Origin: an uncultured Alphaproteobacteria bacterium
GTDB lineage: Bacteria > Pseudomonadota > Alphaproteobacteria > UBA6615
Direction: 5' to 3'
Length of the DNA: 64,000 nucleotides
NCBI GenBank assembly: GCA_964276015.1
Contig: CAXYDO010000002.1
Coordinates: forward strand, 162,151-226,150
In this document: piece after piece, positions 1-64,000 of the stretch
How positions within the stretch are numbered: the stretch's first letter is position 1
How the letters are laid out: every line of letters begins with the position of its first letter
Position numbers and translations under genes: made by a program
Notes under the pieces: model-generated
Database searches by the model: none
Told to the model about the DNA's origin: nothing
What the model saw: only the letters and a program-made list of their open reading frames with translations

Positions 1-3000
1 GCGTTCCCCGGCGATGCCTCGGAAATAGCACTCACCAGTCACCGCGCCATACAGCACCGTGTTGCCGACAATCATGCTTTTATCCGGGTCGATGCCGCTC
101 TTCGGGTTCGGCCGCACGATCAGCTTGCCGCCCGAGAGCCCCTTGCCCACATAGTCATTGGCCTCGCCCACGAGATCGAGGGTCACGCCCCGTGCGACCC
201 AGGCGCCGAAGCTCTGCCCCGCCACCCCGTTCAAGGTGATCCAGATAGTGTCTTCTGCCAGCCCAATATGCCCGTATTTACGTGCGATTTCACCCGACAG
301 CATGGCGCCGGCGGTGCGATCGGTGTTGCGGATCGGAAGTTCAGCCTTCACCGGCGTTCCATCTTCGATGGCTGGCTTGGCCAGCTCGATCAGCTTGCGA
401 TCCAGGATGTCCTTGATCGGATGGTCCTGATCGGTGGTACGATGAATATTCACATGGTCGGCTTCTGCGGGCTTGAAGAACAGCTTGGTGAAGTCCAGCC
501 CCTGAGCCTTCCAGTGCTTAATCGCGGATTGTGTGTCGAGCATATCGGTCTGGCCGATCATTTCATTCACGGTCCGGAAGCCCATCTCGGCCATCAGGCC
601 ACGCACTTCCTCGGCGACGAAGAAGAAGAAATTGACTACGTGCTCTGGTGCGCCAGTGAATTTCTTGCGCAGCTGCGGATCCTGGGTCGCGATGCCAACC
701 GGGCAGGTGTTGAGATGACATTTGCGCATCATGATGCAACCGGTCGCTATCAGCGGGGCTGTGGCAAAGCCGAACTCATCGGCTCCCAGCAACGCGCCAA
801 TGACCACATCCCGGCCCGTCCGCAAACCACCATCGACCTGCACAGATATACGGCCGCGCAGATCGTTCATCACAAGCGTCTGCTGGGTCTCGGCGAGGCC
901 GATCTCCCAGGGCGAACCGGCATGTTTGATGGACGTCAGCGGCGAGGCACCCGTGCCACCCTCAAAACCGGAAATAGTCACGTGGTCCGCGCGGGCCTTG
1001 GAGACACCGGCCGCAACAGTCCCGACGCCAATCTCGGAGACCAGCTTCACGCTGATATCGGCCGCCGAATTGACGTTTTTGAGATCGAAGATCAGCTGAG
1101 CCAGATCCTCGATCGAGTAAATATCATGATGGGGTGGCGGTGAAATTAGTCCAACCCCGGGGGTCGAATGGCGCACTTTGGCGATCACCGCATCGACCTT
1201 GTGACCGGGTAGCTGGCCGCCCTCACCGGGCTTGGCGCCTTGGGCCATCTTGATCTGAATCATGTCTGAATTGACTAGATATTCCGCCGTCACACCAAAC
1301 CGCCCTGAGGCCACCTGCTTGATGGCCGAGCGCATGGAATCACCGTTCTTCATCGGCGTAAAGCGATCGATTTCCTCGCCGCCCTCACCGGTGTTCGACT
1401 TGCCGCCGATCCGGTTCATGGCAATCGCCAGGGTGGCGTGGGCTTCCCGGCTGATCGACCCGAAGGACATCGCTCCCGTCGCGAAACGTTTGACGATATC
1501 TTCGGCTGACTCCACCTCGTCAAGGGATACCGGAGCACGCCCTGCCTCCTCGGCATCCTTCAGGCGGAACAGACCGCGCAGGGTCATCAGGTCCTGGTCT
1601 TGCTTGTTGATCGCCGCCGCATAGGACCGGTACTTGTCCGGCAGCTCTCCGCGCACCGCGTGCTGCAGATCGGCGACCGTATCCGGGGACCAGTTGTGCT
1701 TCTCGCCACGAATACGGAAGGCGTATTCGCCCCCCACATCGAGCGCGCTTTCATAGATAGGGTTGAGCCCGAACGCATCCGCGTGACGCTGCATGGTTTC
1801 CCGGGCGACCTCGGCTAGCCCGACACCTTCGACAGCGGTATGGGTGCCGGTGAAATACTTCTCCACGAAGGACGTCTTCAGCCCGACCGCATCGAAAATC
1901 TGCGCCCCGCAATAGGACTGATAGGTTGAGATGCCCATCTTCGACATCACCTTCAGTAAGCCCTTATCGATGGCCTTGATGTAGCGGCGGATGACCTGCT
2001 CATCGCTGAGGTCCTCGTCCACCTTCTCGCGCAGATCAGCGAGCGTCTCGAAGGCCAGCCACGGGTTGATGGCTTCCGCGCCAAACCCGGCCAGGGTCGC
2101 AAAGTGGTGAATTTCGCGGGCCTCTCCGGTCTCAACGACCAGACCCACAGACGTGCGCAGGCCTTTGCGAATGAGGTGGTGATGCACAGAAGACGTCGCG
2201 AGCAGCGAGGGAATGCCGATACGTTCCGGCCCGACCAGACGGTCCGACAGGATGATGATGTTGTAGCCCTGATCCACGGCTTCTTCGGCGCGGGCGCAAA
2301 GATTGTCGATCGCCTGCTCCATATACTCCACGCCCCGGCTCACCCCGTAGGTGATGTCGAGGGTCTCGGTCTGGAACTGGTTGTCGGCGATATCCCCGAT
2401 GGCGCGGATTTTCTCCAGCCCCGCATTGGTGATGATCGGCTGACGCACTTCGAGGCGCTTCAGGCTGGAAGTCCCCTCCAGATCAAGCAGATTGGGACGC
2501 GGCCCAATAAACGAGACCAGGGACATGACGATCTCTTCGCGGATCGGATCGATCGGCGGGTTCGTCACCTGGGCAAACAGCTGCTTGAAGTATGACGCCA
2601 GCGGCTTTGACCGGGACGACAGGGCTGAGAGCGGCGTGTCGGTGCCCATGGCGCCAGTGGCTTCCTGGCCCGTATGCGCCATGGGGAGCATTAGGAATTT
2701 CAGATCTTCCTGAGAATAGCCAAACGCCTGCTGCCGTTCGAGCAGCGGCACCGGAGAGACCGCAGGGGCGCGCCCGACCTCGGGAAGGTCCTTCACCCGG
2801 ATCTGGGTACTGGCGAGCCACTCCTGATAGGGATGGCTACTGGCGAGCTCGGTCTTAAGCTCCTCATCAGAGATGGCCTTGCCCTTCTCCAGATCGATCA
2901 GCAGCATCTTGCCCGGCTGCAGACGCCACTTGCGGACGATATTCTCTTCGGGAATGTCGAGCACGCCCATTTCAGAGGCCAGCAAGACAAACCCGTCCTT

Positions 3001-4239
3001 GGTCTCCAGATAGCGGGCCGGGCGCAGACCGTTTCGATCCAGCGTCGCACCCACCACCTTGCCGTCCGTAAACGCGATGGCGGCCGGACCATCCCAAGGC
3101 TCCATCAGGGCGGCGTTGTACTCGTAGAAGGCGCGGAAGGTCTCATCCATCAGCGGATTGCCGGCCCAGGCTTCCGGGATCAGCATCATCATCGCATGGG
3201 GCAGCGTGTAACCGCCCTGGTAGAGCAGCTCAAGCGCGTTATCGAAACAGGCCGAATCCGACTGCCCTTCAAGGGAGATCGGCCACAGCTTCTGCATGTC
3301 GTCGCCAAACACCGGGGAGGACATGGTCGCCTGACGGGCCGCCATCCAGTTGTTGTTGCCGCGCAACGTGTTGATCTCGCCGTTATGACAAATCATCCGG
3401 TACGGATGGGCAAGCGGCCAGGACGGGAAGGTGTTGGTGGAAAAACGCTGATGCACCAGCGCCACGGCCGAGATGACCCGCTCGTCCTGCAAATCCTTGA
3501 AATAGGTGACCACGCCGTCGGCGAGCACCAGCCCCTTATAGACGATGGTCCGGGACGAGACCGACACCGGGTAATAGCCAATGGCGGCCTCCGGGTGCTC
3601 ACGACGCAGATAGTTGGACGCCACCTTGCGGGCCACGAACAGCTTGCGCTCGAACGCCTCATCATCGGCGATACCCGGGCCCCGGGCGATAAACGCCTGG
3701 CGATGGGACGGCTCGGTCGGCTTTACGCTTTCACCCAAGATCGAGGATTCCACCGGCACGTCGCGCCAGCCGAGAATGCTCAGACCTTCCTGCTTTGCAG
3801 CCATCTCGTAAGCCGCTTCAACAGTGGCGTGATGGGCGGCATCGCGCGGCAGCATCAGCTGGGCCACGCCGTAATGGTTCGGGGCGGGCAGATCGAAGCC
3901 AAGCTTCTCGACTTCGGCCGCAAAAAATTCATGGGGCAGCTGGATCAGAATCCCGGCGCCATCCCCGGCCTTCGGATCCGCGCCAACAGCGCCCCGATGC
4001 TCGAGATTGCAGAGAATCTTCAGCCCGTCTTCAACGATCTTGCGGCTGCGCTCATTGCGGATCGAGCAGATCATGCCTATGCCGCAGGCGTCATGCTCGT
4101 TGGCCGGGTCATAAAGCCCCTGGGCCGAACGCTGGCCGGCATAAAGGCCGTTACTTTCGCCATCATGGATAGCCGGTTTGGACACAGCTGATCCGGCTGC
4201 GGCACCTGAAAGCGGCAATATTGTTTTCTCGTTGGCCAT
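1..4239 (-). CDS. gltB: Glutamate synthase (NADPH) large subunit, partial. The C-terminus lies beyond the window start; the N-terminus is at 4239.
   Basis: Minus-strand translation from the ATG at 4237-4239 reads [10 protein letters not shown]...[17 protein letters not shown]...[22 protein letters not shown], the classic GltB N-terminal amidotransferase domain. Translation near position 1 shows the C-terminal GXXGG(K/Q)SFGA...[14 protein letters not shown] motif. The + strand ORFs 268..1143 and 2833..4191 are antisense shadows. Confidence 0.95.
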
Positions 4240-4309
4240 GATCAGCTTCACTTCCCGAATATCTCAAGTGCCACCAACGACACGCGCGGTGCAGCACTTT
4301 TTTCACAAA

Positions 4310-4531
4310 CTAACTGACGTCCCAGTCGTACTTACGTCCCTGTTCGTCCAAGATTCCACACTGAGCGCGGGTTTTCCCGGTGTTAGGGTCAAGACGCCAA
4401 AATTCCGCGCGGCCATCGACCGGCGAATGCCTGTAACCCGCAATGTGGTTTTCGAACGGACGGATATTACCGAAACCAGTCCACATTCCCAGCCGTGGAG
4501 AGTAAATAAATCTCTTGTTTTTCGAATTCAA
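4310..4531 (-). CDS. Small hypothetical ORF (73 aa) in the gltB upstream region; doubtful.
   Basis: ORF-track entry only. No recognisable motif. It sits in the 400-bp leader/promoter region upstream of gltB on the same strand. Confidence 0.15.
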   Translation of the reverse strand: MNSKNKRFIYSPRLGMWTGFGNIRPFENHIAGYRHSPVDGRAEFWRLDPNTGKTRAQCGILDEQGRKYDWDVS

Positions 4532-4641
4532 GTCCTCCAGGGAAAACGGTCGGTGTTTGGGGTGTTTTTGGGTGTTAACGCTTGGTTCAAAGGACCTGAG
4601 ACAACAACAATCTGGCTGCTTACTTCATATACAATCTTCAA

Positions 4642-5307
4642 TCACCCCCGCTTCCACGCGCGTAATTCCACCGCCGTCACGCCGGTCTTGAGCTTTTCCA
4701 TCATCTCGGCCTCCGCCGCCTCGCGCTTGATCGAGGCTTCGATAGTTGCGGTCACCATGGCTTTGGGGATCACCACCACGCCGTCGCCGTCGCCCAGAAC
4801 CAGGTCGCCCGGGGCTATGATCACGTCACCGAAGGCCAGGGTCCCGTTGATTTTGAAGTCGCCATTCAAGTCTTTCAGGGTGCCGCGCATGCACAGGCCT
4901 CTGGCGAAGACCGGCCAGCCTTTTTGGGCCAGCGCCGCGCCGTCGCGCACGCAGCCGTCGATGACCAGGCCGCCGAGCTGGCGGGCCTTGGCCGACGTGG
5001 CCATCACCTCGCCGAAATAGCCACCTTCATAGCAGCCGCTCACATCCGCCACAATCACGTCACCGGGCTGGGCCTCGTCGATGGCGAAATGGATCGCCAG
5101 ATTATCCAGCGGCGGGCCCTTCACCGGGAAGGCAGGCCCGCAGATGGTCATGCCCGGGGCGATTGCCTTGATCGCGGACGGCAGCGAGCCGATGCGCCCG
5201 GCGGCCTCGTGCAAGGTGGAAGAATCGATCTGAGCGGCGGCGGCCAGCAATTCAGGTGTCAGTGCGTCGGCTGAATTATGCGCTTCGATATTTTGCTGTG
5301 CGGCCAT
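4642..5307 (-). CDS. RraA family protein, HMG/CHA aldolase-like (4-hydroxy-4-methyl-2-oxoglutarate aldolase/RraA fold).
   Basis: The 222-aa product from the internal ATG (MAAQQNIEAHN...) has the typical RraA/DlpA profile (GDVIVADVSG...GGEVMATSAKARQLGGLVIDGCVRD). The track ORF extends to 5373, but the ATG at 5307 gives a family-typical length. Confidence 0.8.
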   Translation of the reverse strand: MAAQQNIEAHNSADALTPELLAAAAQIDSSTLHEAAGRIGSLPSAIKAIAPGMTICGPAFPVKGPPLDNLAIHFAIDEAQPGDVIVADVSGCYEGGYFGEVMATSAKARQLGGLVIDGCVRDGAALAQKGWPVFARGLCMRGTLKDLNGDFKINGTLAFGDVIIAPGDLVLGDGDGVVVIPKAMVTATIEASIKREAAEAEMMEKLKTGVTAVELRAWKRG

Positions 5308-5426
5308 TTCGGCGCGTCCCCTTAAAATGATAACGTTGGGGCCGAGTTTAGACGCCGCACGCGTGTTCGTCATTGGGGGGAAGTGGATGTTGGGGTTTAC
5401 CGAAATTCGTCATACCCGAGAAAACC

Positions 5427-5575
5427 AACCCTCTCCGCCCTTTAGGGGGGAGAGGGTGGTGAGCGGAGCGAACCGGGTGAGGTGGGCGTCGATGGCCCGC
5501 ACGATCCATCCCGGAAGCGTCCTGCCCTCCCCCACCTCACCCCGGCCCTCTCCTCCTGGGAGGAGAGGGTGTTGG
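5427..5575. repeat. Structured intergenic repeat, copy A (~150 bp). It has nested hairpins CCCTCTCC...GGAGAGGG and a long-range GGGTGAGGTGGG / CCCACCTCACCC pairing.
   Basis: Read directly. Nearly the same element, reverse-complemented, is at 6833..6978. Copy A lies in the divergent intergenic region and ends 15 nt before the ATG at 5590. Confidence 0.75.
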
Positions 5576-5589
5576 ATCGGAGCCGTATC

Positions 5590-6819
5590 ATGACCGGTGT
5601 ACTTTCCGGCCTGCGGGTCGTTGAGGGGTCGGCTTTTGTCGCGGCGCCCACTTGCGGGATGACACTCGCCCAGCTCGGCGCCGAAGTGATCCGCTTCGAC
5701 ATGATCGGCGGCGGCATCGATTACAAGCGCTGGCCGGTGACCGCCGAAGGCAACTCGATCTACTGGGCCGGGCTGAACAAGGGTAAGCGCTCCATTGCGG
5801 TGGATTTCCGCAAACCTGAGGGACAGGAAATCCTCTCTAGCCTGATCACCCAGCCCGGCGAAGATCGGGGCATACTTCTGACGAATTTCCCTATGAAAGG
5901 CTGGCTCTCCTATGAGGCGCTGCAGGCCAAACGCGCGGATTTGATCGCGCTGAATATTCTGGGTAACCCGGATGGCTCCGTCGCGGTGGATTACACGGTC
6001 AACGCGGCGGTGGGCTTTCCCTATGTGACCGGGCCCGATGCGGAGACCCACCCGGTGAACCATGTCTTCCCGGGCTGGGACGTTTCCACTGGCTATGCGG
6101 CGGCCACAGGGCTGCTGGGGGCCGAGCGCCACCGGCGGCTAACGGGGGAAGGCCAGTATGTCTCGCTGTCTCTGGCGGACATGGCTTTCGCGACCGTGGG
6201 CAATCTTGGTTATATCGGCGAGATCCAAATCAACGGCACCGAGCGGCCCCATATCGATAATGATGTCTATGGCAGCTACGGGCGGGATTTTGCTACCAAA
6301 GACGGTCGCCAGGTGATGATCATCGCCGTGTCGGTCCCCCAGTGGAAGAAGCTGGTCGAAGCAACAGGCACCCAGGCCGAGATGGCCGCCCTGGAGGCCG
6401 AAACAGGGCTCGATTTCACCCGTGAGGAAGACCGCTACGCTGCGCGAGACGCCATCGCCGGGCCACTGGGCGGCTGGTGCGCGGCGCACACGCTGGAGGA
6501 AATCCGCACGGTGTTCGACGCCCATAATGTGTGTTGGGGACCCTACCAGACCTTCGGCCAGATGGTCGCCGAAGATCCCCGCGCCTCCAAGGCGAACCCG
6601 TTGTTTGCAGAGATCGACCAACCCGGGATCGGCACCTATCTGGCGCCGGGCTCCCCTCACAAGTTCGGTGCCTTCGAACGTGAACACCTCCGCGCGCCGG
6701 TGCTCGGCGAACACACGAATGAAATCCTGTCCGGAGAGCTGGGCCTGAGCGACGGCGAGATCGGCAAGCTCCACGATGCCGGCGTGATCGCGGGGATGGA
6801 TGCGGGGATGGGTACATGA
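5590..6819 (+). CDS. CoA-transferase family III (CaiB/BaiF-type) protein.
   Basis: The 409-aa product from the ATG at 5590 (MTGVLSGLRVVEGSAFVAAPTCGMTLAQLGAEVIRFD...) has the canonical family III N-terminus and length. The upstream in-frame extension in the track passes through the repeat element and is not coding. Confidence 0.9.
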   Translation: MTGVLSGLRVVEGSAFVAAPTCGMTLAQLGAEVIRFDMIGGGIDYKRWPVTAEGNSIYWAGLNKGKRSIAVDFRKPEGQEILSSLITQPGEDRGILLTNFPMKGWLSYEALQAKRADLIALNILGNPDGSVAVDYTVNAAVGFPYVTGPDAETHPVNHVFPGWDVSTGYAAATGLLGAERHRRLTGEGQYVSLSLADMAFATVGNLGYIGEIQINGTERPHIDNDVYGSYGRDFATKDGRQVMIIAVSVPQWKKLVEATGTQAEMAALEAETGLDFTREEDRYAARDAIAGPLGGWCAAHTLEEIRTVFDAHNVCWGPYQTFGQMVAEDPRASKANPLFAEIDQPGIGTYLAPGSPHKFGAFEREHLRAPVLGEHTNEILSGELGLSDGEIGKLHDAGVIAGMDAGMGT

Positions 6820-6832
6820 ACCTCGCTGTAAC

Positions 6833-6978
6833 CTCCCTCTCCTCCGGCGAGGAAAGGGTCGGGGTGAGGTGGGGGTGCGCACAGCCCATCCCGCTTAAGA
6901 CCGCACACGAATCCAGCACCCACCTCACCCGGTTCGTTGCGCTCAACATCTTCTCCCCCCTAAAGGGCGGAGAGGGTA
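6833..6978. repeat. Structured intergenic repeat, copy B. It is the reverse complement of copy A, with the same terminal hairpins and GGGTGAGGTGGG/CCCACCTCACCC arms.
   Basis: Reverse complement of 6833..6978 aligns to 5427..5575 across both terminal hairpins and the GGGTGAGGTGG / CCACCTCACCC arms (by eye ~70-75% over ~150 bp, most of the divergence in the central ~40 bp). It ends 13 nt before the ATG at 6991. Confidence 0.75.
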
Positions 6979-6990
6979 AAAGGTAAAACC

Positions 6991-8640
6991 ATGACACATG
7001 AAGCAATAGATTTTTGCCGAGAGGCCCTGCCCGATGCGCTGGCGTTTCGGGACGTGGCCGGGCGCACTGCAGCGGGACTCGCTGCCCCGGGCGGGCCGGT
7101 CGAACCGGTGTTGCTCGACACTCACCAGTTCGCCCTGCACGGCTATGCCTGGATGGCGACCTATGTGAACGCTCTCGAACAGCTGCTCGGCTGGGCCGAA
7201 CGGCTGGAAAGCGATGGGCGCTTCTCCGACCTGGAAAGCATGATCCTCACCTGTGGCTTCGGAGCGTATTTGAAGCAGCTCAAATACGGCATCGCCATGA
7301 GCCAGGACGAGATCGCCCGCCCGGGTGACCTGGGGCTCGACGAGAGTGACTTCTTTGGCGGTGCGGCGGCTCGCAAGCTGATGAAAGAGGGCGACAGTAT
7401 CGCCGTGCGTCAGGCCATCGCCGAAACCCTGCGGGATCGCAGCGGGGAATTCGGCGATCGCGGGCTTGATGAGACCCACGGCATGATCGCCGACCAGTTC
7501 CGGCGCTTCTCCGATGAAAAAGTCTCCCCTCATGCTCATGGCTGGCATGTGCGCGACGAACTCATTCCGCTCGAGATCATCCACGAGATGGCGGAGCTGG
7601 GCGTGTTCGGCCTCACCATCCCCGAGGAAGACGGCGGGTTGGGGCTCGGCAAGATCGCGATGTGCGTGGTCACCGAGGAGCTTTCCCGAGGCTATATCGG
7701 CGTGGGCTCGCTCGGCACCCGCTCCGAGATCGCCGCCGAGCTGATCCGGGTCAACGGCACACCGGCGCAGAAAGAAAAATACCTCGGCCCCATCGGCGCT
7801 GGCGAAATCCTGCCGACCGCGGTCTTTACCGAGCCCAATCACGGCTCGGATCTGGCCCATATCCGCGCCCGTGCCACACGGGATGGGGATGTATATCGGG
7901 TGAAGGGCAACAAGATCTGGATCACCCATGCCGCGCGCACCGACATGATGACCCTGATGGCGCGTACCGACCCGGATGAGGATGGCTATAGAGGCCTGTC
8001 CATGTTCCTGGCCGAAAAGCCCCGGGGCACAGAAGCGGACCCCTTCCCGGCTGCCGGCATGGAAGGTTCGGAAATCCGGGTTCTCGGCTATCGTGGCATG
8101 AAGGAATACGAGCTCGGCTTTGATGGCTTCGAGGTCGCCGCAGACAATCTGCTCGGCGAGCAGGAAGGCCAGGGCTTCAAACAGCTGATGGCAACTTTTG
8201 AGACCGCGCGGATCCAGACCGCCGCGCGGGCGGTTGGCGTTTCGCAAAACGCTCTCGAAGTGGCCTTCGGTTATGCCAATGACCGGGAGCAGTTCCGTCG
8301 GCCGATCGCAGACTTTGCCCGGGTTGGGGGCAAACTTGGCTGGATGGCGACGGAGACGATGATCGCTCGACAGCTGGCGTATTTCGCGGCCCGCCAGAAG
8401 GATTCAGACCAGCGATGTGACATCGAAGCGGGCATGGCCAAGCTACTCGGCGCCCGGGTCGCGTGGTCAAACGCAGATAACGGATTGCAGATCCACGGCG
8501 GCAATGGCTACGCCGAAGAGTATGATATCAGCCGAATTTTGTGTGATGCGCGCATTTTAAACATTTTCGAAGGCGCAGCAGAGATCCAGGCTGGTATCAT
8601 TGCCCGGGGCCTTCTGGGCCGACCCAATCGCGCATCGTGA
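6991..8640 (+). CDS. mcd: Acyl-CoA dehydrogenase with a ~170-aa N-terminal extension. Resembles (2S)-methylsuccinyl-CoA dehydrogenase of the ethylmalonyl-CoA pathway.
   Basis: 549 aa. The C-terminal ~380 aa is a standard ACAD fold (…TEPNHGSD…GNKIWITHA…IFEGAAEIQ). The extra N-terminal domain and overall length match Mcd-type enzymes rather than ordinary ACADs. The symbol is given with moderate confidence. Confidence 0.75.
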   Translation: MTHEAIDFCREALPDALAFRDVAGRTAAGLAAPGGPVEPVLLDTHQFALHGYAWMATYVNALEQLLGWAERLESDGRFSDLESMILTCGFGAYLKQLKYGIAMSQDEIARPGDLGLDESDFFGGAAARKLMKEGDSIAVRQAIAETLRDRSGEFGDRGLDETHGMIADQFRRFSDEKVSPHAHGWHVRDELIPLEIIHEMAELGVFGLTIPEEDGGLGLGKIAMCVVTEELSRGYIGVGSLGTRSEIAAELIRVNGTPAQKEKYLGPIGAGEILPTAVFTEPNHGSDLAHIRARATRDGDVYRVKGNKIWITHAARTDMMTLMARTDPDEDGYRGLSMFLAEKPRGTEADPFPAAGMEGSEIRVLGYRGMKEYELGFDGFEVAADNLLGEQEGQGFKQLMATFETARIQTAARAVGVSQNALEVAFGYANDREQFRRPIADFARVGGKLGWMATETMIARQLAYFAARQKDSDQRCDIEAGMAKLLGARVAWSNADNGLQIHGGNGYAEEYDISRILCDARILNIFEGAAEIQAGIIARGLLGRPNRAS

Positions 8641-8658
8641 ATCGGGATTCTTTTTTTT
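8631..8658 (+). terminator. Probable intrinsic terminator after the mcd-like gene: a short GAATC/GATTC hairpin followed by a T8 run.
   Basis: gtgaatcgggattcTTTTTTTT lies directly after the TGA at 8638-8640. A T8 run is rare in a 65% GC genome. Confidence 0.4.
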
Positions 8659-8828
8659 AAATCAAACAACTATTCAAATACGTGAATAATAAATACTACT
8701 TTTTAGAGGATTTCTTTGTGATTATTCGCGCGAACACCTGACTACATTACTACCTTCAAGGACGCACTTACCACTTTAATGTCAAGGGCTTCTGTCTTGT
8801 CACTGAATTAGTTAGACGCCATGCTGAT

Positions 8829-8850
8829 CGCGTTAACTGCGGTTAACGCG
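8829..8850. promoter_or_regulatory. Perfect 9-bp inverted repeat CGCGTTAAC-tgcg-GTTAACGCG inside a 550-bp AT-rich non-coding island (8641..9190).
   Basis: Read directly. The island has no ORF of 60 aa or more in any frame and is much lower in GC than the flanking genes. Confidence 0.4.
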
Positions 8851-9190
8851 ATCTTACCAAAGACGCATCACGAGGATCGGCAAACGTATGAACAACCGCA
8901 TCTTCGTCAGCCTGGCTCGCCAGCCGGCTAAGAACATGGCGGTTCGTTACCCGGTCATCTATGACAAGTACTGAGGAAGTAGCGATATTTTACAATGTTT
9001 TAATTGAAGGCACCAACACGATTATTGAGGCGCGATATTCCCGCAAAAAGAGTGTTCGACAAATCTCTCAAAAACCCTGAATTGCCATTCTCGCAACCGT
9101 TTAGCGCCATTTAAGCCCATCCACGCGCGGTTCGTGTTAACAATTCGCTAACCAATTGAATTAGCCAAACAAACCCTGTGAACCGCCCAT

Positions 9191-9991
9191 ATGATTCAGA
9201 ATGACGTCCTGATCATCGATTCCGTAACCAAATTTGGCGACGCCCCACAAGGCCGGGTCGCCATCGCGGCGTCCCATGGTGGCGTCTATGCCGGATATCT
9301 CGCCGCGCGGGCTGGCATCCGTGGGGTCATCCTGCACGACGCGGGAATCGGCCGAAACGAAGCCGGAATCGCCTCTCTGCCCTATCTCGACGATCTGAGG
9401 ATCGCGGGTGCGACGATCGATTATCGCAGCGCCCGGATCGGTGACGGCGTAGGAATGGCCGCAACCGGCATCATCAGCCACGTGAACGAAACCGCCCGTT
9501 TGGCCGGCGGCACGGTTGGTCAGCTGGCCATAGAAACGGCCCTTGTGATGCAAACGGCACCAGGCGGCGATGGACCGGTTCCCAAATATGACGAAGCGCG
9601 TTTTGTTCTGCTTGAGACCTCCGGAAGGCCCACGGTCATCGGGTGCGATTCAACCTCGCTGGTCCGCCCCGAGGATGTTGGCCAGATTGTGATCACCGCC
9701 TCACACGGGGACCTGCTCAAGGAAGCTCCCAGTTGGGGGAACCGACCCGATGTACACGCGGCCGTCTTCAATGACGCGGGTGCCGAAGACCCGACCCGCC
9801 TGCCCGACCTCGACACGAGATCCATAGCCGCCGCGACGGTTTCGACCGATAGCGCACGAATTGGCGATGCGCGCTCCACTTATGAAGACGGCATGATCTC
9901 CCACGTCAACGCCACAGCGCATGCCCATGGCGCAGCACAAGGCATGACGTGCATCGCCTTCGTAGAATTGATGCGTGAGATCAACGCCTAG
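9191..9991 (+). CDS. Hypothetical protein (266 aa) built from two internally duplicated ~125-aa halves.
   Basis: GC-rich, host-like coding. Both halves share ...ASHGG/ASHGD...SARIGD(G/A)...G(I/M)ISHVN(E/A)TA... I did not recognise the family. It overlaps the convergent E1-beta gene by 4 nt. Confidence 0.55.
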   Translation: MIQNDVLIIDSVTKFGDAPQGRVAIAASHGGVYAGYLAARAGIRGVILHDAGIGRNEAGIASLPYLDDLRIAGATIDYRSARIGDGVGMAATGIISHVNETARLAGGTVGQLAIETALVMQTAPGGDGPVPKYDEARFVLLETSGRPTVIGCDSTSLVRPEDVGQIVITASHGDLLKEAPSWGNRPDVHAAVFNDAGAEDPTRLPDLDTRSIAAATVSTDSARIGDARSTYEDGMISHVNATAHAHGAAQGMTCIAFVELMREINA

Positions 9992-10953
9992 GCGAGCATT
10001 GCCTTGACCCGCGCTGCAATCCGGTCGGCCTTGATCTTGTAGGCTTCTTCGAGCGGGATCGAAAACGGGATCGGAATGCGTTCACCACCCAGCCGGGCCA
10101 CGGGAACCCCGAGCTCTTCGGCAACTTCGGCAGCGATTTCACCGCCGAATCCGCCGACCCGAACCGCTTCATGCACGACCAGCAGACGCCCGGTTTTGGC
10201 GACCGAGGCCATGATGCAGTCGCGGTCCCAGGGCCAGAGGGTGCGCAAATCGATCACCTCGACAGAAACACCTTCTCCGGCGAGCCGTTCTGCGGCTTCC
10301 GACACCACGCCGACCTGTGCTGCCCAGCTCACAAGAGTGATATCGCTGCCCTCGCAAACCGTCTTGGCGACCCCAAGCGGAATAGCCGACTGGTCGGCTT
10401 CATCGACCTCGCCAATGACGCCCCACAGCCCCTTGTGTTCCATGTAGACGACCGGGTCATCACAACGGATCGCCGATTTGAGCAATCCACGATTATCTGC
10501 CGGCGTCCCCGGCGTAACGACGACCAGACCGGGCACATGGGTGTACCAGGCTTCGGGTGACTGAGAATGCTGTGCAGCAATCCCGCCCCGAATCCCGATG
10601 GGCATTCGTGCCACCATCGGCACCCGCGCCTGGCCGCCAAACATATAACGGGCCTTGGCAGCCTGATTGACGAGTTCATCCACAGCGCACATGGCAAAGT
10701 CCGAGAAGCGCAATTCAGCGATCGGGCGTGTGCCGGCCATGGCGGCTCCCACGGCCGCCCCCATGATTGTAGATTCGGAAATCGGCGTATCGACGATGCG
10801 ATCCTCCCCGAACTCTGCCTGCAGGTCCATGTACTGACCCGCCATGCCGCCTTCATAGCCAAGGTCTTCCCCGAGCGCCCAAACGGTGGGATCGCGGTGC
10901 ATTTCTTCCTGAAGGCCCAGCCGGGCCGCCTGGGCGTAGGTCATCTCGCTCAT
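9988..10953 (-). CDS. 2-oxoacid dehydrogenase E1 component beta subunit (transketolase-like; AcoB/PdhB-type), copy 1.
   Basis: 321 aa with strong E1-beta motifs (...RIVDTPISESTIMGAAVGAAMAGTRPIAE...QHSQSPEAWYTHVPGL...). ATGA overlap with the upstream E1-alpha. Confidence 0.9.
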   Translation of the reverse strand: MSEMTYAQAARLGLQEEMHRDPTVWALGEDLGYEGGMAGQYMDLQAEFGEDRIVDTPISESTIMGAAVGAAMAGTRPIAELRFSDFAMCAVDELVNQAAKARYMFGGQARVPMVARMPIGIRGGIAAQHSQSPEAWYTHVPGLVVVTPGTPADNRGLLKSAIRCDDPVVYMEHKGLWGVIGEVDEADQSAIPLGVAKTVCEGSDITLVSWAAQVGVVSEAAERLAGEGVSVEVIDLRTLWPWDRDCIMASVAKTGRLLVVHEAVRVGGFGGEIAAEVAEELGVPVARLGGERIPIPFSIPLEEAYKIKADRIAARVKAMLA

Positions 10954-11969
10954 TGGATTGCCTCCGGCATCTTCGGCGCACCAACATCCTGAACATCGGT
11001 GAAAGCCAGCGAAGGATCAGGCCAGGGCGCGCCCTTGGCGTCTTTCACGTAGCCGGCGATCTCGGTATCAACCTCGGCGCGGATGCTTTCAAGTTCTTCC
11101 GGGGTCAGGCCGTTTGCCAGCAACCAGGTTTCCGTACGCCCCACCGGTTCGTTCGCGAGCGCAGCTTCGGCCTCGCCCTCGGGGCGATAACCCGCGGGAT
11201 CATGGGCAAAGTGGCCGCGCAATCGGTAGGTCATGGCCTGGATCAGCTGAGGACCGGACCCGTTGCGGATTTCAGAGACGATCCGCGCGGCCGTGCGATC
11301 AACCTCAAACAGATCATTGCCGTCGATCGTAATCGCCGGAAGGCCGAAACTCTCTGCCCGCTTGGCAATGCCTTCACCCGCGGTGACCTTTTTCGTGTGG
11401 GTGGTGGCTGCGATCTGATTGTTCTCACAAATAAACAACACCGGCAGCTCATAGACCTTGGCCCAGTTGAGAGCCTCCATGAACGGGCCCCGATTGATAC
11501 CGCCATCACCGATGAAATTGACGACGATCCGATCCTGCTTAAGCAGTTTAACCGCCTGAGCAGCGCCGACTGAAATCGTGCACCCATCGGCAATCACACC
11601 GTTGGCGCCCAGCATCCCGACGGAGAAATCCGCGATATGCATGGAACCGCCCTTGCCGTTACTAGTCCCGCCTTCTTTACCGAAAAGCTCCAACATCATG
11701 GCGCGAGGACGCGCCCCTTTGGCGATCGAATGACCGTGACCACGGTGATTGCTGGTGAGGTAATCGTCGTCACGGAGGTTCTCGCAGATCCCGACAGCGA
11801 TCGATTCTTCACCGATATACTGATGTACCGAACCACGCACATTGCCGGCGTGAAAGTTCTCACCCGCGGCCTCTTCAAAGGCACGGATAACCAGCATTTT
11901 ACGATACATTGCCGCAACGCGAGCGGGTTCGTTGGCTAGATTGCTTGTCACGTGACGCTCCCCCGTCAA
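10950..11969 (-). CDS. 2-oxoacid dehydrogenase E1 component alpha subunit (ThDP-binding; AcoA/PdhA-type), copy 1.
   Basis: 339 aa, with ...HRGHGHSIAKG...GGKGGSMHIADF...GDGGINRGPFMEALNWA... Confidence 0.9.
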   Translation of the reverse strand: MTGERHVTSNLANEPARVAAMYRKMLVIRAFEEAAGENFHAGNVRGSVHQYIGEESIAVGICENLRDDDYLTSNHRGHGHSIAKGARPRAMMLELFGKEGGTSNGKGGSMHIADFSVGMLGANGVIADGCTISVGAAQAVKLLKQDRIVVNFIGDGGINRGPFMEALNWAKVYELPVLFICENNQIAATTHTKKVTAGEGIAKRAESFGLPAITIDGNDLFEVDRTAARIVSEIRNGSGPQLIQAMTYRLRGHFAHDPAGYRPEGEAEAALANEPVGRTETWLLANGLTPEELESIRAEVDTEIAGYVKDAKGAPWPDPSLAFTDVQDVGAPKMPEAIQ

Positions 11970-12078
11970 TTTTTCATGGCCGACGCGTTTTCCCGCGAAG
12001 GTTCGGTGATACTATCGCGCCAGAATAACGACCGGGTAAAGCACCTGTGCAGATCGGTCGGCACTCAGGGGAATCAGA

Positions 12079-13833
12079 ATGAGCGATACAGCTGCAGACG
12101 GTGGCAACGTCAAAATCGAGATGAGCGGCGGCGAAGCCATCGCCGAAATGTTCAAGCTGCATGATGTCGGGCCGATGTTCGGCATGGCCGGTTTCCAGCT
12201 ACTCCCCTTCTATGATGCGGTGCGCGAACTTGGCCTGAAGCACACCCTGATCAACGATGAGCGCAGCGGTGCTTTCATGGCAGATGCCTGGGCGCGGGTG
12301 ACCGGACGGCCCGGCGTGTGTGACGCGACCCTGGGGCCCGGCGCGACAAACCTGCTGACCTCTCTCACAGAATCTCTGAACGCGGGTATTCCCATGATCG
12401 CCATGATCGGTGACAGCAATCGGGAACATTCCTGGAAGAACATGACCCAGGAGACCCGGCAGGTCGAAATGCTGCGCCCGGCGGTCAAGGAAGTGATCCG
12501 CGTCGAGGTCGGCACCCGCATTCCCGAGCATATTCGCTACGCCTACACCGTTGCGACGACCGGACGCCCCGGCCCAGTGTTGCTCGATGTACCCGAAGAC
12601 ATCTGCCACGGTGTTTTCGAATTCTCTGCCGACGATTTGTTCGCCGACCCGACGACCACCAATGCGCCATCACGGCGCTCCCGCCCGGCGCGGGACGATG
12701 TAGAACGCGCCGCGAAATTACTCGCCGACGCCAAGCGTCCCGTCATCCTCGCAGGTGGTGGCATACATATTTCCGGGGCCCAGGACGAACTGACGGCTTT
12801 TGCCGAAGAACAAGCCATCCCGGTCGGACATACGCTTTCGGGCAAAGGCTCGATCGCTTGCGTACATGACCTCTCGCTTGGGCTGTTTGGCCGATATTCC
12901 CGCACCGCCAATGACATTCTGGACACCGCCGATGCGATTTTCGTGGTCGGCTGCAAGCTCGGGGAAATCGCCACAAAGCGTTATACGATTCCCCGGCCAG
13001 GTATTCCGATCATTCATCTCGACATCATGGCGGCCGAGATCGGTCGCTGGGCCCGCACGGATATCGCGCTTTGCGGTGATGCGCGCGAAGGCATCGCGGA
13101 TTTGCGCGAAGCACTTTCTGACGGCGCGGAAAAACGCCGGGCGTCCCGCGCAGACTTCATCACGGAAATTTCGGCCGGAAAGGCCAAATGGCGTGCCGAA
13201 GTCGAAGAACGGCTGACCTCAGACGAGGTGCCGGTCAACATGGCGCGCATGGTCCATGAGCTGAACAACGTCCTGCCGGAAGACGCAATCCTGGTCGCCG
13301 ATGGTGGCTTTGCCGCCCATTGGACCGGCCTGATTTATGACACCAAGAAAGCCGGACGGGGCTATATCCCGGATCGGGGCATGGCCTCCATCGGCTATGG
13401 CGTCTCCGGTGGCATCGGCGCCCAGCTGGCCGCGCCGGATCGTCCGGTCTTCACCCTCACCGGTGACGGGGGGCTGAACATGACCCTCGGTGATCTTGAA
13501 ACCGCGGCCCGCCTCAAGGTTCCGGTCACGGTGCTGGTCGTGAACAACGCCGCGTCGGGCTACATCAAGGCATTGCAGCACGCGATGTTCGGCGGTCGCT
13601 ATCAATCCGCAGATCTGTCGGAGTTGAACTACGCCAACATCGCCGAAAATCTCGGCTGTCGCGGCATTCGGGTAGAGCACCCTGACCAGCTGGCACCTGC
13701 CTTACGCACGGCCCTGGAAAATCGCGACAAGCCCAATGTGATCGACATCGTTGTGACCCGCGATGCCGGCAAGATGCTGCCCGGTGTCGACAACCGCACA
13801 GCCCCGATCAAAAAAGGCGACCGGATCGCATAA
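12079..13833 (+). CDS. Thiamine-diphosphate-dependent enzyme of the acetolactate synthase / sulfoacetaldehyde acetyltransferase superfamily (three-domain ThDP enzyme).
   Basis: 584 aa, with GGEAIAEMFKLHDV...GPGATNL...LTGDGGLNMTLGDLETA... RBS gggga before the ATG. Transcribed divergently from the copy-1 E1 alpha/beta pair. Confidence 0.9.
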   Translation: MSDTAADGGNVKIEMSGGEAIAEMFKLHDVGPMFGMAGFQLLPFYDAVRELGLKHTLINDERSGAFMADAWARVTGRPGVCDATLGPGATNLLTSLTESLNAGIPMIAMIGDSNREHSWKNMTQETRQVEMLRPAVKEVIRVEVGTRIPEHIRYAYTVATTGRPGPVLLDVPEDICHGVFEFSADDLFADPTTTNAPSRRSRPARDDVERAAKLLADAKRPVILAGGGIHISGAQDELTAFAEEQAIPVGHTLSGKGSIACVHDLSLGLFGRYSRTANDILDTADAIFVVGCKLGEIATKRYTIPRPGIPIIHLDIMAAEIGRWARTDIALCGDAREGIADLREALSDGAEKRRASRADFITEISAGKAKWRAEVEERLTSDEVPVNMARMVHELNNVLPEDAILVADGGFAAHWTGLIYDTKKAGRGYIPDRGMASIGYGVSGGIGAQLAAPDRPVFTLTGDGGLNMTLGDLETAARLKVPVTVLVVNNAASGYIKALQHAMFGGRYQSADLSELNYANIAENLGCRGIRVEHPDQLAPALRTALENRDKPNVIDIVVTRDAGKMLPGVDNRTAPIKKGDRIA

Positions 13834-13844
13834 GGAGACAACCG

Positions 13845-14861
13845 ATGAGCGAGACAGCAGCGCGCGAGAACAAGCCCGCGCATATTTTCGAACTCTACAA
13901 AACCATGTGCCTGATCCGTGCCTTCGAAGAGAAGTCGGAAATCGCCTTCGACGAAGGCTTTATCAACGGATCGATCCACCAGTATATCGGCCAAGAAGCG
14001 GTCGGCACCGGGGTGTGCAGCAACCTTCGCAAGACCGACTACATTCTTTCAAACCATCGCGGGCACGGCCACTCCATCGCCAAGGGCGCTGATCCGAAAG
14101 CCATGATGAAAGAACTAATGGGGCGTGTCGGGGGCACCAGCGGGGCCAAAGGCGGCTCGATGCATATCGCGGATTTCTCCGTCGGCATGCTGGGGGCCAA
14201 CGGCGTGCTCGCCGACGGCCTGACCATGGGGGTCGGCGCTGCGCAGGCCATCAGCATCAAGGGTGAAGACAACATTGTTACCGTGTTCGTCGGCGACGGG
14301 ACGACCAATCGCGGACCGTTCTATGAAGCCCTCAACTGGGCCATGGTCTTTGAACTCCCAATTCTGTTTGTTTGCGAAAACAATACCTACGCCTCCTCGA
14401 CCTTGACCCGCAGCGTGACGGCCGGCGACGGTCCGGTCGCGCGCGCCAAGGCTTTTGGCATGCCGGCCTTTGATGTGGACGGGAATGACATTTCAGCCGT
14501 CGACGAGTTGGCGGCGGACCTGATCTCTCGCGTGCGCAGCGAACAGGGCCCGCACTTCCTTCACGCCCGGACCTATCGGGTGAAGGGGCATATCTCACGC
14601 GATAAGCTGTTGTATCGCCGGGACGGTGAAACCGCAGAAAACTTGGAGAACGAACCCCTTGCCCGTTGTGCCGGATGGCTTTCAGAGAACGGGATCGAGG
14701 AAGCCGATTTGCGTGCCGCACATGGCCAAGCCTATGCCCGGATCGATACCGCGGTGGAAGCCGCCAAGGCATCCCCCTTTCCCGATGCCGCGCTTGCCTA
14801 CGCCGATGTACAGGATTTCGGCCCGCCCGAACCCTGGACAAGTACGGGAGGTGCGTCATGA
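13845..14861 (+). CDS. 2-oxoacid dehydrogenase E1 alpha subunit, copy 2 (paralogue of 10950..11969).
   Basis: 338 aa. It has the same motif set as copy 1 (HRGHGHSIAKG, GGSMHIADF, GDGTTNRGPFYEALNWA), diverged to roughly 55-60% identity by eye. RBS aaggagacaacc. Confidence 0.9.
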   Translation: MSETAARENKPAHIFELYKTMCLIRAFEEKSEIAFDEGFINGSIHQYIGQEAVGTGVCSNLRKTDYILSNHRGHGHSIAKGADPKAMMKELMGRVGGTSGAKGGSMHIADFSVGMLGANGVLADGLTMGVGAAQAISIKGEDNIVTVFVGDGTTNRGPFYEALNWAMVFELPILFVCENNTYASSTLTRSVTAGDGPVARAKAFGMPAFDVDGNDISAVDELAADLISRVRSEQGPHFLHARTYRVKGHISRDKLLYRRDGETAENLENEPLARCAGWLSENGIEEADLRAAHGQAYARIDTAVEAAKASPFPDAALAYADVQDFGPPEPWTSTGGAS

Positions 14862-15841
14862 CCGAGATGACTTTTGCTGATGCGGTCCGTGAAGGACTGG
14901 CCGAGGAAATGCGACGGGACCCGTTGGTCTGGGCGCTGGGAGAAGATCTCTCGACCGCCCATGGTGGCACGAGCGCCAACCAGTATCTGGGTCTGATTGA
15001 CGAATTTGGTCCCAAGCGCATCGTTAACACGCCGATCTCCGAGAATACGATCATGGGTGCTGCGGTGGGTGCTGCGGTTGCCGGCACACGGCCGGTTGCT
15101 GATTTACGCATGGCGGATTTCGGCATGTGCGCGGTTGATGAGCTGGTCAACCAGGCCGCCAAGATCCGCTACATGTTTGGCGGTCAGGCTCGCGTGCCAC
15201 TTGTGGTCCGGCAGGCCATCGGCATGCGCAAGGGCAGTGCCGCACAACACTCCCAGTCCACCGAAGCCTGGTACGTCCACACACCAGGCCTCGTCGTCGT
15301 TGCCCCGGGAACCCCAGCAGACGGACGTGGCCTTCTAAAGGCGTCCATTCGCGCCGACGACCCGGTGGTGTTCATGGAACACAAGGACCTCTGGATTTCC
15401 AAAGGAGATGTGCCCGATGATGAAGGTGTGGTCCTAATCGGGGTCGCTAAAACCCTGCACGAGGGCACCGACCTAACCATCGTGTCCTGGTCACGCATGG
15501 CCCATCTGGCCGTTGAGGCCGCTGAAATTCTCGCCGGCGACGGCGCCTCTGTCGAAGTCATCGACTTGCGCACCCTGTGGCCCTGGGACAAAGACGCAGT
15601 TTATGCGTCGATCAAGAAAACCGGACGCCTGCTTGTGGCTCAGGAAGCTGTTCAGGTTGGCGGCTTTGCCGCAGAAATCATGGCGGACGTGTCGGAGAAC
15701 CGCCCGAACGATTTGAAAACCCATGCCCGGCGCATTGGTGCACCGCGCATGCCTGTCCCTTATGCTGAACCCATGGAAAACGAATTCCGGGTTACAACCG
15801 AACGCGTGGTCGCCAAGGCCCGCGAAGTTCTAGATGCCTGA
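14858..15841 (+). CDS. 2-oxoacid dehydrogenase E1 beta subunit, copy 2 (paralogue of 9988..10953).
   Basis: The ATG at 14858 overlaps the E1-alpha stop (ATGA). The 327-aa product MTEMTFADAVREGLAEEMRRDPLVWALGEDL... is parallel to copy 1. The track's longer ORF from 14666 is a non-coding upstream extension. Confidence 0.9.
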   Translation: MTEMTFADAVREGLAEEMRRDPLVWALGEDLSTAHGGTSANQYLGLIDEFGPKRIVNTPISENTIMGAAVGAAVAGTRPVADLRMADFGMCAVDELVNQAAKIRYMFGGQARVPLVVRQAIGMRKGSAAQHSQSTEAWYVHTPGLVVVAPGTPADGRGLLKASIRADDPVVFMEHKDLWISKGDVPDDEGVVLIGVAKTLHEGTDLTIVSWSRMAHLAVEAAEILAGDGASVEVIDLRTLWPWDKDAVYASIKKTGRLLVAQEAVQVGGFAAEIMADVSENRPNDLKTHARRIGAPRMPVPYAEPMENEFRVTTERVVAKAREVLDA

Positions 15842-15856
15842 ACAGGAAACCAGATT

Positions 15857-16711
15857 ATGAAATTGACTACCTTTGATGCCGGCAACGGCGCGCGTGTTGG
15901 TCTTGTCACCGATGCCGGTGTTGTCGATTTGACCCAGCATGCGGGTGTGACCTCCCTGCGAGGCCTGATCGCCGGCGGCAAGGTCGCTGATATGTCCGCC
16001 TATGCGGGTGCCGCTGCTGACCACGCCCTTGATGACGTGACCTTCCTGCCAGTCATTCCCGACCCGGAGCATATCTGGTGCGTCGGCGTGAACTATATGG
16101 ATCATCTGCAGGAGGCGATCGATGCTGGCCTGCCCCGTTCGAAATCCGAATCCCCGATGATCTTCGGTCGCTACGCCGACACCATGGTCGGCCACAAACA
16201 GAATCTGATGAAGGCGCCGATCGTCCAGAAGCTCGACTATGAGTGCGAGCTCGCCGTGATTATCGGCAAGGGTGGGCGTTATATCGCCAAGGAAGATGCC
16301 CTGTCACACATCGCAGGATATTCCTGCTTCAATGAGGGCAGTGCCCGCGATTGGCAGTACCACACCTCCCAGGTCGTCCCCGGCAAAAACTTCGCCAAGA
16401 CCGGCGGGTTCGGTCCCTGGATGGTCACAGCCGACGAAATCCCCGACCCTCAGGTGCTCGATATCTCCACCGTGCTGAACGGACAGACGATGCAAAGCGC
16501 CAACACAAAAGACATGATCTTCGACGTGGCGACGGTGATCTCCTATGTCTCGAACATCTCCGAGTTGCAGCCCGGTGACGTGATCGCCTCTGGCACCCCC
16601 TCGGGCGTCGGACAGTCCCGCGAGCCGCAGGTATTCATGCAGCCCGGAGACACCTGTGAGATCCATATCGAGAATGTGGGTGTTCTGGTGAACGAGATCG
16701 CCGAGGGATAA
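15857..16711 (+). CDS. Fumarylacetoacetate hydrolase (FAH) family protein (2-keto-4-pentenoate hydratase / HpcE-like).
   Basis: 284 aa, with ...WCVGVNYMDH...ELAVIIGKGG...GDVIASGTPSGVG... RBS aggaaacc. Confidence 0.9.
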   Translation: MKLTTFDAGNGARVGLVTDAGVVDLTQHAGVTSLRGLIAGGKVADMSAYAGAAADHALDDVTFLPVIPDPEHIWCVGVNYMDHLQEAIDAGLPRSKSESPMIFGRYADTMVGHKQNLMKAPIVQKLDYECELAVIIGKGGRYIAKEDALSHIAGYSCFNEGSARDWQYHTSQVVPGKNFAKTGGFGPWMVTADEIPDPQVLDISTVLNGQTMQSANTKDMIFDVATVISYVSNISELQPGDVIASGTPSGVGQSREPQVFMQPGDTCEIHIENVGVLVNEIAEG

Positions 16712-16715
16712 AGGC

Positions 16716-17636
16716 CTAAGCCGCTTTCCGCAGCCCAAACAAACGCCCGTCGATCAGCGTCAGACCCAGCGCGATGAAAGCCATCCCGATGGCCTGCTCT
16801 GTGGTCAAAGTCTCTCCGAGGATAAAAATTCCGAGGAGGAGCGCGCTGATAGGCACCAGGAAGTTCACCAGCAGGATGTTGATCGCACCTGCTGTCGCCA
16901 GAATGCGGAAATAGATCAGATAGGCGAACGACGTCGAGATCACCGCGAGCCCAATCATCGCACCCCAGGCGGGCAGGCCCGGATTGGCGATATTCCAGGG
17001 TTGCTCGAACAGCAGTGCAACGGGCAGTAGCAGCACAACCGACATCGACATCTGTCCGGTGGCCACGACCAGCGGCGGGACTTTGCGGGCCGCGAAACGC
17101 CGTCCGTAGATCGCCGAAATCGCATACAGGAAAGCAGCGCCCAGAATCGCGAGCTGTCCCAAAAGGTCACTTCCCAGGTCACCGAGCAGCTGCGGACCAA
17201 TCAGGAATACGACCCCGGTAAGCCCCGCGACCACCCCCAGCGCTTTGCCGACGGTAAAACCTTCGTCCTGGGTAAAATAATGCGCCGCGATAACGGCAAA
17301 GAGCGGCGTGGTCGCGATCAGAATTGATGCCAGCCCCCCGGTGATATGCACCTGTCCCCAGACGATCAGGAAAAACGGTACCGCTGAATTGGTTGCAGCC
17401 ATGATCAGCAGCGCGAACCAGGTCTCCCGCTCACGAGGCACATGCACGCCAGTTGCCAGGATGGCGACCCAGAGAATGGCCGCGGCCAGGGACACCCGAA
17501 ACAGGATGATCAGCAGTGGCGGCACATCAGGGATTGCGATCTCATTGAAAAAGAACGTGCAGCCCCAGCACGCACCCAGAATGAAAAGAAGGACCCACTC
17601 AGACGGGGTCATCCGAAGATCGCTAGTTTTTGCCAT
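16716..17636 (-). CDS. DMT-superfamily (EamA-type) transporter.
   Basis: 306 aa, 10-TM hydrophobic profile, duplicated EamA halves. Confidence 0.85.
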   Translation of the reverse strand: MAKTSDLRMTPSEWVLLFILGACWGCTFFFNEIAIPDVPPLLIILFRVSLAAAILWVAILATGVHVPRERETWFALLIMAATNSAVPFFLIVWGQVHITGGLASILIATTPLFAVIAAHYFTQDEGFTVGKALGVVAGLTGVVFLIGPQLLGDLGSDLLGQLAILGAAFLYAISAIYGRRFAARKVPPLVVATGQMSMSVVLLLPVALLFEQPWNIANPGLPAWGAMIGLAVISTSFAYLIYFRILATAGAINILLVNFLVPISALLLGIFILGETLTTEQAIGMAFIALGLTLIDGRLFGLRKAA

Positions 17637-17640
17637 CAGG

Positions 17641-18321
17641 TCAGGCCGTCAGCTCGGCTTTGAGCTTCGCGACGGCGGTATAGGGCGCGGTAAAGACCGG
17701 CCGCCCTTCGATGGGCGTAATCTTGCGCGGCACCAGCCCCATCGAAAACTGGCCGAGCATCAGGCTTTCGCAGTCGGTCATGGACGCGGCTGACGTCACC
17801 ACCAGATCGTCATGGGCCGGGCGATCCCCTTCCAGCAGAATTTCAAAGGCCCCATCAGCCACATCACTGATCAGGTCATAGGTAAGATCATGGGCTGCGG
17901 CATAACTGACAATATCGTCGGACAGACATTTGATCGTGCCCGGCGTCGTCGCGAGAATACCCAGCCGGTTTCCTTGCCCGAAAGCCGCCTCGATCATGGC
18001 CTCGTAGGAGGTCAGCACGGGGATATCCATTCCCTCGCGCCCGGCTTCGACCAGACGCCCAAACACAGAGCCACAGAAGATCACCGCATCCGCGCCGGTA
18101 TTCTGGCTATAGCGCAAGAGCCGTGCGATCCGGGCGTAGCATTCCTCGGGCATGACATCGGGCACGGTCATGTCGTCATTGATGAAGTCCGCATAAAGCG
18201 ACTGGTCAAGCACGCAGACCGGCTCGGCCTCAGGCCAGAGTTCGGCAAACGCTGCGCGCACCGTCGGAAAGGCGACTTCCGTGGGGGAAACAACACCGAT
18301 ACGCGGGGATGATCTGGACAT
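17641..18321 (-). CDS. Asp/Glu/hydantoin racemase superfamily protein (AroM / arylmalonate decarboxylase-like).
   Basis: 227 aa from the internal ATG at 18319-18321 (MSRSSPRIGVVSPT...). The conserved ...ADAVIFCGSVFGR...GILATTPGT...CESLMLGQFSM... pattern is present. Tandem paralogue of the next gene. Confidence 0.8.
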   Translation of the reverse strand: MSRSSPRIGVVSPTEVAFPTVRAAFAELWPEAEPVCVLDQSLYADFINDDMTVPDVMPEECYARIARLLRYSQNTGADAVIFCGSVFGRLVEAGREGMDIPVLTSYEAMIEAAFGQGNRLGILATTPGTIKCLSDDIVSYAAAHDLTYDLISDVADGAFEILLEGDRPAHDDLVVTSAASMTDCESLMLGQFSMGLVPRKITPIEGRPVFTAPYTAVAKLKAELTA

Positions 18322-18326
18322 GGTCG

Positions 18327-18983
18327 CTAAGCTCCCAACAGCCGCTTGAGCTTGCGCACAGATGTATGCGGTGCGGTCAGCACCGGACGGTGCGGCATAT
18401 CGGTGAACTGCTTGACCGCGCTGGTCATGGAGAACTGCCCCAACATCAGACAGTCGCACTCGGTCATCCGGTCGGCGGCATCGGCCACCATGCGGTCATG
18501 GGTTTCTACATCGCCAGCCAGGATGATCGGCCGCGCCGCATCCTCCACAAGCTGAACCAGGGTATAGGGCTTACTGTGCTCCTGGGAGTAACGCTCGATA
18601 TCGTCGAGCAGGCATTGCAGCGATCCCGACACGGTGGTCAGGATGCCGAAACGGGACCCGGCGGCAAACGCCTCCTCAATCATGGATTCCTGGGCGCTGA
18701 GGACCGGCACGGTGATCTGCTCGCGGGTGGCTTCCACGACGCGGCCAAACACCGAGCCACAGAACACGATCCCGTCGGCGCCAAAATTCTGGGCGTATTG
18801 GAGCAGCACCAGCATGCGTTCATAGGTCTCGTCCGTGACCCCTTTGCCGCCGCCGTAATCGGCGTAAAGGGATTCATCGAGCACCGTGATCGGCTCGCAT
18901 TCCGGCCAAACGTCGGCAAAGGCCTCGGCCACGGCGTCCATCGCGTTATCCATGGGGGTGATAACCCCGATACGTGCTGACAT
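18327..18983 (-). CDS. Asp/Glu/hydantoin racemase superfamily protein, tandem paralogue.
   Basis: 218 aa (MSARIGVITPM...GADGIVFCGSVFGRV...GILTTVSGS...CDCLMLGQFSM...). 5-nt spacer to the downstream paralogue. Confidence 0.8.
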   Translation of the reverse strand: MSARIGVITPMDNAMDAVAEAFADVWPECEPITVLDESLYADYGGGKGVTDETYERMLVLLQYAQNFGADGIVFCGSVFGRVVEATREQITVPVLSAQESMIEEAFAAGSRFGILTTVSGSLQCLLDDIERYSQEHSKPYTLVQLVEDAARPIILAGDVETHDRMVADAADRMTECDCLMLGQFSMTSAVKQFTDMPHRPVLTAPHTSVRKLKRLLGA

Positions 18984-19109
18984 GTAAATTCTCCGTAAAT
19001 CAGGCGGACACTCTAGGCCTGACGCAAGAGCGCGTAAATCTGGCGCAAAGCGACCAGACAGGTCAAAATCGCGGCTCTTACCGAAAACGCCGCATCAAGG
19101 ATCGAAGAC

Positions 19110-20348
19110 ATGACGGATATCTACATCGTTGGCATTGGGATGACTGCGCTGGGGAAGTTCCCGGACAAATCGGTCAAGGAACTCACCAACGAGGCGGTTT
19201 CTGCCGCCCTTTCTGATGCATGTGCTGCCATGGGCGATGTTGAGGCCGCGTGGTTCTCCAATACCCGTCAGGGGATGATGGAAGGCCAGAACACCGTGCG
19301 CGGCCAATGTGCGTTGCGCGCCATGGGGTTCGAGTCCATTCCCATCGTGAATGTGGAAAACGCCTGCTGCTCATCCTCCACGGGTCTCAATCAGGCCTAT
19401 GCCTATCTCAAGGCTGGCATGGGGGGCGTGGCGCTGGTCGCAGGCAGCGAGAAAATGTTCTACCCGGAAAAACGCGATCTCATGTTTCAAGCCTTTCGCG
19501 GCGGCTGGGATGTGCACACCCAGGAAGAAACCGAGGCCCGGCTGCTCGCGCTCGGTGAAGGGTTGGAACTACCGCCCGAAGCGCTCGAAGACACCGGTGA
19601 ACACAGCGTCTTTATGGATATTTATGCCTCGCTGGCCCGCCAGCACATGAAGCATTTCGGCACCACCCAGCGCCAGATCGCGGCCGCCGCTGCCAAAAGC
19701 CATTTCCACTCGACCATGAACCCCCTGGCTCAGTACCAGAAGGATTTCAGCGTCGATGATGTGCTCAACGACCGGTTGATTTCATGGCCCCTGACCCGCG
19801 CCATGTGTGCGCCGCTCTCTGACGGAGCCGGAGCGCTTGTGCTCGCCAGTGCGGACGCACTCGATCGCTTTGACAAGTCACGGGCGATAAAGGTCATGGG
19901 CACAGCGCTTGTCAGCGGTTCGGACCGCGACCCGAACGACTTCGACAACCATCTCGGCATGGTCGCCGCCAACCGCGCCTACAATATGGCCGGGGTCTCG
20001 CCCGAAGAAGTGGATGTCGCCGAAGTCCACGACGCGTCCGCCTATGCCGAAATCGTACAGGTCGAAAATATGGGCTTCTGCGCCCGTGGCGAGGGCGGTG
20101 CGCTGGCCGAAAGCGGTGAAACCAAACTCGGCGGGCGTATTCCAGTGAACACGTCCGGTGGGCTGCTATCGAAAGGCCATCCCATTGGGGCCACAGGCGC
20201 CATGCAAATCCACGAGCTGGTCACCCAGCTGCGCGGCGAGGCCGGAAAACGCCAGGTCGAAGGTGCAAAGATCGCCGCAGCCGAAAACGGCGGCGGGTTC
20301 TTCGGGATTGAGGAGGCCGCGACCGTGGTGACGGTGCTCGGTCGCTAG
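19110..20348 (+). CDS. Thiolase-like protein (SCP-x/DitF-type non-condensing thiolase family).
   Basis: 412 aa, with MTDIYIVGIGMTALGKF...NVENACCSSSTGL...GHPIGATG... Confidence 0.9.
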   Translation: MTDIYIVGIGMTALGKFPDKSVKELTNEAVSAALSDACAAMGDVEAAWFSNTRQGMMEGQNTVRGQCALRAMGFESIPIVNVENACCSSSTGLNQAYAYLKAGMGGVALVAGSEKMFYPEKRDLMFQAFRGGWDVHTQEETEARLLALGEGLELPPEALEDTGEHSVFMDIYASLARQHMKHFGTTQRQIAAAAAKSHFHSTMNPLAQYQKDFSVDDVLNDRLISWPLTRAMCAPLSDGAGALVLASADALDRFDKSRAIKVMGTALVSGSDRDPNDFDNHLGMVAANRAYNMAGVSPEEVDVAEVHDASAYAEIVQVENMGFCARGEGGALAESGETKLGGRIPVNTSGGLLSKGHPIGATGAMQIHELVTQLRGEAGKRQVEGAKIAAAENGGGFFGIEEAATVVTVLGR

Positions 20349-20390
20349 ATTTAGCGAGCAACACTCTCGAACCACTGGTATTAGTCATCC

Positions 20391-20603
20391 ATGACCTCCG
20401 ACACCGACCGCATCGCCGATCTTGAAACCCGCCTCGTCCATCAGGAGGCGACGATCGATGAACTCTCGACCGTTGTTGCCGAGCAGGCGAACCTCGTCGA
20501 GTTGTTGCGCGAACAGGTCCGGCGGCTCTCGGGACAAATGGGCGAGCTCGCCGAGGTGGTCAGCGAGAAGACCCCGGACGACCCACCCCCGCCGCACTAC
20601 TAG
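20391..20603 (+). CDS. slyX: SlyX family protein.
   Basis: 70 aa coiled-coil protein ending ...PPPHY, the SlyX signature. Confidence 0.85.
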   Translation: MTSDTDRIADLETRLVHQEATIDELSTVVAEQANLVELLREQVRRLSGQMGELAEVVSEKTPDDPPPPHY

Positions 20604-20608
20604 GACCG

Positions 20609-20866
20609 ATGACGTCCGACGCCCCCTATTTTGTCTACGTGCTGCGCAACGCGGCCGGCACCACCTATACCGGCATCGCGCTGGATGTAGCGGCGCGGCT
20701 TGAGGCCCATAACAGCGGCAATGGCGCAAAGTTTACCTGCGGACGCGGCCCGTGGACGGTCGTCCACACCGAAGGCCCCCTGCCCCATGGCGACGCATTG
20801 CGCCGGGAAATGGCGATCAAGAAGGACCGGAAGTTCAAGGCGATTCTCAAAACAACCTCATGCTGA
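20609..20866 (+). CDS. GIY-YIG nuclease-domain protein (UPF0213-type small excinuclease-like protein).
   Basis: 85 aa, with YFVYVLRNAAGTTYTGIALDVAARLEAHNSG, a GIY...YIG motif. Confidence 0.8.
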   Translation: MTSDAPYFVYVLRNAAGTTYTGIALDVAARLEAHNSGNGAKFTCGRGPWTVVHTEGPLPHGDALRREMAIKKDRKFKAILKTTSC

Positions 20867-20888
20867 TCTTGTCGAAGTATGCGGTTGT

Positions 20889-20936
20889 AGCCCTCGTCCT
20901 TCGTCAGGCTCAGGATGAGGGCTCAGTTGTGTGTTG
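20889..20936 (+). terminator. Candidate intrinsic terminator: an 11-bp stem (AGCCCTCGTCC / GGATGAGGGCT, with one G-U pair) followed by a U-rich tail.
   Basis: Hairpin read directly. The tail CAGUUGUGUGUUG is only moderately U-rich. Confidence 0.35.
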
Positions 20937-21016
20937 ATGGGACATCACGGCCTCGCGCGCGACCTTCGACAAGTTCCCCGCGAGCAACTATTCTGCCCCT
21001 CAAGGGAGAACCCAAC

Positions 21017-21544
21017 ATGCAAGACAAGACCTATCTCAGCACGCTGATCGACTACAACACCTGGGCCAATGAAGTTACCTATTCGGACGTCTCGAAATTG
21101 CCCGCGGAAGAGATCACCAAGAAGCGGGAAACCCCGCTGCAGTCGATCTATGTCAGCCTGCACCATCTGCTCAATGTCGATAACATCTGGCTCGGCCATA
21201 TGCAGGACCAGAGCCACGACTATCAGACCCTGCGCGATGTGAAGTTCGAGGAATTCGATGCGCTCTGGGCCGCCCGCCGGAAGATGGACAAGACCCTGAG
21301 CGACTATGTGGCTTCCCTGAGTACCGATGACCTTTCCGAAATCGTTGATTACGAGCTGATCGGCGGTAATTCAGGGTCCATGTCCCGGGCCATGTGCCTG
21401 ACCCATCTGGTCACCCATGGCAGCTACCACCGGGGCTGGATCTCCGACATGTTCGGACAGACCGATCAGATGCAGCCGAGCGCCGATATCCCGGTATACG
21501 AACGCGCCCTGCGCGAGGCGGGCAAACCGCCAATGCCCGTCTAG
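21017..21544 (+). CDS. DinB/YfiT-like damage-inducible four-helix-bundle family protein.
   Basis: 175 aa from the ATG at 21017 with RBS gggagaa. It contains ...TWANEV...HLLNVDNIWLGH...HLVTHGSYHRG... Confidence 0.75.
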   Translation: MQDKTYLSTLIDYNTWANEVTYSDVSKLPAEEITKKRETPLQSIYVSLHHLLNVDNIWLGHMQDQSHDYQTLRDVKFEEFDALWAARRKMDKTLSDYVASLSTDDLSEIVDYELIGGNSGSMSRAMCLTHLVTHGSYHRGWISDMFGQTDQMQPSADIPVYERALREAGKPPMPV

Positions 21545-21576
21545 GCCACACCAGATACCAACCGAAAGATCATCCC

Positions 21577-22800
21577 ATGCGTTGTGAAGTCGTCGCCGTC
21601 GGCACCGAGCTGTTGCTCGGCCAGATCGTTGATACCAATTCTTCCTGGATCGGCGAGCAGCTCGCCCTGGTCGGGATCGATTCCCATTTCCAGGTAAAGG
21701 TCGGCGACAATGCCGGCCGGATGGAATTCTGCATCCGCCAGGCGCTTGAGCGCAGCGACGCGGTGGTGTGCTGCGGCGGGCTCGGCCCGACCCAGGACGA
21801 CATCACCCGGGACGTGATCGCCCAGATCATGGGGGTCGAGATGGTTCGCGACGACACGATCGCCGACCATATCCGCGATATCTTCGAAGGCCGGGGCCGG
21901 GTGATGCCCGAGAATAACCTGCGTCAGGCCGATGTTCCCGAGGGTGCGAGCACGATCGCACAGATGCCCGGTACCGCGCCGGGGCTGGTCTGCCCCCTGA
22001 CCATCGATGGGGTCGAAAAGGTGATCTACGCCGTGCCTGGCGTGCCCCACGAAATGCGCGAGATGATGCTCGGCACCGTACTCGATGATCTGCGCCAGCG
22101 TGGCGGGGATGCTTCGGTGATCCGCTCCCGGGTCATGCGCACCTGGGGCTACGGCGAATCCGCTATCGCCGAAACCCTGGCCGACCGGGTCGATGCCCTC
22201 GACGAAAGCGGCCACGCGACCATCGCCTTCCAGGCCAGCGGGATCGAGGGCATCAAGGTCCGGATCACCACCAAGGCGCCTGATGAGGCCGCCGCCGAAG
22301 CGATCATCGCCAAAGAGGAAGCTCACATCCGTGAGCTGCTGGGGGACTACATCTTCGGCATTGATGACGAAAGCATGGAGACCGTGGTCCTGGGCCTGCT
22401 CCGGCAGCAGGGCTTAAGCTTCGCTGCGGCGGAAAACCTGACCGGCGGGATCATGTCGACCCGGATGACCGCGCTGGACCCGAAAATGGAAATCTATCGT
22501 GGCGCCACCATCGCCCCCCACGGCACCAATGAGGCTGCGCTTGCGCTCTCCGGTGAAGACCGGGCCGTGGCTGCCGCCATGCACGCCCGGGAAATGATCG
22601 GGACCGATATCGGGATCGCGGCACTGGCGCCCCATGACGACGAAGATCACCCGCCGGGCACCGTCTTCCTGGCGGTTGTGCTACCTGAGCGCGCCGAGGC
22701 CAAGACCGTGGCCATGCCCGGGGTGCTGTCGCGGATGCGCAGCTACGCCGTGATCACGGCACTGGATCTGCTGCGCAAGCGGTTGAGTGAGACCGGCTGA
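21577..22800 (+). CDS. cinA: CinA family protein (competence/damage-inducible protein A). It has the N-terminal MoCF-binding domain and the C-terminal PncC nicotinamide-nucleotide amidohydrolase domain.
   Basis: 407 aa from the ATG at 21577 (MRCEVVAVGTELLLGQIVDTNSSWIGEQL...GGLGPTQDDITRDVIA...). Confidence 0.9.
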   Translation: MRCEVVAVGTELLLGQIVDTNSSWIGEQLALVGIDSHFQVKVGDNAGRMEFCIRQALERSDAVVCCGGLGPTQDDITRDVIAQIMGVEMVRDDTIADHIRDIFEGRGRVMPENNLRQADVPEGASTIAQMPGTAPGLVCPLTIDGVEKVIYAVPGVPHEMREMMLGTVLDDLRQRGGDASVIRSRVMRTWGYGESAIAETLADRVDALDESGHATIAFQASGIEGIKVRITTKAPDEAAAEAIIAKEEAHIRELLGDYIFGIDDESMETVVLGLLRQQGLSFAAAENLTGGIMSTRMTALDPKMEIYRGATIAPHGTNEAALALSGEDRAVAAAMHAREMIGTDIGIAALAPHDDEDHPPGTVFLAVVLPERAEAKTVAMPGVLSRMRSYAVITALDLLRKRLSETG

Positions 22801-22806
22801 GCCGCG

Positions 22807-23787
22807 CTAGTCGGGTTGTACCTGCCCGGGCAATTGCCGGGTAATAATCGCTTCGGCCTGGGTCACGATACGGGTAATGAGTTCACCCGCCGGGGGCAGA
22901 TCGTCGATCAGCCCGGCATCCTGACCGATCAACAGTGAAGCCTCATCCGCATCACCGGCTTTCTGGGCGGCACGCAATGTCGCATTCGCGTCGGCCTGAT
23001 GCTGGCGCAGGGCCCATTCGCGGCCGGACCAGCGGTCGATAAAGCGATTGCGCTTGGCCCGGGCCATCGCCCCCGGCCAGACGCGGGCGCCGATCAGATC
23101 AGGTACTTCGGTCAGCACTGTGTCGTGACCATCGCTGTCGAGAATGACCTGTTTGAAATTGGTGTGCAGCGGTGATTCTTCCGTGGCGAGAAACCGAGTA
23201 CCCAACAGAACGCCTTCCGCGCCCATGACCAGCGCCGAGACCAACCCGCGCCCGTCGACGACCCCACCGGCCGCCAGCACCGGGATCGGCGCTACTGCGT
23301 CCACGATCATCGGCACCAGGACCGAGGCCGCCATCCAGCCCACATGACCGCCGCCTTCGGTACCCTGAGCGACGATCACGTCCGCGCCGGCTTCTGCGGC
23401 CCGTTTTGCCTCGTCCACGCCGCCGGCCATGAACATCACCTTGCAACCCTCTGCGTGGGCGCGCGCGAAGGGCGTGGCCAGATCCTGACCGCCCTCAGGC
23501 CAGGCGAACGCCATCACCGGCGGCGCAGCCTCCAGCGCGGCGGCAAAGCCTGCTTCATTGTTCACAAACATCAGGAAGTTGATGGCGAAGGGCCGATCAG
23601 TCGCCGCGCGTAAGGTGGCAACCACATCGCGGATTTGCCCCGCATCGATATAGCTGCCGCCGAAACCACCCAGCCCACCAGCCTCCGAGACGGCCACAGC
23701 GAGATCAGGCGCGGTAATGGAGGCAAAGCCCCCGAGGACAACCGGGTGCTCAATGCCCAGTACGTGGCAAATACGGGTCCGGATCAT
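22807..23787 (-). CDS. Nitronate monooxygenase (NMO / 2-nitropropane dioxygenase, FabK-like) family protein.
   Basis: 327 aa from the ATG at 23785-23787 (MIRTRICHVLGIEHPVVLGGFASITAPDLAVAVSEAGGLGG...). RBS aggag. The long upstream extension in the track is non-coding. Confidence 0.85.
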   Translation of the reverse strand: MIRTRICHVLGIEHPVVLGGFASITAPDLAVAVSEAGGLGGFGGSYIDAGQIRDVVATLRAATDRPFAINFLMFVNNEAGFAAALEAAPPVMAFAWPEGGQDLATPFARAHAEGCKVMFMAGGVDEAKRAAEAGADVIVAQGTEGGGHVGWMAASVLVPMIVDAVAPIPVLAAGGVVDGRGLVSALVMGAEGVLLGTRFLATEESPLHTNFKQVILDSDGHDTVLTEVPDLIGARVWPGAMARAKRNRFIDRWSGREWALRQHQADANATLRAAQKAGDADEASLLIGQDAGLIDDLPPAGELITRIVTQAEAIITRQLPGQVQPD

Positions 23788-23958
23788 CTTCATCACTCCT
23801 GTGGCGCGTAAATCGTCTTGAATTCCGACTCTCGGTGATTGGCACGGCGCTGGCAATCCGTGCCCCTGCAAATCCGTGCGGTCAGCCCCTGAAATTCTGC
23901 ACGGCTTGGGGCATCCGAGCACTGGTGAGCATCGGGGCCCGCCGCGTATGGTGCCCCC

Positions 23959-24915
23959 ATGTCCGACGCGCCTGTTCCTTCTTCCACTCCCCTGCCAAAA
24001 CGGCTGAGCGCTGATGCGCCCAACAGCGCTTTGCCCTATGGCATGATCGTCGTTGCCTCGATCATCCTTGCGTCCAACCATATCGTCGCCCGGCATTTGA
24101 ACGGCGTGGTGCCGCCCATGGGGCTCGTGTTCTGGCGTATGGCCATCGGGGCCATTGTGCTGTTGCCGTTTGCCGCGCCCGGCCTCTATGCCAACCGCGC
24201 CCTGATCCTGAAACACTGGAAGCTGTTCGTGCTTCTCGGAGTGCTATTCGTGCCCCTGGCCAACGGCATCATCTACGTCGCATATAACTTCACCACCGCC
24301 CTGAATGGTGGCGTGGTTTCCGCCTCACAGCCCGCTCTGACCGTGATCCTGTCATGGCTTCTGTTCCGAGATCTGATCAACTGGAAACAGGGGGTCGGCA
24401 TTCTGGTCGCAGCAGCGGGAGTTTTTGCCATCCTCACCCGGGGTGACCCCGCAGCCTTGCTCCATTTGCAGTTCAATATTGGCGATCTGATGATGATTAT
24501 CGCGACGCTTTTCATCGCCATGCACAACGTACTGTTGCGTCTGGTTCCCGCAGCAATCCGCATCCTGCCGCTGCTTGTGGTGATCCAGCTAACCGGTCTG
24601 GTTGTCGCGGCCCCGTTCTATATCGCCGAGACCATTTTCTATCGCCCGGTCCCGGTAACTCCCGAAACTATTGCCGCGATGCTCTGGGTCGGGGTCGCGG
24701 TTACCGTCCTCGCCGTCGGCCTGACCAACACCGCAGTCCGCATCATTGGGGCCAACAAGGCGAGCATGGGAAATTATCTGCGCGCCGGCTTCACCGCGAT
24801 CCTCGCCATTCTTGTGCTGGGTGAGCAATTTCAGACCTTCCACGCGGTCGGGCTGGTCCTAGTAATCGGTGGCGTCTTCCTCATGACCCGCAGCCATCGC
24901 CGGAAAGCTGCATAA
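23959..24915 (+). CDS. DMT-superfamily (EamA/RhaT-type) transporter.
   Basis: 318 aa, multi-TM. Tandem paralogue of 24925..25866, with a shared ...LNGVVPPMG(L/M)VFWRM...NGGVVSASQPA... core. Confidence 0.85.
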   Translation: MSDAPVPSSTPLPKRLSADAPNSALPYGMIVVASIILASNHIVARHLNGVVPPMGLVFWRMAIGAIVLLPFAAPGLYANRALILKHWKLFVLLGVLFVPLANGIIYVAYNFTTALNGGVVSASQPALTVILSWLLFRDLINWKQGVGILVAAAGVFAILTRGDPAALLHLQFNIGDLMMIIATLFIAMHNVLLRLVPAAIRILPLLVVIQLTGLVVAAPFYIAETIFYRPVPVTPETIAAMLWVGVAVTVLAVGLTNTAVRIIGANKASMGNYLRAGFTAILAILVLGEQFQTFHAVGLVLVIGGVFLMTRSHRRKAA

Positions 24916-24924
24916 GGTGTCCTC

Positions 24925-25866
24925 ATGACCGATCAAAGCTCAGCGACGCGGGCCGGCACCGACACCAACAGCTCAAATGCCCTGCCCTATTTGTTGATAA
25001 TCGCGGCGGCACTGATCATCGCCTCAAATCACGTGCTCGCGCGCTATTTGAACGGCGTTGTCCCGCCGATGGGCATGGTGTTCTGGCGCATGGTCGTCGG
25101 GGCCCTCTTCCTGCTGCCGATCACCGGATATGGCCTGATCGCCAACCGGCACTTGATCCTCCGGCACTGGAAGCTGTTCACGGTGATGGGCATCCTTTTT
25201 GTGCCCCTGGGCAACGGCCTAATCTACACCGCCTATCTTTTCACCACCGCAATCAACGGCGGCGTTGTGTCCGCGTCCCAGCCCGCAATTACTGCGCTCC
25301 TGACCTGGTTGATGTTCCGCGACGCGATCAACTGGAAACAGGGGATCGGCATCGTGATCGCCGGGATCGGCGTGCTGGTGATTATCACCCGGGGGGATCC
25401 GCTGGCAGTCCTGAGCATGCGAATGAATATTGGCGACCTGATCATGCTTGCCGCCATCACCTTTGCCGCGCTTTACAATGTGCTAATCCGCAAAGTACCC
25501 GAGCAAATTCCGGTGCCACAATTGATGGTCGTGGTGCTGGTTACCGGCGCGGTGATCACCCTGCCGCTTTACATCATCGAAACGATCTATTTGCGCCCGG
25601 TACCGATCAACCTGCTCACGGTGGGCTCGATCCTCTGGGTCGGGATTGCCGTCACGGCTATCGCGGTCGCCCTGATGAGCGTCGCGATCCGCCAGATCGG
25701 GGCGAACAAGGCGAGCATGTCGAATTACATGCGCGCGCTTTTTACCGCCCTGCTCGCGGTTGTGCTGCTGGGTGAGGAATTCCAGACCTTCCACCTGATC
25801 GCCATGGCCCTGGTGATCGGCGGGGTCTATCTGATGACCAGGGGCCGCCGCGCGACCCCGCGCTGA
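24925..25866 (+). CDS. DMT-superfamily transporter, tandem paralogue.
   Basis: 313 aa, collinear by eye (~55-60% identity) with the upstream gene. 9-nt intergenic gap. Confidence 0.85.
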   Translation: MTDQSSATRAGTDTNSSNALPYLLIIAAALIIASNHVLARYLNGVVPPMGMVFWRMVVGALFLLPITGYGLIANRHLILRHWKLFTVMGILFVPLGNGLIYTAYLFTTAINGGVVSASQPAITALLTWLMFRDAINWKQGIGIVIAGIGVLVIITRGDPLAVLSMRMNIGDLIMLAAITFAALYNVLIRKVPEQIPVPQLMVVVLVTGAVITLPLYIIETIYLRPVPINLLTVGSILWVGIAVTAIAVALMSVAIRQIGANKASMSNYMRALFTALLAVVLLGEEFQTFHLIAMALVIGGVYLMTRGRRATPR

Positions 25867-25873
25867 AGTCGCC

Positions 25874-26194
25874 CTACTGCAAGGGTGAGAACGACACCGG
25901 CTTCAGAATTTTGGTTTCCATCTTCACGATGAGGTCGGATTCCTTCAGTGCCTTCACATATTCCAGCCAGCCCGCATCTTCATACATGGCCGTGCGGCGG
26001 CTTTCCCGGTCGCCCTGGTTGTCGTAGCGCCACATATGCACGACCTGGCTCAGATCGCCCACATCACAGGTAAACATGCCGACAAACCCGCCGAGATATT
26101 GCAACTGATATGGCAGCGCCATGCGCTCCCAAAGCGCCAGGAAATCACCAGTATGGGCTGGCTTTGTCGTGTAGGTACGGTGGTCAATAATCAT
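25874..26194 (-). CDS. NIPSNAP family protein.
   Basis: 106 aa, typical small dimeric alpha+beta barrel (MIIDHRTYTTKP...VHMWRYDNQGDRE...). Confidence 0.7.
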   Translation of the reverse strand: MIIDHRTYTTKPAHTGDFLALWERMALPYQLQYLGGFVGMFTCDVGDLSQVVHMWRYDNQGDRESRRTAMYEDAGWLEYVKALKESDLIVKMETKILKPVSFSPLQ

Positions 26195-26206
26195 CGGTGA
26201 TTTCCT

Positions 26207-27205
26207 TCAGCGTAGGTTTTTCTCAAAATACGCGACGATGTCGCGGTTCCAGTTCTTCAAAAAAGTTTCTCGGTCGAACCCCTTTGGATCGCGCAGGAAC
26301 GCAGGCATTGCCCATGTTATCGCTTTCGGCAGCGGGGTCGTAAACGAGACATGGCCCGCCACCTCAACCCGGACATATTCGATGCCCGGTGAAAAATGAG
26401 CGCGGAAACGCTCTGCGTGCTGATCAGGATGAACAATGCCGTCCTGTCCGGCGACGTAGAACCGCAGCGGCACGGCAATCGATGCAAATGCATCATCGGC
26501 AAACAATGCCGTGGCCGGGGCGATGGCAACCGCCGCGCGAATGCGTGGATCAGCCAGCCCTGTCAGGCTCTTCTCCTGCTCCCCCGCAGAAGGTCGTGCA
26601 GCGCCCAGCGCACAATAAGCGTCGTGTGCATTGTCCTCACAAAAGGCGGCCAGTGCTTTGAGGTTTGGAACGCCGCCGACCAGGGCCAGCACCGTGTACC
26701 CCCCCATCGATAACCCCAGCGCGCCGGTCGGTTTTTCGGTCAGGATTTCGGCAAAACGCGGATCGGCGCGGACTGTATCGACAACCGCCGACATCGTCCT
26801 CGGGCGCCCGGCAAAGACCTGCCAGGTGCCACGGTCAAAAGCGTTACCGAAATTGTCACCGGGATGCCGGGGCGCGGCCACCACGAACCCCGCTTCCACC
26901 AAGGCCGTCGCCGTATCGATATGGGCGAGCGAGCTTCCGCCCGAACCATGGGAAACAACGATCAGGCCGCGCGCCGTGCCATTTGGTACAGCACCGGGGG
27001 CGGCTCGAAAGCTGTAGGGTCCGAGCTCCATGGATTTGGCGGGCGCATCACTCGGATACCAGACTGTCGTCGGTGCCGGTTTTCCCGATACCGGGTCGGT
27101 GACCATGACCCGGCCAATGCCCACATCGCCGCGAGATTCACTGATCCACATCGACACGCCGATGGCGATGGCGACAAAAACGACTAATCGAAGTAGGCGA
27201 AACAT
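26207..27205 (-). CDS. Alpha/beta hydrolase (dienelactone hydrolase / PAF-acetylhydrolase-like) with an N-terminal signal/TM segment.
   Basis: 332 aa. Hydrophobic N-terminus (MFRLLRLVVFVAIAIGVSMW), the GLSMGG nucleophile elbow, and a later HVS catalytic His region. Confidence 0.8.
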   Translation of the reverse strand: MFRLLRLVVFVAIAIGVSMWISESRGDVGIGRVMVTDPVSGKPAPTTVWYPSDAPAKSMELGPYSFRAAPGAVPNGTARGLIVVSHGSGGSSLAHIDTATALVEAGFVVAAPRHPGDNFGNAFDRGTWQVFAGRPRTMSAVVDTVRADPRFAEILTEKPTGALGLSMGGYTVLALVGGVPNLKALAAFCEDNAHDAYCALGAARPSAGEQEKSLTGLADPRIRAAVAIAPATALFADDAFASIAVPLRFYVAGQDGIVHPDQHAERFRAHFSPGIEYVRVEVAGHVSFTTPLPKAITWAMPAFLRDPKGFDRETFLKNWNRDIVAYFEKNLR

Positions 27206-27229
27206 GGAGAGCTGACCGACGGAAACGCC

Positions 27230-28006
27230 CTATTGGGCGTAAGACGGGTCGATCCGGTCGAGGCGTCGGAGCGAGGCAGGCCAATCGGAGCCGCCGCGGC
27301 CGGCGTTGTGGGATTTACGCTGTTCCACATAGCGGTCCAGCACCTCCGTCGATGGCATCACAGGATCCAGACCGGCAGCCTGTTGCTGGAGCTGCAGTTT
27401 GCAGGCGGTCTCAAGATCACGCATCAGAATGAAGGCGTCACGCATCGTCTTACCAACCGTTACAGGCCCGTGGTTGCGCATCAGCAGCGTGTGTTTGTCA
27501 CCCAGCGCGGCGGCGATCTCCGCGCGTTCGCTCAAATTCTCCGTGATGCCCTGATAGTCGTGATAGCCCACATTGTTCCAGAACTGCATGCTGGTCTGGG
27601 ACAGCGGCAACACCCCGTCGGGCTGGTTCGCAACCGCGATGCACTCGGGGATATGCGTATGGACGGCCGCGTTGATATCCGGGCGCGCCTGCATCAGGCC
27701 ACCATGCAGGGTGAAACCCGGCTTGTTCACATGAAAGCTCTCATCAACGTCGTCGTTGCGGGCATCCACCTTCACCAGATTGGACGCGGTGACCTCGTCG
27801 TAAAGCAGCTCATGGGCCTTGATCAGGAAGAAATCCGGTTCGCCGGGCACTCGGATCGAGACATGGTTGTAGATCGAATCTGCCCATTTATAGAGGTGGA
27901 CCAGACGATAGGCCGCGGCCAGATCAACCCGCACCTGCCATTCCTCAGAACTGACGCTATCGCGTATCGAGGGTACATCACGTAGCTGAACGACATTGGA
28001 GGTCAT
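27230..28006 (-). CDS. Class II aldolase/adducin family protein.
   Basis: 258 aa, with ...HTHIPECIAV...RNHGPVTVGKTMRDAF... Confidence 0.85.
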   Translation of the reverse strand: MTSNVVQLRDVPSIRDSVSSEEWQVRVDLAAAYRLVHLYKWADSIYNHVSIRVPGEPDFFLIKAHELLYDEVTASNLVKVDARNDDVDESFHVNKPGFTLHGGLMQARPDINAAVHTHIPECIAVANQPDGVLPLSQTSMQFWNNVGYHDYQGITENLSERAEIAAALGDKHTLLMRNHGPVTVGKTMRDAFILMRDLETACKLQLQQQAAGLDPVMPSTEVLDRYVEQRKSHNAGRGGSDWPASLRRLDRIDPSYAQ

Positions 28007-28144
28007 CTTGGCTCTCTTTCCTGGCGCTCCCGAAGGCCCCTTCGAGACGCGCGCTGCGCGCGCTCCTCAGGGTGAGGAGACGACTACTAATGGGACCTCA
28101 TGCTGAGGAGGCGTAAAGCGCCGTCTCGAAGCATGCTGATACCC

Positions 28145-29545
28145 TCATACGCGAATGATCTTGCCCGGGTTCATGATGTTATCCGGATCGAAGGCCAGTT
28201 TCAGGGTGCGCATCAAACTGACCGCCTCGCCGTGTTCGGCAACGAGGAAGTCCATCTTGCCCGCGCCAACACCGTGTTCACCGGTGCACGTGCCCCCCAA
28301 CGCAATCGCGCGGTGGACCAGCCGCTCGGTGCATTCCTTGACCCGCGTGAGCTCATCCTTGTCATCGGGATCGAGCAAAAACACGCAATGGAAATTGCCG
28401 TCCCCGGCATGTCCCACGATGGGCACTTCGAAGCCAGATGCGCGGGTATCTTGCTCTGTTGCCAGCAAACATTCGGCCAGGCGTGAAATCGGCACACACA
28501 CATCCGTCGACAAGGCCTGCTTGCCCGGTGCCTTGGCCAGGGCTGCGTAAAGCGCGTCATGGCGCGCCTGCCAAAGATGGTTGCGTTCTTCCTGATTGGC
28601 CGTCCAGCGGAAGGCCGAGCCGCCGAAATCATCGGCGATCTCGCGCACCGTGTTGGCCTGCTCCTCGACACTCGCTTCGGTGCCGTGGAACTCATAAAAC
28701 AACGTCGGTTTAACCTCGTAGCCCTGCAGATCTGCGAAATCTATGGTCCAGTCCATCATCAGCGCATCGAGGATCTCGATCCGGGCCACAGGCACACCGG
28801 CCTGCATGGTCATGATGACGCTGTCGACAGCTTCCTGGAGCGAGGGATACTGGCAAACTGCCGAGGCCATCTTCTCGGGAATGCCGTAAAGCTTGAGCTG
28901 AATTTCGGTGATCACCCCCAGCGTACCTTCCGAACCCACAAACAGGCGCGTGAGGTCATATCCCGCAGACGATTTCTTCGCCCGCCCGCCGGTCTTCACG
29001 ACCCGACCATCCGACGTAACCACCGTGAGACCGAGGACGTTTTCCTTCATGGTGCCGTAGCGCACCGCGTTCGTGCCGCTGGCTCGGGTGGCCGTCATCC
29101 CACCAAGGGAGGCATCTGCGCCCGGATCGATCGGAAAGAACGTGCCCGTGTCGCGCAGATATTCATTGAGCTGCTTGCGGGTCACGCCGGCCTGCACCCG
29201 GCAATCAAGGTCCTCGGGATTGACCTCGAGCACCTCGTTCATCTGGCTCATATCGACGGTGACGCCCCCATGGGGCGCGGTGACATGGCCTTCGAGAGAG
29301 GTCCCGGTCCCGAACGGGATAACCGGGGTATGGCTGGCCGCACAAATCTTGACGATCTCGGCGACTTCCTCGGTCGAATGGGGAAAACACACCGCATCGG
29401 AGGGAACCGGTTTGAAATAATCCTCGCCGCGCCCGTGATGCTCGCGCACCGACATGGACGTGGTGATCCGGTCACCAAGCAAAGCCTGAAGCGCCTCAAG
29501 CACCGGTGAACCGGCGTCTGCGCGCACGTAAGCCTGATCCGTCAT
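28145..29545 (-). CDS. FAD-binding oxidoreductase (GlcD / D-lactate dehydrogenase (cytochrome) / D-2-hydroxyacid dehydrogenase family).
   Basis: 466 aa. FAD-binding PCMH domain (...PFGTGTSLEGH...) and the C-terminal ...GGTCTGEHGVGAGKMDFL... motif. Confidence 0.9.
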   Translation of the reverse strand: MTDQAYVRADAGSPVLEALQALLGDRITTSMSVREHHGRGEDYFKPVPSDAVCFPHSTEEVAEIVKICAASHTPVIPFGTGTSLEGHVTAPHGGVTVDMSQMNEVLEVNPEDLDCRVQAGVTRKQLNEYLRDTGTFFPIDPGADASLGGMTATRASGTNAVRYGTMKENVLGLTVVTSDGRVVKTGGRAKKSSAGYDLTRLFVGSEGTLGVITEIQLKLYGIPEKMASAVCQYPSLQEAVDSVIMTMQAGVPVARIEILDALMMDWTIDFADLQGYEVKPTLFYEFHGTEASVEEQANTVREIADDFGGSAFRWTANQEERNHLWQARHDALYAALAKAPGKQALSTDVCVPISRLAECLLATEQDTRASGFEVPIVGHAGDGNFHCVFLLDPDDKDELTRVKECTERLVHRAIALGGTCTGEHGVGAGKMDFLVAEHGEAVSLMRTLKLAFDPDNIMNPGKIIRV

Positions 29546-29682
29546 ACCAACTTCCTCCCCTCATTCTGTTGGTCCCACCATAGCATCAACGAAATATGCG
29601 GCCTAGCGTCGGCACAACGGGCGGTTCATTCCAAAACACCACCATGCCCGAGCCTGATCGCTAGTTCTATGGCAGACTGAGC

Positions 29683-29701
29683 CCTCATGCTGAGCATGAG
29701 G
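29683..29701. promoter_or_regulatory. Perfect inverted repeat CCTCATGCT-g-AGCATGAGG between divergent genes. Related CCTCA...TGAGG palindromes occur at 28063..28077 and 28096..28108.
   Basis: Read directly. Three copies of the CCTCA/TGAGG arm motif bracket the FAD-oxidoreductase gene. Confidence 0.35.
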
Positions 29702-29726
29702 ATGTTTTTAAGATACGCGGAGAAAC

Positions 29727-30854
29727 ATGATGCCCGGTGCATTGGACGGAATTCTGGTGGTGAGTGTCGAACAGGCGGTCGCCGCCCCCTACGCCTCGTC
29801 GCGACTGGCCGACGGCGGCGCGCGCGTGATCAAGGTCGAACGCCCGGACGGGGATTTCGCCCGGGATTATGACCGGGTCGCCAAAGGGCAAAGCGCCTAT
29901 TTCGTCTGGCTTAACCGGGGCAAGGAATCCCTCGCGCTCGACATCAAGGATCCTGACGATGCCGCCCTACTCCATCGGATGGTGGAAAAGGCCGATGTGT
30001 TTATTCAAAACCTGTCGCCTGGTGCCGCCGCCCGCGCCGGGTTCGGGTCCACCGAACTACGCCTCAAGTTCCCGCGCCTGATTACCTGCGACATCTCCGG
30101 TTATGGTGAAGAGGGTCCCTATCGGGATATGCGCGCCTATGACCTGCTCGTACAGGCCGAAAGCGCATTGTGCGAGGTCACTGGAACACCTGACGGCCCG
30201 GGGCGCGTGGGCGTGTCCGTATGTGATATCGCGTGCGGCATGGCGGTCCATGCGGCGATCCTCGAAGCCCTGTTTCATCGTGAGCGCACCGGTGAAGGTC
30301 GCGCCATCGCATCATCCCTTTTTGATGGCATGGCCGACTGGATGAACGTGCCTTATCTGCACGAAGTCTACGGCGGGAAAGCCCCCGAACGGGCCGGACT
30401 GCACCATCCCTCCATCGCACCTTACGGTGCCTACTCGACCGGCGACAGCAAGCAGGTCGTCTTCGCGATCCAGAACCAGCGTGAATGGGCGCGGCTTTGC
30501 GATGCCGTGCTGCAACTCCCCGGTCTCGCCAGCCACAAGCTGTTTCACGACAATGTCGCACGGGTAGAGAACCGGCCGGATCTTGATGCGGAAATCGACA
30601 GAGTTTTCACCGCGCTGTCACGTGCCGAGGTCGTTACCCGGTTGAGAGAAGCAAAGATCGCATACGGCGCGGTCAACAACGTGGCGGACTTCGCCGCCCA
30701 TCCTCAACTGCGCACGGTCACCCTCGATACTCCGGAGGGCGATCTGGTCGTCATTGCGCCGCCGGCCATGATAGACGATGAACCGGCACAATTGGGCGTT
30801 GTTCCCGCGCTTGATGCCGACGGCTCAGACATTCGCCGCGAGTTTTCAGCTTAG
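29727..30854 (+). CDS. CoA-transferase family III (CaiB/BaiF-type) protein, second copy.
   Basis: 375 aa, with ...ALDGILVVSVEQAVAAPYASSRLADGGARVIKVERP... Confidence 0.9.
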   Translation: MMPGALDGILVVSVEQAVAAPYASSRLADGGARVIKVERPDGDFARDYDRVAKGQSAYFVWLNRGKESLALDIKDPDDAALLHRMVEKADVFIQNLSPGAAARAGFGSTELRLKFPRLITCDISGYGEEGPYRDMRAYDLLVQAESALCEVTGTPDGPGRVGVSVCDIACGMAVHAAILEALFHRERTGEGRAIASSLFDGMADWMNVPYLHEVYGGKAPERAGLHHPSIAPYGAYSTGDSKQVVFAIQNQREWARLCDAVLQLPGLASHKLFHDNVARVENRPDLDAEIDRVFTALSRAEVVTRLREAKIAYGAVNNVADFAAHPQLRTVTLDTPEGDLVVIAPPAMIDDEPAQLGVVPALDADGSDIRREFSA

Positions 30855-30856
30855 TT

Positions 30857-31264
30857 TCAGCTGGCGACCAGCCCGATGACTATTCCCTGAATCGCAAACA
30901 CGCCCAACCAGTGACCCGCATCGATGATGGAGTGGGACCAGGTCGAACGCTGGAAGCCATGGTTGATGAGCATGGTGGTGAGTACGAAACCAAACCAGAG
31001 GGTGACCGCCATTTTTAGGCCACCGGACAACGACACGTCACCCAGACTGACCATCAAATGCATCAGCACATAGGCGATGATCAGCTGGCCGACGATGACG
31101 ATCACATAGAGCAATGGGCCCGCGCCAGCCTTGACCTCTTCCTCGGTCTTGCCGATCGCGGCCATCCAGGGCTTGTTGAGCGTGATGTACCACGCGGCGC
31201 TGAACACATAGCCAGCGACAAACGACACGATCAGTGCCAGCCAGTCAACATTTCCAAACTGCAT
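30857..31264 (-). CDS. Small integral membrane protein (DUF1761-like, 4 TM).
   Basis: 135 aa from the ATG at 31262-31264 with RBS ggagat. Hydrophobic throughout. Confidence 0.65.
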   Translation of the reverse strand: MQFGNVDWLALIVSFVAGYVFSAAWYITLNKPWMAAIGKTEEEVKAGAGPLLYVIVIVGQLIIAYVLMHLMVSLGDVSLSGGLKMAVTLWFGFVLTTMLINHGFQRSTWSHSIIDAGHWLGVFAIQGIVIGLVAS

Positions 31265-31274
31265 GGCTATCTCC

Positions 31275-32315
31275 TCAGTCGAGAGTGGGATCAATCACAA
31301 CCTTGCCAATGCCCGCGTTGCTCTCCACGCGGGCTTGTGCGGCCACCGCCTCGCTAAGCGGGAACACATCATCAATGAGAGCCTTCACGCCGCCCTCACC
31401 TGCCCGGGCGAAGGCCGCCTGAAGACCACCGGGCGCCTCGCGGGGTTCGCCGATGATCTGGAGCTGGTGCAGGTAGAGATAGCGCACATCGAGCGGTACA
31501 TCGGCGGCCCCCGACGCATTGCCCGCCGTAACCAGTTTCGCGCCCCGCGCCATGGCATGGATCACTTTGGGGAATTGCTCCGGATCGGCGACGCTGTCGC
31601 ACACGCCATTGACGCCCTGCCCGTCGGTGAGCTTGCGCGCTTCCGCAGTCAGGTCCTGCTTGCGGTAGTTAATGACATGGTCGGCCCCGATGGACAGGCA
31701 GGCTTGCGCCTTTTCGTCGGACCCTGCGCCCCCGATTACCTTCGCACCGGCCCATTTGGCAGCCTGGATACAGGCCGCGCCGAGGCCACCGGTGGCCCCC
31801 ATCACCAACACCCAGTCGCCCTCCTTGATTTGGAGCACATTTTCGACCTGGTTCGCGGCGGTGGCGAGGTGACGGCCGATCACGGTCGCCTCGTGGAAAC
31901 CCAGATTGTCGGGGATCAGGATCGTGCGCGCCGCGTTACTGCGCACATACTGAGCATAGCCGCCCCAGATCGTCACGCCGAGGAAGTCCACCGGACCGAG
32001 ACCGGGGATAGACATATAGGGATCGGGCTTATCTGTTGGCTGAAACAGGCTGCAGAACACCCGGTCGCCAACCTTGCGATCGGAGACATTCTCGCCCACG
32101 GCCTTGATCACTCCCGACGGGTCGACACCAAGGATATGGGGCAGTTCGGGCTGGTGTGCGTAGGTCCCCTCGCGGAGATAGATATCAAAAGTTCGATTCA
32201 CCGACACCGCGCGGACTTCCACCAGAACATCGTCGAGACCCAGTTCGGGCGTGTCGATATCCTGATAGGACAGGACATCCGTTCCCCCGAACTTCGTCAT
32301 CACCATAGCCTTCAT
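31275..32315 (-). CDS. Zinc-binding alcohol dehydrogenase / quinone oxidoreductase (MDR superfamily).
   Basis: 346 aa, with GroES-like N-domain and Rossmann motif GATGGLGAACIQAAKWAGAKVIG. Confidence 0.85.
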   Translation of the reverse strand: MKAMVMTKFGGTDVLSYQDIDTPELGLDDVLVEVRAVSVNRTFDIYLREGTYAHQPELPHILGVDPSGVIKAVGENVSDRKVGDRVFCSLFQPTDKPDPYMSIPGLGPVDFLGVTIWGGYAQYVRSNAARTILIPDNLGFHEATVIGRHLATAANQVENVLQIKEGDWVLVMGATGGLGAACIQAAKWAGAKVIGGAGSDEKAQACLSIGADHVINYRKQDLTAEARKLTDGQGVNGVCDSVADPEQFPKVIHAMARGAKLVTAGNASGAADVPLDVRYLYLHQLQIIGEPREAPGGLQAAFARAGEGGVKALIDDVFPLSEAVAAQARVESNAGIGKVVIDPTLD

Positions 32316-32342
32316 GATTTTCTCTCCTTGGCGTCATTCTGT

Positions 32343-32657
32343 TTATTCTTTCCGCATAAGCGGTTTTGCAAAACTTAGTTCGTGTCCATCCGGATCAACC
32401 AGATGAAAATAGCGCTCACCCCAGTCGGCATCGCGCGGCTCGAATTCCGGCTCCAGCCCAGCCGCAACGGTTCGTGCATGCATCCCGTCCACGTCATTGA
32501 CGTAAAAGATAGCCCGGCCCCACCAGCGAAACACGCCGGGCCGGGCAATGATATTGAGAAAACTCCCGCCCGCCTGGAAGCTGGTCAGCCGCGCATCGGG
32601 ACCACCATGAACAATATCGAACCCCAGCGCGGTGTAGAACGCTATGGCGACCCGCAT
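32343..32657 (-). CDS. VOC (glyoxalase/bleomycin-resistance/dioxygenase) family protein. The start codon is uncertain.
   Basis: 104 aa from the ATG at 32657. The first beta-strand and DLxxSxxFY motif (...SAVTLATRD-MRVAIAFYTALGF) are encoded in frame upstream, where there is no ATG/GTG/TTG before the upstream gene's stop at 32711. Confidence 0.6.
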   Translation of the reverse strand: MRVAIAFYTALGFDIVHGGPDARLTSFQAGGSFLNIIARPGVFRWWGRAIFYVNDVDGMHARTVAAGLEPEFEPRDADWGERYFHLVDPDGHELSFAKPLMRKE

Positions 32658-32710
32658 ATCGCGGGTCGCCAGCGTTACCGCGCTGAGGGATTCGACTTTT
32701 GCGTCTGACG

Positions 32711-33733
32711 TCAGCCCACCTTCTCCGGTTGGCCGGTCTCGGCTGATTTGATGATGGCTTCCATCACCGCAATACCGTGGATGACGTCGGCATCGGGCAC
32801 CGGATAAACTGCCCCGCCCGTACAGGCCTGAGCGAAGGCTTCTAACTCCGCATTGACCATGTCGAAACCGGAGAAATCCTTGGATTGCGCTTCGATCTTG
32901 CCCGTCGCACCGGTGATCGGACCGTCGCCATTGGGAACGAATTCGAAGGACGACAAGTCCGGCTTGCGGATCTCGAAAGAGCCGCCCAGGCCATAACCCT
33001 GAACCCGGAAGCTCGGCGCGGTCGCCAGCATGTTGGCGAGGTAACCCGACATACCGTTTTTCATCCGGAATAGGATCGACGTGGTGTCGTCCGTGTGATT
33101 AGGCACGGCGCGGCGGAAGGACTGGCAATAGACCTCGTCGATCTTGCCGAACAGGTTAATATAGACGTCGATTACATGGACACCCATGGGGGTCAGACCG
33201 CCAGCCGGAGTTTCGTTCTTGTCGGCGCGCCACGCATCCTTGGCGAGGAACATGCCGTTCGGCGCGCACATGGTGCCTTCCACATGCATCAGCGTACCCA
33301 TGGTGCCGTCATCGACCAGCTTTTTGGCTTCCGCGATAGACGGGTGGAACCGGCGGTTGAACCCGACGGCGCAGACGACGCCCGCATCCTTGCACGCGGC
33401 AATAGCCGCTTCGGCATCAGCCGTGGTCAGGGTGATCGGCTTTTCACAGAAGACGTGTTTGCCGGCAGCAGCTGCCGCCTGGATCTGACCCAGATGGGCC
33501 GAATGCGGTGTCGCCAGAACAACCGCGTCGATCGAATCATCGCGCAACAAATCATCATAATTGTCGACGAGGGTGATGCCTTTTCCGTCGGCGAATTCCT
33601 CCGCCTTGGACTTGGTGCGCGTCACGCCATGGGTAAACTTGATCACATCGGACTTGTCCTGGACCGAATTCACCAGGACCTGACCCCACCAACCAAGACC
33701 GACAATTGCTGCATTGACCATTCTTTTCCCCAT
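32711..33733 (-). CDS. Gfo/Idh/MocA family oxidoreductase.
   Basis: 340 aa. N-terminal Rossmann motif (AIVGLGWWGQ), the EKP motif, and a C-terminal alpha/beta domain. Confidence 0.85.
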   Translation of the reverse strand: MGKRMVNAAIVGLGWWGQVLVNSVQDKSDVIKFTHGVTRTKSKAEEFADGKGITLVDNYDDLLRDDSIDAVVLATPHSAHLGQIQAAAAAGKHVFCEKPITLTTADAEAAIAACKDAGVVCAVGFNRRFHPSIAEAKKLVDDGTMGTLMHVEGTMCAPNGMFLAKDAWRADKNETPAGGLTPMGVHVIDVYINLFGKIDEVYCQSFRRAVPNHTDDTTSILFRMKNGMSGYLANMLATAPSFRVQGYGLGGSFEIRKPDLSSFEFVPNGDGPITGATGKIEAQSKDFSGFDMVNAELEAFAQACTGGAVYPVPDADVIHGIAVMEAIIKSAETGQPEKVG

Positions 33734-33962
33734 TATCCCTGAGTTTCAACGTGCTTTTGATACCCGCATAATAGAATGCTGCGACACAAGAGTCTGCGCG
33801 TTTCAGGGGCTGGTCGGGAGAAAATGCGGGCGGATAAATATGGCTCTACAGGTCGCAGATGCGTTTCCATCGCGGGTATGTTGTCGCGCCGACGCTGTAG
33901 GCTCCTTCGTTATGCCCGGTTATACTTTCGCCAATCCAACCAACACACTAGGGGGAAAGATT

Positions 33963-34889
33963 ATGGGTTTACGGGTCGGCGTCTGCGGATTGGGAATTAT
34001 GGGAGGGGCCTTTGCGGGCAACCTCCTCAAAAATGGTTTTGAAGTCACCGGGTTCGACCCGGTCAAAACCAAGGTCAACGCCCTGGTAAAAGCTGGCGGC
34101 AATGCCGGAAAAAGTGCCGCCGATGTGGCAAGCAGGTCAGATGTGGTGATCACCTCCCTCACCTCGGCGGCCATCCTTGATGCGGTGATCGCCGGCAAGG
34201 ACGGACTTATAGCGGGTGCCCATAAGGGCCTGATCGTGCTCGAAACCTCCACACTAGATATTGAAGACAAGGAACGGGCCCGCGCGGCGCTCTCCAACCG
34301 CGGCGCGATCCTGATGGACAGTCCGGTCAGTGGTGCCGGCAAGCAGGCTGCCACCGGCGAGATCACGATCATGGTCAGCGGTGCGAAGAAGGATTTCAAC
34401 ACGGTCAAGCCGATGCTCGAAGGCTTCAGCATGCTGCAGTATCACGTAGGACCGTTCGGCGATGGCATGAAGCTGAAGATGCTGATTAACATGCTGATCA
34501 GCGTCCACGGGGCGGCGTTTGCCGAGGCAATCACCCTGGCGCGTCTTTCGGGCGTCGACCTCAAGGTTTTTGGTGAGGTCCTGAAGAAATCAGCCGGTAA
34601 TTCCCGGGTGATCGAGTATCGCGGCCCGCTGATGTTGGCAGACGAATACGCAGACCCCAAGGTCAAGACGGCGGATCTCACCGTGATGATCAAGGATAAC
34701 AACCTGATCGAGCAATACGCCAAGGACAACAACGCTCCGGTACCGGCATTCCTGTCCAGCATGCCGACGGCCTATGCCGCGCTGGCTCAGGGATACGGTA
34801 GCGAGGATCCCGGCGTTGTGACCCGCATCTACGAACAGATGGCCGGCATCCCGCGCAAGAAGCGCGCGCCGACAAAACGGAAGAAGTAA
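33963..34889 (+). CDS. NAD(P)-dependent oxidoreductase of the 3-hydroxyisobutyrate dehydrogenase (HIBADH) / beta-hydroxyacid dehydrogenase family.
   Basis: 308 aa from the ATG at 33963 with RBS gggggaaag (MGLRVGVCGLGIMGGAFAGNLLKNGFEVTGFD...). The track ORF from 33714 is an upstream extension across the divergent promoter. Confidence 0.85.
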   Translation: MGLRVGVCGLGIMGGAFAGNLLKNGFEVTGFDPVKTKVNALVKAGGNAGKSAADVASRSDVVITSLTSAAILDAVIAGKDGLIAGAHKGLIVLETSTLDIEDKERARAALSNRGAILMDSPVSGAGKQAATGEITIMVSGAKKDFNTVKPMLEGFSMLQYHVGPFGDGMKLKMLINMLISVHGAAFAEAITLARLSGVDLKVFGEVLKKSAGNSRVIEYRGPLMLADEYADPKVKTADLTVMIKDNNLIEQYAKDNNAPVPAFLSSMPTAYAALAQGYGSEDPGVVTRIYEQMAGIPRKKRAPTKRKK

Positions 34890-35761
34890 TGGCGTTCAAT
34901 ACCGGCGTTATCGGGCTCGGGAATATCGGCGGCGGCGTGGCCAAAAACCTCGCTGCCGCCAGCCATGCCGTCATCGGTTACGACACCGACGCCTCTCGCA
35001 TCACCGATGCCGGAGTCGAAGAAGCTGTGGACGCATCCGATGTGGCTTTTCGGACCGATCTCGTGGTTCTCGCAGTACCCACCCTGCCCGCATGGCGCGC
35101 CACCCTGGCCGCAATTGCGGCCAACGGTCGCCGCGGTCTGATCGTCGTCGACCTCTGCACCTTCCCCCTCGCCGAAAAGAAAACTGCCCATGAAGAGCTC
35201 ACCCGGTCGGGCATTTACCTTCTCGACTGCCCCGTGAGCGGTGCGCGTCCCCAGGCGCAATCCGGAGAACTCGCCATGCTGGTCAGCGGCGATGAGGATG
35301 CCTTCGCCCGCGCCACACCGGCACTGGAAAGCTTCTGTTGCAGCGTCCGCCATGTTGGGACCTATGGTGAATCCACCAAGATCAAATTTGTCATCAACTT
35401 GATGATCTCGATCCACAACATGGCCTGCGCCGAAGCATTCCTGCTGGCCCGCAAGGCCGGCCTCGACCTGCAACAGATGTCCGACGCGGTCATGGACAGC
35501 GCGGCATATTCGAAGATATTCGAGACCCGTGCTGACAAATGGATCAGCGGCGACTACGACGATCCGACGGCGGAACTGGCTATCCAGCTCAAGGACAAGA
35601 ACATCATCCGGGACTTCGCCGAAGGGCTGGACTGCCCGACCCCGATGTTCGATGCGGCCATGCCCTACTACATCGCTGCCGGTTCGCAGGGCCGCAAAAA
35701 GCAGGACGCGGCCTCCATCCTCGCTGTGCTCGAAGCGATGGCCGGAATCCCACGCGAGTGA
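34889..35761 (+). CDS. HIBADH-family NAD(P)-dependent oxidoreductase, tandem paralogue.
   Basis: 290 aa (MAFNTGVIGLGNIGGGVAKNL...). TAATG stop/start overlap with the upstream paralogue. Confidence 0.85.
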   Translation: MAFNTGVIGLGNIGGGVAKNLAAASHAVIGYDTDASRITDAGVEEAVDASDVAFRTDLVVLAVPTLPAWRATLAAIAANGRRGLIVVDLCTFPLAEKKTAHEELTRSGIYLLDCPVSGARPQAQSGELAMLVSGDEDAFARATPALESFCCSVRHVGTYGESTKIKFVINLMISIHNMACAEAFLLARKAGLDLQQMSDAVMDSAAYSKIFETRADKWISGDYDDPTAELAIQLKDKNIIRDFAEGLDCPTPMFDAAMPYYIAAGSQGRKKQDAASILAVLEAMAGIPRE

Positions 35762-35930
35762 CCCGGGTTCTGCTGATCGGATCTGCCCCCACCTTCAGGA
35801 CCGACAATCGCGCGCCCCCTCACAGTTCCGTTAGAACAGGTCGTCTACGATCGTTCGCTGAGGCGATACTTGGCTTTGACCGCCACCAGCACCCCACCTA
35901 TGATCAAGCCGACAAATAAGGGAACGAACC

Positions 35931-36626
35931 ATGACTGTGAAATACCACCTGATCAGCTCGTTTACGTGACCATGGGTCCAGCGCGCCGTGATCCTCTTGC
36001 GTGCCAAGGAAATTGAGTTCGATGTCACCTATATCAACCTGCTCGACAAGCCCGAGTGGTTTCTGGAAATATCACCTCACGGGAAAGTCCCGGTGCTCAA
36101 GGTGGGTGAAGAAATTCTGTTTGAATCCAATGCGATTGCGGAGTATCTCGACGAAGTGGTGCCGCCACGCCTCCACCCCGAAGACCCGCTCGAACGAGCC
36201 AAGAACCGGGCCTGGACCGATTTCGTGCTGACCTTCTCGAGCGCCATAAGCTCGATCCATTACTCCAAGACCAAAGAGGACATGGAGACCGCCGTCGCCA
36301 ATGTGCAGGACAAGCTTGCCAAGGTTGAAGCCGCACTCGCCGGACGCGGCAATGATGGCCCGTACTTCAATGGGCCTGAACTGGCCCTGGTCGATGCTGC
36401 TTATGCCCCTTTCCTGCAACGCTACACCTTCGTCGATAAGGTTCTGAACAACGATGTGTTGAAGGACTACCAGCTGATCAAGGCCTGGGCTGACACTCTG
36501 CTGTCAGACCCCCGGGTCACAGGCGCCGTCCCAGACAACTTCGAGGACGAGTTCGTCGCCGGCATCAAGCGCCGGGAAGTGTACGCCGCACAGTTCTTCA
36601 ACGACGCCAGCGCGGCGGCTGAATAG
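35931..36626 (+). CDS. Glutathione S-transferase, omega-like (CPF/CPW-type thioredoxin-fold N-domain), with an in-frame TGA at 35967..35969 at the catalytic cysteine position. It is either a selenocysteine-candidate protein or a nonsense pseudogene. Conservative alternative: GTG start at 35988.
   Basis: The ATG at 35931 has a good RBS (aaggga). The reading frame is MTVKYHLISSFT-[TGA]-PWVQRAVILLRAKEIEFDV...NLLDKPEWFLEISPHGKVPVLK. This aligns residue for residue with GSTO-type ...[21 protein letters not shown]...NKPEWFF..VPVL, with the TGA on the Cys of the CPF motif. Confidence 0.5.
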
Positions 36627-36629
36627 CCG

Positions 36630-37322
36630 TTGGCCGATAACGATAATCCCGGTGGCTATCGTCCCGGCGATCCGCGCTACGGATTGTCGGGGCAAACCCT
36701 GAGGGATTATTACCTTTCACTCCCCGCGCAGTTCTACGTCCGAAGCCTCTACCAGCCCGACAGTTTGCATCTACGTGACGCGGCGATGGAAGCCCATCTC
36801 GCCCATGTGCGCAGCTACGCCGAGCACATTCAGTTCGCCGGACCGTTTCTGTCTGATGACGGCGGAACACCTCTTGGCACCATGGCGGTCATCAACCTAC
36901 CGGATCGGAGCGCCGCCGAGGCTTATATTGCCGCTGACGGTTTCGCGAAGGCCGGCATGCTGCAGGCCCCCAACACCATCCGCTTCATGAGCAGTAAACG
37001 CCTGACCCAGGCGGACCGGGCCCCTGATCCAGAACTTCAAATGTTCGTCTGCGAGTGCCTTGATGGCCCAAACGCAGCTGCCTTGCGAAAGCAAAGTGCG
37101 GCCGCCCACCACACCTATCAGGGTACGATTATCGACAAATATATCGCGCACGGTCCGTTGCGCAGCGATGACGGGGTTGATTTGCTGGGAAGCCTCTTCA
37201 TCCTCGAAGTCGCCGACCGAGCCGCTGCCGAAGCATTGGTTGCCAATGAACCCATGAACGCCGCCGGCGTGTTCGGCGAAATCAACATCTATCGCTGGCG
37301 CTACGGGAAATCCCTCGCCTAG
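36630..37322 (+). CDS. YciI-like (Dabb-fold) protein with two tandem YciI domains.
   Basis: 230 aa from the TTG at 36630; the start is uncertain. Each half matches the YciI pattern (...AGPFLSDDGGTPLGTMAVINLPDRSAAEAYIAADGFAKAG... and ...HGPLRSDDGVDLLGSLFILEVADRAAAEALVANEPMNAAG...). Confidence 0.6.
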   Translation: MADNDNPGGYRPGDPRYGLSGQTLRDYYLSLPAQFYVRSLYQPDSLHLRDAAMEAHLAHVRSYAEHIQFAGPFLSDDGGTPLGTMAVINLPDRSAAEAYIAADGFAKAGMLQAPNTIRFMSSKRLTQADRAPDPELQMFVCECLDGPNAAALRKQSAAAHHTYQGTIIDKYIAHGPLRSDDGVDLLGSLFILEVADRAAAEALVANEPMNAAGVFGEINIYRWRYGKSLA

Positions 37323-37335
37323 GCAGGAGGTCCGC

Positions 37336-38364
37336 ATGGACAAGAAAATCGCGATTCTTGGATCGGGGGCCAACGGAACGGCGATCGGGGTCGACCTGAT
37401 CCGGGCCGGGCTCGATGTCACCCTGATCGATCAATGGCCAGCTCATGTGGAAGCTCTGCGCGCAAACGGGGCCGTCATCAATCTTCCTGACGAAACCATC
37501 ACCCAGGCGGTCGATGCGTATCATCTGTGCGACGTCGCCACCTTCACCAAACCTTTCGACGTCGTCCTGATGTTGTTCAAGGCCTATGACACAGCTTGGG
37601 CAGCGCGGCTGATCGAACCTTATCTGGCCGAAGGCGGGCTCCTCGTCGGGGTTCAGAACGGGATGAGCTATGCCGCCATGGTGGAAGCCGTCGGCGTGAA
37701 ACGGGCCATGGGCTGTGTCATCGAAGTCGCCTCGGAGCTCCACGAACCAGGAATCATCAAACGCTCATCCCCAATCGACGGCGGCTCCTGGTTTGCAGTG
37801 GGCAGCGCCGATCCGGCGACAGCGGGACGCGAGCAGGAAGTCGCAGAAATTCTCGGTCACGCCGGTGTGGTGGAAATCTCTGACGACATCCTCGGCGCGA
37901 AATGGATGAAGCTGGTTAGCAACGCCATGACCCTCGCGACGACCGCATTGGTGGGCCTGCCCATCGACGAAGCAGTTGAACTGCCGGGGATGCGTGATCT
38001 GATGCTCAAGGCGGGCGCGGAGGCACTGGCGGCCGGCGACGTACGCGGCCATCCGGTCAAGCCGATCTTTGGGTTAAAGCCCGAAGATATTGAGAACACC
38101 AACCAGTTGCTTGAATTGCTGCACGAGAAACTGATGTCGTTCACCCGCCCCGATACCCGGACAACGGTTCTGATGGATCACATGAAGGGCCGTCAGAGCG
38201 AGACCAATGACGTAAACGGCCTGGTTGCAGAAACGCTCACCCAATCGGGCAAAATGGCGCCCGCAAACGCTGCGATTGTCACCATTACAGAGCAGATTAA
38301 ACGCGGTGAAATCGAACCTGATCCGTCCAATCTCGCATTAATCCGAGAGCTGGTCGTAATCTGA
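37336..38364 (+). CDS. Ketopantoate reductase family protein (2-dehydropantoate 2-reductase, PanE/ApbA-like).
   Basis: 342 aa. MDKKIAILGSGANGTAIGVDL Rossmann N-terminus and the ApbA C-terminal domain. Confidence 0.85.
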   Translation: MDKKIAILGSGANGTAIGVDLIRAGLDVTLIDQWPAHVEALRANGAVINLPDETITQAVDAYHLCDVATFTKPFDVVLMLFKAYDTAWAARLIEPYLAEGGLLVGVQNGMSYAAMVEAVGVKRAMGCVIEVASELHEPGIIKRSSPIDGGSWFAVGSADPATAGREQEVAEILGHAGVVEISDDILGAKWMKLVSNAMTLATTALVGLPIDEAVELPGMRDLMLKAGAEALAAGDVRGHPVKPIFGLKPEDIENTNQLLELLHEKLMSFTRPDTRTTVLMDHMKGRQSETNDVNGLVAETLTQSGKMAPANAAIVTITEQIKRGEIEPDPSNLALIRELVVI

Positions 38365-38378
38365 ATTCAGGCAGGTCC

Positions 38379-39233
38379 TCAGACGAACTCCGTCCGGCCC
38401 CGCATCGCAAACATGCCCTCACCATTGGCGACCCAGACATCAACGGCATCATCGCCTTCGGGATCAACGTTCACGGTGAATGTTTCCGTGTCCATGACCG
38501 GCCGCATGCCGCGAAACTCAAAGCGCGACACAGACCGATCGGGCGCTGAACGCGCTGCCGCCCCCACCATCATGGTCGCGAGCAACGGTCCATGGACGAC
38601 AAGGTCGTCATAGCCTTCGACATCCCGAGCATAGTCGCGGTCGTAATGAATCCGATGGCCGTTGAAGGTCAGTGCTGAGTATCTGAACAGAAGCGTTGGA
38701 TCGGGGTCGAAGGCCTCGATCCACCTAGCCCCATCGGGAGCAGGCTCCCCGGGCCGGGCCGAAGCGCGCTTCCCCGTATCTTCGCGATAGACAATGTCAT
38801 GCTCATCGACGACCGCCAGACCATCCGAGCCGGACAGTTCATGTCGGACGGTGACAAATATCAGCTTGCCCGACCGACCGAATTTTTCCGCGACTTTCTC
38901 GATGGTCGAAACGCGGGTTGCGGGCTCACCCAGACGGAGTGCGCCGGGGAAAGTCACACGACTTCCCGCCCACATCCGACGCGACAGCCCAACCGGCGGC
39001 ATGAACCGGCCCAGCGCTGGGTGCCCGTCGCGCCCCAGTTCAGACCGCGGCGCGATATCCCAGAAATAGAGCCAATGCCAAAGCGTCGGCAGCGCGTCAC
39101 CATCCGAAAGACGATCGTCTGGCAAGTTCAACGCAGCCTGAAGCGCCACACAGCGTTCTGTCTGGATGACGTCATGCCGCTCCTCGGTTCGCCCGACCCA
39201 GGCTTGCAGATCTTGTCCACCTTCACCGACCAT
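38379..39233 (-). CDS. MaoC-like double hot-dog acyl dehydratase. It resembles (R)-specific enoyl-CoA / itaconyl- or mesaconyl-CoA hydratases.
   Basis: 284 aa. N-terminal hot-dog half followed by the C-terminal MaoC dehydratase half. Confidence 0.75.
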   Translation of the reverse strand: MVGEGGQDLQAWVGRTEERHDVIQTERCVALQAALNLPDDRLSDGDALPTLWHWLYFWDIAPRSELGRDGHPALGRFMPPVGLSRRMWAGSRVTFPGALRLGEPATRVSTIEKVAEKFGRSGKLIFVTVRHELSGSDGLAVVDEHDIVYREDTGKRASARPGEPAPDGARWIEAFDPDPTLLFRYSALTFNGHRIHYDRDYARDVEGYDDLVVHGPLLATMMVGAAARSAPDRSVSRFEFRGMRPVMDTETFTVNVDPEGDDAVDVWVANGEGMFAMRGRTEFV

Positions 39234-39253
39234 AGAAATGTCTCCTCAACCGG

Positions 39254-40390
39254 TCAGACTTCGAGCCGTTCCATCAGCTCGTCAGGCGAAATCGGCAATT
39301 CGATTTCCCGCTTTTCCTTGGCTGAGAGATCCATCGCCATGGTGAGCATCAAATTGCGATGCCCCTCGGCAGCTGTGGCGTGCGGCGTGGATTTCTTGTT
39401 GTAGATGCGCTGGAACCAGTTGTTGGTTTCCTCACGCATGGGACCCCAGAGTTCATCCGCATAGACATCTCCCGGCGGAAAACTTGTCAGGAAGTCGACA
39501 TGACGGACGGCTTCCAGATTCAGGCCCTCCGGGTTGTAGGCCGGGCCTTGCGGATTGTGGTCGGATGCAAGGATGATATCACGATGGGTATCTTCGATAT
39601 CGATCACACCTTCGGTGCCCACGATTCCGATCTCCAGACCGTAGACGGCGCCCGGCCAGACCTTCGGCAGAGCCCAGCAGATGTTCATGGAAAACATCCC
39701 GCCATCTTCCATCTGGAACAGACCAAAGGTGGCATCCTTCACGCCGAGGTCAGTGAGAATTTTCTCCGTTGAGCGCGCATAAACCGAAACAGGCTTAGCC
39801 GCGTCTCCCATCAGCCAGAGGGACATATCCAGACTGTGGGTACCCGAAACAACCATCGGCGAGAGAAACCGCCGATCCTGGGTCAGGCGGGTTTCCCCGG
39901 TCGGCGCCATCCGGTTCATAAACGCACGCACTGTCGCCGCCGTGAATTCACCAATCTGTCCGCTTTCGATGCGCTGCTTCACCACCAGGAACCGGCGACG
40001 GAAGCGCTGGGTATAGCCGACAACAGCATCAACACCCGCAGCTTCGATCGCGGCCAGGACCTGCGCCGATTCACGCGCATCCGTGGCTAGCGGTTTCTCG
40101 ATAAACAACATGTGGCCGTGCTCGATGGCCGAGAGTGTCGGTTCCACATGGGCCCAAGTTGAGGTGGCGATGATGACCGCGTCGACTTCCGGGCGTGCGA
40201 TCAGCTCACGAAAATCATTGGTGTAAAAATCAGCATCAATGTCATCTCGCAGCTGATGCCCAACCTTCTCGTTGACATCACTGAGACCGATCCAGCCGAT
40301 GCCTGGAAAGTCCTTTGCCAGGGTCGCGCGCATGCGCCCCACAACACCGCAACCGACGACGGCAAGACCCAACTGTTTCATCTCAGACAT
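39254..40390 (-). CDS. Gfo/Idh/MocA family oxidoreductase.
   Basis: 378 aa from the ATG at 40390 (MSEMKQLGLAVVGCGVVGRMRA...). The track start at 40402 is a GTG. RBS aggag. The EKP motif is present. Confidence 0.85.
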   Translation of the reverse strand: MSEMKQLGLAVVGCGVVGRMRATLAKDFPGIGWIGLSDVNEKVGHQLRDDIDADFYTNDFRELIARPEVDAVIIATSTWAHVEPTLSAIEHGHMLFIEKPLATDARESAQVLAAIEAAGVDAVVGYTQRFRRRFLVVKQRIESGQIGEFTAATVRAFMNRMAPTGETRLTQDRRFLSPMVVSGTHSLDMSLWLMGDAAKPVSVYARSTEKILTDLGVKDATFGLFQMEDGGMFSMNICWALPKVWPGAVYGLEIGIVGTEGVIDIEDTHRDIILASDHNPQGPAYNPEGLNLEAVRHVDFLTSFPPGDVYADELWGPMREETNNWFQRIYNKKSTPHATAAEGHRNLMLTMAMDLSAKEKREIELPISPDELMERLEV

Positions 40391-40442
40391 ATCTGTTCCC
40401 ACTCCTGTTATTTCTTATTTTGTGGTGTCGGACGGCGTTGTT

Positions 40443-41063
40443 TCAAAAGCTGCTTTGCCCGCCGTCACGTTCGAGGCTGTCGACCACGACCTTCGAGACA
40501 AATTCAATTAAAACACTGCGGTCTCCCGTCAGGGGCGTACAACTGAGCGTAGCCAGCCAGATCACCCTCCCGGTATCCTGATCGCGAAGCTCAGCCTTTG
40601 CATCCAGTTTCGCACCCAGCGAACTCTTCCCGCGGCGACTGCTTCCACCTTCCCGGATGGTGTCGCGCAGTTCCCTTACGCCAATACTTGTATCCGATTC
40701 ACGACTGCTTCGCGCCGTACCCTGGTTGCGATCAACACCACCGCGGGGGACCAGACCCAAAAACGCGGATTCGGATTCGAAACTGAATACCAGGCGGCCA
40801 TCGATATTGGTTTGATGCCCGTTGGCGCGCAGGGTTTTGAGGAATGCATCTCGGAATTCGAGAGATTCAGTCGTCTCGTCGAAGATATCAACCCAAAAGG
40901 TTTCCCTGTCAGGGATCGCATCCAGCGGAAAGGTCGATATCTGGCCCTCGCACACCGGCACATCAAAGCCTGGCACCGACTGGCGTTGCGCCAAAGCTGG
41001 CGACAGGGCGATTAATGAAAAGGCCAAAGAAAGCGCCACTAGGGCGAAAATCAGACGCGTCAC
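40443..41063 (-). CDS. Secreted hypothetical protein with a signal peptide.
   Basis: 206 aa. N-terminal MTRLIFALVALSLAFSLIALSPALA-QRQ signal sequence. No recognisable domain. Confidence 0.55.
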   Translation of the reverse strand: MTRLIFALVALSLAFSLIALSPALAQRQSVPGFDVPVCEGQISTFPLDAIPDRETFWVDIFDETTESLEFRDAFLKTLRANGHQTNIDGRLVFSFESESAFLGLVPRGGVDRNQGTARSSRESDTSIGVRELRDTIREGGSSRRGKSSLGAKLDAKAELRDQDTGRVIWLATLSCTPLTGDRSVLIEFVSKVVVDSLERDGGQSSF

Positions 41064-41146
41064 ACACCGTCCCCCGGTATTTTATGAGAGGTCACCCGCG
41101 CGCCCCCTGATCGTCAGTTTAGAGCATGCTACGCGGCAAACTAAAC

Positions 41147-42091
41147 CTAATCCAGAATTGTTGGATTGACTGTGGACGCCACCGGACTAGCAACCCGCGG
41201 CTTAATGCGAGTTTCCCGCCGGGCCAGCAGCGTGGTCCCAACAACGATCACTCCTGCACCAATCCAGGTCCAGAACTCGGGAAACTCCGAGAATACGAAA
41301 AATCCGATCAATGCGGCCCAAACCATGCGCGTGAACATCGCCGGTTCGACCAGGCTGATATCGGCCAGCTTATAGGCCTGCACAAACAACAGGTGTCCCA
41401 CTGTGCCGCTAATCCCGATCACCGCCATGATTCCCAGCTGATCCAGGGTCGGCGTTTGCCAAACAAACAAGGCCGGGATCAGGGTCAGAGGTGTCATCAA
41501 GATCGTTATATAGGCGACGATAGTGGCCGGCCCGTCCGTGCGCGTCAGAACTTTGGCCATCAATTTGGAGTTCGACACCGTAACGGCAGAGAACAATACC
41601 AACCAGACGCCGGAGCTGATCTCTGTAAATCCCGGGCGCACCACGATCAATCCACCGATTACGGCCAGCCCGATTCCAATCCAGCGCACCGGTCCAACAT
41701 GTTCTTTCAGGAACACCATCGCCAGAAGCGCCACAAAAACCGGTCCGATCAGGCTCACCGCCGTCGCATCAGCAACGGGCATGAGGCTGAGCGCCGTAAA
41801 CCAGGTGAGCATCGAAAACGAGTTCAGGACAGACCGCCCCATATGCCAATGAATTTTCGTCGTCCGCAGAACACCAAGCCCGGATCGTAAAAAGATCGGG
41901 ACAAACACCAGCATCCCGAGGAAGTTACGGAAAAATGCGACCTCAAACGGGTGAACATTCTCGACCTGGGTCACATAACGGATGGCGTTGTGCATGGTCG
42001 CGAAAAAAGCACTCGCCAACACGACGAGAAGCACCCCACGGACTCCCGCAGGAATCGTCTCCAAGCGCGCGTTGAAGGCAGCTAGCGACAT
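41147..42091 (-). CDS. DMT-superfamily (EamA-type) transporter.
   Basis: 314 aa, 10-TM, duplicated EamA halves. Confidence 0.85.
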   Translation of the reverse strand: MSLAAFNARLETIPAGVRGVLLVVLASAFFATMHNAIRYVTQVENVHPFEVAFFRNFLGMLVFVPIFLRSGLGVLRTTKIHWHMGRSVLNSFSMLTWFTALSLMPVADATAVSLIGPVFVALLAMVFLKEHVGPVRWIGIGLAVIGGLIVVRPGFTEISSGVWLVLFSAVTVSNSKLMAKVLTRTDGPATIVAYITILMTPLTLIPALFVWQTPTLDQLGIMAVIGISGTVGHLLFVQAYKLADISLVEPAMFTRMVWAALIGFFVFSEFPEFWTWIGAGVIVVGTTLLARRETRIKPRVASPVASTVNPTILD

Positions 42092-42115
42092 GCTGCGCGC
42101 GCCCGCGCTATCGGT

Positions 42116-44449
42116 TTATCCATGTATGGCGCGCCAGACCTTCTCGGGGGTCGCTGGCATATTGATATTGGTCACGCCATATTTGGAAAGCCCATCCACC
42201 ATTGCATTCATGATGGCCGGAAGCGCGCCGCTAACCCCCGCCTCACCAGCGCCCTTGGCGCCCAGAACATTGGTCTTCGCGGGGACCGGGTGGTCGAGGA
42301 ATTCGATATCGGGGATCTGATCGGCCCGTGGCAGGGCGTAATCCATGTAGGAACCGGTCACCAGCTGACCATCGGAATCGTAGACCACGTTCTCCATCAA
42401 CGCCTGGCCAATCCCCTGCACGACGCCGCCATGGACCTGGCCGCCGACAAGGAGCGGGTTGATAACGTTCCCGAAATCATCGACGACAGTGTATTTCACA
42501 ACTTGGGTTTCCCCGGTGTCAGGATTGATTTCGACCTCGCCGATATGAACACCGTTCGGGAAAGCTGACGGCGCCGTCTCGTGCACCAGATCTACGTCCA
42601 GCGAATCCGGCACACCACCAACACCACCGAGCTCACGCGCTTTCGCCGCAAGATCGAGCAGATTGATCGAACGATCAGTGCCCGAGATACGGAAATCACC
42701 ATCTGCGAATTCGATGTCCTCGACCGCGGCTTCGAGTAAATGACCGGCCACGGCCTTGCCCTTCTCGATCACTTCGGCGCCTGCTTCGTAGAACGCGCCA
42801 CCGGCCGCGATCACCGAACGCGAGCCGCCGGTTCCGCCACCAAAGAGTAATTCATCGGAATCGCCTTGCAGCAGGTCGATCTTGTCAAAGGCGATGCCCA
42901 GCCGTGCGCTGAGAATCTGCGCGAATGTCGAACGATGACCCTGTCCGTAATCGAGGGTACCGGAGACCATGGTTACCCGGCCGTCTTCGCCAAAGCGGAT
43001 GCCACCGTGTTCTTTGCCCGCCGGGGCGGTTACTTCGAGATAGGAGCACACACCGATGCCACGGCTCAGGCCACGGCCCTCGGAACTCGCTCTGCGGCGC
43101 TCGAAGCCGGCCCAGTCGCTGGCCGCGACGGCCTGGACGAGCATTTGTTCGAAATCACCACTGTCGATGACCTGACCGCTGGCGGCGGTAAAGGGAAAGG
43201 CCGAATTCGGGATCAGGTTACGACGACGAATCTGGATCGGATCGATATCCATCTCCCGCGCCGCAGCATCCACCAACCGCTCCATGATGTAGTTGCCCTC
43301 GGGCCGCCCCGCGCCGCGATAAGCGCCGACGTAAAGCTTGTTGGTGAACACGCACCGCATTTTCACGTCGATTGCCGGCGTGGTGTACATGCAAGGCAGA
43401 TTCTTGCCGATATTCACCGACTGGGCGAGCGGCCCGGTTCCGGTCAGGTAGCCCCCCATATCGGCAAGCCCTGTGACCCGTACGGCGAGAAACTTGCCGT
43501 CCTTGTCGAGGGCCAGTTCGGCCTCGAACTGACTGGCGCGCCCGTGATGGTCAGACAGGCAGCTTTCACTGCGATCGGCGTTCCACTTCACCGGACGGCC
43601 AAGCTGTTTGGCCGCCAGCATGATCACCGGATATTCGTGATATGGCATCGACTTCATGCCAAAGGATCCGCCCACATCGTCAGTGAGGACGTGAATTTTC
43701 TGCGGATCGATATTGAAAATCGCATTCGCCAGGATATTGCGCATCCCCATCACGCCCTGAGAGCAGACATGGAGAATGTAGCGGTCTTCTGCGCTGTCAA
43801 AATCCGCAACGGCAGCGCGGGGCTCCATCGCCGAGATGAAGCAGCGATTGTTGTCAAGATGTAGCCGGGTGACATGAGCTGCCTCTTCAAATGCCGTCGC
43901 GGTGGCTTCCGCGTCCCCCATCTGAAAATCGAGGCAGACATTGTTGGCGGCTTCTTCATGGACCTGGACCGCACCGCGACTGACGGCATCTTCGAGGGCC
44001 ATGACTGGCGGCAGAGGCGCAATTTCCAGTTCAACGAGCTCGGCAGCATCACGGGCCTGGGCGGCGGTCTCGGCAATAATGGCCACCACCGGTTCGCCCA
44101 CATGGCGGACCCGGCCCTTGGCCAGGATCGGCCGAACAGGCTTGATCAATGGGGAGCCGTCCCGGCTCTTCACCGGCAGATTATTGGGCAACGTTCCCAG
44201 ACCGGCCGCTTCCAGGTCATCAACCGTCAGTACAGCGACGACCCCCGGGGCATTTTTCGCCGCAGCAACATCGAGCGAAGTGATATCCCCATGGGCAATC
44301 GTGGAGCGCAGGAACACCGCGTGGGCCTGACCGTCGAGATTTTTGTCGTCGGTGTACAAGCCGTCGCCCCGCAACAGGCGCGGATCTTCGTTGCGAGTTA
44401 CCGGCTGACTGACTGCGTAAGGCCCGGTGCCAAAGATCACATCGTCCAC
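42116..44449 (-). CDS. Molybdopterin-binding large subunit of the xanthine dehydrogenase / aldehyde oxidase / CO-dehydrogenase family. It is a form-II CoxL-like protein with the AYRGAGR active-site loop.
   Basis: 777 aa. The sequence ...KLYVGAYRGAGRPEGNYIMERLVD... carries the form-II signature (AYRGAGR) and not the form-I signature (AYRCSFR). No small (2Fe-2S) or medium (FAD) subunit genes are present in the window. Confidence 0.9.
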   Translation of the reverse strand: MDDVIFGTGPYAVSQPVTRNEDPRLLRGDGLYTDDKNLDGQAHAVFLRSTIAHGDITSLDVAAAKNAPGVVAVLTVDDLEAAGLGTLPNNLPVKSRDGSPLIKPVRPILAKGRVRHVGEPVVAIIAETAAQARDAAELVELEIAPLPPVMALEDAVSRGAVQVHEEAANNVCLDFQMGDAEATATAFEEAAHVTRLHLDNNRCFISAMEPRAAVADFDSAEDRYILHVCSQGVMGMRNILANAIFNIDPQKIHVLTDDVGGSFGMKSMPYHEYPVIMLAAKQLGRPVKWNADRSESCLSDHHGRASQFEAELALDKDGKFLAVRVTGLADMGGYLTGTGPLAQSVNIGKNLPCMYTTPAIDVKMRCVFTNKLYVGAYRGAGRPEGNYIMERLVDAAAREMDIDPIQIRRRNLIPNSAFPFTAASGQVIDSGDFEQMLVQAVAASDWAGFERRRASSEGRGLSRGIGVCSYLEVTAPAGKEHGGIRFGEDGRVTMVSGTLDYGQGHRSTFAQILSARLGIAFDKIDLLQGDSDELLFGGGTGGSRSVIAAGGAFYEAGAEVIEKGKAVAGHLLEAAVEDIEFADGDFRISGTDRSINLLDLAAKARELGGVGGVPDSLDVDLVHETAPSAFPNGVHIGEVEINPDTGETQVVKYTVVDDFGNVINPLLVGGQVHGGVVQGIGQALMENVVYDSDGQLVTGSYMDYALPRADQIPDIEFLDHPVPAKTNVLGAKGAGEAGVSGALPAIMNAMVDGLSKYGVTNINMPATPEKVWRAIHG

Positions 44450-44579
44450 AACTCTTACTCCTCAAAAGGAACTGCAAATATTTGCGTGCTAACCCAGCAA
44501 CGGCAGACGGCGTCATACGTTCGACGCGCACCAAAGGACAAATATCCGACGGCGGACGGCACTCAAACCACGGAAGCTT

Positions 44580-45629
44580 TTACTCTGCAGCCTGCGCTTC
44601 GTCGCCTGCCCGGCCTGCAAAATGCGGCATGACCTCTTCGGCGAATTGCTGCAGGGCGTCGAACGAACCCGAGAGATCGTGCAACAGGATATTACGAACC
44701 CCGAGCTCGTAAAGCTTCTCCGTCCGCTCGATCATCTCTTCCGAAGAGCCAAGAATGGCCCCGGCTTCAGAGACATCGGTCGGGTGGCCCCGGTTCTTAT
44801 GACGTTCGGCCGGAACAAATGTCTTCGACTGGAATTTCGGATCCGTCGCCAGAGACTGTACTTCGGTCAGGAACTTCCCGCGCAGCACATGAGCTTCGGC
44901 GCGCTGATTGTCATTATTGGCGACCATCAGGCCGCGGGTGACGGCCACTCGGGCAGGATCGAATTCCACCCCCATCTGGTCGAGCTCATCGCGGTAAAAG
45001 CCCAGGGATTCACCGATCGTATCGAACGTCGGCACCTGCGCGAGCATCAGATTATTACCGTTACGCGCGGCACCACGGATGGAACCTTCGCTCGCAGCCC
45101 CTACCCACATGGGCGGGTAGGGCTGTTGCACCACGGGGGGCTCAACAATGATGTCGTTGAACTGATAGCGGTCTGATTTATAGGACCAGCGCTCGGTTTC
45201 CGTGAAGGATCGCTTCAGCAGTATGATCGATTCTTCGAAAATTTCCTGCGCATCACCCATTTCCAGGCCAAAACCATGGAACTCATTCGCCCGATAGCCG
45301 CGTCCGATCCCAAAATCGTAGCGTCCCTTGGACAGCTGATCGATGGTCGCGACCTGCTCGGCCAGCAAAATGGGGTTGTGCCAAGGCACCACAACCACGG
45401 CGCTGCCCAGGCGGATTTTCGTGGTAATCCCGGAAAGATAAGAAATGTAGTTGAGGGTCGCGGAAAGCTGGGAGAACCCGGTGAAATGGTGCTCCACCAG
45501 CCAGGCACTCGAGTACCCATGCTTTTCAGCGGCCTGAATGTATTCGCCAAATTCGTGATAGCCGAGTGCGGCCTCGGTTACGACCTCGCCGGGTACCGCC
45601 TGTGCACCCCCAAATAATCCAAACTTCAT
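44580..45629 (-). CDS. LLM-class (luciferase-like) flavin-dependent oxidoreductase.
   Basis: 349 aa from the internal ATG (MKFGLFGGAQAVPGEVVTEAALGYHEFGEY...) with RBS gggagag. The track start is a TTG five codons upstream. Confidence 0.9.
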   Translation of the reverse strand: MKFGLFGGAQAVPGEVVTEAALGYHEFGEYIQAAEKHGYSSAWLVEHHFTGFSQLSATLNYISYLSGITTKIRLGSAVVVVPWHNPILLAEQVATIDQLSKGRYDFGIGRGYRANEFHGFGLEMGDAQEIFEESIILLKRSFTETERWSYKSDRYQFNDIIVEPPVVQQPYPPMWVGAASEGSIRGAARNGNNLMLAQVPTFDTIGESLGFYRDELDQMGVEFDPARVAVTRGLMVANNDNQRAEAHVLRGKFLTEVQSLATDPKFQSKTFVPAERHKNRGHPTDVSEAGAILGSSEEMIERTEKLYELGVRNILLHDLSGSFDALQQFAEEVMPHFAGRAGDEAQAAE

Positions 45630-45651
45630 GGCACTCTCTCCCAATTATACG

Positions 45652-46689
45652 TTATTCGGCAGCCTGCACACGGTCGCTGTCATCGGTAAATTTCGGCATC
45701 ACCTCTTCGGCAAACTGCTGCAGCGCCTCAAATGATCCGGAAAGGTCGTGCAACAGGATCGTGTGCACCCCTTCGTCGCGCAGTCGTTCAACCCGTTCGC
45801 CCATCTCGTCTTTGTCGCCGAGCACAGCGCCATTGTTAGAAATCGCATCCGTGTCGTTCGATACGGCTACCGGGCTGAAGGTTTTCGGCCCCTTAGACTT
45901 GTCTGTAGCCAGAACTTGCACCTCGGAGATAAATTTGCCCCGCAGGATATGCGCATCAATGCGCTGATTGTCGTTATTGGCGACCATCAGCCCGCGAGTG
46001 ACGGCCACCCGATCCGGATTGTAGTCCTTGCCGAGTTTGTCGAGTTCATCCTGATAAATGCGAATTTTCTCGCCAATCGCCTCAAACGGAGACATTTGGT
46101 CCAACAGCAGGTTGTAATCTTTGCGGGCCACATCGCGGATCGAGCCTTCGCTGCCTGCCCCGACCCACATTGGTGGATAAGGTTTTTGTACAACCGGCGG
46201 CTCCACGATGATGTCGTTGAAGGTCCAGCGGTCAGATGTATAGGACCAGCGTTCGGTCTCCGTGAAGGAGCGCTTCAACAGCATCGTCGATTCTTCGAAG
46301 ATGTCCTGTGCTTCACCCATATCAAGGCCGAAGCCGTTAAATTCGTTGGCGCGATAGCCGCGACCGATGCCGAAATCATAGCGCCCCTTGGACAGCTGAT
46401 CGATCGTCGCGACCTGTTCGGCCAGCAGGATCGGATTGTGCCAGGGCACGACGACCACAGCGCTTCCAAGTCTTATTTTCGACGTAATGCCAGATAGATA
46501 GGAGATATAGCTAAGAGTTGCAGACAACTGCGAAAAGCCGGTGAAATGATGTTCAACCAGCCAGGCGCTCGAATAGCCGAGCTTCTCGGCCAGCTGGATA
46601 TACTCACCGTATTCATGATAGCCGAGCGCGGCCTCGGTCACTACATCGCCGGGTACCGCCTGCGCGCCGCCAAATAATCCAAACTTCAT
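45652..46689 (-). CDS. LLM-class flavin-dependent oxidoreductase, tandem paralogue.
   Basis: 345 aa, ~80% identical to the downstream copy, with long identical blocks such as WLVEHHFTGFSQLSATL.YISYLSGIT.KIRLGSAVVVVPWHNPILLAEQVATIDQLSKGRYDFGIGRGYRANEF. Confidence 0.9.
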   Translation of the reverse strand: MKFGLFGGAQAVPGDVVTEAALGYHEYGEYIQLAEKLGYSSAWLVEHHFTGFSQLSATLSYISYLSGITSKIRLGSAVVVVPWHNPILLAEQVATIDQLSKGRYDFGIGRGYRANEFNGFGLDMGEAQDIFEESTMLLKRSFTETERWSYTSDRWTFNDIIVEPPVVQKPYPPMWVGAGSEGSIRDVARKDYNLLLDQMSPFEAIGEKIRIYQDELDKLGKDYNPDRVAVTRGLMVANNDNQRIDAHILRGKFISEVQVLATDKSKGPKTFSPVAVSNDTDAISNNGAVLGDKDEMGERVERLRDEGVHTILLHDLSGSFEALQQFAEEVMPKFTDDSDRVQAAE

Positions 46690-46808
46690 TGTTCACCTGC
46701 CATAACGTTGTTCACGGGAGCCTGAAACACTTGCGACGGAAATCTATCAACTGGCGCAGCAAATGTCTTCGGGTGCGGGAAAAACGTTCGGATGGTGAGA
46801 CCGGGCGA

Positions 46809-47687
46809 TTATCGGCCGACGAAGCCAAAACTGAGCCCCCGCACCAGGTGTTTGCGGATCATCAGGCCAATGACAATCAACGGCAGCGTCGAACCCACAG
46901 ACAACGCGGCCTGAAACCCGTTAGCACCTGAATTTCCGGCCCAGCGATTGAGATGTACCGGCAAGGTTGTCACATCCGTCTTTGAGAGGATCAGGGCGAG
47001 AAAATACTCGCTCCAGTTCAAAATGAAGATGAACATGAAGGTCGCCGCGAGCCCGGGACGCAGGATCGGGAAAATGATCTCCCGAATCACCTGCCAGCGT
47101 CGCGCGCCGAGCATTTCTGCCGCATATTCCACGTCCCGCGGGATTTCATCGATGAAGCTTTTCATCACCAGCATCGCGTAAGGCAGCGTGGTGAGCGAAT
47201 AGAGCAGAAACAACCCGAAAACGGAGTCTTCGAGACCGATCGCGGAAAACCACAACAGTATCGGCCCGGCGATCACAAAAGGAGGAACCATCCGCAACAT
47301 CAGGAAGTACAGCAGCTGCGTGTCGGTCAGGATGCGGTAGCGCGATGCGCCATAAGCAATGATGGTGCCGAGGACCGTCGCCACGGTAGAGGCCACAAGC
47401 GCGATCATGAAGGTATTGATCAGGGCTTCGCGGGGGCCAATGACACCGGCAAGCCCTGCACTTGCGGTGCCGGTAGCCAGATCGTTGACCCAGACCTGCA
47501 CATAGTTGAACAGGGTCAGGTTTTCCGGCCAGTAAGTGGGTGGCCAGACATTCCACTCGGCAGGCCCCTTGAACGAGGTCAACACGATCCAGTAGAGCGG
47601 GAACACGACAATAACCAGCCAGACGCATAACACTGCATGCCGGGCCACGTTGAAGACCCGCCGTTTCCGCCGTAGCGAAACGATCAC
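46809..47687 (-). CDS. ABC transporter permease (MalG/carbohydrate-type binding-protein-dependent inner-membrane component).
   Basis: 292 aa, 6 TM, with the EAA-loop region (...EIPRDVEYAAEMLGARRWQVIREIIFP...). No cognate SBP, second permease or ATPase gene is in the window. Confidence 0.85.
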   Translation of the reverse strand: MIVSLRRKRRVFNVARHAVLCVWLVIVVFPLYWIVLTSFKGPAEWNVWPPTYWPENLTLFNYVQVWVNDLATGTASAGLAGVIGPREALINTFMIALVASTVATVLGTIIAYGASRYRILTDTQLLYFLMLRMVPPFVIAGPILLWFSAIGLEDSVFGLFLLYSLTTLPYAMLVMKSFIDEIPRDVEYAAEMLGARRWQVIREIIFPILRPGLAATFMFIFILNWSEYFLALILSKTDVTTLPVHLNRWAGNSGANGFQAALSVGSTLPLIVIGLMIRKHLVRGLSFGFVGR

Positions 47688-47700
47688 GCCTTCAGACGGA

Positions 47701-48930
47701 TCAAGGGTTTAATCCGTCGTAACGCAGGACATAGATTCCGTGATTTTTATCGGAAACGAAGATATTGCCGCGCACATCAACAATCACGTCTTCAGATTGC
47801 GCCACGAGCTTGGTCGCTGGTAAAATTCCAAGCCGCTCGGTCGGATCGGGCGGCAGGAAATAGCCAACTTCCTGAGGCTGGGTGGCCTCCGAGACATCAT
47901 AAACCCGCAATCCGGCGTTGAAATAGGTCAGGAAGCACAGATCCTCGCCCTGATAGAGGATGTCCTGATATTGCGGCTGATGCTGGTTGTGCGGACCAAA
48001 CCGCCCGCCACGCTCGCAGAACGTTCGATAGGGCGCATCTTCCGGGGGTACGGGCAACGGAAACAGCGATGCCAGACGGGGGTTCTGCTCATCGGAGACA
48101 TCGACGATTCCCGCATAGCCCAAGGGCTCCTCGCAATTCTCCTTGATCGCCTCAGAATTGACGATGACCACATCCCGACTCTGCAGCGGCACCGCCGTAT
48201 GAACGGCGATGAACGTCTGGAACGGAGGACAGAACGGCAAGTCACTGATCTTTTTCGGGTTGGTCTTGTCGGAAATATCGAGAACGACAAACCCGCCAGA
48301 GCTGTAGGGCAGATAAGCACGGTCGCCTTTTACATAGGCCCCGCCATGCAGCATCACACCCCTCTCCGCCGGTTCTTCACCACCGCCGACATTCTGGCCT
48401 TCCATCCACCAACGGCCCACTTCGACCGGGTTACGCGGATCCTCGATATCAAGAATCTGCATGATGTTTCCCTGGAAACCCTCGGGTACGCCGGTGGCGT
48501 AGATATATCGTCCGCCGTCGTAGTAGTTCCGATGGGTGCCGTCGCCGCCGGTCCTCCAGTGGCTCAGAAGCTCGGGGTTTTCCGGGTCTTTCAAATCCCA
48601 GATCAGGACGCCCTCACCCCAGGTCTGGCCCTCGACATGCCCCCAGCCTTCCATGATCTTTTCCTGCGACGTCACCAGTAATCCGTCGGCAACCTGCACC
48701 TGCAGGGTCCAGGTATTCGAGGGTCCCTCGACATAGCGGACAAACCGGGGATTGGTCGGGTCCGTGACCTCGATAATCGAGAAACCAGACTGCCAGAAAA
48801 GGCCGCAATACAGGTACCAGCGGTCTTCGTCCTTGTGCAGCGCCAGCTTGAACGCCGGCTTCTTGTCGCAATCGGTGTAACCGATCGCGGTGATGTTTTT
48901 CGAGAATGACTGACCTTCTGGAAACGACAT
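47701..48930 (-). CDS. LVIVD-repeat (predicted beta-propeller) protein.
   Basis: 409 aa with repeated ...(V/I)x(V/I)xD(V/I)S... strands (IIEVTD, VLDISD, IVDVSD, VYDVSE). 13-nt gap to the downstream permease gene, so same operon. Confidence 0.65.
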   Translation of the reverse strand: MSFPEGQSFSKNITAIGYTDCDKKPAFKLALHKDEDRWYLYCGLFWQSGFSIIEVTDPTNPRFVRYVEGPSNTWTLQVQVADGLLVTSQEKIMEGWGHVEGQTWGEGVLIWDLKDPENPELLSHWRTGGDGTHRNYYDGGRYIYATGVPEGFQGNIMQILDIEDPRNPVEVGRWWMEGQNVGGGEEPAERGVMLHGGAYVKGDRAYLPYSSGGFVVLDISDKTNPKKISDLPFCPPFQTFIAVHTAVPLQSRDVVIVNSEAIKENCEEPLGYAGIVDVSDEQNPRLASLFPLPVPPEDAPYRTFCERGGRFGPHNQHQPQYQDILYQGEDLCFLTYFNAGLRVYDVSEATQPQEVGYFLPPDPTERLGILPATKLVAQSEDVIVDVRGNIFVSDKNHGIYVLRYDGLNP

Positions 48931-49000
48931 AACTTCCCCCGGTTCACTCTGATTTTGAGGGCTGAGATTAGGGTCGTTACCCGATCACTGTAAAGCGCAT

Positions 49001-49019
49001 GTTTTCATTGAATGAAAAC
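49001..49019. promoter_or_regulatory. Perfect inverted repeat GTTTTCATT-g-AATGAAAAC, a GntR-type operator-like palindrome upstream of the decayed GntR/HutC gene.
   Basis: Read directly. It fits the GT...AC GntR-family operator architecture and lies about 70 nt upstream of the regulator remnant. Confidence 0.4.
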
Positions 49020-49090
49020 AAATGGGCTGACGTCTTCTTCTGGATTATGTTTTCTGCCTATGCTTAAACTCAAATTGGCAAAAACAATTT

Positions 49091-49831
49091 CGTAAACCTG
49101 ATGCCCCCTGCCGAAAAACTCAGAAACCGCGCTATGATATCATCGCATATGAACTGAGATCGGAGATCACGTCTGGCGACTTTGCCTTGAATGACATGCT
49201 ACCCACCGAAATGGAGCTGTGCGCACGGTATGATGTCAGTCGCCACACGGTTCGCGCGGCCCTGCAACGGTTGCGCGAGCAGGGATTTGTCTCAATGCGT
49301 CGCGGTTCGGGAACCCGGGTCATCTCAACGGCCCCGAAGGAACCTTACGTACGATCATTTAACTCATTGTCCGAATTGCTGCATTACCCGGATACAAATT
49401 TCGAACCAAACGATATCGCTCACGTGATCCTTACGCCGGCGAATGCCGAGCGCCTTTCCCTGCAGGAGGGAACAGATTGATTCCGCATTTCTGGCATTCG
49501 CCGCTCAATTTCCAGCAATCAGCCGGTCTGCTGTCAGGAAGTTTTCGTGCTCCCGGAATATGAGTCCACGGCGCGGCGCCTATTAACCGAGCATATCCCG
49601 GTTCACCGAATTATCGAGCGCACCCATAACAATCGTATTGCACAGGCACAGCTGGAAATGGCTGCGTGCCGGGTCTCTAAAGAGGTGGCGGGCAAGCTAG
49701 ACTTGGCCCCAGGCCGCGCGGCGATATCTATCCTGCGCCGTTACGCACGCCCGAACGACACGGTGTTCGAAACCACGGTCAGCATTCACCCGAAAGACCG
49801 TTTCGTCTACTCACTGGGGATCACCTATTGA
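49091..49831 (+). pseudogene. GntR/HutC-family transcriptional regulator (wHTH plus UTRA domain), disrupted by at least two frameshifts and a premature stop.
   Basis: ATG 49091 gives MPPAEKLRNRA. After a frame change the sequence reads ...KPRYDIIAYELRSEITSGDFALNDMLPTEMELCARYDVSRHTVRAALQRLREQG...GSGTRVIS..., a GntR HTH ending at 49480. A third frame covers the middle of the UTRA domain. Track ORF 49547..49831 (...VHRIIERTH...DTVFETTVSIHPKDRFVYSL) is the UTRA C-terminus. Confidence 0.7.
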
Positions 49832-49889
49832 CGAGGCCGTAGACTGACCTTTAGGTCTTGCACGGCGGACAAACATCCATTTGCCGCAG

Positions 49890-50984
49890 CTAGCGGACGA
49901 ACTTCACCAGCGCGGCTTCGTCAACTTCAATTCCAAGCCCCGCACCGGTCGGAACCCTCACCTGACCGTTCACAACATTGACGCCGGTTTTGGCGATGTC
50001 GTTTGCGAGATATTGAGCGGTTACAGAGACGCCCCATTCAATCGCAGGTGCTGCCGCTGCAATTTGCAGAACCGCCGCGCTCGACACGCTGGATTCAGCG
50101 ACCTTACCGGCCATATTCACGTGCAAACCAAGCTCATCGAAGAGTACGGCGGCCTGATAAGCCCGGGTGACACCGCCCAGCTTAATCATCTTCAGACTGC
50201 CGCCCGCGGCAGCCCCCACATCCTTGTGCCGGCGGATATCATCGAAGCTGTGAAGCCCCTCATCTGCCCCGATCGGGCATGGGGAGGCCGCCGCGATCAT
50301 GGCCATGCCTTCAACGTCATGCCCCATAACTGGCTGCTCGAGGAAATCGAGGGATTCGCCGGCAGCTTTCACATAGGTAAGTGCCTCTTCCAGGGTCCAG
50401 CCCTGGTTGCAATCTGCCGATAGCTGAACGCCGCCATTCACGGCTTTTCGGATTGCGATCGTTCGCTCGATATCCTGCTCGACCGGCTTGCCGCCGACCT
50501 TAATTTTCATGGTGGAGACACCGGCCTGCGCGCGCTCTGTCGCCTCGGCGACATCAATGTCGATATTGCCGGTCGCAAGCATGTAGAGAACCGGCATTTC
50601 GGTCCGTCGAACACCGCCGAGAAGCTCGGCAACCGACTTTTGCTGGGCTTTGCCCGCAATATCGTAAAGCGCCATCTCAACAATGGTCTTGGCGCTGGCA
50701 TTGCCGTAGAGACGCCAGTCCATCTCCCGGAGGTTTTCTTCGAAATCAGCCGGGTCCCGACCTTTCATGAACGGCGCGAGATAATTCACCGCGGCAGCCA
50801 TGCTTTCGACCGTCTCTCCGGTCATCGTCGGGGCTGCAGAGGCTTCGCCCCAGCCCACATGGCCGTCATCTGTCTCGATACGCGCAAAGACGTTCTCCGA
50901 TGTCGCAATTTCAACACCGGACATCTTGATCGGGCGCCTGAGCGGCAAATCGGCTGCCATCACCTTGATATTCTTGATTTTCAT
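49890..50984 (-). CDS. Mandelate racemase / muconate lactonizing enzyme family protein (enolase superfamily).
   Basis: 364 aa. Capping domain plus TIM-barrel with KxK (MKIKVGG), D...E...D metal ligands (...ADCNQGWTLEEA...FLEQPV...) and the late-barrel catalytic segment. Confidence 0.9.
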   Translation of the reverse strand: MKIKNIKVMAADLPLRRPIKMSGVEIATSENVFARIETDDGHVGWGEASAAPTMTGETVESMAAAVNYLAPFMKGRDPADFEENLREMDWRLYGNASAKTIVEMALYDIAGKAQQKSVAELLGGVRRTEMPVLYMLATGNIDIDVAEATERAQAGVSTMKIKVGGKPVEQDIERTIAIRKAVNGGVQLSADCNQGWTLEEALTYVKAAGESLDFLEQPVMGHDVEGMAMIAAASPCPIGADEGLHSFDDIRRHKDVGAAAGGSLKMIKLGGVTRAYQAAVLFDELGLHVNMAGKVAESSVSSAAVLQIAAAAPAIEWGVSVTAQYLANDIAKTGVNVVNGQVRVPTGAGLGIEVDEAALVKFVR

Positions 50985-51011
50985 AGATCGTCTCCGTTTT
51001 CGCCGTGCGGG

Positions 51012-51941
51012 CTACCGGCCCCGCTTCAGTTCACGTGATTTGGGCTTGGTGCCCGGCGCATAATCCGAAACCTCTTCATCGAGGAACTTGCTCAGCTTGC
51101 GCAGCCGGTCAGAGGATTGCTTGCGCACCATATCCACGTCACAGCCATCCCAGTCGTAAAACCCTTTGCCCGCCGACAGACCGACCTCACCGCGCGCCAC
51201 CATATCCTGAATCAACGGGTTAGGGGTATCGACCGAATGCAATTCAGGAACAATGGAACTCTGTGCCAGGGCATGAATTTCCAGCCCCGAGGTGTCTTTT
51301 TGCTCGATCAGGCCGTTCAAGCACATGCGCGGCGCCAGCATCTTGCGCGCGGCCATATCAATATCGGCCGGCGTCGCAACGCCTTCTTCGACCAGGTAAT
51401 AAGCCTCGTGCAGGATAATGTGCTGCAGCCGGTTAATCAGGAACCCGACGATGGGCTTGTAGAGGGTCACGATTTCCTTGCCCGTGCGCATGACCGCATC
51501 GGCAACCGCGTCAACCACGTCAGCCGGCGCGCCCGGACCCGCCATGACTTCGGCCACTGCCGTCGTGTCGGCCGGCATGAAATAATGGATGCCCGTGAAC
51601 AGATGAGGACGCTTCAGATTCGCCCCGAGATCGTCCAGAGACGCGCCCGATGTTCCGGTCGCGATGATCACTTCGTCATCCGGATAGGCCGCCTCGATTT
51701 CGGCGAAGACCCGCTGTTTGATCGCGGCATCTTCAGGCACAAATTCGATCACCAGATCCGGGGCTTTGGTTGGCAGATCGGTCACAGCCGTCACACCCGT
51801 AGGCAGATCACTCAACTCGCTCGCACGGCTGCTCTTCACGATGGTTTCAAATCCCGCATCCGCAAATGTTGCCGAAACGCCTTTGCCCATCACGCCATAA
51901 CCATAAATGAGAACGGTCTGGATCGATTTTCTACCTGTCAT
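51012..51941 (-). CDS. 3-hydroxyacyl-CoA dehydrogenase family protein (NAD-binding).
   Basis: 309 aa. Rossmann N-terminus (VLIYGYGVMGKGVSATFADAG) and the 3HCDH C-terminal dimerisation domain. Confidence 0.85.
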   Translation of the reverse strand: MTGRKSIQTVLIYGYGVMGKGVSATFADAGFETIVKSSRASELSDLPTGVTAVTDLPTKAPDLVIEFVPEDAAIKQRVFAEIEAAYPDDEVIIATGTSGASLDDLGANLKRPHLFTGIHYFMPADTTAVAEVMAGPGAPADVVDAVADAVMRTGKEIVTLYKPIVGFLINRLQHIILHEAYYLVEEGVATPADIDMAARKMLAPRMCLNGLIEQKDTSGLEIHALAQSSIVPELHSVDTPNPLIQDMVARGEVGLSAGKGFYDWDGCDVDMVRKQSSDRLRKLSKFLDEEVSDYAPGTKPKSRELKRGR

Positions 51942-52136
51942 GAAACTCCCCTAACAAACGGCTTTATTGTAGCGTATATGCATACGTGCGCGTCCCAATT
52001 GTCGCGCCCGCGCGGACTGTATATATGTCCCGAGAAAATCAACAGTCCCGCAGGGATTCGTATCTTCAATCGAACTCTCGAAGATGCAAAAACCTAACGG
52101 AACGATCAATTCTATTACCTGGGGGAACCAGCAACC

Positions 52137-53012
52137 ATGTCCCATATGCCCACTTCCGATGATTTCGAAGACATCCTATTCGAGGTCAAAGACAACGTCG
52201 CCTGGATCACGATCAATCGTCCGAATTCACGCAATGCCTTTCGTGAGCACACGCTCGACGAGCTGATCCACGCCTTCAAATCGACCCGCAACGACGCGTC
52301 GATCGCTTGTGCCGTTGTCACCGGCGCAGGCGACAAGTCCTTCTCGGCTGGCGGCGATTTCGGCGCGATGATGAAGCTGAACTGGACCAACGCCTATCAC
52401 TGGAACGACCGGATGCTCGGCACGGCCATGACCATTCGCGGCCTGCCAATCCCGGTCATCGCCATGGTCAATGGCTGGTGCATGGGCGGCGGACACGAGC
52501 TCGCCCTGTGGTGTGACATGGTGATTGCTTCCGACCAGGCCCATTTCGGCCAGTCCGGTGCCAAAGTTGGCGCCTGCCCGACCGTAGGTGCGACCCAGTA
52601 CATTCCCCGCATGATTGGCGAGCGTCTGGCCCGCGAGATGATCTTCCTCGCTCGTACTTTCTCGGCCCAGGAAGCCGTCGATATCGGCCTGATCAACAAG
52701 GTTGTGCCGCATGCCGATTTGCTCGCAGAAACCCAGAAATGGTGTGAGACCATCAAGGGCCATAGCGGGCAGACGATCCGGATGACCAAGAAGTCACTCA
52801 ACCATGAGTCCGATGAGCTCTATGCGTCGTGGCAGCACGGCATGGAGTTGCTGGCTCATGTCTGGGGCAGCGAGGAATCCATGGAGGGTATGCAGGCCTT
52901 CCTCGACAAGCGCAAGCCGGACTTCATGAAGTTCCGCATGAAGAACAAGGAAGTCGTCGACACGTATCTCGATGATCTCGCGAACGACCGCAACCAGCTC
53001 AAAAAGGGCTGA
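52137..53012 (+). CDS. Enoyl-CoA hydratase/isomerase (crotonase) family protein.
   Basis: 291 aa. Oxyanion-hole segments (...AVVTGAGDKSFSAGGD... and ...AMVNGWCMGGGHELAL...). Confidence 0.85.
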   Translation: MSHMPTSDDFEDILFEVKDNVAWITINRPNSRNAFREHTLDELIHAFKSTRNDASIACAVVTGAGDKSFSAGGDFGAMMKLNWTNAYHWNDRMLGTAMTIRGLPIPVIAMVNGWCMGGGHELALWCDMVIASDQAHFGQSGAKVGACPTVGATQYIPRMIGERLAREMIFLARTFSAQEAVDIGLINKVVPHADLLAETQKWCETIKGHSGQTIRMTKKSLNHESDELYASWQHGMELLAHVWGSEESMEGMQAFLDKRKPDFMKFRMKNKEVVDTYLDDLANDRNQLKKG

Positions 53013-53022
53013 GTACGAAACC

Positions 53023-54225
53023 ATGACAGGCACCGAAACTCCCGGCGCCCTCGACGGCATCCGCGTGATTGATCTCACGCGGGTGCTCGCAGGGCCGTTC
53101 TGCGCGATGATGCTCGGCGATATGGGTGCCGACGTGGTCAAAATCGAACAGCCCGGTCGGGGCGATGATACGCGGGCCTGGGGGCCACCATTTGTTGGTG
53201 AGGAATCCGCCTATTTCCTGGGTGCCAACCGCAACAAACGCGGCATGACCCTCAACCTCAAGGACGAATCCGCCCGTAAGGTCCTCGCTGAGTTGCTTCG
53301 CGACGGCGATGTGGTGATCGACAATTTCAAGCTCGGCACCATGGCGAAGTTCGGTTTCGATGATGCTTGGTATGAAGCCAACGCCCCAAAAATCGTGCGC
53401 GCATCGATCCTCGGATATGGATCCACCGGTCCGCGCGCCGGCCTGCCCGGCTACGACTTCCTGCTCCAGGCTGAAAGCGGTCTGATGAGCATCACGGGAG
53501 AGGCCGATGGCGATCCCATGAAGCTCGGCGTGGCCATCGTCGATTTGTGCACCGGGATGTACGCCCTATCGTCAATTCTTGCGGCATTGCAGGCACGCCA
53601 CACGACCGGCAAGGGTCAATACGTGGAAGTGTCTCTCTACGACACCGGGATATCCCTGCTCGCCAATGTTGCGGCGAACTACCTCGCTTCGTACAAGGAA
53701 TCCGGACGGTACGGCAACGGCCACCCGAACATTGTGCCCTACAACGCCTACCCCACGCGCGACAGCATGATCGCGCTCTCGGTTGGTAATGACGGCCAGT
53801 TCCAGACATTTTGTAACGCGGTCGGTCAGGATGAATGGGCCGACGATACGCGGTTCTCCCGCAACCGGGACCGGGTCGAAAACCGTGAGGCCTGCGACGA
53901 GATGATCTCTGCGCTCCTGAAGACGGACGACACCGCAGCCTGGCTCGACAAACTGCAGGCGGCAGGCGTGTCCTGCGCCCCTATCAATACGGTGGCGCAA
54001 GCCTTGACCGCCGAGCACACCATCGCACGGGAGTTGGTCACCAAGGCCGTTCACTCCACCGAAGGTGAGATCGACCTTCCGGGCATTCCGTTCCGCCTGA
54101 TGGGCACCCCGGCCAGCGTGCGCCGTGCGCCGCCGACTCTGGGCGAACACACAGAAGAAATCCTGACCGCGCTGGGAAAATCAGCCGACGAGATTGTAGC
54201 GCTACGCGAGTCCGGCGCGATCTGA
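53023..54225 (+). CDS. CoA-transferase family III (CaiB/BaiF-type) protein, third copy.
   Basis: 400 aa from the ATG at 53023 (MTGTETPGALDGIRVIDLTRVLAGPFCAMMLGDMGADVVKIEQP...). The track ORF starts 17 codons earlier, overlapping the crotonase gene. Confidence 0.9.
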   Translation: MTGTETPGALDGIRVIDLTRVLAGPFCAMMLGDMGADVVKIEQPGRGDDTRAWGPPFVGEESAYFLGANRNKRGMTLNLKDESARKVLAELLRDGDVVIDNFKLGTMAKFGFDDAWYEANAPKIVRASILGYGSTGPRAGLPGYDFLLQAESGLMSITGEADGDPMKLGVAIVDLCTGMYALSSILAALQARHTTGKGQYVEVSLYDTGISLLANVAANYLASYKESGRYGNGHPNIVPYNAYPTRDSMIALSVGNDGQFQTFCNAVGQDEWADDTRFSRNRDRVENREACDEMISALLKTDDTAAWLDKLQAAGVSCAPINTVAQALTAEHTIARELVTKAVHSTEGEIDLPGIPFRLMGTPASVRRAPPTLGEHTEEILTALGKSADEIVALRESGAI

Positions 54226-54332
54226 TCCGTGACGTTTCGTCTTAAGAGACGTTCGAGCCCGTTGGGTGTCCCCCGAGCAGTTGCCATACGATAACCTCTG
54301 CAATCAGTCAGAACCTTTCTCAGGGGAATATC

Positions 54333-55139
54333 ATGGAAAAAAATCGATGTCGGACGCTTGACCCTTAACGTGGACGAGATGGGTGATGGCCCGCCGTTCA
54401 TTTTCATTCCCGGCCTCGTTGGCGTGATGAATTCCTAGGAGTATCAACGCAAAATCTCCTCGGACAACTACCGCTGCATCTCCTTTGACCGCCGCGGTAC
54501 AGGCAACAGTGACCGACCGGATGCAGGCGGTTATTCAACCCAGCACATCGCCGACGATATCATCGCATTGATGGACACGATGGGCATCGAGAAAGCCCCT
54601 TTCGCCGGCACATCTGCGGGCGGCGCCATTCTACAAAACCTGGCGATCAATCGCCCTGATCGCCTGCGTTGCTGCATCGTCTCCAACACCTGGACCAAGG
54701 CGGACGAATATATCCGCCGGGTACAGACCGCCCGCCGCGAGATCGCCCTTTCCGAGGGGCCGGAGGCCTATGTGCGGGTGAGCTCGCTGTTCACCAATGG
54801 CTGCATGCAGTTCCGCCACAACCTCGACAAGGTGATGGAACTCGAAAAGCGTTCGCTTGCGACAATCGCCGAGCCGGAAATTCTGGCGGCGCGCATCGAC
54901 ATGACCCTGAACCATGATCGCCTGGACGAGATCACCAAGATCAAGAACCCGTCCCTTGTCATCGGGACGCGCGACGACGCAACTGTCCCCTTCTACTTCT
55001 CTGAAGATTTGCACGAAGCCATCGAAGGCTCAGAGCTGATTATCGTCAAAGAAGGCGAGCATTAGTCTTTCCGTCGGCATGCCGACGAATGGGCAGCGCA
55101 TATCCGTCCGTTTCTGGAGAAGTGGGAAGACAAAATCTA
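54333..55139 (+). pseudogene. Alpha/beta-fold serine hydrolase disrupted by a +1 frameshift in an A7 homopolymer (54337..54343) and two in-frame TAG codons (54436..54438 and 55063..55065).
   Basis: With 6 instead of 7 A's the sequence reads MEKIDVGRLTLNVDEMGDGPPFIFIPGLVGVMNS-[TAG]-EYQRKISSDNYRCISFDRRGTGNSD...FAGTSAGGA (G-x-S-x-G nucleophile)...IIVKEGEH-[TAG]-SFRRHADEWAAHIRPFLEKWEDKI. This is a complete hydrolase fold including the catalytic His region, all in one frame. Only a 165-aa fragment survives as an ORF (54568..55065). Confidence 0.7.
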
Positions 55140-56132
55140 ATGCGCGTTGGCATCGTCGGGATTGGATGGTGGTCAGATGTTCTGGCCGGGGTTATTAAAA
55201 AATCGGACAAGCTGGAGCTTCGCGCCGGTTTCACGCGTTCCCCCGAAAAGAACGCAAAGTTTGCGGAACCCTTCAACTGCGAAACCATGGCCACCTGCGA
55301 GGATATGCTCGCACTCGATGATCTCGACGGGGTGATCCTGACGACGCCTAATTCGGCACACCTCCCCGGCACTTTGGCCGCCGCCGCCGCCGGCAAACAC
55401 GTGTTCGTCGAAAAGCCTGTCTCCAATACGATCGCCGATGGACGCACCATGATCGCAGCGTGCGATGCCGCGAATGTGGTTCTCGCGGTCGGGCATTCCT
55501 ATCGGCGCCACGGGGCGCTCCGCCATCTCAAGAAAATGATCGACGATGGGGAACTGGGGTGCGTCAGTCGGGCCGAAGGCATATTTTCAAATGACAATGG
55601 CCTGAAGCTAAAGCCAGGTGCGTGGCGCACCGATCCGGAAGAAATTTCCGGCGGATGCCTGATGCAAATCGGCATCGACCAGATCGACAATTTGCTTTAT
55701 CTGCTCGGAGACATTCAGGAACTGACCGCTTATGTGGATCGCCTGGAAACAGAACCTGAAATTGAGGACGTCACATCCGTTCTGATGCGCTTCCGGTAAG
55801 GGGCCATCGGTTTCGTGGCGTCAGACTACATCTCTCCACGACGCTTCATAATCAACGTCCACGGCACAAAGGCCAACGCATTCTTCGATATGTAAATTGA
55901 CGGGTTACGGATTCAACGCACCGGAGAGAGCAAGCCCTCGCCGGTCGAGTTTCCGCCCGCCGATCACTTGCTTGCTGAGCTCGAAGATTTCGCCGACGCC
56001 GTCACGCAAGGACGCAAGCCGGAAGTTGATGGCACGGATGCCCTCAATCCACTGGCCATCGTCCTGGGCGCCGTCAAATCTTCTCCCGAGAGACGCTCCG
56101 TCCCGCTGTCGGAGATATTAGGCGAGGCCTGA
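55140..56132 (+). pseudogene. Gfo/Idh/MocA family oxidoreductase interrupted by two in-frame TAA codons (55797..55799 and 55893..55895), with no frameshift.
   Basis: ATG 55140 (MRVGIVGIGWWSD...EKPVSN...). After the first TAA the same frame continues GAIGFVASDYISPRRFIINVHGTKANAFFDM-[TAA]-IDGLRIQRTGESKPSPVEFPPADHLLAELEDFADAVTQGRKPEVDGTDALNPLAIVLGAVKSS..., a typical Gfo/Idh/MocA C-terminal domain ending at the TGA at 56130. Confidence 0.7.
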
Positions 56133-57203
56133 TATTTTCAGCGCTTGGTCGCGCTCTAAGCCGAGCAAGGCACCGCCTTCAAGCAATCCTTCCCAGGTAC
56201 GCACCGGAACGAAGATGCCATCGGCACCACGTTGTTTGCGGGCCGCACGTTCGGGATCGCCGGGCACCAGAACCGGCGCATCCGGGACGGCTGGCCGGGC
56301 CGTCTTCGTGTAATCGGTCATATCTGTGATTTCCTGCTTGATCCAGTCTGCATCGCCGAGCCGCGCCGGATCGATCACGACCATTGTCATGGTGTTGATG
56401 ATCCCGTCGAGGCGTTCGTTCCCGGGCTGGATAGTGCCCCCGCCCGACAACGCGCCCGACATAAGCTCGGCCAGCAGACAAAGGGCATAGCCCTTGTGCT
56501 CGGCAAAGGCGCGCAACGCCCCCAGCGGCGGATTGAACATAACTCCCGGATCGCCCGTCGGTTGGCCGTCGCTATCGATCAGCCAGGCATCGGGCACGGT
56601 TTTTCCAGAATCATGGGCCACGCGAATTTTACCCATCGCCACCACACTCGTGGCCATATCCAGAATAATAGGCTCGTCGGGTTTAGTCGTCGGCATCGCC
56701 ATGGTGATCGGGTTGGTCCCAAAACGGGGGTCCGCACCCCGAAAAGGCGCAACCATCTCATGGTGGTCCGTGACATTGGTAAAATGGATCGACACGAAAC
56801 CCGCCGCGGCAATCATTTCCGCATAGGTGCCGACCCGACCGATATGGTGCGAGTTCTTCAGGGTCGCAACGCAGATCCCGGATTCACGTGTGCGCGCGAT
56901 TGTGGCCGCTGTGACCTCTTCCGCGACACGCTGGCCGTAGCCCTTATGACCATCGAATTGCAGAAAGGGACCATCATCGTGCACGCAATCAGCAGCCGTA
57001 TTGGGCACCAGAAGCCCGCGCTGAAGGTTTTTGATGTAGGTGGAAACAATCCCGATGCCGTGGCTGTCATGACCGGCGAGATTTGCGCCCACGAGGTGTT
57101 CGGACACAATCCGGCATTCGCCTTCGTCGCTGCCACCCAGCCGGATGATTTCATGAATAAGCGCTGTCAGCGCTTCAGCCTTTACGGTTACGTCGCCCGA
57201 CAT
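56118..57203 (-). CDS. Ldh family oxidoreductase (malate/L-lactate dehydrogenase type 2 / delta1-piperideine-2-carboxylate reductase-like).
   Basis: 361 aa, with ...HDSHGIG...NSHHIGRVG... Confidence 0.85.
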   Translation of the reverse strand: MSGDVTVKAEALTALIHEIIRLGGSDEGECRIVSEHLVGANLAGHDSHGIGIVSTYIKNLQRGLLVPNTAADCVHDDGPFLQFDGHKGYGQRVAEEVTAATIARTRESGICVATLKNSHHIGRVGTYAEMIAAAGFVSIHFTNVTDHHEMVAPFRGADPRFGTNPITMAMPTTKPDEPIILDMATSVVAMGKIRVAHDSGKTVPDAWLIDSDGQPTGDPGVMFNPPLGALRAFAEHKGYALCLLAELMSGALSGGGTIQPGNERLDGIINTMTMVVIDPARLGDADWIKQEITDMTDYTKTARPAVPDAPVLVPGDPERAARKQRGADGIFVPVRTWEGLLEGGALLGLERDQALKISGLA

Positions 57204-57285
57204 GGAACCCTCTCCCCAACCTGATAGAGCCGAGAAGCTAGCCGATCAAACGACGCGGGTCACGTGGTGACATCACGATCGCGGC

Positions 57286-58077
57286 TCACACGACGGGCGT
57301 GCGTCCTCCGTCCACATTGATTGCACATCCGGTGACATAGGACGCGGCGTCGGAGACCAGGAAACAGGCCATATTGGCGAATTCCTCGGCTTCACCGATG
57401 CGGCCCAGCGGGATTTCCTTTTCCTTGGGGGCGATGAAATCTTCGAAAGATTTGTCGGCCGCCTGGTTTTGATGACGGCGTTCATGTTGTCCGGAGCGGA
57501 TCAAACCCACCAGCAAGGCGTTGACCAGAATATTGTCGGGCGCCCCTTCCCCGGCGAGAACCTTGGTCAGCGCCATCCCGGCGGCCCGGGAAACCGAGGT
57601 CGGCGCGCTACCCGCGCCTGGCGTCTTCGCGCTGCCCGCGAGCACATTGATGATCCGACCCCATTTGCGTTCCGCCATGCCCGGCATCGCCAGACGGCAA
57701 AGTCGAATAGCAGCAAACAGTTTCAAATCCAGATCGGCCTGCCAGCGTTCATCCGAGCATTCGAGAAACGGCCCAATGGCATGCGCCCCGGCATTGTTCA
57801 CCAGAATATCAACATTGCCAAAAAGCCCGCCGACGTCTGACCAGGTTTTCCCGATCTGATCCATCTTCGTGACATCACAGGGCAAGGCTTCAATCTTCAC
57901 GCTATTACCACCCACTGCAGAACGAACACTGTCCCGCGCGGCCTCCAGCGTGTCGGCGCTCCGCGCAATCATCGCGACATTGGCGCCGGATTCCGCGAAT
58001 TCGCGCGCCATCGCCAGACCTAGGCCTTCACTGGCACCTGTAATAACCGCCGTGCGGCCATCAAGACGTACTTCCAT
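57286..58077 (-). CDS. SDR family oxidoreductase (short-chain dehydrogenase/reductase).
   Basis: 263 aa from the ATG at 58075-58077 with RBS gggagag (MEVRLDGRTAVITGASEGLGLA...NNAG...). The track's upstream extension is non-coding. Confidence 0.85.
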   Translation of the reverse strand: MEVRLDGRTAVITGASEGLGLAMAREFAESGANVAMIARSADTLEAARDSVRSAVGGNSVKIEALPCDVTKMDQIGKTWSDVGGLFGNVDILVNNAGAHAIGPFLECSDERWQADLDLKLFAAIRLCRLAMPGMAERKWGRIINVLAGSAKTPGAGSAPTSVSRAAGMALTKVLAGEGAPDNILVNALLVGLIRSGQHERRHQNQAADKSFEDFIAPKEKEIPLGRIGEAEEFANMACFLVSDAASYVTGCAINVDGGRTPVV

Positions 58078-58156
58078 GATTTTCTCTCCCGGTTTCGCTA
58101 CACTTCTGATCTTACGCTGAAGCCAGCGCTTTGACAGCGCAACGGGAGCATGTTGC

Positions 58157-60475
58157 ATGACAAAAACCACGCACCGGCACTCTTCCCATTGGGGAGCCTT
58201 TACCGCTGACGTCGAAAATGGACGTCTCACTGCTGTTCACCCGTTTGCCCAAGACCAGGACCCCTCCCCCATCATCCACTCGCTGGCTGATGCGGTCTAT
58301 GACGAGAGCCGGGTTGAGAAACCCATGTTCCGCAAAGGCTGGCTCAACCGGTCGAATGGCGGCACGCGGGAGAATCGAGGCGTCGATCCGTTTGTGGCCG
58401 TCCCCTGGGATGAAGCCTTGGACATGGTCGGGGCCGAAATCGATCGCGTGCGCACAGAACATGGAAACGCGGCGATCTTTGGAGGTTCGTATGGCTGGTC
58501 GAGTGCGGGGCGCTTCCATCACGCCAAGGGCCAGTTACAACGCTTCCTCAACACCGTCGGTGGATTTACCGACCAGGTGCACACCTATTCGATCGCAGCT
58601 GGCTACGCGATCCTGCCGCATATTCTGGGGACCGCCCGTGCCGCGATGACCGAAGCAACGAGCTGGGACTCGATTGTCGAGAACACGGAACTGATGGTCG
58701 CGTTCGGCGGGATCCCCCTCAAGAACGCGCAAGTGGCCGCTGGCGGACCAGGGGATCATGTCACCGGGCCGTATTTGAAAGCCGCCCGCGAAGCCGGCGT
58801 CGATTTCGTAAACATCTCGCCCTTACGCGACGACATGGGAGATCATCTCGACGCCGAGTGGATTGCGATCCGCCCGAATACCGACGTCGCGATGATGCTC
58901 GGCCTCGCCCACACCCTGGAAACCGAAGGTCTGGCCAATCATGAATTTCTGAAGACCCACTGTGTCGGCTACGAGACGTTCCGCAGCTACTTGCTGGGCG
59001 AGGCAGACGGATGCGTCAGGGATGCGGACTGGGCCGCGCCGATTTGTGAGATCAGCGCCGATACAATTCGTGAACTCGCGCGGCGAATGGCCGGTTCGCG
59101 CACGCTCGTTAACACAAACTGGTCGCTGCAACGCGGCGATCACGGCGAACAGCCCTTCTGGATGACCGTGACCCTCGCCGCCATGCTCGGCGGGATCGGG
59201 TTTCCGGGTCAGGGATTCGGTTTTGGCTATGGCAGCATGGGTAACATTGGCAATCCACGACAGACCGCCCCTTCTCCGACACTGGTGACAGGGACCAATC
59301 CCTGCGACAGCTGGATCCCCGTCGCCCGGATCTCGGATATGTTGCTCAACCCGGGCAAGCCGTACGAATTCGACGGGGAAACGCGCACCTATCCGGATAT
59401 CCGTCTGGTCTACTGGTGTGGGGGCAATCCGTTCCATCATCACCAGGACCTGAACCGTCTGGTTCGCGCCTGGCGGCAACCTGAAACCGTCATCGTGAAC
59501 GAACCGTGGTGGACTGCCACCGCGAAGTTCTCCGATATCGTGCTTCCCTCAACCACGACCCTGGAACGCAAGGATATCGGCGCATCATCCCGCGACCGCT
59601 TTATTATGGCGATGGACAAAACCATCGAGCCGGTTGGTGACGCACTGGATGATTTCGATATCTTCCGCGGCCTGTCCATACGGACGGGCACTCATGAGGC
59701 CTTCACGGAAGGACGTGAGCCGGAAGAATGGTTGCGGCATATTTATGACCGCGCACGCCAGAGCGCGGCCGAAAAAGACATCACCATGCCCTCCTACGAA
59801 GAGTTTTGGGAAACCGGGCATATCGAAATCCCACGCCCCGCCAAACCGACGGTGATGTTCGAGACCTTTCGCGCAGATCCAACGTCAAACCCGCTTCCCT
59901 CACCTTCCGGGAAGATCGAAATCTTTTCCGAAGTCGTCGATGGCTTTGGCTATGACGATTGCCCAGGCCATCCGGTTTGGCGCGAACCCATCGAATGGCT
60001 GGGCGCCCCGGCGGCGCAAACCTATCCGCTTCACATGATCTCAAATCAGCCGCGCACACGTCTGCACGGCCAACTCGACAATGGTCGCGTGAGCCGCGAT
60101 GACAAGATCGACGGCCGGGAGCCGATCTGGATCCACCCGGATGATGCTGCCGAACGCAAACTGACGGACGGCGATATCGTCCGGGTATTCAACGACCGTG
60201 GGGCCCTGCTCGCCGGCGTCCGGATCACACCGGAAGTCCGCCCGGGCGTGGTCCAATTGGCAACAGGTGCCTGGTACGATCCCGAAAACCCCGCCCGGAA
60301 AAACAGCCTCGACAAACACGGTAACCCGAACGTTTTGACCATCGACAAAGGCACCTCCCAACTTGGTCAGGGCCCCATCGCCCATAGTGCGCTGGTGGAA
60401 ATAGGCCGGTTCGACGGAGAACTGCCGAACGTCACCGCGCATAAGCCGCCAACAATTGTGTCACGCGAAGTTTAG
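58157..60475 (+). CDS. Molybdopterin-dependent S-/N-oxide reductase of the DMSO reductase family (BisC/TorZ-like). No Tat signal, so predicted cytoplasmic.
   Basis: 772 aa. N-terminus ...HSSHWGAF... like biotin sulfoxide reductase. Molybdopterin dinucleotide-binding domains follow. Confidence 0.85.
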   Translation: MTKTTHRHSSHWGAFTADVENGRLTAVHPFAQDQDPSPIIHSLADAVYDESRVEKPMFRKGWLNRSNGGTRENRGVDPFVAVPWDEALDMVGAEIDRVRTEHGNAAIFGGSYGWSSAGRFHHAKGQLQRFLNTVGGFTDQVHTYSIAAGYAILPHILGTARAAMTEATSWDSIVENTELMVAFGGIPLKNAQVAAGGPGDHVTGPYLKAAREAGVDFVNISPLRDDMGDHLDAEWIAIRPNTDVAMMLGLAHTLETEGLANHEFLKTHCVGYETFRSYLLGEADGCVRDADWAAPICEISADTIRELARRMAGSRTLVNTNWSLQRGDHGEQPFWMTVTLAAMLGGIGFPGQGFGFGYGSMGNIGNPRQTAPSPTLVTGTNPCDSWIPVARISDMLLNPGKPYEFDGETRTYPDIRLVYWCGGNPFHHHQDLNRLVRAWRQPETVIVNEPWWTATAKFSDIVLPSTTTLERKDIGASSRDRFIMAMDKTIEPVGDALDDFDIFRGLSIRTGTHEAFTEGREPEEWLRHIYDRARQSAAEKDITMPSYEEFWETGHIEIPRPAKPTVMFETFRADPTSNPLPSPSGKIEIFSEVVDGFGYDDCPGHPVWREPIEWLGAPAAQTYPLHMISNQPRTRLHGQLDNGRVSRDDKIDGREPIWIHPDDAAERKLTDGDIVRVFNDRGALLAGVRITPEVRPGVVQLATGAWYDPENPARKNSLDKHGNPNVLTIDKGTSQLGQGPIAHSALVEIGRFDGELPNVTAHKPPTIVSREV

Positions 60476-60562
60476 AGCCAACGCGAAGATTGGAGCCAAT
60501 AAATTCGGCCACCACAGGCAGCTCGCTTCACCTGATGTAAACCAATGCTGGACCATCAATAG

Positions 60563-60850
60563 TTAAGTCGTCCAAGTTATCGTCCGCACAAATATGTCGT
60601 TGGACATCGAGAGAATACTGACCATGGAATCATCAATGATGATCGTGAAGACGTCGGGACATCGCTTATACGCCGCCCGGAGTGATGTCGGATCCCCGGT
60701 CATCAGGATGATTTTGACATCGCTATCGGTGTCGGCGAGCTTGTCGACGGCCCCGACCCCATCGAGGATCGGCATCCGGATATTCATGATGACCAGAATG
60801 GAGCGACGATCGGAGGTTTCCTCAGACACATTCTCGGAAGCAAGAGACAT
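60563..60850 (-). CDS. Orphan response-regulator receiver-domain fragment (C-terminal two-thirds only) with Asn at the phospho-acceptor position. Likely a gene remnant.
   Basis: 95 aa. ...ILVIMNIRMPILDG...KIILMTGD... aligns to CheY FVISDWNMPNMDG...PVLMVTAE, with D57 replaced by N. The beta1-alpha1 N-terminus is absent in all upstream frames. It lies in a lower-GC patch (60476..60940). Confidence 0.45.
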   Translation of the reverse strand: MSLASENVSEETSDRRSILVIMNIRMPILDGVGAVDKLADTDSDVKIILMTGDPTSLRAAYKRCPDVFTIIIDDSMVSILSMSNDIFVRTITWTT

Positions 60851-60932
60851 ACGTCAATCCTTTCGAAGCCGCGGCCGTTGTTTCACACCAATAGGTTGAA
60901 CCACAGTATAACAAAGGTTTGAGATGCGTGAA

Positions 60933-62361
<1,429 letters not shown>

Positions 62362-62475
62362 AATCGTTCCTCGCATGATGGCAGACTGATAGTTTCACAC
62401 CACCGAAGCACAAATCAGCTTGTTGTTCCAACCGGCGCGCAAGACCGGTTGGCATTATTACGAGTGAGGATGAAT

Positions 62476-63372
62476 ATGGATTCGCAGCGCACCCTGATTG
62501 GAATACTGGTTATTCTCGCCGTCAGCGTGGGATTTGCTTTTGGCAACACCCTCGCCAGCCTTTCCTACGCCAGCGGCAGCGGGCCTCTTGCTGTTTCGAC
62601 GACACGGTTTGTGCTGCCAGCGATCATCCTGATCGGCCTGCTGCTTGTCTCTGGCAAGTCGATCCTGTTGCCGCGTCGTGACGGTTTAATCGCCATGGGC
62701 CTTGGGTTTGTGACGGTGATTTATTCCTGGTCCATTCTCTCGGCCATCGAAGTGCTCCCGGTTTCCCTCGCTATTCTCATTTTCTTTCTCTTCCCGGTCT
62801 TCACCTCTTTCATCATCGCGATCCTCGGTTGGGAGACGCTGCGGCCCGCAACAGTCATTGCTGCCGTTGTCGCTTTCGGGGGCCTCTCACTCGCACTCGG
62901 CGTGAGCGCGGAAAGCCTCCGCCTGAGTGGCGTGGTTCTCGCTGCCATTGGTGCGTTGGGACTTGCGATTGTTTCCGTCGTCAGCAGCCGGGTTATCAAG
63001 GCCGGGGACTCACGTCAGGTCACCCTCCATCTGGTGACGACGGCCGCGGTTTCATTCGCCGTCATTTCGCTGTTCAAAGGCGAATTCCTGTTGCCGCAAT
63101 CATCGATCGGCTGGTGGAGTTTTCTAGGTAGCAATCTGCTTTTCGCCGGTGCCATGATTGGCTTCTTCGTCGGCATCTCAATGATCGGGCCGGTCAAAGC
63201 GACCCTGTTCTCCTATATCGAGCCTCTCGTAACGATCGTAGCCGCGTTCCTGATCCTTGGGCAATCGCTTTTCCCGCTCCAGATCCTCGGCGTTGTAATC
63301 GTCGTCGGAGCGCTGGTGATGGCCGGGCTGATGAGCTTGCGCAACACCGGCCCGACGCATACCGAGAGCTAA
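62476..63372 (+). CDS. DMT-superfamily (EamA-type) transporter.
   Basis: 298 aa from the ATG at 62476 (MDSQRTLIGILVILAV...), RBS tgagga. The track start is a TTG 9 codons earlier. 10-TM profile. Confidence 0.8.
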   Translation: MDSQRTLIGILVILAVSVGFAFGNTLASLSYASGSGPLAVSTTRFVLPAIILIGLLLVSGKSILLPRRDGLIAMGLGFVTVIYSWSILSAIEVLPVSLAILIFFLFPVFTSFIIAILGWETLRPATVIAAVVAFGGLSLALGVSAESLRLSGVVLAAIGALGLAIVSVVSSRVIKAGDSRQVTLHLVTTAAVSFAVISLFKGEFLLPQSSIGWWSFLGSNLLFAGAMIGFFVGISMIGPVKATLFSYIEPLVTIVAAFLILGQSLFPLQILGVVIVVGALVMAGLMSLRNTGPTHTES

Positions 63373-63752
63373 CCGAGATAAGCCGTGGACGAGATTTCGA
63401 CTAGAAACTCCGGTTTCACCAGGTCTGCGCGAATGCAGTATCGCGCCGGAGAATTCGTCCCGAAATATTCTTTGTAGATTTCGTTCATCGCCGCATAATC
63501 GCCCAGATCAGCGAGAAAAATCTGATTGAATGCGACATCCAATAGCGAACCGCCCGCGGCTTCGACCACACCTTTGATGGCCTCGATGACACAGCGCGTC
63601 TGCGCTCGGACATCGCCTTCACCAACGATTCCCCCATCGGTATCCATCGCCAGAATGCCCGAGACATAGACGGTGTTACCGGCTCTGACCCCCGGCGAAT
63701 AAGGCGCCAGTGGCGGCGCGGATCCTGCGGGAATAATCGGTTCATGGGCCAT
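63369..63752 (-). CDS. RidA/YjgF family protein (enamine/imine deaminase; 2-aminomuconate deaminase-like in this context).
   Basis: 127 aa, YjgF fold (...VYVSGILAMDTDGGIVGEGDVRAQTR...). Confidence 0.85.
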   Translation of the reverse strand: MAHEPIIPAGSAPPLAPYSPGVRAGNTVYVSGILAMDTDGGIVGEGDVRAQTRCVIEAIKGVVEAAGGSLLDVAFNQIFLADLGDYAAMNEIYKEYFGTNSPARYCIRADLVKPEFLVEISSTAYLG

Positions 63753-63779
63753 GTCGTTTTCCTTTTCAGAGTATGTGGT

Positions 63780-64000
63780 TCAGCGTTCCAGAAATGCGCT
63801 GATAATGCTGTTGAACTGGTCGGGCACCGTGCGCGAACACGCATGCCCGCCATAATCGAAAGAGTACAATTCTGCGGTCGGAATTCCGGCGGCCAGGGCC
63901 TCGGAAAAATAATGTGGGGTCTGGTTGTCGTCCCGCGCGCACACGACCAGGGTCGATGTGTCGATCTGTGCGAGCTGATCGCGACGATCATAGGCCTGGA
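63780..64000 (-). CDS. Alpha/beta hydrolase, C-terminal part only (the N-terminus lies beyond the window end).
   Basis: Minus-strand frame ...IDTSTLVVCARDDNQTPHYFSEALAAGIPTAELYSFDYGGHACSRTVPDQFNSIISAFLER* ends at the TGA (63780-63782). It is the typical C-terminal catalytic Asp/His region of meta-cleavage-product hydrolases. Confidence 0.6.
   Translation of the reverse strand, partial: QAYDRRDQLAQIDTSTLVVCARDDNQTPHYFSEALAAGIPTAELYSFDYGGHACSRTVPDQFNSIISAFLER

Follow-up and report, generated by a model that had tools for sequence, protein, structure and literature searches.

The CoA-transferase locus and its flanking repeats

The window analyzed here is a stretch of 64,000 nucleotides from an uncultured Alphaproteobacteria bacterium (contig CAXYDO010000002.1). 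In it, a family III CoA-transferase gene, whose homologues are named 2-methylfumaryl-CoA isomerase in the sources, lies between an RraA-like gene and an acyl-CoA dehydrogenase (ACAD) gene. It is bracketed by two homologous 143-bp elements, copies A and B, the second in inverted orientation (Table 1), and the 64-kb window holds no further copy. A sequence-only reading of this DNA had described two inverted, structured repeats around the CoA-transferase, and this description is confirmed: the left arms (5428-5486 and 6919-6977, 59 nt) are 92% complementary, and the right arms (5523-5569 and 6835-6881, 47 nt) are 85% complementary. The homology of its roughly 150-bp unit stands, but the length is 143 bp, with the A/B similarity ending abruptly at CCCTCTCC and GGAGAGGG. 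The alignment of the copies over their whole length also holds, with a mean column identity of 83%, except that a central spacer of 44-45 nt is only weakly similar. The gaps to the downstream start codons had been put at 13-17 nt; copy B does end 13 nt before 6991, but copy A ends 19 nt before 5590.

Table 1. Parts of the two elements and neighboring genes, in window coordinates
Feature	Position	Strand	Remark
Copy A: two triplex-motif units facing each other, complete	5428..5570	.	between the divergent RraA-like and CoA-transferase genes
A left end hairpin CCCTCTCCGCCC-TTTA-GGGGGGAGAGGG	5429..5456	+	one G·G stem mismatch
A linker TGGTGAGCGGAGCGAACC, 18 nt	5457..5474	+	d(GCGNAGC) mini-hairpin motif GCGGAGC at 5463-5469
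A left third strand GGGTGAGGTGGG	5475..5486	+	mirrors purine arm of left hairpin (11/12 triads); pairs with 5531-5542
A variable spacer, 44 nt	5487..5530	.	
A right third strand, GGGTGAGGTGGG on bottom strand	5531..5542	-	11/11 canonical triads, CCG loop, purine arm of right hairpin
A right end hairpin CCCTCTCCTCC-TGGG/CA-GGAGGAGAGGG	5546..5569	-	
Copy B: inverted, partly decayed element	6835..6977	.	between the CoA-transferase and acyl-CoA dehydrogenase genes
B short-loop unit: hairpin CCCTCTCCTCC-GGCG-AGGAAAGGG, TCG loop, third strand GGGTGAGGTGGG	6835..6873	+	10/12 triads
B variable spacer, 45 nt	6874..6918	.	weak homology to A spacer in reverse complement
B long-loop unit	6919..6976	-	third strand 6919-6930; 9/12 triads; degenerate linker 6931-6948 (GCGCAAC replacing GCGNAGC); degenerate end hairpin 6949-6976
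RraA-like/aldolase gene	4642..5373	-	context only
Family III CoA-transferase gene	5590..6819	+	context only; start at 5590 matches the public gene call
Acyl-CoA dehydrogenase (ACAD) gene	6991..8640	+	context only

The nested hairpins of the earlier description are present. Hairpins of the form CCCTCTCC…GGAGAGGG stand at both ends of the element, which has terminal inverted repeats of 13 nt, and the central pairing GGGTGAGGTGGG/CCCACCTCACCC is perfect over 12 bp. The word GGGTGAGGTGGG occurs four times in the window against 0.34 expected, and the end-hairpin pattern twice against 0.00. The match between the copies and their internal hairpins is not due to chance. Folding, one of the checks proposed with the earlier description, is likewise non-random, with z-scores of -2.7 to -4.3 as RNA (-64 to -88 kcal/mol) and -2.5 to -4.6 as DNA. 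The DNA fold of copy A consists of three hairpins (z = -4.0 and -4.6).

The spacers of A and B are saturated with change. A reverse-complement alignment relates them (p ≈ 0.01), while the same-orientation alignment does not (p ≈ 0.45). The idea that they lie in the same orientation, which came from a common CCATCCCG word, was accordingly rejected. The arms are conserved far better than the spacers, a difference that could also reflect a function for the host.

Architecture of the units

Three parts make up each unit, in this order: a homopyrimidine·homopurine hairpin, CCCTCTCC[G/T]CC…GG[C/A/G]GGAGAGGG, a loop of either 3 nt or an 18-30-nt mini-hairpin, and the G/T-rich segment GGGTGAGGTGGG, the mirror image of the purine arm. 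Two such units face each other across the spacer, so that the third segment of one is complementary to that of the other and the two pair as the “central hairpin”. It is the mirroring of the neighboring purine arm by GGGTGAGGTGGG that gives the key to identifying the element. The four end hairpins (5429-5456, 5546-5569, 6835-6858, and 6949-6976) all have a homopyrimidine 5' arm and a homopurine 3' arm, and those of copy B carry one or two stem mismatches each. The second loop is CCG in the right unit of A and TCG in the left unit of B, and it is replaced by the 18-nt linker in A left and B right. Canonical triads (G·G:C, A·A:T, T·A:T) are found at 11/11 positions in A right, 11/12 in A left, 10/12 in B left, and 9/12 in B right; shuffled sequences reach 11/11 at a frequency of 0.006. 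By definition, the mirrored segment of BoxC/PIT/TM motifs tolerates no more than a single mismatch.

Comparison with other loci shows that the third strand covaries with its hairpin under triplex rules, in a small independent sample of 12 third-strand units. Among the loci listed, a perfect 9/9 mirrored third strand lies downstream of 10 of the 37 independent pyrimidine/purine hairpins and upstream of none of them (0/37). The variant third strands each fit their own hairpin best (for example GGGGGAGGG→GGGTGGGGG, GGGAGGGGG→GGGGGAGGG, and GGGGGAAGG→GGATGGGGG). Independent copies on Azospirillum and Sphingobium plasmids keep the three-hairpin layout, with third strands that are altered but matching; BLAST against plasmids gave partial matches covering 27-38% of the element, from which no annotation was gained. 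Because the genome scan fixed both third-strand arms, the conservation of these arms among the scanned loci is by construction.

The long second loop has features of its own. The motif GCGNAGC is present in the 18-nt linker at 42/70 junctions, where N is variable (C 23, A 11, T 4, G 4) and the G/A positions are fixed. As DNA, d(GCGNAGC) forms an extraordinarily stable mini-hairpin, and its RNA counterpart is much less stable (PMC13037366). Such mini-hairpins are known from single-strand replication and promoter sites (Hirao; reviewed in PMC13037366). Copy A carries the same motif, but here it is embedded in a dispersed chromosomal repeat. Purine-motif triplexes, for their part, exclude RNA (PMC4666352). 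Compensatory changes are seen in the optional side hairpin (at one pair, for example, AU 20, GC 20, and GU 10), and in RNAalifold runs on 52 family members this hairpin is the only source of real covariation. The same runs prefer a long-range pairing of the two end hairpins, which is indistinguishable from local hairpins as the ends are near-identical palindromes. Third-strand covariation and the d(GCGNAGC) linker both suggest folding as single-stranded DNA.

A dispersed family in Alphaproteobacteria

The search for copies elsewhere, another of the checks suggested earlier, gave a positive answer beyond the two copies in the window. Among the matches listed, the exact central hairpin alone is found more than 119 times, distributed over about 61 Alphaproteobacteria assemblies with up to five loci each; the hosts include Reyranella, Vineibacter, Stellaceae, Aliidongia, Zavarzinia, and many uncultured Alphaproteobacteria. 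At 107/124 of the listed sites, CCCTCTCC…GGAGAGGG hairpins are found on both sides, giving a hairpin–core–hairpin layout. The listed family elements have sharp ends, a total length of 114-196 bp, and a spacer of 25-55 nt, and the consensus of their flanks is A/T-rich and then TCT. The subtype of the window, which has the same linker, is found in 24 metagenome stretches representing at least 10 distinct loci. Besides the face-to-face pairs, there are solo units, back-to-back units, and tandem arrays.

Among the matches listed, the elements lie in tandem, convergent, and divergent gene contexts 64, 16, and 14 times, against a background of 261, 86, and 83. Contexts are thus at background frequencies, and there is no gene-class bias. 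When the 746 neighboring ORFs are clustered, the recurrent neighbors are ABC transporters, luciferase-like oxidoreductases/monooxygenases, and TPP enzymes.

Some of these figures bear on a possible action as RNA, in which the transcribed GC-rich stem-loops would behave in a REP-like, non-gene-specific manner, protecting the upstream mRNA from 3'-exonucleases or causing differential stability or processing within the CoA-transferase–ACAD transcript. The very stable RNA folds and the covarying side hairpin agree with this, as do, among the matches listed, the median distance of 31 nt after stop codons, the 68% of elements between co-directional genes, and a weak, non-significant trend in orientation relative to transcription (26:13, p = 0.053). 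Against it, the distribution of contexts equals the background, 14 listed elements, copy A among them, are flanked by divergent genes, and orthologous operons manage without the element. The mirror-symmetric third strand and GCGNAGC have no RNA rationale, and the E. coli homologue has neither terminator nor promoter activity nor any effect on RNA polymerase (PMC4666352). We consider an RNA-level role improbable.

The locus in relatives

The order RraA–CoA-transferase–ACAD(–ECH) is kept in nine relatives (L124-L132), whose CoA-transferases are 81-92% identical to that of the window, whether the locus has no repeats, half of one, or different ones. L124 and L131 have only the right half of copy A, at a conserved distance from the ATG. 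The other seven (L125, L126, L127, L128, L129, L130, and L132) are close orthologues without the element; there, the sites hold different repeat families or nothing (the intergenic region is 83 bp in L127). In relatives at about 97% nucleotide identity, both copies are in place. Against these, copy A diverges by 2.1% (background 2.7%) and copy B by 5.6% (background 2.4%), the window allele of B being the hairpin-breaking one; the raised divergence is a single case, restricted to copy B. Elsewhere in the window, a site at 20349-20392 is empty, while the orthologous site in L139 is filled.

The bracketing of one gene by inverted copies had led to the proposal of a composite cassette able to mobilize the CoA-transferase, with the prediction that close relatives would lack the gene and retain a single repeat. 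Instead, the gene is present in all of L124-L132. Synteny holds in relatives without elements or with other repeats, which refutes the cassette. In addition, both copies are old, have diverged, and have saturated spacers, their outer ends lack duplications, and the unit that is repeated elsewhere is the 143-bp element, never the 1.55-kb segment. This leaves the cassette with next to no credibility, and the CoA-transferase is flanked by two separate occupancies of neighboring intergenic regions.

A second proposal, an attenuator, terminator, or structured 5' leader, is not supported. In favor of a gene-specific cis-regulator (5' leader, attenuator, riboswitch-like element, or operator) of the CoA-transferase and ACAD, both copies end 13-19 nt before a start codon, and the right half of copy A is conserved together with its distance to the ATG in L124 and L131. 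However, the suggested Rfam search of the whole window with gathering thresholds gives no match, and with permissive E-values the 5300-7100 region yields only sub-threshold, microRNA-like hairpin noise. The promoter and terminator scan reveals no T-tract terminator and no promoter consensus. Copies A and B are oppositely oriented relative to their downstream genes, copy B is decaying, the element stands beside unrelated genes at more than 100 sites, its contexts match the background, and seven close orthologues do without it. Gene-specific control is very unlikely, and this explanation is already largely refuted.

Different repeat families follow one another at the same intergenic sites in these Alphaproteobacteria.

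Relation to BoxC and intrastrand-triplex motifs

The flanking 143-bp repeats belong to a widespread and already described kind of “junk-like” bacterial intergenic repeat, the BoxC or intrastrand-triplex motifs (also PIT, TM), here in inverted pairs. Such repeats form a dispersed family of non-coding, structure-forming DNA in proteobacteria. Earlier work on this kind is reportedly that of Bachellier in 1999 and of Hoyne and Maher in 2000 and 2002; the E. coli study used here is that of Holder et al. in 2015 (PMC4666352). In E. coli, the units have the form CCCTCTCCC-loop-GGGAGAGGG-(TTA|CCG)-GGGTGAGGG, and a genome has 23 of these, all intergenic, of which 5 are in inverted pairs (PMC4666352). 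The pair between hrpB and mrcB has the same layout as the window elements (PMC4666352). According to the published table, the motif is already present in Azospirillum, Bradyrhizobium, and Methylobacterium.

The window elements have the core words CCCTCTCC, GGAGAGGG, and GGGTGAGG in common with this kind, as well as the order of parts: pyrimidine arm, loop, purine arm, short loop (CCG or TCG), and mirrored G/T segment. In copy A, 5531-5545 together with the right end hairpin make up a type-B-like TM unit, and 19 nt of this right unit (GGAGAGGGCCGGGGTGAGG) are identical to E. coli TM no. 1 of the hrpB-mrcB pair. Other likenesses are the inverted pair, whose halves are unlike and whose spacer varies, the intergenic and multi-copy distribution with no gene-class or strand bias, and the local turnover with degenerate copies. 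BLAST against E. coli gives matches of about 37 nt at 84-89% identity, but with E-values of 1 or more, so the BoxC link rests on pattern, layout, and the 19-nt identity.

There are also differences. The stems of the window elements form 11-12 triads against 9 in E. coli, and their ninth stem base is T/G where E. coli has C. The published TM_ECO pattern CCCTCNCCC-N3-6-GGGNGAGGG-N3-GGGNGAGGG has 0 matches on both strands of the window, and given the T/G at this position the element is filed as a variant and not as TM_ECO itself. One half has an 18-nt GCGNAGC mini-hairpin loop, which in relatives is a covarying hairpin of 20-30 nt; the second loop is defined as 1-6 nt in ITxF and as 3 nt (TTA or CCG) in TM_ECO, so that the expanded form goes beyond even the 1-6-nt definition. 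The family spacer is 25-55 nt against about 16 nt, the element 114-196 bp against about 85 bp, and the hosts are Reyranella/Vineibacter/Stellaceae-like Alphaproteobacteria. The element is thus a long-form variant within the known BoxC/triplex kind, and this long form is characteristic of a group of Alphaproteobacteria from soil and estuaries.

The sequence-only reading had placed the repeats among REP/BIME/RIME-like or MITE-like elements. It was right about a dispersed, multi-copy family, which is of the BoxC/PIT kind, but target-site duplications and the GTAG tag are absent. Like the REP/REPIN–RAYT/BIME systems, the family consists of short GC-rich extragenic palindromes, often in inverted doublets with a spacer, which are multi-copy, lack target-site duplications, and combine modules in mosaics. 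REP palindromes have a conserved GTAG (or CGTC) tag at their foot. No such tag is found at the ends of copies A and B or of the 107 family members listed, and genuine GTAG-tagged REP doublets form a separate family in the relatives. REPs have nothing that corresponds to the third, mirror-symmetric segment. They are also specific to their lineages, while the core of the present family is retained across orders and even from alpha- to gamma-proteobacteria. Like MITEs (Correia/NEMIS, ERIC, RUP), the window elements are intergenic, foldable, about 100-200 bp long, and have terminal inverted repeats; they differ from them by the lack of target-site duplications. In 106 elements, direct repeats of 2-8 nt at the boundaries (offsets of 0-3 nt) were not above those of shuffled pairings, and no parent IS with matching ends was seen. 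There is presumably also a resemblance to the rhizobial RIME elements.

Proposed folding as DNA and the spread of copies

To our knowledge, no function has been assigned to BoxC/triplex-motif repeats in the roughly 30 years since they became known, and we know of no demonstration that they form triplexes in vivo. As an isolated single strand, the E. coli sequences form a stable triplex in vitro, and the homologue there is associated with local instability (PMC4666352). No sign of a triplex came from duplex DNA or from DMS footprinting in vivo (PMC4666352).

From the structure and distribution described above, a model can be proposed that we consider probable: the elements are inverted BoxC/PIT/TM triplex pairs that act as DNA, with no dedicated control of the CoA-transferase. 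In this model, it is as DNA and not as RNA that the element would work. When the region becomes single-stranded or negatively supercoiled, during replication, transcription, or repair, the end hairpins would fold. The G/T segment would then lie in the major groove of the hairpin, giving what we infer to be a purine-motif triplex in vivo, and the whole pair could extrude as a cruciform. Such structures may hinder polymerases and provoke deletions and replacements, and thereby make the host intergenic regions unusually changeable. For the origin of new copies, we would favor a hairpin-dependent copying of single-stranded DNA without target duplication.

How the copies spread is also the subject of an alternative which is compatible with BoxC identity. 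Here, the repeat would be a REPIN- or MITE-like non-autonomous mobile element, with the inverted hairpin pair as the transposing unit. A single-copy HUH/Y1 enzyme (RAYT- or IS200/IS605-like), acting in trans, would recognize the folded ends of this unit on single-stranded DNA and copy the unit, and the triplex-like symmetry would be part of the recognition structure. The dispersed, multi-copy distribution and the sharp, conserved ends around a variable spacer recall REP doublets. The lack of target-site duplication is as expected for HUH enzymes, and solo, face-to-face, back-to-back, and tandem units, motifs specific to single-stranded DNA, and the filled site in L139 opposite an empty one in the window are all in line with it. 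Against these stand the missing GTAG/CGTC tag and the separate family of truly tagged REP doublets in the relatives. No RAYT and no recurring transposase-like gene is adjacent in 119 loci of 8 kb, among the matches listed. Recent transposition is not evident from spacers that are saturated within one genome, and in relatives of about 97% identity neither copy has changed its place. The E. coli study, moreover, found no tie to mobile elements (PMC4666352). Mobility of this type is possible, though not likely.

A bolder form of the DNA model is somewhat doubtful but deserves mention. The long form (hairpin, GCGNAGC or covarying side hairpin, mirrored third strand, spacer, and mirror image) might be a distinct and uncatalogued composite family of Reyranella/Vineibacter/Stellaceae-like hosts, selected for a folded single-stranded DNA that combines hairpin, triplex, and mini-hairpin. 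The fold might be recognized by a structure-specific copying enzyme, or it might be a host single-strand signal such as a priming or SSB-exclusion site. If this were true, the covariation would give comparative genomics its first evidence that intrastrand triplexes are of importance in vivo.

For the locus itself, a false lead is removed, as the CoA-transferase is neither on a cassette nor under a special riboregulator. The family is large and diverse, and in it the triplex unit is coupled to the DNA-specific GCGNAGC mini-hairpin; this coupling and the third-strand covariation argue for a constraint on folded single-stranded DNA. The natural sequence variants of the family can be used for direct biophysical and genetic tests.

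Two minor observations concern annotation. The segment at 20851-20927 of the window, considered as a tRNA, was rejected as such and belongs to another repeat family. Gene callers mis-translate the repeats; for example, one call is a 56-aa “gene” on copy B, and another extends an N-terminus too far, into copy A.

Two inverted elements around the CoA-transferase gene

The 143-bp elements that bracket the CoA-transferase gene are confirmed by alignment as homologous and inverted (copies A and B; see table). The whole-length likeness claimed by the sequence-only reading holds for a left block (59 nt, 92% matched) and a right block (47 nt, 85% matched), but the 44-45-nt middle shows weak similarity, and this solely as reverse complement (shuffle p ≈ 0.01). 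Similarity ends sharply at the outer words CCCTCTCC and GGAGAGGG. The key words of the two copies are far above chance: GGGTGAGGTGGG occurs four times in the window (0.34 expected), and the end-hairpin pattern twice (0.00 expected). Copy B carries the series of copy A reversed, plus several stem-breaking changes. As first proposed, each copy folds into a structured unit, here three hairpins, whether as RNA or as DNA (z-scores of -2.5 to -4.6, copy B being the weaker). The segment GGGTGAGGTGGG, previously read as one half of a long hairpin, does pair in this way, but it is also the purine arm of the adjacent end hairpin written backwards, with A-to-T changes allowed. Sensitive self-BLAST reveals no third copy in the 64 kb. 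The elements end 19 and 13 nt before the start codons of the two downstream genes.

Such repeats mislead gene callers and ORF lists, which run straight across them. The longest window ORF for the CoA-transferase begins within copy A, a 56-aa "gene" spans copy B, and ORFs also cross the repeats in L031 and L085. In loci other than the window, several neighbouring genes acquire spurious Pro/Gly/Arg-rich N-termini.

Positions of the features (window coordinates unless a comparison contig, L, is named)
Feature	Position	Remark
RraA-like gene	4642-5373	minus strand; flanking gene
Family III CoA-transferase gene	5590-6819	between copies A and B
Acyl-CoA dehydrogenase (ACAD) gene	6991-8640	flanking gene
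Copy A	5428-5570	
A, left hairpin	5429-5456	CCCTCTCCGCCC-TTTA-GGGGGGAGAGGG
A, linker	5457-5474	18 nt, TGGTGAGCGGAGCGAACC
A, first core segment	5475-5486	GGGTGAGGTGGG
A, spacer	between 5486 and 5531	44 nt
A, second core segment	5531-5542	CCCACCTCACCC
A, CGG		between CCCACCTCACCC and right hairpin
A, right hairpin	5546-5569	CCCTCTCCTCC…GGAGGAGAGGG
Copy B	6835-6977	inverted
Longest CoA-transferase ORF	5482-6819	
56-aa "gene"	6816-6986	L001 3648-3818
Tandem arrays	L036 6740-7474; L135 1067-1283; L113 4674-4980	
Back-to-back pair	L139 2510-2625	also in L141, L144, L150
Empty counterpart of that pair	20349-20392	44 bp
GTAG-tagged REP doublets	L125 3809-4078; L126 1-112; L128 4219-4330	CGGGCGGGTTTGAAACCCGCCCCTACA … TGTAGGGGCAGGTTTCAAACCTGCCCG
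Second dispersed family	20851-20927	CCTCATGCTGAtCTTGTCGAAGTATGcGG … CCCTCGTCCTTCGTCAGGCTCAGGATGAGGG
GIY-YIG-like ORF	20609-20866	small
Third hairpin family	L124 2683-3000, 4240-4500; L128 2525-3000, 4219-4527	CGTCATGCCCGGGCTTGACCCGGGCATCC … GGATCAAGTCCGCGCATGACG
Apparent short remnant of third family	~5409-5421	ttcgtcatacccg; left of copy A
AT-rich region	8641-9190	550 bp
Its counterparts	L124 6148-6390; L125 5726-5968; L126 3091-3333; L128 6166-6407	~243 bp
Part missing from L145	8838-9131	~294 bp
266-aa ORF	9191-9991	

A long-form variant of the BoxC repeat

A full-text literature search on the core words leads to the E. coli repeat BoxC, also called PIT or TM_ECO, whose motif is CCCTCTCCC-loop-GGGAGAGGG-(TTA or CCG)-GGGTGAGGG (Holder et al., 2015; PMC4666352). 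All 23 copies in E. coli K-12 are intergenic, and five occur as inverted pairs, invariably of two unlike unit types; across 262 proteobacterial genomes, Azospirillum, Bradyrhizobium and Methylobacterium included, the motif occurs 3610 times (PMC4666352). The E. coli hrpB-mrcB pair (hairpin–CCG–GGGTGAGGG–16 nt–CCCTCACCC–TAA–hairpin) has a 19-nt run, GGAGAGGGCCGGGGTGAGG, in common with the bottom strand of copy A. It is thus well supported that the window elements are inverted pairs of BoxC/TM-type units. The strict published pattern has no match in them, stems are 11-12 positions long where TM_ECO has 9, the ninth base differs, and one half has a long second loop. We therefore class them as a long-form variant within the BoxC kind and not as TM_ECO. 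The BoxC kind is already known, and its alphaproteobacterial occurrence is already in the published tables. What is new is the long-form architecture (11-12 triads, 114-196 bp, a loop-embedded mini-hairpin or a covarying side hairpin), the abundance of this form in a clade with little prior study, and the covariation between third strand and hairpin.

The long form is dispersed. One genome per species was scanned for exact matches to the central hairpin (GGGTGAGGTGGG, 25-55 nt, CCCACCTCACCC), a query that fixes the core arms, so that their invariance among these loci is by construction. Among the matches listed, the hairpin occurs in more than 119 stretches from at least ~61 assemblies, with up to five loci per assembly, these counts being lower bounds; the hosts listed include Reyranella, Vineibacter, Stellaceae, Aliidongia, Zavarzinia, and many uncultured soil Alphaproteobacteria. 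In 107 of the 124 matches listed, CCCTCTCC…GGAGAGGG hairpins lie on both sides, giving sharp-ended elements of 114-196 bp. Between end hairpin and core there are 2-5 nt, the window-type 18-nt linker, or a 20-30-nt side hairpin, and the 107 elements divide into 66 asymmetric, 17 short-short and 24 long-long. A metagenome scan for the linker and core as they stand in the window yields 24 stretches from at least 10 different loci, among them units standing alone, in back-to-back pairs and in tandem arrays. Independent partial BLAST matches on Azospirillum and Sphingobium plasmids have the same layout with differing but matching cores.

Tandem arrays of whole elements indicate local amplification besides dispersal: in the metagenome-assembled genome OZ244931.1 the whole element is repeated three times with a 273-bp period, and contig L135 holds a variant with a 191-bp period. 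Typical family members also lie on two short contigs binned as Actinobacteria and Acidobacteria (L016, Solirubrobacterales bin; L050, Terracidiphilus bin). These are most simply mis-binned alphaproteobacterial contigs, horizontal transfer being the alternative.

Gene context

With heuristic gene calls, co-directional, convergent and divergent contexts of family members stand at 64:16:14, against 261:86:83 for element-free gene pairs at the same loci, and asymmetric elements are split 26:13 with respect to transcription direction (p = 0.053). The neighbours are ordinary transport and metabolic genes. A known RNA family finds no backing in Rfam, where the elements have no match, and the suggested attenuator or promoter has no counterpart in 5250-7100, where neither a promoter nor a terminator consensus is found. 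In earlier work, the E. coli homologue had no promoter or terminator activity (PMC4666352). Nor do the context proportions, which equal the background, speak for a leader dedicated to the CoA-transferase or ACAD gene. The idea of a mobile cassette fails on synteny, as the gene order is conserved throughout while the two intergenic regions vary among relatives. The absence of both a dedicated leader and a cassette is well supported.

No recurring transposase lies among the genes next to family loci, and the element boundaries carry no target-site duplications, the flanks being merely A/T-rich and then showing a TCT preference. The chief rival account of propagation is REPIN-like copying of the folded element by an HUH enzyme, a single-strand transposase. 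Lack of target duplications agrees with such copying, but there is no associated enzyme at the family loci and recent copies are not visible, and we consider it unlikely.

A probable constraint on a single-stranded DNA structure

Each unit has an end hairpin with pyrimidine and purine arms and a third strand that mirrors the purine arm. Under purine-motif rules, G stands against a G:C pair and either A or T against an A:T pair. By these rules copies A and B have triad scores of 11/11, 11/12, 10/12 and 9/12 in their four half-units; a shuffled third segment attains 11/11 at a frequency of 0.006. An independent sample from the loci analysed, outside the anchored elements, comprises 37 perfect pyrimidine/purine hairpins. 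A 9/9 mirrored segment lies just downstream in 10 of them and upstream in none (0/37). Hairpin variants have matching third strands (GGGGGAGGG with GGGTGGGGG, GGGAGGGGG with GGGGGAGGG, GGGGGAAGG with GGATGGGGG), and no variant third strand fits another hairpin better than its own. Because ordinary duplication or inversion cannot produce mirror symmetry, this covariation, although from a small sample, suggests that triplex-type geometry is under constraint.

RNA strands are excluded from purine-motif triplexes (PMC4666352). The 18-nt linker contains GCGNAGC at 42 of 70 junctions, where any base may stand at N (C 23, A 11, T 4, G 4); this is an "extraordinarily stable mini-hairpin DNA" that resists SSB binding and whose RNA counterparts are much less stable (PMC13037366). 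Both points favour DNA over RNA. A REP-like effect of the elements on mRNA stability seems rather improbable. The optional side hairpin has genuine compensatory changes, and the spacers vary freely among family members. The isolated strand of the E. coli homologue formed a stable triplex in vitro; neither duplex DNA nor footprinting in vivo gave a triplex signal (PMC4666352).

The elements are most likely non-coding, structure-forming repeats acting as DNA. The conserved parts would be those required for single-stranded DNA to fold, namely the hairpin, the triplex and the mini-hairpin. Their main consequence would be local instability of intergenic regions, and their placement around the CoA-transferase gene would be a coincidence. 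Both the folding of the elements in vivo and the origin of new copies are matters that we infer.

Turnover at orthologous loci

All relatives, recovered as contigs from homologues of the CoA-transferase, keep the order RraA-like, CoA-transferase, ACAD (then enoyl-CoA hydratase). Both copies are present at the same places in two metagenome contigs of ~97% nucleotide identity (L148, L145): copy A differs at 3/143 positions (background 2.7%), and copy B at 8/143 (5.6% against 2.4%), the hairpin-damaging allele being that of the window. In L124 and L131 (91% protein identity), copy A is reduced to its right half, which lies as far from the ATG as in the window. Six further relatives (L125, L126, L128, L129, L130, L132) have other repeat families in place of the elements: a GTAG-tagged REP doublet, a "CGTCATGCCCGGGC…" hairpin family, and a "CCTCATGCTGAGC…CAGGCTCAGGATGAGGG" family. 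In L127 (82%), the region is bare and 83 bp long, and there is an additional hydratase gene. Among the relatives compared, only the window lineage has a full element at the copy B site. Conversely, a back-to-back pair with third strands outside and hairpins inside lies in L139 between a SlyX-like gene and the orthologue of window gene 19110-20348, and the window counterpart is empty. Over short times the elements are stable, over moderate times they are cut to half or exchanged for others, and some copies are degenerate; this pattern fits the categories described for E. coli, "intergenic change / TM mutated / palindrome effect".

The GTAG-tagged doublets, at orthologous intergenic sites, are classical REPIN-like repeats, separate from the triplex-motif family. 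The window copy of the second dispersed family lies directly past the small GIY-YIG-like ORF; this family also occupies CoA-transferase intergenic sites in L125, L126, L129, L131 and L132, and has two copies in L154. A third hairpin family fills the intergenic regions of relatives L124 and L128, and the window has an apparent short remnant of it directly left of copy A.

The AT-rich region downstream of ACAD

Past the ACAD stop codon, the non-coding sequence is strikingly AT-rich within a 59% GC window. It has no Rfam match, and is probably a regulator-binding or promoter region of the next operon. Several blocks are kept in all relatives: GATTC-n6-GAATC, CTACTTTTTAGAG, CAAGGGCTTCTGyCTTGTCACTGAA, and GGTTAAC…GTTAAC palindromes. 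Part of the region is missing from the 97%-identical contig L145, and 8.6% of the aligned remainder differs, against a background of ~2.4%. The 266-aa ORF that follows has a coding-like GC pattern without a Pfam match, and it takes the position of the enoyl-CoA hydratase gene of the relatives.

Follow-up and report, generated by a model that had tools for sequence, protein, structure and literature searches.

E1 enzymes normally require lipoyl partner proteins. In aco operons the lipoyl-E2, AcoC, is encoded beside acoAB, often together with a lipoate ligase. The acetoin-forming operons are budA-budB-budC and alsS-alsD, to which we add acoAB for analogy. E1α–E1β enzymes without E2 or E3 are known from antibiotic biosynthesis, where AviB1/AviB2 (avilamycin) and Plm8/Plm9 (paulomycin) are carboligases in deoxysugar branching that pass a C2 unit bound to ThDP from pyruvate on to a keto acceptor (PMC4802897). 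Such E1s can therefore be stand-alone carboligases. The orphan E1αβ of Haloferax, oadhAB, is AcoAB-like and has no identified substrate, pyruvate and 2-oxoglutarate having been excluded (PMC8305020).

We analysed a 64-kb stretch of DNA (hereafter the window) in which two intact E1 pairs lie on either side of a gene for an acetolactate synthase (ALS)-like ThDP enzyme. The pairs have the same heterotetramer-type E1 architecture and the same ThDP and catalytic motifs as AcoA/AcoB, the closest characterised clade, whose ThDP-dependent cleavage of α-hydroxyketones is the best mechanistic analogue. Unlike acoAB, they have no lipoyl partner gene nearby, here or in more than 80 loci in all, form a separate clade and are linked to the ALS-like enzyme and to an uncharacterised protein that we call hyp266. 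The absence of an E2 likens them, by description, to AviB1/AviB2 and Plm8/Plm9; whereas those enzymes belong to actinomycete natural-product clusters with NDP-sugar genes, the present genes occur in Proteobacteria and Poribacteria, where their context is primary or catabolic, and Pfam scans of the window detected no NDP-deoxysugar or natural-product context. With the bud and als operons the locus and its relatives would share, by analogy, a gene of ~260 aa directly before an ALS-like gene of ~580 aa, often translationally coupled to it, as well as an SDR gene in several related loci and an associated AcoAB-like E1. In contrast to those operons, hyp266 resembles acetolactate decarboxylase neither in sequence nor in fold, and the ThDP enzyme falls short of all ALS equivalog cut-offs. 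The oadhAB genes are likewise orphan E1αβ genes resembling acoAB, but from a haloarchaeal lineage, and an association with an ALS-like gene or hyp266 is not reported there (PMC8305020).

Gene content of the locus

The families and coordinates of the six genes recognised in a preliminary description of this DNA agree with our Pfam and NCBIfam searches (Table 1). The ATGA overlap between E1α and E1β is present in both pairs, and the intergenic distances of 11, −4 and 15 nt along the plus-strand series ThDP enzyme–E1α–E1β–FAH fit the single operon that had been proposed. Identity between the paralogues, put at 55–65% by eye, is 62% for E1β, inside this range, and 53% for E1α, just below it. The minus-strand E1β gene and hyp266 have the CTAG of their stop codons in common.

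Table 1 Features of the locus and its syntenic neighbours in the window
Feature	Positions	Strand	Description
RraA-like aldolase/decarboxylase	4642-5373	-	Pfam; syntenic upstream, marine lineage
CoA-transferase III	5482-6819	+	Pfam; syntenic upstream, marine lineage
Acyl-CoA dehydrogenase, long	6991-8640	+	Pfam; syntenic upstream, marine lineage
hyp266, uncharacterised 266-aa protein	9191-9991	+	No Pfam or NCBIfam match
E1β, minus-strand pair	9988-10953	-	321 aa; Transket_pyr + Transketolase_C (Pfam)
E1α, minus-strand pair	10950-11951	-	333 aa from GTG 11951; ORF reaches TTG 11969; E1_dh 219 bits (Pfam)
Divergent intergenic region	11952-12078	.	127 bp
Three-domain ALS/AHAS-like ThDP enzyme	12079-13833	+	584 aa; TPP_enzyme_N/M/C (Pfam)
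E1α, plus-strand pair	13845-14861	+	338 aa; E1_dh 211 bits (Pfam)
E1β, plus-strand pair	14858-15841	+	327 aa; Transket_pyr + Transketolase_C (Pfam)
FAH-family protein	15857-16711	+	284 aa; FAA_hydrolase 218 bits (Pfam)
EamA transporter	16716-17636	-	Pfam; syntenic downstream, marine lineage
Asp/Glu-racemase-family gene 1	17641-18321	-	Pfam; syntenic downstream, marine lineage
Asp/Glu-racemase-family gene 2	18327-18983	-	Pfam; syntenic downstream, marine lineage
SCP-x-type thiolase	19110-20348	+	Pfam; syntenic downstream, marine lineage

Both pairs carry the domains (E1_dh, Transket_pyr and Transketolase_C) and motifs of heterotetramer-type ThDP E1s. Minus-strand E1α has the GDG...NN ThDP motif and YRLRGH, the motifs of plus-strand E1α are intact too, and minus-strand E1β contains the catalytic Glu of TPISE and the His of AQHSQ. 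The ThDP enzyme scores below every NCBIfam equivalog cut-off, both for its best model, PRK06112 (404 versus 673 bits), and for TIGR00118, acetolactate/acetohydroxyacid synthase (380 versus 538 bits). No gene for an ACT-domain small subunit adjoins it, and in the PDB it comes closest to BbmA (245 bits), AHAS and glyoxylate carboligase. The FAH protein belongs to its superfamily by a wide margin (218 bits against a Pfam gathering score of 23.9) and lies below all NCBIfam cut-offs, so that no specific equivalog was reached.

The start of minus-strand E1α, previously placed at TTG 11969, is most likely GTG 11951, which is favoured by gene callers and aligns with the ATG of the orthologue in the related locus L009. 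The intergenic gap is therefore 127 bp and not 109 bp. A divergent layout around a short shared promoter region is not conserved, as 14 relatives carry a luciferase-like monooxygenase gene between minus-strand E1α and the ThDP gene. Comparison of the region with L009 showed conservation only of blocks such as GTG(A/C)TACTATC, and a consensus scan of it found no promoter or terminator above shuffle expectation. The palindrome GTCACGTGAC lies at 11947–11956, two positions from the reported 11949–11958. We reject it as a meaningful site and ascribe it to chance, since the window contains 85 perfect palindromes of 10 bp, itself included, where ~62 are expected, and since it is missing from all related loci, identical contigs excepted.

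A four-gene module in uncultured bacteria

We found orthologues of the ThDP enzyme (62–97% identity) in 80 genomes at species level, every one a MAG. The conserved unit consists of four genes: hyp266, the ThDP enzyme and one E1αβ pair. This module is present in ~80 species-level MAGs of Alphaproteobacteria, Poribacteria, Azotimanducaceae and Hyphomicrobiaceae, with its gene order reshuffled: hyp266–ThDP–E1α–E1β in Poribacteria, L024 and L099, E1α–E1β–ThDP in L043 and L077, and divergent E1 genes in L038 and L073. hyp266, which had been overlooked, was detected in most of the 80 loci, adjoins the ThDP gene wherever no E1 pair intervenes (with a 4-nt overlap in L052 and L068) and accompanies the ThDP enzyme more constantly than any other gene. 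About 20 loci have hyp266 and the ThDP gene with no E1 within 10 kb, from which we conclude that the ThDP enzyme does not depend on E1. The E1s linked to the ThDP enzyme in related loci fall into at least two clades of the E1 tree.

hyp266 consists of two tandem copies of a ~130-aa α/β domain, which are 36% identical to each other (E = 3e-14), and carries the motifs ASHG...DAG...SARIGD...ISHVN. It matched no Pfam or NCBIfam family and no PDB entry, by sequence or by profile; DUF1805 gave weak, sub-threshold matches in 9 of 30 members of the family. Its AF2 model is confident (pLDDT 89, pTM 0.87), and Foldseek found no fold match to it in the PDB (best E 0.12, TM <0.2). The more than 5,000 clusters of homologues are without exception named hypothetical. 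Homologues at ~40% identity also occur away from ThDP or E1 neighbours. In Haloarcula, a homologue lies among acid-sugar genes (SDR, class II aldolase, RuBisCO-like protein, DUF1537-family kinase and TRAP), a stretch with no annotated isomerase.

The ThDP and E1 genes of the proposed operon recur as a neighbourhood. FAH does not belong to the core: it occurs only in loci of one marine alphaproteobacterial lineage and is replaced in others by a metallo-β-lactamase-fold gene (Lactamase_B) or a GST gene. The genes flanking the module vary from lineage to lineage. The downstream block of EamA, two racemase-family genes and thiolase is syntenic in L006–L023, and the upstream block of RraA-like, CoA-transferase III and acyl-CoA dehydrogenase genes lies 5′ of hyp266 in L007, L009, L011, L015, L017 and L021–L023, and likewise in L031–L032, L034, L046 and L097. 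Since the downstream block is absent outside the marine lineage, its functional link to the module is uncertain.

These neighbours bear on a biosynthetic role, in which the ThDP enzyme and E1 carboligases would build an acyloin-type signal or secondary metabolite for export by EamA. The known E2-less E1αβ enzymes are biosynthetic carboligases, RenH-type E1s are found in natural-product clusters, and an EamA exporter-family gene adjoins the operon in the marine lineage. However, EamA is limited to that one lineage, neither the window nor the related loci contain NRPS, PKS, glycosyltransferase, ACP or sugar-nucleotide genes, and the neighbours are catabolic in type (CoA-transferase, acyl-CoA dehydrogenase, thiolase, FAH and TRAP/MFS/ABC uptake). 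We consider this role improbable.

Lipoyl partners and relationships of the E1 pairs

As first described, the 64-kb window holds no E2, E3 or lipoyl carrier gene that could be found by Pfam scans of ~46 of the largest ORFs, by tblastn with two classical E2s, AcoC and two E3s, or by a search of all six frames with a lipoyl-domain HMM. The E2 and lipoyl searches recovered their positive controls, that is, every reference E2 and a free 82-aa lipoyl protein of Thermus. Within 10 kb on either side, neither a lipoyl domain nor a classical E2 was detected in the window or in the ~80 loci anchored on the ThDP gene. The Azospirillum and Tistrella loci gave none either. E3 was likewise absent from the neighbourhood of the module, both in the window and in all but one of the 80 loci, the exception being L049, where an E3-like gene lies 4.5 kb upstream. 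The cognate lipoyl-bearing E2 that marks a dehydrogenase complex is therefore not encoded with the E1 genes in the window or the 80 loci. In sampled bona fide aco, pdh and bkd operons E2 is adjacent, as is E3 in pdh and bkd.

The E1α proteins of the window are 41–44% identical to AcoA of a complete acoRXABC-lplA operon (Burkholderia), 34–36% identical to PdhA and 27–30% identical to BkdA. In an E1α tree, which was built by neighbour joining only and represents AcoA by one reference, they fall into a 100%-bootstrap clade with E2-less stand-alone pairs from Tistrella (IclR–E1αβ) and Azospirillum (XRE–E1αβ–TRAP–SDR) and do not group with AcoA from acoC operons. Given this separate clade and the identity to AcoA, the tight clustering with bona fide acetoin E1s that would have spoken against a non-canonical use was not observed. 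Scores against pyruvate dehydrogenase models were also below cut-off, at 284–301 bits for E1α (TIGR03182, cut-off 394) and 314–316 bits for E1β (NF006667, cut-off 321).

Alternatively, the pairs could be canonical lipoyl-dependent acetoin or 2-oxoacid dehydrogenase E1s, with E2/E3 or a free lipoyl protein encoded elsewhere and with the ALS-like enzyme and hyp266 merely in the same catabolic regulon. To our knowledge, every alphaproteobacterium encodes the E2 and E3 of PDH and OGDH elsewhere in its genome, where housekeeping lpd genes are to be expected, and complexes often have E3 in common. A lipoyl partner can also be a small, detached protein, like the one of 82 aa that accompanies Thermus E1αβ, and the E3-like gene of L049 would fit this alternative. 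AcoA is the nearest characterised relative, and IMG calls close homologues acetoin:DCPIP oxidoreductase. Lipoyl-dependent E1s use the His residues of the α motif YRxxGH and the β motif QHS for reductive acylation of lipoamide, and these typical residues are kept in 64 of 71 α and all 61 β sequences, both window pairs included. A lipoyl acceptor is thus still chemically possible, but because the same residues serve general ThDP catalysis they do not discriminate. Several observations point the other way: nearby lipoyl domain, E2 and E3 genes are lacking from the window and from 79 of the 80 loci, which span several phyla and extensively reshuffled gene orders, the sampled bona fide operons keep E2 adjacent, and the E1s share a well-supported separate clade with stand-alone pairs. 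We regard lipoyl dependence as rather unlikely. The preliminary proposal of a non-canonical use of E1 holds in so far as the pairs lie outside a classical E1–E2–E3 operon and in a clade of their own; the parts that it gave to FAH and to the duplication do not.

Duplication history and proposed chemistry

The minus and plus E1α sequences form clades with 100% support each, which are sisters at 99%. The second E1 pair arose long ago by duplication inside the marine alphaproteobacterial lineage and is present, for example, in the window and L097. It is older than the split of lineages that are now only ~70% identical, and many of these keep both copies. L007, L010, L013–L015, L017–L018 and L020–L023 lack the plus pair, and L024 lacks the minus pair. 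In L007, the closest relative, the 5′ end of plus-strand E1α is fused to the 3′ end of plus-strand E1β, a fresh deletion scar. The duplication is not essential to the system: a single pair makes up the ancestral layout, and close relatives have deleted the plus pair.

Comparison with orthologues gave dN/dS values of 0.04–0.09 for minus E1α, 0.03–0.07 for minus E1β, 0.05–0.15 for plus E1α and 0.03–0.07 for plus E1β, indicative of purifying selection on both copies. The plus-strand pair has been lost repeatedly despite purifying selection where it is present. These losses, one of them very recent, might suggest that one pair is a redundant, decaying duplicate without a function of its own. This explanation, already disfavoured, is very improbable, as both pairs retain intact ORFs, motifs and dN/dS of 0.03–0.15 where they occur and have outlasted the divergence of their hosts.

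We favour, with middling confidence, the reading that this locus represents one lineage's elaboration of a widespread ThDP module, in which E1 would serve as a lipoyl-independent lyase, decarboxylase or carboligase. It draws on the conservation of the module through shuffled gene orders, the lack of nearby lipoyl genes, the E1α tree, the intact motifs and low dN/dS, the redundancy shown by the losses, the precedent of AviB1/AviB2 and Plm8/Plm9 and the Haloarcula neighbourhood. The conserved His residues, the E2 and E3 genes expected elsewhere, the loci with no E1 near the ThDP gene, the mixed clades of the linked E1s, the hyp266 homologues in other settings and the variable flanks count against it. 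The occurrence of the four-gene module in many uncultured bacteria with no lipoyl genes nearby suggests that its task is probably uncharacterised carbon–carbon bond chemistry. We infer that E1αβ would act without a lipoyl-E2, in a catabolic direction, on a small 2-oxoacid or α-hydroxyketone (acyloin), in series with the ALS-like enzyme, which may make or break the adjacent carbon–carbon bond. hyp266 may process the common intermediate, perhaps as a ketol isomerase or a decarboxylase. In the marine lineage, the E1 pair was duplicated in inverted orientation and the module became embedded among CoA-dependent catabolic genes plus FAH, the two pairs probably being functional isoenzymes with overlapping roles.

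It is possible, if only tentatively so, that hyp266, with its unmatched fold, the ALS-like enzyme and E1αβ together make up a lipoyl-independent ThDP pathway or complex of a kind not described before. One form of it would be an 'acyloin shuttle': the ThDP enzyme would make an α-hydroxyketone, hyp266 would isomerise or decarboxylate it and E1 would cleave it on the other side. Such making and breaking of acyloins would resemble the logic of budABC or alsSD combined with acoAB. If true, the shuttle would be a new route for small oxo acids in marine Alphaproteobacteria and sponge-associated Poribacteria, hyp266 would represent a new enzyme family, and the E1 pairs would belong to a new functional class, that of catabolic E1s that stand alone.

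Gene content of the locus

The coordinates and family assignments that a preliminary description had proposed for six genes of the locus were all borne out; next to them lies a gene for hyp266, an uncharacterised protein of 266 amino acids. The two E1α–E1β pairs, which flank an ALS-like ThDP enzyme and had been described as diverged duplicates, are 53% identical between the α-subunits and 62% between the β-subunits, and the reported ATGA overlap is present in both. The best relative of the ThDP enzyme in the PDB is BbmA. The divergent layout of the minus-strand E1α and ThDP genes was confirmed, but not the 109-bp gap between them. Minus-strand E1α most likely starts at a GTG at 11951, which gene callers picked on identical metagenome contigs and which aligns with the ATG of the orthologue in L009 (L-handles denote fetched loci of other genomes or plasmids used for comparison), and the gap is therefore 127 bp. 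The window has 85 perfect 10-bp palindromes; the one that the preliminary description had pointed out, which lies at 11947–11956, was rejected as an operator, as it occurs at chance frequency, is absent from relatives and overlaps the start codon. Scanning 8600–17700 for promoters and terminators gave nothing exceeding shuffle expectation.

The window has a uniform composition of ~60% G+C. By Pfam, its proteins include numerous CoA-transferases, dehydrogenases, oxidoreductases and transporters. Three family III CoA-transferase paralogues, an enoyl-CoA hydratase, a 3-hydroxyacyl-CoA dehydrogenase, MaoC-like dehydratases and two molybdoenzymes are among them, and the window as a whole forms an island densely packed with genes for CoA-dependent and oxidative catabolism.

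Positions of features in the window and in comparison loci
Feature	Locus	Position	Strand	Remark
452-aa ORF	Window	2833-4191	+	No Pfam match; L009 counterpart 60% identical
CoA-transferase family III paralogue	Window	5482-6819		
hyp266, 266-aa hypothetical protein	Window	9191-9991	+	Recurs in related loci
E1β, minus-strand pair	Window	9988-10953	-	Family assignment
E1α, minus-strand pair	Window	10950-11969	-	Family assignment; ORF limits, start more likely 11951
Three-domain ThDP enzyme	Window	12079-13833	+	Family assignment
E1α, plus-strand pair	Window	13845-14861	+	Family assignment
E1β, plus-strand pair	Window	14858-15841	+	Family assignment
FAH-family protein	Window	15857-16711	+	Family assignment
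Tandem Asp/Glu-racemase-family genes	Window	17641-18983	-	226 and 218 aa
CoA-transferase family III paralogue	Window	29727-30854		
Two luciferase-like genes	Window	44580-46689		
CoA-transferase family III paralogue	Window	52972-54225		
Luciferase-like (FMN) monooxygenase gene	L006/L026	6902-7990		Position equivalent to window 11952-12078
Plus-strand pair remnant	L007	11752-11972		Between ThDP and FAH genes
E3-like and α/β-hydrolase genes	L049	4158-7575	-	
Stand-alone E1 pair, Azospirillum sp. TSH58 plasmid	L087	8194-14640		XRE-E1α-E1β-TRAP-SDR
hyp266 homologue and neighbours, Haloarcula sp. JP-L23 plasmid	L091	2522-11501		
'acoA' operon, Thermus thermophilus plasmid pTF19b	L093	4986-9951		
Stand-alone E1 pair, Tistrella mobilis pTM3	L096	8692-11997		IclR-E1α-E1β, then unrelated genes

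A recurring four-gene module and its surroundings

Contigs identical to the window occur in marine metagenomes from the Arctic (Fram Strait). Scanning for the ThDP enzyme with one genome per species gave 244 relatives, the best 80 of which (62–97% identity) include marine Alphaproteobacteria ('Rhodospirillaceae'), soil Alphaproteobacteria, Stellaceae, Hyphomicrobiaceae, Poribacteria and Azotimanducaceae. We found no cultured carrier of an orthologue: plasmid matches reached at most 37% identity, and all 80 genome matches are MAGs. We mapped the window proteins onto these 80 loci and clustered all ORFs of the loci. Only four families recurred, namely the ThDP enzyme, hyp266, E1α and E1β. Their order is hyp266–ThDP–E1α–E1β in Poribacteria, L024 and L099, and E1α–E1β–ThDP in L043 and L077; E1 is divergent from the other module genes in L038 and L073, and the duplicated form is that of the window and L097. 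A 4-nt overlap joins hyp266 to the ThDP gene in L052 and L068, and independent look-up of two hyp266 homologues (~55% identity) led to the same module again. Among the carriers of the module are the complete MAG chromosomes OZ244931.1, OZ253937.1, CBDBHH010000005.1 and CALSNJ010000002.1. About 20 loci, chiefly from soil Alphaproteobacteria, have hyp266 and the ThDP enzyme with no E1 within 10 kb.

The E1 duplication and the FAH gene, which the preliminary description had placed at the centre, are indeed present but amount to lineage-specific decoration. FAH, EamA, two Asp/Glu-racemase-family genes and a thiolase are limited to the marine alphaproteobacterial lineage, as is the upstream RraA/CoA-transferase/acyl-CoA dehydrogenase block, and in place of FAH, L005 has a Lactamase_B gene and L099 a GST. 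Soil Alphaproteobacteria have LeuA in the flank, and Poribacteria have GH4, enolase-superfamily, threonine-aldolase and MFS genes. Being lineage-specific and mutually inconsistent, the flanking genes were rejected as clues to the substrate. We regard the conserved hyp266–ThDP–E1αβ module, with its component of unknown fold, as the object of interest.

Other features of the surroundings are recorded here. In 14 relatives, minus-strand E1α and the ThDP gene are separated by a gene for a luciferase-like (FMN) monooxygenase. The window and L009 lack it at this position; two further luciferase-like genes lie elsewhere in the window. The tandem Asp/Glu-racemase-family genes (~50% mutual identity) had no NCBIfam assignment and are syntenic with the module across the marine lineage.

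The E1 pairs and their lipoyl partners

In neighbour-joining trees of E1α (200 bootstraps), the minus-strand and plus-strand clades each had 100% support and were sisters with 99% support. Each clade mirrors the other in its internal branching order. We conclude that there was a single duplication, in an ancestor shared by the marine alphaproteobacterial lineage, with vertical inheritance of both copies. Neither pair has lost the ThDP motif, the catalytic Glu or the two active-site His residues, and both have dN/dS values of 0.03–0.15, with dS saturated. The plus-strand pair is missing from L007, L010, L013–15, L017–18 and L020–23, and the minus-strand pair from L024. L007 is the closest relative, with a ThDP enzyme 97% identical to that of the window, and it carries the first ~60 nt of plus-strand E1α fused to the last ~120 nt of plus-strand E1β. 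This remnant marks a fresh internal deletion by which the plus-strand pair was recently lost. Together, the losses and the L007 deletion show that the two pairs are at least partly redundant in nature.

The claim that the window holds no E2, E3 or lipoyl partner for these E1s proved correct by every approach used. No 2-oxoacid_dh, Biotin_lipoyl or E3-type protein was found by Pfam among about 46 of the largest window ORFs, and tblastn of the window gave no match with queries from annotated plasmid operons (Sphingobium PDH E2 and E3, Rhizobium BKD E2 and E3, and Burkholderia AcoC). We also built an HMM from five lipoyl domains and searched with it all six reading frames of the window and every fetched locus; it recovered its training sequences alone. 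No lipoyl partner lies nearby in more than 80 loci that are otherwise extensively rearranged. 'AcoC-like' tblastn matches in L017, L020, L036 and L049 were rejected as generic α/β-hydrolase domains lacking a lipoyl domain. Of the related loci, L049 alone has an E3-like gene, ~30% identical to those of dihydrolipoyl dehydrogenases; this gene and that for the hydrolase, which is like the C-terminal part of AcoC, lie 2.5–6 kb upstream of the ThDP gene.

Of three reference E1α proteins, the window E1α proteins are closest to Burkholderia AcoA (41–44% identity; operon acoR-acoX-acoA-acoB-acoC-lplA), followed by Sphingobium PdhA (34–36%) and Rhizobium BkdA (27–30%), both from operons with E2 and E3. 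The window E1s share a 100%-supported clade with hyp266–ThDP-linked E1s of Hyphomicrobiaceae, Minwuiaceae and others, and with pairs from two cultured bacteria, Azospirillum sp. TSH58 and Tistrella mobilis. We found no E2, ThDP enzyme or hyp266 near these last two pairs. A second clade (98% support), whose order relative to AcoA the bootstrap tree leaves unsettled, unites the module-linked E1s of Poribacteria and Azotimanducaceae. With two clades linked to the module, we conclude that it recruited AcoAB-like E1s at least twice. The module also recalls, by analogy, budA-budB-budC with acoAB, in that a gene for a protein of ~260 aa is followed by a ThDP enzyme, sometimes an SDR, and an AcoAB-like E1. 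In contrast to the module, the Thermus thermophilus 'acoA' operon has, after E1αβ, a free-standing 82-aa lipoyl-domain protein and a TRAP system; the small protein is annotated as hypothetical, and the operon has no E2 catalytic domain.

The absence of a lipoyl partner across these rearranged loci, together with the grouping with stand-alone pairs, points to an E1 that has no need of a dedicated E2. We infer this rather than assert it: the His residues of lipoamide chemistry are retained, and E3 and other E2s are, we take as certain, encoded elsewhere in module-carrying genomes. The suspicion of a non-canonical E1 use was reasonable, and comparison across genomes strengthens it. A literature search for E2-less catabolic E1s returned the paulomycin and Haloferax leads alone: E2-less usage already has precedent in Plm8/Plm9 and AviB1/AviB2, which transfer a C2 unit from pyruvate onto keto-sugars (PMC4802897), and Haloferax has AcoAB-like E1 paralogues whose substrate is not known (PMC8305020).

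hyp266 and the role of the module

hyp266 had no significant match in Pfam, NCBIfam, PDB sequence or PDB profile searches, and its homologues fall into more than 5000 clusters, every one unnamed. Sub-threshold matches to DUF1805, for which we found no functional literature, occurred in 9 of 30 members. An AlphaFold2 model from 30 homologues was confident (pLDDT 89, pTM 0.87) and had no Foldseek match in the PDB (best E 0.12, TM <0.2). An internal tandem duplication makes up the protein; its halves are 36% identical (E 3e-14) and carry the paired motifs ASHG, (H/N)DAG, SARIGD and ISHVN; with a dN/dS of 0.1–0.2, it evolves under constraint. Distant homologues (~40% identity) occur in other contexts, so hyp266 does not belong exclusively to this ThDP enzyme as a subunit. 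That of Haloarcula sp. JP-L23 lies between an SDR and a RuBisCO-like protein with a four-carbon acid-sugar kinase, in a stretch that also has a class II aldolase and a TRAP system and no annotated isomerase; those of Rhizobium and Rhodococcus are inside CoA-dependent operons, and that of Ponticoccus stands alone. From these contexts, we take the family to serve small-molecule metabolism, in a catalytic or an accessory role.

The best reading, we infer, is a lipoyl-independent ThDP module. The ALS-like enzyme and E1 would act on a small 2-oxoacid or acyloin, making or breaking adjacent C–C bonds, and hyp266 would process the intermediate; in the marine lineage, the module is set among catabolic CoA-dependent genes and FAH.

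Annotations routinely name E1αβ proteins as subunits of pyruvate or acetoin dehydrogenase. The E1 clade described here is conserved in several phyla, has no lipoyl partner gene in its vicinity and is tied instead to a second ThDP enzyme and the hyp266 family. Close carriers of the module are all uncultured MAGs; the stand-alone relatives in culturable Azospirillum and Tistrella make the question approachable experimentally, and these pairs may serve as models. Should these E1s prove to be E2-independent, a widespread annotation would have to be corrected, E1 chemistry would have a new catabolic use, and the orphan hyp266 family would gain a functional handle.

Follow-up and report, generated by a model that had tools for sequence, protein, structure and literature searches.

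Does the in-frame UGA near the start of a glutathione S-transferase (GST)-like gene of an uncultured alphaproteobacterium encode selenocysteine (Sec), or does it mark a gene that is broken, shorter than it looks or read through by other means? The gene lies in a 64-kb stretch of DNA that was analysed in full (the window), and an earlier note, made from the letters alone, had singled it out as a selenoprotein candidate while also allowing for a pseudogene or an N-terminally truncated GST. The comparisons described below lead us to conclude with high confidence that 35931-36626 is a GST-like selenoprotein gene of 231 residues, with a UGA-encoded Sec at the position of the catalytic Cys and predicted SelB-dependent insertion directed by a hairpin at 35981-36004.

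The reading frame and its active site

The frame opens on an ATG (35931-35933, + strand), and direct reading of the sequence confirms the AAGGGA ahead of it that had been taken for a Shine-Dalgarno sequence. It reads MTVKYHLISSFT-TGA-PWVQRAVILLRAKEIEF... over 231 codons, and the TGA at 35967-35969 is its sole in-frame stop before the TAG, with no frameshift. As had been proposed, the frame continues as a full-length GST. Farther upstream, a promoter-like site agrees with the consensus at 10 of 12 positions and is the single such site in 3 kb; because 1.1 are expected by chance over that length, it is not significant by itself. The features of the locus are collected in Table 1.

Table 1. Features of the GST-like gene and its surroundings, in positions of the window
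Feature	Position	Strand	Evidence
Promoter-like TTGACC-17-TATGAT, 27 nt 5' of ATG	35876..35904	+	Weak; consensus match only
Shine-Dalgarno-like AAGGGA, 7 nt 5' of ATG	35918..35923	+	Sequence inspection
Selenoprotein CDS (very probable), GST-like, Sec as codon 13, 231 codons, stop TAG 36624-36626	35931..36626	+	ORF, Pfam, structure matches, 89% identity to L001 read-through product, dN/dS 0.065
Twelve N-terminal codons MTVKYHLISSFT (strand beta-1), 5' of UGA, omitted by gene callers	35931..35966	+	Conservation in 73 distinct genes
UGA, predicted selenocysteine U13, replacing catalytic Cys of C-P-[FYW]	35967..35969	+	Orthologues, GSTO1 alignment, Sargasso Sea members
SECIS-like hairpin beginning 11 nt past UGA: 5' arm GCGCGC 35981-35986, 12-nt loop CGUGAUCCUCUU 35987-35998, 3' arm GCGUGC 35999-36004	35981..36004	+	Pairing, frozen codons
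GTG, codon V20 within SECIS loop; gene callers' start of the 212-aa 'truncated GST', not the true start	35988..35990	+	ORF list 35988-36626; homologue N-termini
Gene with two YCII-related domains; frame opens 4 nt past GST stop	36630..37322	+	Pfam YCII 6.5e-22, two stretches
PanE/ApbA-like 2-dehydropantoate-reductase-family gene, third of same-strand cluster	37336..38364	+	Pfam ApbA 1.2e-23

Pfam assigned the product to GST_N_2 (PF13409, 1.3e-18), with further matches to GST_N_3, GST_N and GST_C_2, and its best matches among solved structures were omega-class GSTs (HMMER E-values of 1e-23 to 1e-26). Residues 9-200 align with residues 28-216 of the human GSTO1 chain (1eem). This puts codon 13 opposite Cys32, the cysteine of the C-P-F motif, just where the earlier note had placed it. 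We used AF2 to model P0120, an orthologue with Cys at this position, at moderate confidence (pLDDT 74.8). The model has the order beta-alpha-beta-alpha-beta-beta-alpha with helices after it, and Cys13 sits between beta-1 (residues 5-10) and alpha-1 (residues 14-25). In Foldseek comparisons, omega, tau and DHAR GSTs scored a TM of about 0.7.

The thioredoxin-like N-domain and helical C-domain are those of an omega-class GST (GSTO1-1, PDB 1EEM). With the Cys-type GSTs more broadly (omega, lambda, DHAR, Leishmania TDR1 and pyrimidodiazepine synthase), the protein shares the GST fold, the location of the catalytic residue in C-P-[FYW] just before alpha-1, and the conserved glutathione-binding elements, a cis-Pro (VP; V53-P54) and E-S (E65-S66). 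It differs from them in being bacterial and in its predicted Sec (U-P-W), and from GSTO1 in having 12 residues before the active site instead of 31, without the long N-terminal extension. Identity to omega GSTs is 24-28% by Foldseek, or about 32% when the HMMER alignment is counted roughly by hand. The GSTO class is defined by a long proline-rich N-terminal extension and by within-class identity above about 40%. The window protein is better described as omega-like, a Cys-type GST outside the strict GSTO class.

Conservation of the UGA and of a hairpin downstream of it

The orthologue set comprised 79 complete alphaproteobacterial loci, one per GTDB species, with 59-89% amino-acid identity. When the codon was compared across these loci, a check that the earlier note had suggested, TGA stood at the identical position in 76 of them and TGC or TGT in the other three (L056, L073 and L077); the database proteins P0119 and P0120 also have Cys. 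Read as Sec, the UGA gives selenocysteine a clear majority over Cys in the closest relatives, with 76 of 79 species-level genomes. The peptides on either side, KYHLISSxT and PWVQR, are conserved. A start codon is found 11-12 codons 5' of the TGA in 76 of the 77 TGA-type genes (the 76 orthologous loci plus the window gene). Among 73 distinct genes, conservation is 96% or higher at residues K4-T12 apart from F11 (73%), while their codons vary with an entropy of 0.44-1.56 bit. Amino acids are thus kept as codons change synonymously, a pattern from which we infer that the upstream peptide M..KYHLISSFT is translated.

A SECIS element had been sought before in a pairing of GGGUC (+5..+9) with GAUCC (+21..+25), that is, of 35974-35978 with 35990-35994. 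This pairing did not hold up: 25 of the 67 distinct sequences cannot form two of the five base pairs, only 85% of cells pair overall, and covariation is absent. We replaced it with a helix of 35981-35986 and 35999-36004, a 6-bp stem (GCGCGC/GCGYGC) in which 100% of cells are paired in the 67 distinct sequences and which is also the helix predicted by RNAalifold. Its changes consist of one compensatory G-C to A-U replacement (L041) and 32 alternations between G-C and G-U. The loop opens with an invariant CGUGAU, its six remaining nucleotides are variable, and it contains no conserved extra base pair. A pairing of UGAUC in the loop with GAUCA upstream (codons 7-9), considered by inspection of the alignment, was dropped because it is broken where codon 7 is CTC and shows no covariation.

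Covariation support for this stem is thin, with a single compensatory change in an otherwise invariant helix, and the RNA evidence consists mainly of frozen synonymous sites. Codon entropy is zero at R18 (CGC), A19 (GCC) and V20 (GTG) in the 73 genes. Across 56 conserved codon columns of at least fourfold degeneracy, these three alone are codon-invariant, the other 53 each having at least 0.73 bit. The Cys forms have lost the hairpin; in them the R18, A19 and V20 sites vary and A19 is replaced by Ser. The hairpin shares with the fdhF-type SECIS of E. coli its location inside the coding sequence, shortly after the UGA, and differs from it in that no bulged U was identified. The 11-nt spacer before the upper stem is one that we take to match E. 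coli fdhF.

The bSECISearch consensus for bacterial SECIS elements describes an upper stem of 4-16 bp, an apical loop of 3-9 nt with a G within its first two positions and usually a G or U next, a distance of 16-37 nt from the UGA to the apical loop, and a minimum free energy of -7.5 kcal/mol or lower (PMC13188914). The 6-bp stem lies inside this range, as does the 17-nt distance from UGA to loop (35970-35986), and the loop opens C-G-U, with G and U at positions 2 and 3, in 66 of 66 distinct sequences. The loop itself, in contrast, is 12 nt long. In energy the window hairpin alone is marginal (-7.3 kcal/mol), whereas the 46-nt region reaches -11.6 kcal/mol and the 77 Sec genes average -9.0 kcal/mol, compared with -2.5 to -5.0 kcal/mol for the Cys forms. 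Relative to shuffled sequences the 46-nt region has z = +0.24 and is thermodynamically unexceptional, so that the SECIS is not identifiable by folding energy alone. Rfam gave no match over the whole window at gathering thresholds; at E <= 10 around the UGA site, its single match was a spurious snoRNA on the opposite strand.

Selenocysteine and the competing readings of the UGA

The UGA might be read through without Sec, for example by near-cognate Trp or Cys insertion that the hairpin stimulates independently of SelB. Such a reading draws on the searches for Sec machinery. Neither the window nor any of 80 flanking loci (up to 12.7 kb each) gave a selA, selB or selD match when the E. coli proteins served as tblastn queries (E <= 1e-3), and ARAGORN scans of the window and of 60 loci yielded no tRNA-Sec; selC may be nested within selB in Alphaproteobacteria (PMC8124441). 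The reading draws likewise on the length of the hairpin loop, outside the bSECIS consensus. However, UGA in place of a catalytic Cys is the signature of Sec/Cys pairs, and both the 11-nt spacer and the G-U at loop positions 2-3 fit a SelB-type SECIS. TGA is also the ordinary stop of about half of the window genes, and therefore general recoding does not apply.

Furthermore, the same spacer and loop recur in a second gene. In two related loci (L058 and L074), a gene for a UGSC-family (seleno)protein (Pfam PF24696, 7.8e-25; NCBIfam NF041046) lies 4-5 kb from the Sec-GST gene, with a TGA at the U of C-U-G-A-C, then an 11-nt spacer and the hairpin GCCCGC/CGUGAU/GCGGGC. It resembles the Sec-GST gene in its in-frame TGA, 11-nt spacer, 6-bp GC stem and CGUGAU loop. 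It differs in its unrelated protein fold and in a loop of exactly 6 nt instead of 12, and it is absent from the window. A second selenoprotein gene in L058 and L074 is also indirect support for Sec-insertion genes in their genomes. The 11-nt/6-bp/CGUGAU signature is thus shared, within the same genomes, by no fewer than two selenoprotein families that are unrelated to each other (GST-like and UGSC). Taken with the Sec/Cys exchange, this makes read-through by an amino acid other than Sec very improbable, and selenocysteine the reading that we prefer.

A pseudogene, in which chance turned TGC or TGT into TGA at the catalytic Cys codon within a decaying region, would leave the UGA without meaning. 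The earlier note had thought a random hit on this codon improbable, and nevertheless kept the pseudogene as plausible in view of several nonsense mutations nearby. One such gene stands: a GntR/HutC-like regulator at about 49100-49831, whose UTRA domain is interrupted by an in-frame TGA (49478) and which lacks a canonical start codon. The 'several' does not, as the other in-frame neighbour pairs examined by sequence proved to be separate, intact genes, and the window is not rich in nonsense mutations. The frames at 14666-15841 and 15857-16711 are separate genes, as are those at 26207-27205 and 25874-26194; the region upstream of 58157 is non-coding; and the E1-alpha gene at 13845-14861 is intact. 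Decay of the GST-like gene itself could be seen in two highly conserved prolines, replaced in the window copy by L100 and Q181 (Pro in 65 of 72 orthologues at position 100 and in 71 of 72 at position 181), and in the lack of visible Sec machinery genes within the window. Against this, the TGA is shared by 76 species-level genomes, the frame is otherwise intact over all its codons, and the upstream codons are under protein-level selection. The hairpin's synonymous sites are frozen in TGA-bearing forms only, and comparison with the closest orthologue (L001, whose read-through product is 89% identical) gave a dN/dS of 0.065, with 75 differences at synonymous sites and 25 non-synonymous ones. Together these observations leave the chance nonsense mutation hardly credible.

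No more credible is a functional product that starts at GTG 35988 as an N-truncated GST of 212 residues, with the twelve codons and the TGA as an untranslated leader: automatic annotation gives this ORF for 118 of the 120 nearest homologues in the databases and its GTG is invariant across orthologues, but the product would be without strand beta-1 and the catalytic residue, the leader keeps its amino acids and a start codon at a fixed distance while its codons vary, the TGA is conserved and dN/dS low, invariance extends to the CGC and GCC codons beside the GTG and to the facing arm of the stem, for which a start codon has no need, and the full-length Cys forms P0119 and P0120 run through the same region.

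Proposed chemistry, neighbouring genes and the published family

With the UGA read as Sec, we propose that the ribosome would start at ATG 35931, translate 12 codons and place selenocysteine at UGA 35967 instead of terminating, because the mRNA would form a SelB-binding hairpin 11 nt downstream; the hairpin (35981-36004) would recruit SelB·GTP·Sec-tRNA(Sec). Sec13 would then lie just before the N-terminus of alpha-1, at the site of the catalytic Cys in omega, lambda and DHAR-class GSTs; in the omega class this Cys forms a mixed disulfide with GSH. By analogy with these enzymes, the product is most likely a glutathione-dependent thiol transferase or reductase, not a conjugating enzyme. Its selenolate would attack a glutathionylated or oxidised substrate to give an Se-SG intermediate on the enzyme, which a second GSH would resolve, yielding GSSG.

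In L001-L021 and L027, too, the gene with two YCII-related domains immediately follows the Sec-GST gene, with which it is probably co-transcribed, and the PanE/ApbA-like gene has an equivalent position in 15 related loci. Among the window genes with an upstream in-frame TGA, none had a plausible coding extension that would make it another selenoprotein gene. A hairpin-plus-ORF scan and the pattern TGA-N17-CGTGAT each picked out the GST site alone in the window; four extra matches to the pattern in related loci are attributed to chance. A broader proposal, which we offer tentatively and consider somewhat less likely to be right than wrong, is that uncultured Alphaproteobacteria, marine ones among them, may have a lineage-specific SelB recognition code that the Sec-GST SECIS follows (a spacer of exactly 11 nt after the UGA, then a GC stem of 6 bp and a loop opening CGUGAU, with the GST version tolerating a 12-nt loop beyond the consensus range), and that the trio of Sec-GST, double-YCII and PanE-like genes might mark an uncharacterised selenium-dependent reductive pathway. 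If such a code is true, a simple pattern could enumerate the selenoproteomes of these lineages.

The gene, genuine in our reading, is not new, since its family was described in 2005 from ocean metagenomes as the 'Glutathione S-transferase' of Zhang, Fomenko and Gladyshev (PMC1088965). The supplement to that paper lists AACY01041448 (MTSKYHLISFVTuPWVQRAVIVLRAK...) and AACY01726075 (MAKNIHLISSVTuPWVQRAVIVLRTK...), both with the TGA at nt 37-39. The window gene shares their domain family (COG0625/PF13409), the TGA at codon 13 (nt 37-39), the motif HLISxxT-U-PWVQRAVI and, in both entries, the downstream nucleotides CAGCG[CT]GCCGTGAT; it differs in nothing essential and is a further orthologue. The family also appears in the GOS survey of 2008 (PMC2398784) and in reviews (PMC9312934, PMC13188914). 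It is known from bioinformatics alone, no member having been experimentally proven to contain selenium (PMC13188914), and the reviews report biochemical characterisation for none.

With the position of Sec and its motif in the literature since 2005, there is little new here for selenium biology. The present comparison adds the spread of the family over 76 species-level genomes, the exact form of its conserved hairpin and the near-universal truncation of its members to 212 aa in annotation. Because Sec is found in 76 of 79 genomes, the family lends itself well, as a natural system, to the question of what a Cys-type GST gains from Sec. Public databases list the protein almost always as a 212-residue GST without its active site, in the 118 of 120 entries noted above, which start downstream of the UGA position with N-termini of MILLRAK... 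or VILLRAK..., and a family-specific rule could fix this in annotation pipelines. The invariant GTG in the SECIS loop resembles a start codon.

Gene frame and predicted product

The coordinates of the features discussed here are collected in the table. By direct reading, the frame of the GST-like gene (Sec-GST) runs MTVKYHLISSFT, then TGA at 35967-35969 (codon 13), then PWVQRAVILLRAKEIEF..., and continues open to its TAG. The start codon, Shine-Dalgarno-like sequence and single in-frame TGA described in the earlier note are all borne out by the sequence.

Features of the window and of two related loci (positions are those of the window unless a locus is named)
Feature	Position	Strand	Remarks
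Shine-Dalgarno-like AAGGGA	35918-35923	+	5' of ATG 35931
Sec-GST frame	ATG 35931 to TAG 36624-36626	+	231 codons; TGA is the sole internal stop
Hairpin stem	35981-35986 with 35999-36004	+	G15-C38, C16-G37, G17-Y36, C18-G35, G19-C34, C20-G33
Hairpin loop		+	12 nt; invariant CGUGAU at loop start
GntR/HutC-type regulator gene	49100-49831, TGA 49478-49480	+	UTRA domain (Pfam 1.1e-14) spans the in-frame TGA
Two ORFs, 371 and 108 aa	31263-32378, 32382-32708	+	same frame; no Pfam match
UGSC gene, locus L058	526-2226, TGA 835-837		5.2 kb upstream of Sec-GST; 566-residue protein
UGSC gene, locus L074 (relative of L058)	1217-2920, TGA 1526-1528		3.8 kb upstream of Sec-GST

Translated with Cys at the UGA, the frame gives a product with matches to the Pfam families GST_N_2, GST_N_3, GST_N and GST_C_2. 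Its closest solved structures are Cys-type GSTs (E 1e-22 to 1e-26), namely Leishmania TDR1, pyrimidodiazepine synthase and omega-class GSTO1/O2. Because query residues 9-200 pair with residues 28-216 of the 1EEM chain, codon 13 lines up with Cys32 in the C-P-F motif, the catalytic cysteine of human GSTO1; the proposed placement of the UGA at the active-site Cys therefore holds. Identity to omega-class GSTs proper is only about 25-32% and their long N-terminal extension is absent, and we regard the protein as omega-like, not as a strict omega-class member.

An AF2 model of a full-length Cys orthologue (P0120, pLDDT 74.8), used in place of the window protein, predicts a canonical fold: beta-1 (5-10), residue 13, alpha-1 (14-25), beta-2, alpha-2, beta-3/beta-4, alpha-3 and a helical domain. 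In Foldseek comparisons its TM to tau, omega and DHAR GSTs is about 0.7. Two elements of the glutathione site are invariant: V53-P54, which aligns to VP of rat GSTO1, and E65-S66, which aligns to ES. By analogy with the chemistry of Cys-type GSTs, Sec-GST would most likely be a GSH-dependent thiol transferase or reductase passing through an enzyme Se-SG intermediate.

Conservation of the UGA codon

In 118 of the 120 nearest database proteins, which are 63-98% identical, the sequence begins 3' of the UGA position, which implies either a truncation point or an in-frame stop common to all orthologues. Most of the 118 have 207-217 residues and open with, for example, MILLRAK or VILLRAK; the only full-length entries, P0119 and P0120, read TCPWVQR. 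The earlier note had proposed comparing this codon among orthologues, and scanning a single genome for each GTDB species gave 80 loci, every one from an alphaproteobacterial MAG; among the labels are Rhodospirillaceae, Defluviicoccus, Hyphomicrobiaceae, Methyloligellaceae and Paracoccaceae. The codon is TGA in 76 loci and TGC or TGT in three (L056, L073, L077), and in one (L036) the N-terminus lies beyond the contig edge.

Over the 12 codons 5' of the TGA, residues K4-T12 are at least 96% conserved (F11, 73%), and synonymous positions are free to vary (codon entropy 0.44-1.56 bit). Counting the window, 76 of 77 TGA-type genes have a start codon 11 or 12 codons 5' of the TGA. The remaining gene, L003, carries one extra base after its probable ATG (L003:6019-6031; ATGACCGACCAAATAT vs ATGACCGATAAATAC in L002) and so has no in-frame start 5' of the TGA; an assembly indel or a recent frameshift is the likely cause. 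The window gene and L001, the closest relative, differ by 75 synonymous and 25 non-synonymous changes, for a dN/dS of 0.065.

Two other readings had been put forward. In one, the 12 codons are an untranslated leader and an N-truncated GST starts at GTG 35988, as in the database entries; in the other, the gene is a pseudogene, in keeping with nonsense mutations reported in several nearby genes. Both are ruled out because the TGA is shared, the upstream residues are conserved as amino acids, the start lies at a fixed distance and dN/dS is low. Of these nonsense mutations, only the one in the GntR/HutC-type regulator gene was confirmed. That gene, which lacks any ATG, GTG or TTG before TTG 49187 in its N-terminal HTH region (PRYDIIAYELRSEITSGDF...), is probably a genuine pseudogene. 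General recoding of UGA is excluded, since TGA terminates about half of the ordinary window genes.

Two residues of the window copy are unusual: Leu at codon 100 (36228-36230; Pro in 65/72 orthologues) and Gln at codon 181 (36471-36473; Pro in 71/72). P0001, 98% identical to the window protein, shares Q181 and lacks L100. The overall dN/dS holds at its low value despite both.

The hairpin following the UGA

Numbering from the U of the UGA, third-codon positions 15, 18, 21, 24 and 33 show little or no variation across 66 distinct Sec-type sequences, and positions outside this frozen stretch (6, 12, 30, 39, 45, 57, 60) each show three or four bases. Among 56 conserved, at least fourfold degenerate codon columns of the whole gene (73 distinct genes), codon entropy is zero only at R18 (CGC), A19 (GCC) and V20 (GTG), the bases of which form the 5' arm and loop start of a hairpin; the lowest value among the other 53 is 0.73 bit (mean 1.44). 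All six pairs are standard in every cell of an alignment of 74 Sec-type sequences, with alternation of G-C and G-U at pair 17/36 and a compensatory change from G-C to A-U at pair 15/38 in L041. RNAalifold returns the identical helix. The three Cys-type genes differ exactly at the frozen sites (CAA, CGT, CGA, GTC; Ala19 to Ser), and their segments fold at -2.5 to -5.0 kcal/mol against a Sec-form mean of -9.0.

The published bSECIS consensus has a stem of 4-16 bp, a loop of 3-9 nt with G in its first two positions and usually G or U next, 16-37 nt from UGA to loop and an MFE of at most -7.5 kcal/mol (PMC13188914). The 6-bp upper stem, the C-G-U loop start and the 17-nt UGA-to-loop distance fall within it, whereas the 12-nt apical loop is oversized and the energy is marginal (-7.3 for the hairpin alone, -11.6 for 46 nt). 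Folding energy is unexceptional (z = +0.24) and Rfam gave no match to the hairpin, which is why it was missed by eye. The pairing suggested instead, GGGUC with GAUCC, fails, as 25 of 67 sequences break two of its five pairs and covariation is zero. Support for a SECIS-like element comes from sequence comparison and not from thermodynamics.

Residue 19 is Ala in every Sec form, encoded by GCC (window 35985-35987), and the initial GC of this codon supplies stem bases 19 and 20. Ser19 (PWVQRS) occurs in the Cys forms L056, L073, L077 and P0120; the Cys form P0119 retains Ala19. The protein sequence at residue 19 appears to be coupled to the SECIS requirement. GTG 35988 is the V20 codon, within the loop, and the invariance of this gene-caller start accounts for the same truncation being predicted throughout.

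Other selenoprotein genes and genomic context

When the window and every locus were searched for a coding-context TGA with a G-containing hairpin 3' of it, 71 of the GST sites were recovered; the single further convincing hit was a gene found in two Rhodospirillaceae MAGs (L058, L074). The N-terminal domain of its product matches Pfam UGSC (PF24696, 7.8e-25); against NCBIfam NF041046, 'UGSC family (seleno)protein', it scores 53 bits, under the curated cut-off of 125, and the C-terminal region of about 380 residues has no Pfam match. The TGA is the U of GIGC-U-GACTP (C-U-G-A-C), followed after an 11-nt spacer by the hairpin GCCCGC / CGUGAU / GCGGGC in both loci. Within the same genomes, these two unrelated selenoprotein families agree in the lengths of spacer and stem and in the sequence of the loop, a likeness that a common SelB would impose and that lends Sec decoding there independent support. 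TGA-N17-CGTGAT occurs in the window only at the GST site, and four extra matches in the loci have neither a correctly spaced, matching 6-bp stem nor a coding context. selA, selB and selD were absent from the 64-kb window and from about 6 kb around the gene in the 80 loci, as was tRNA-Sec from the window and the 60 loci scanned; we infer that the Sec machinery is present in the carrier genomes.

'Glutathione S-transferase' (COG0625) was among the new selenoprotein families of the Sargasso Sea (Zhang, Fomenko and Gladyshev 2005; PMC1088965), with supplement members AACY01041448 (MTSKYHLISFVTuPWVQRAVIVLRAKNVEF...) and AACY01726075 (MAKNIHLISSVTuPWVQRAVIVLRTKEVEF...). In both, the TGA lies at nt 37-39 and the downstream sequence, CAGCG[CT]GCCGTGAT, is the same as in Sec-GST; by this comparison they and the window gene belong to one family and have Sec codon and SECIS core in common. 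The GOS analysis (PMC2398784) contains 12 sequences of the family, and reviews of 2022 and 2026 (PMC9312934, PMC13188914) list it as 'GST-like protein, PF13409', the latter noting that almost all families of this kind are known through bioinformatics alone. With TGA so widely retained, the hairpin conserved and purifying dN/dS, the selenoprotein interpretation of the earlier note is strongly supported and very probably correct, and Sec-GST is another member of an already described family. What the analysis adds is a precisely defined conserved SECIS, oversized loop included, and a CGUGAU signature common to Sec-GST and the UGSC gene, for a GST-like family still awaiting experimental characterisation. 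It also shows that a known selenoprotein family is systematically mis-annotated: the truncated entries (P0001-P0118) are recorded as roughly 212-aa GSTs, begin at a GTG or ATG within or beyond the SECIS loop and lack the active site.

In the 22 closest loci (L001-L021, L027; window cluster 36630-38364) a two-domain YCII gene lies directly 3' of Sec-GST, followed in 15 by a PanE/ApbA-like reductase gene; a separate clade (L022, L023, L025, L026, L053) has a DUF1761 gene instead. Since distant loci have other neighbours, context offers no firm functional lead. Proteins identical to the window's come from Fram Strait and other ENA/Logan metagenome contigs, and the organism is an uncultured marine bacterium. 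Elsewhere in the window, the two same-frame ORFs are separated by a TAG and one codon, and are adjacent in L003 too.
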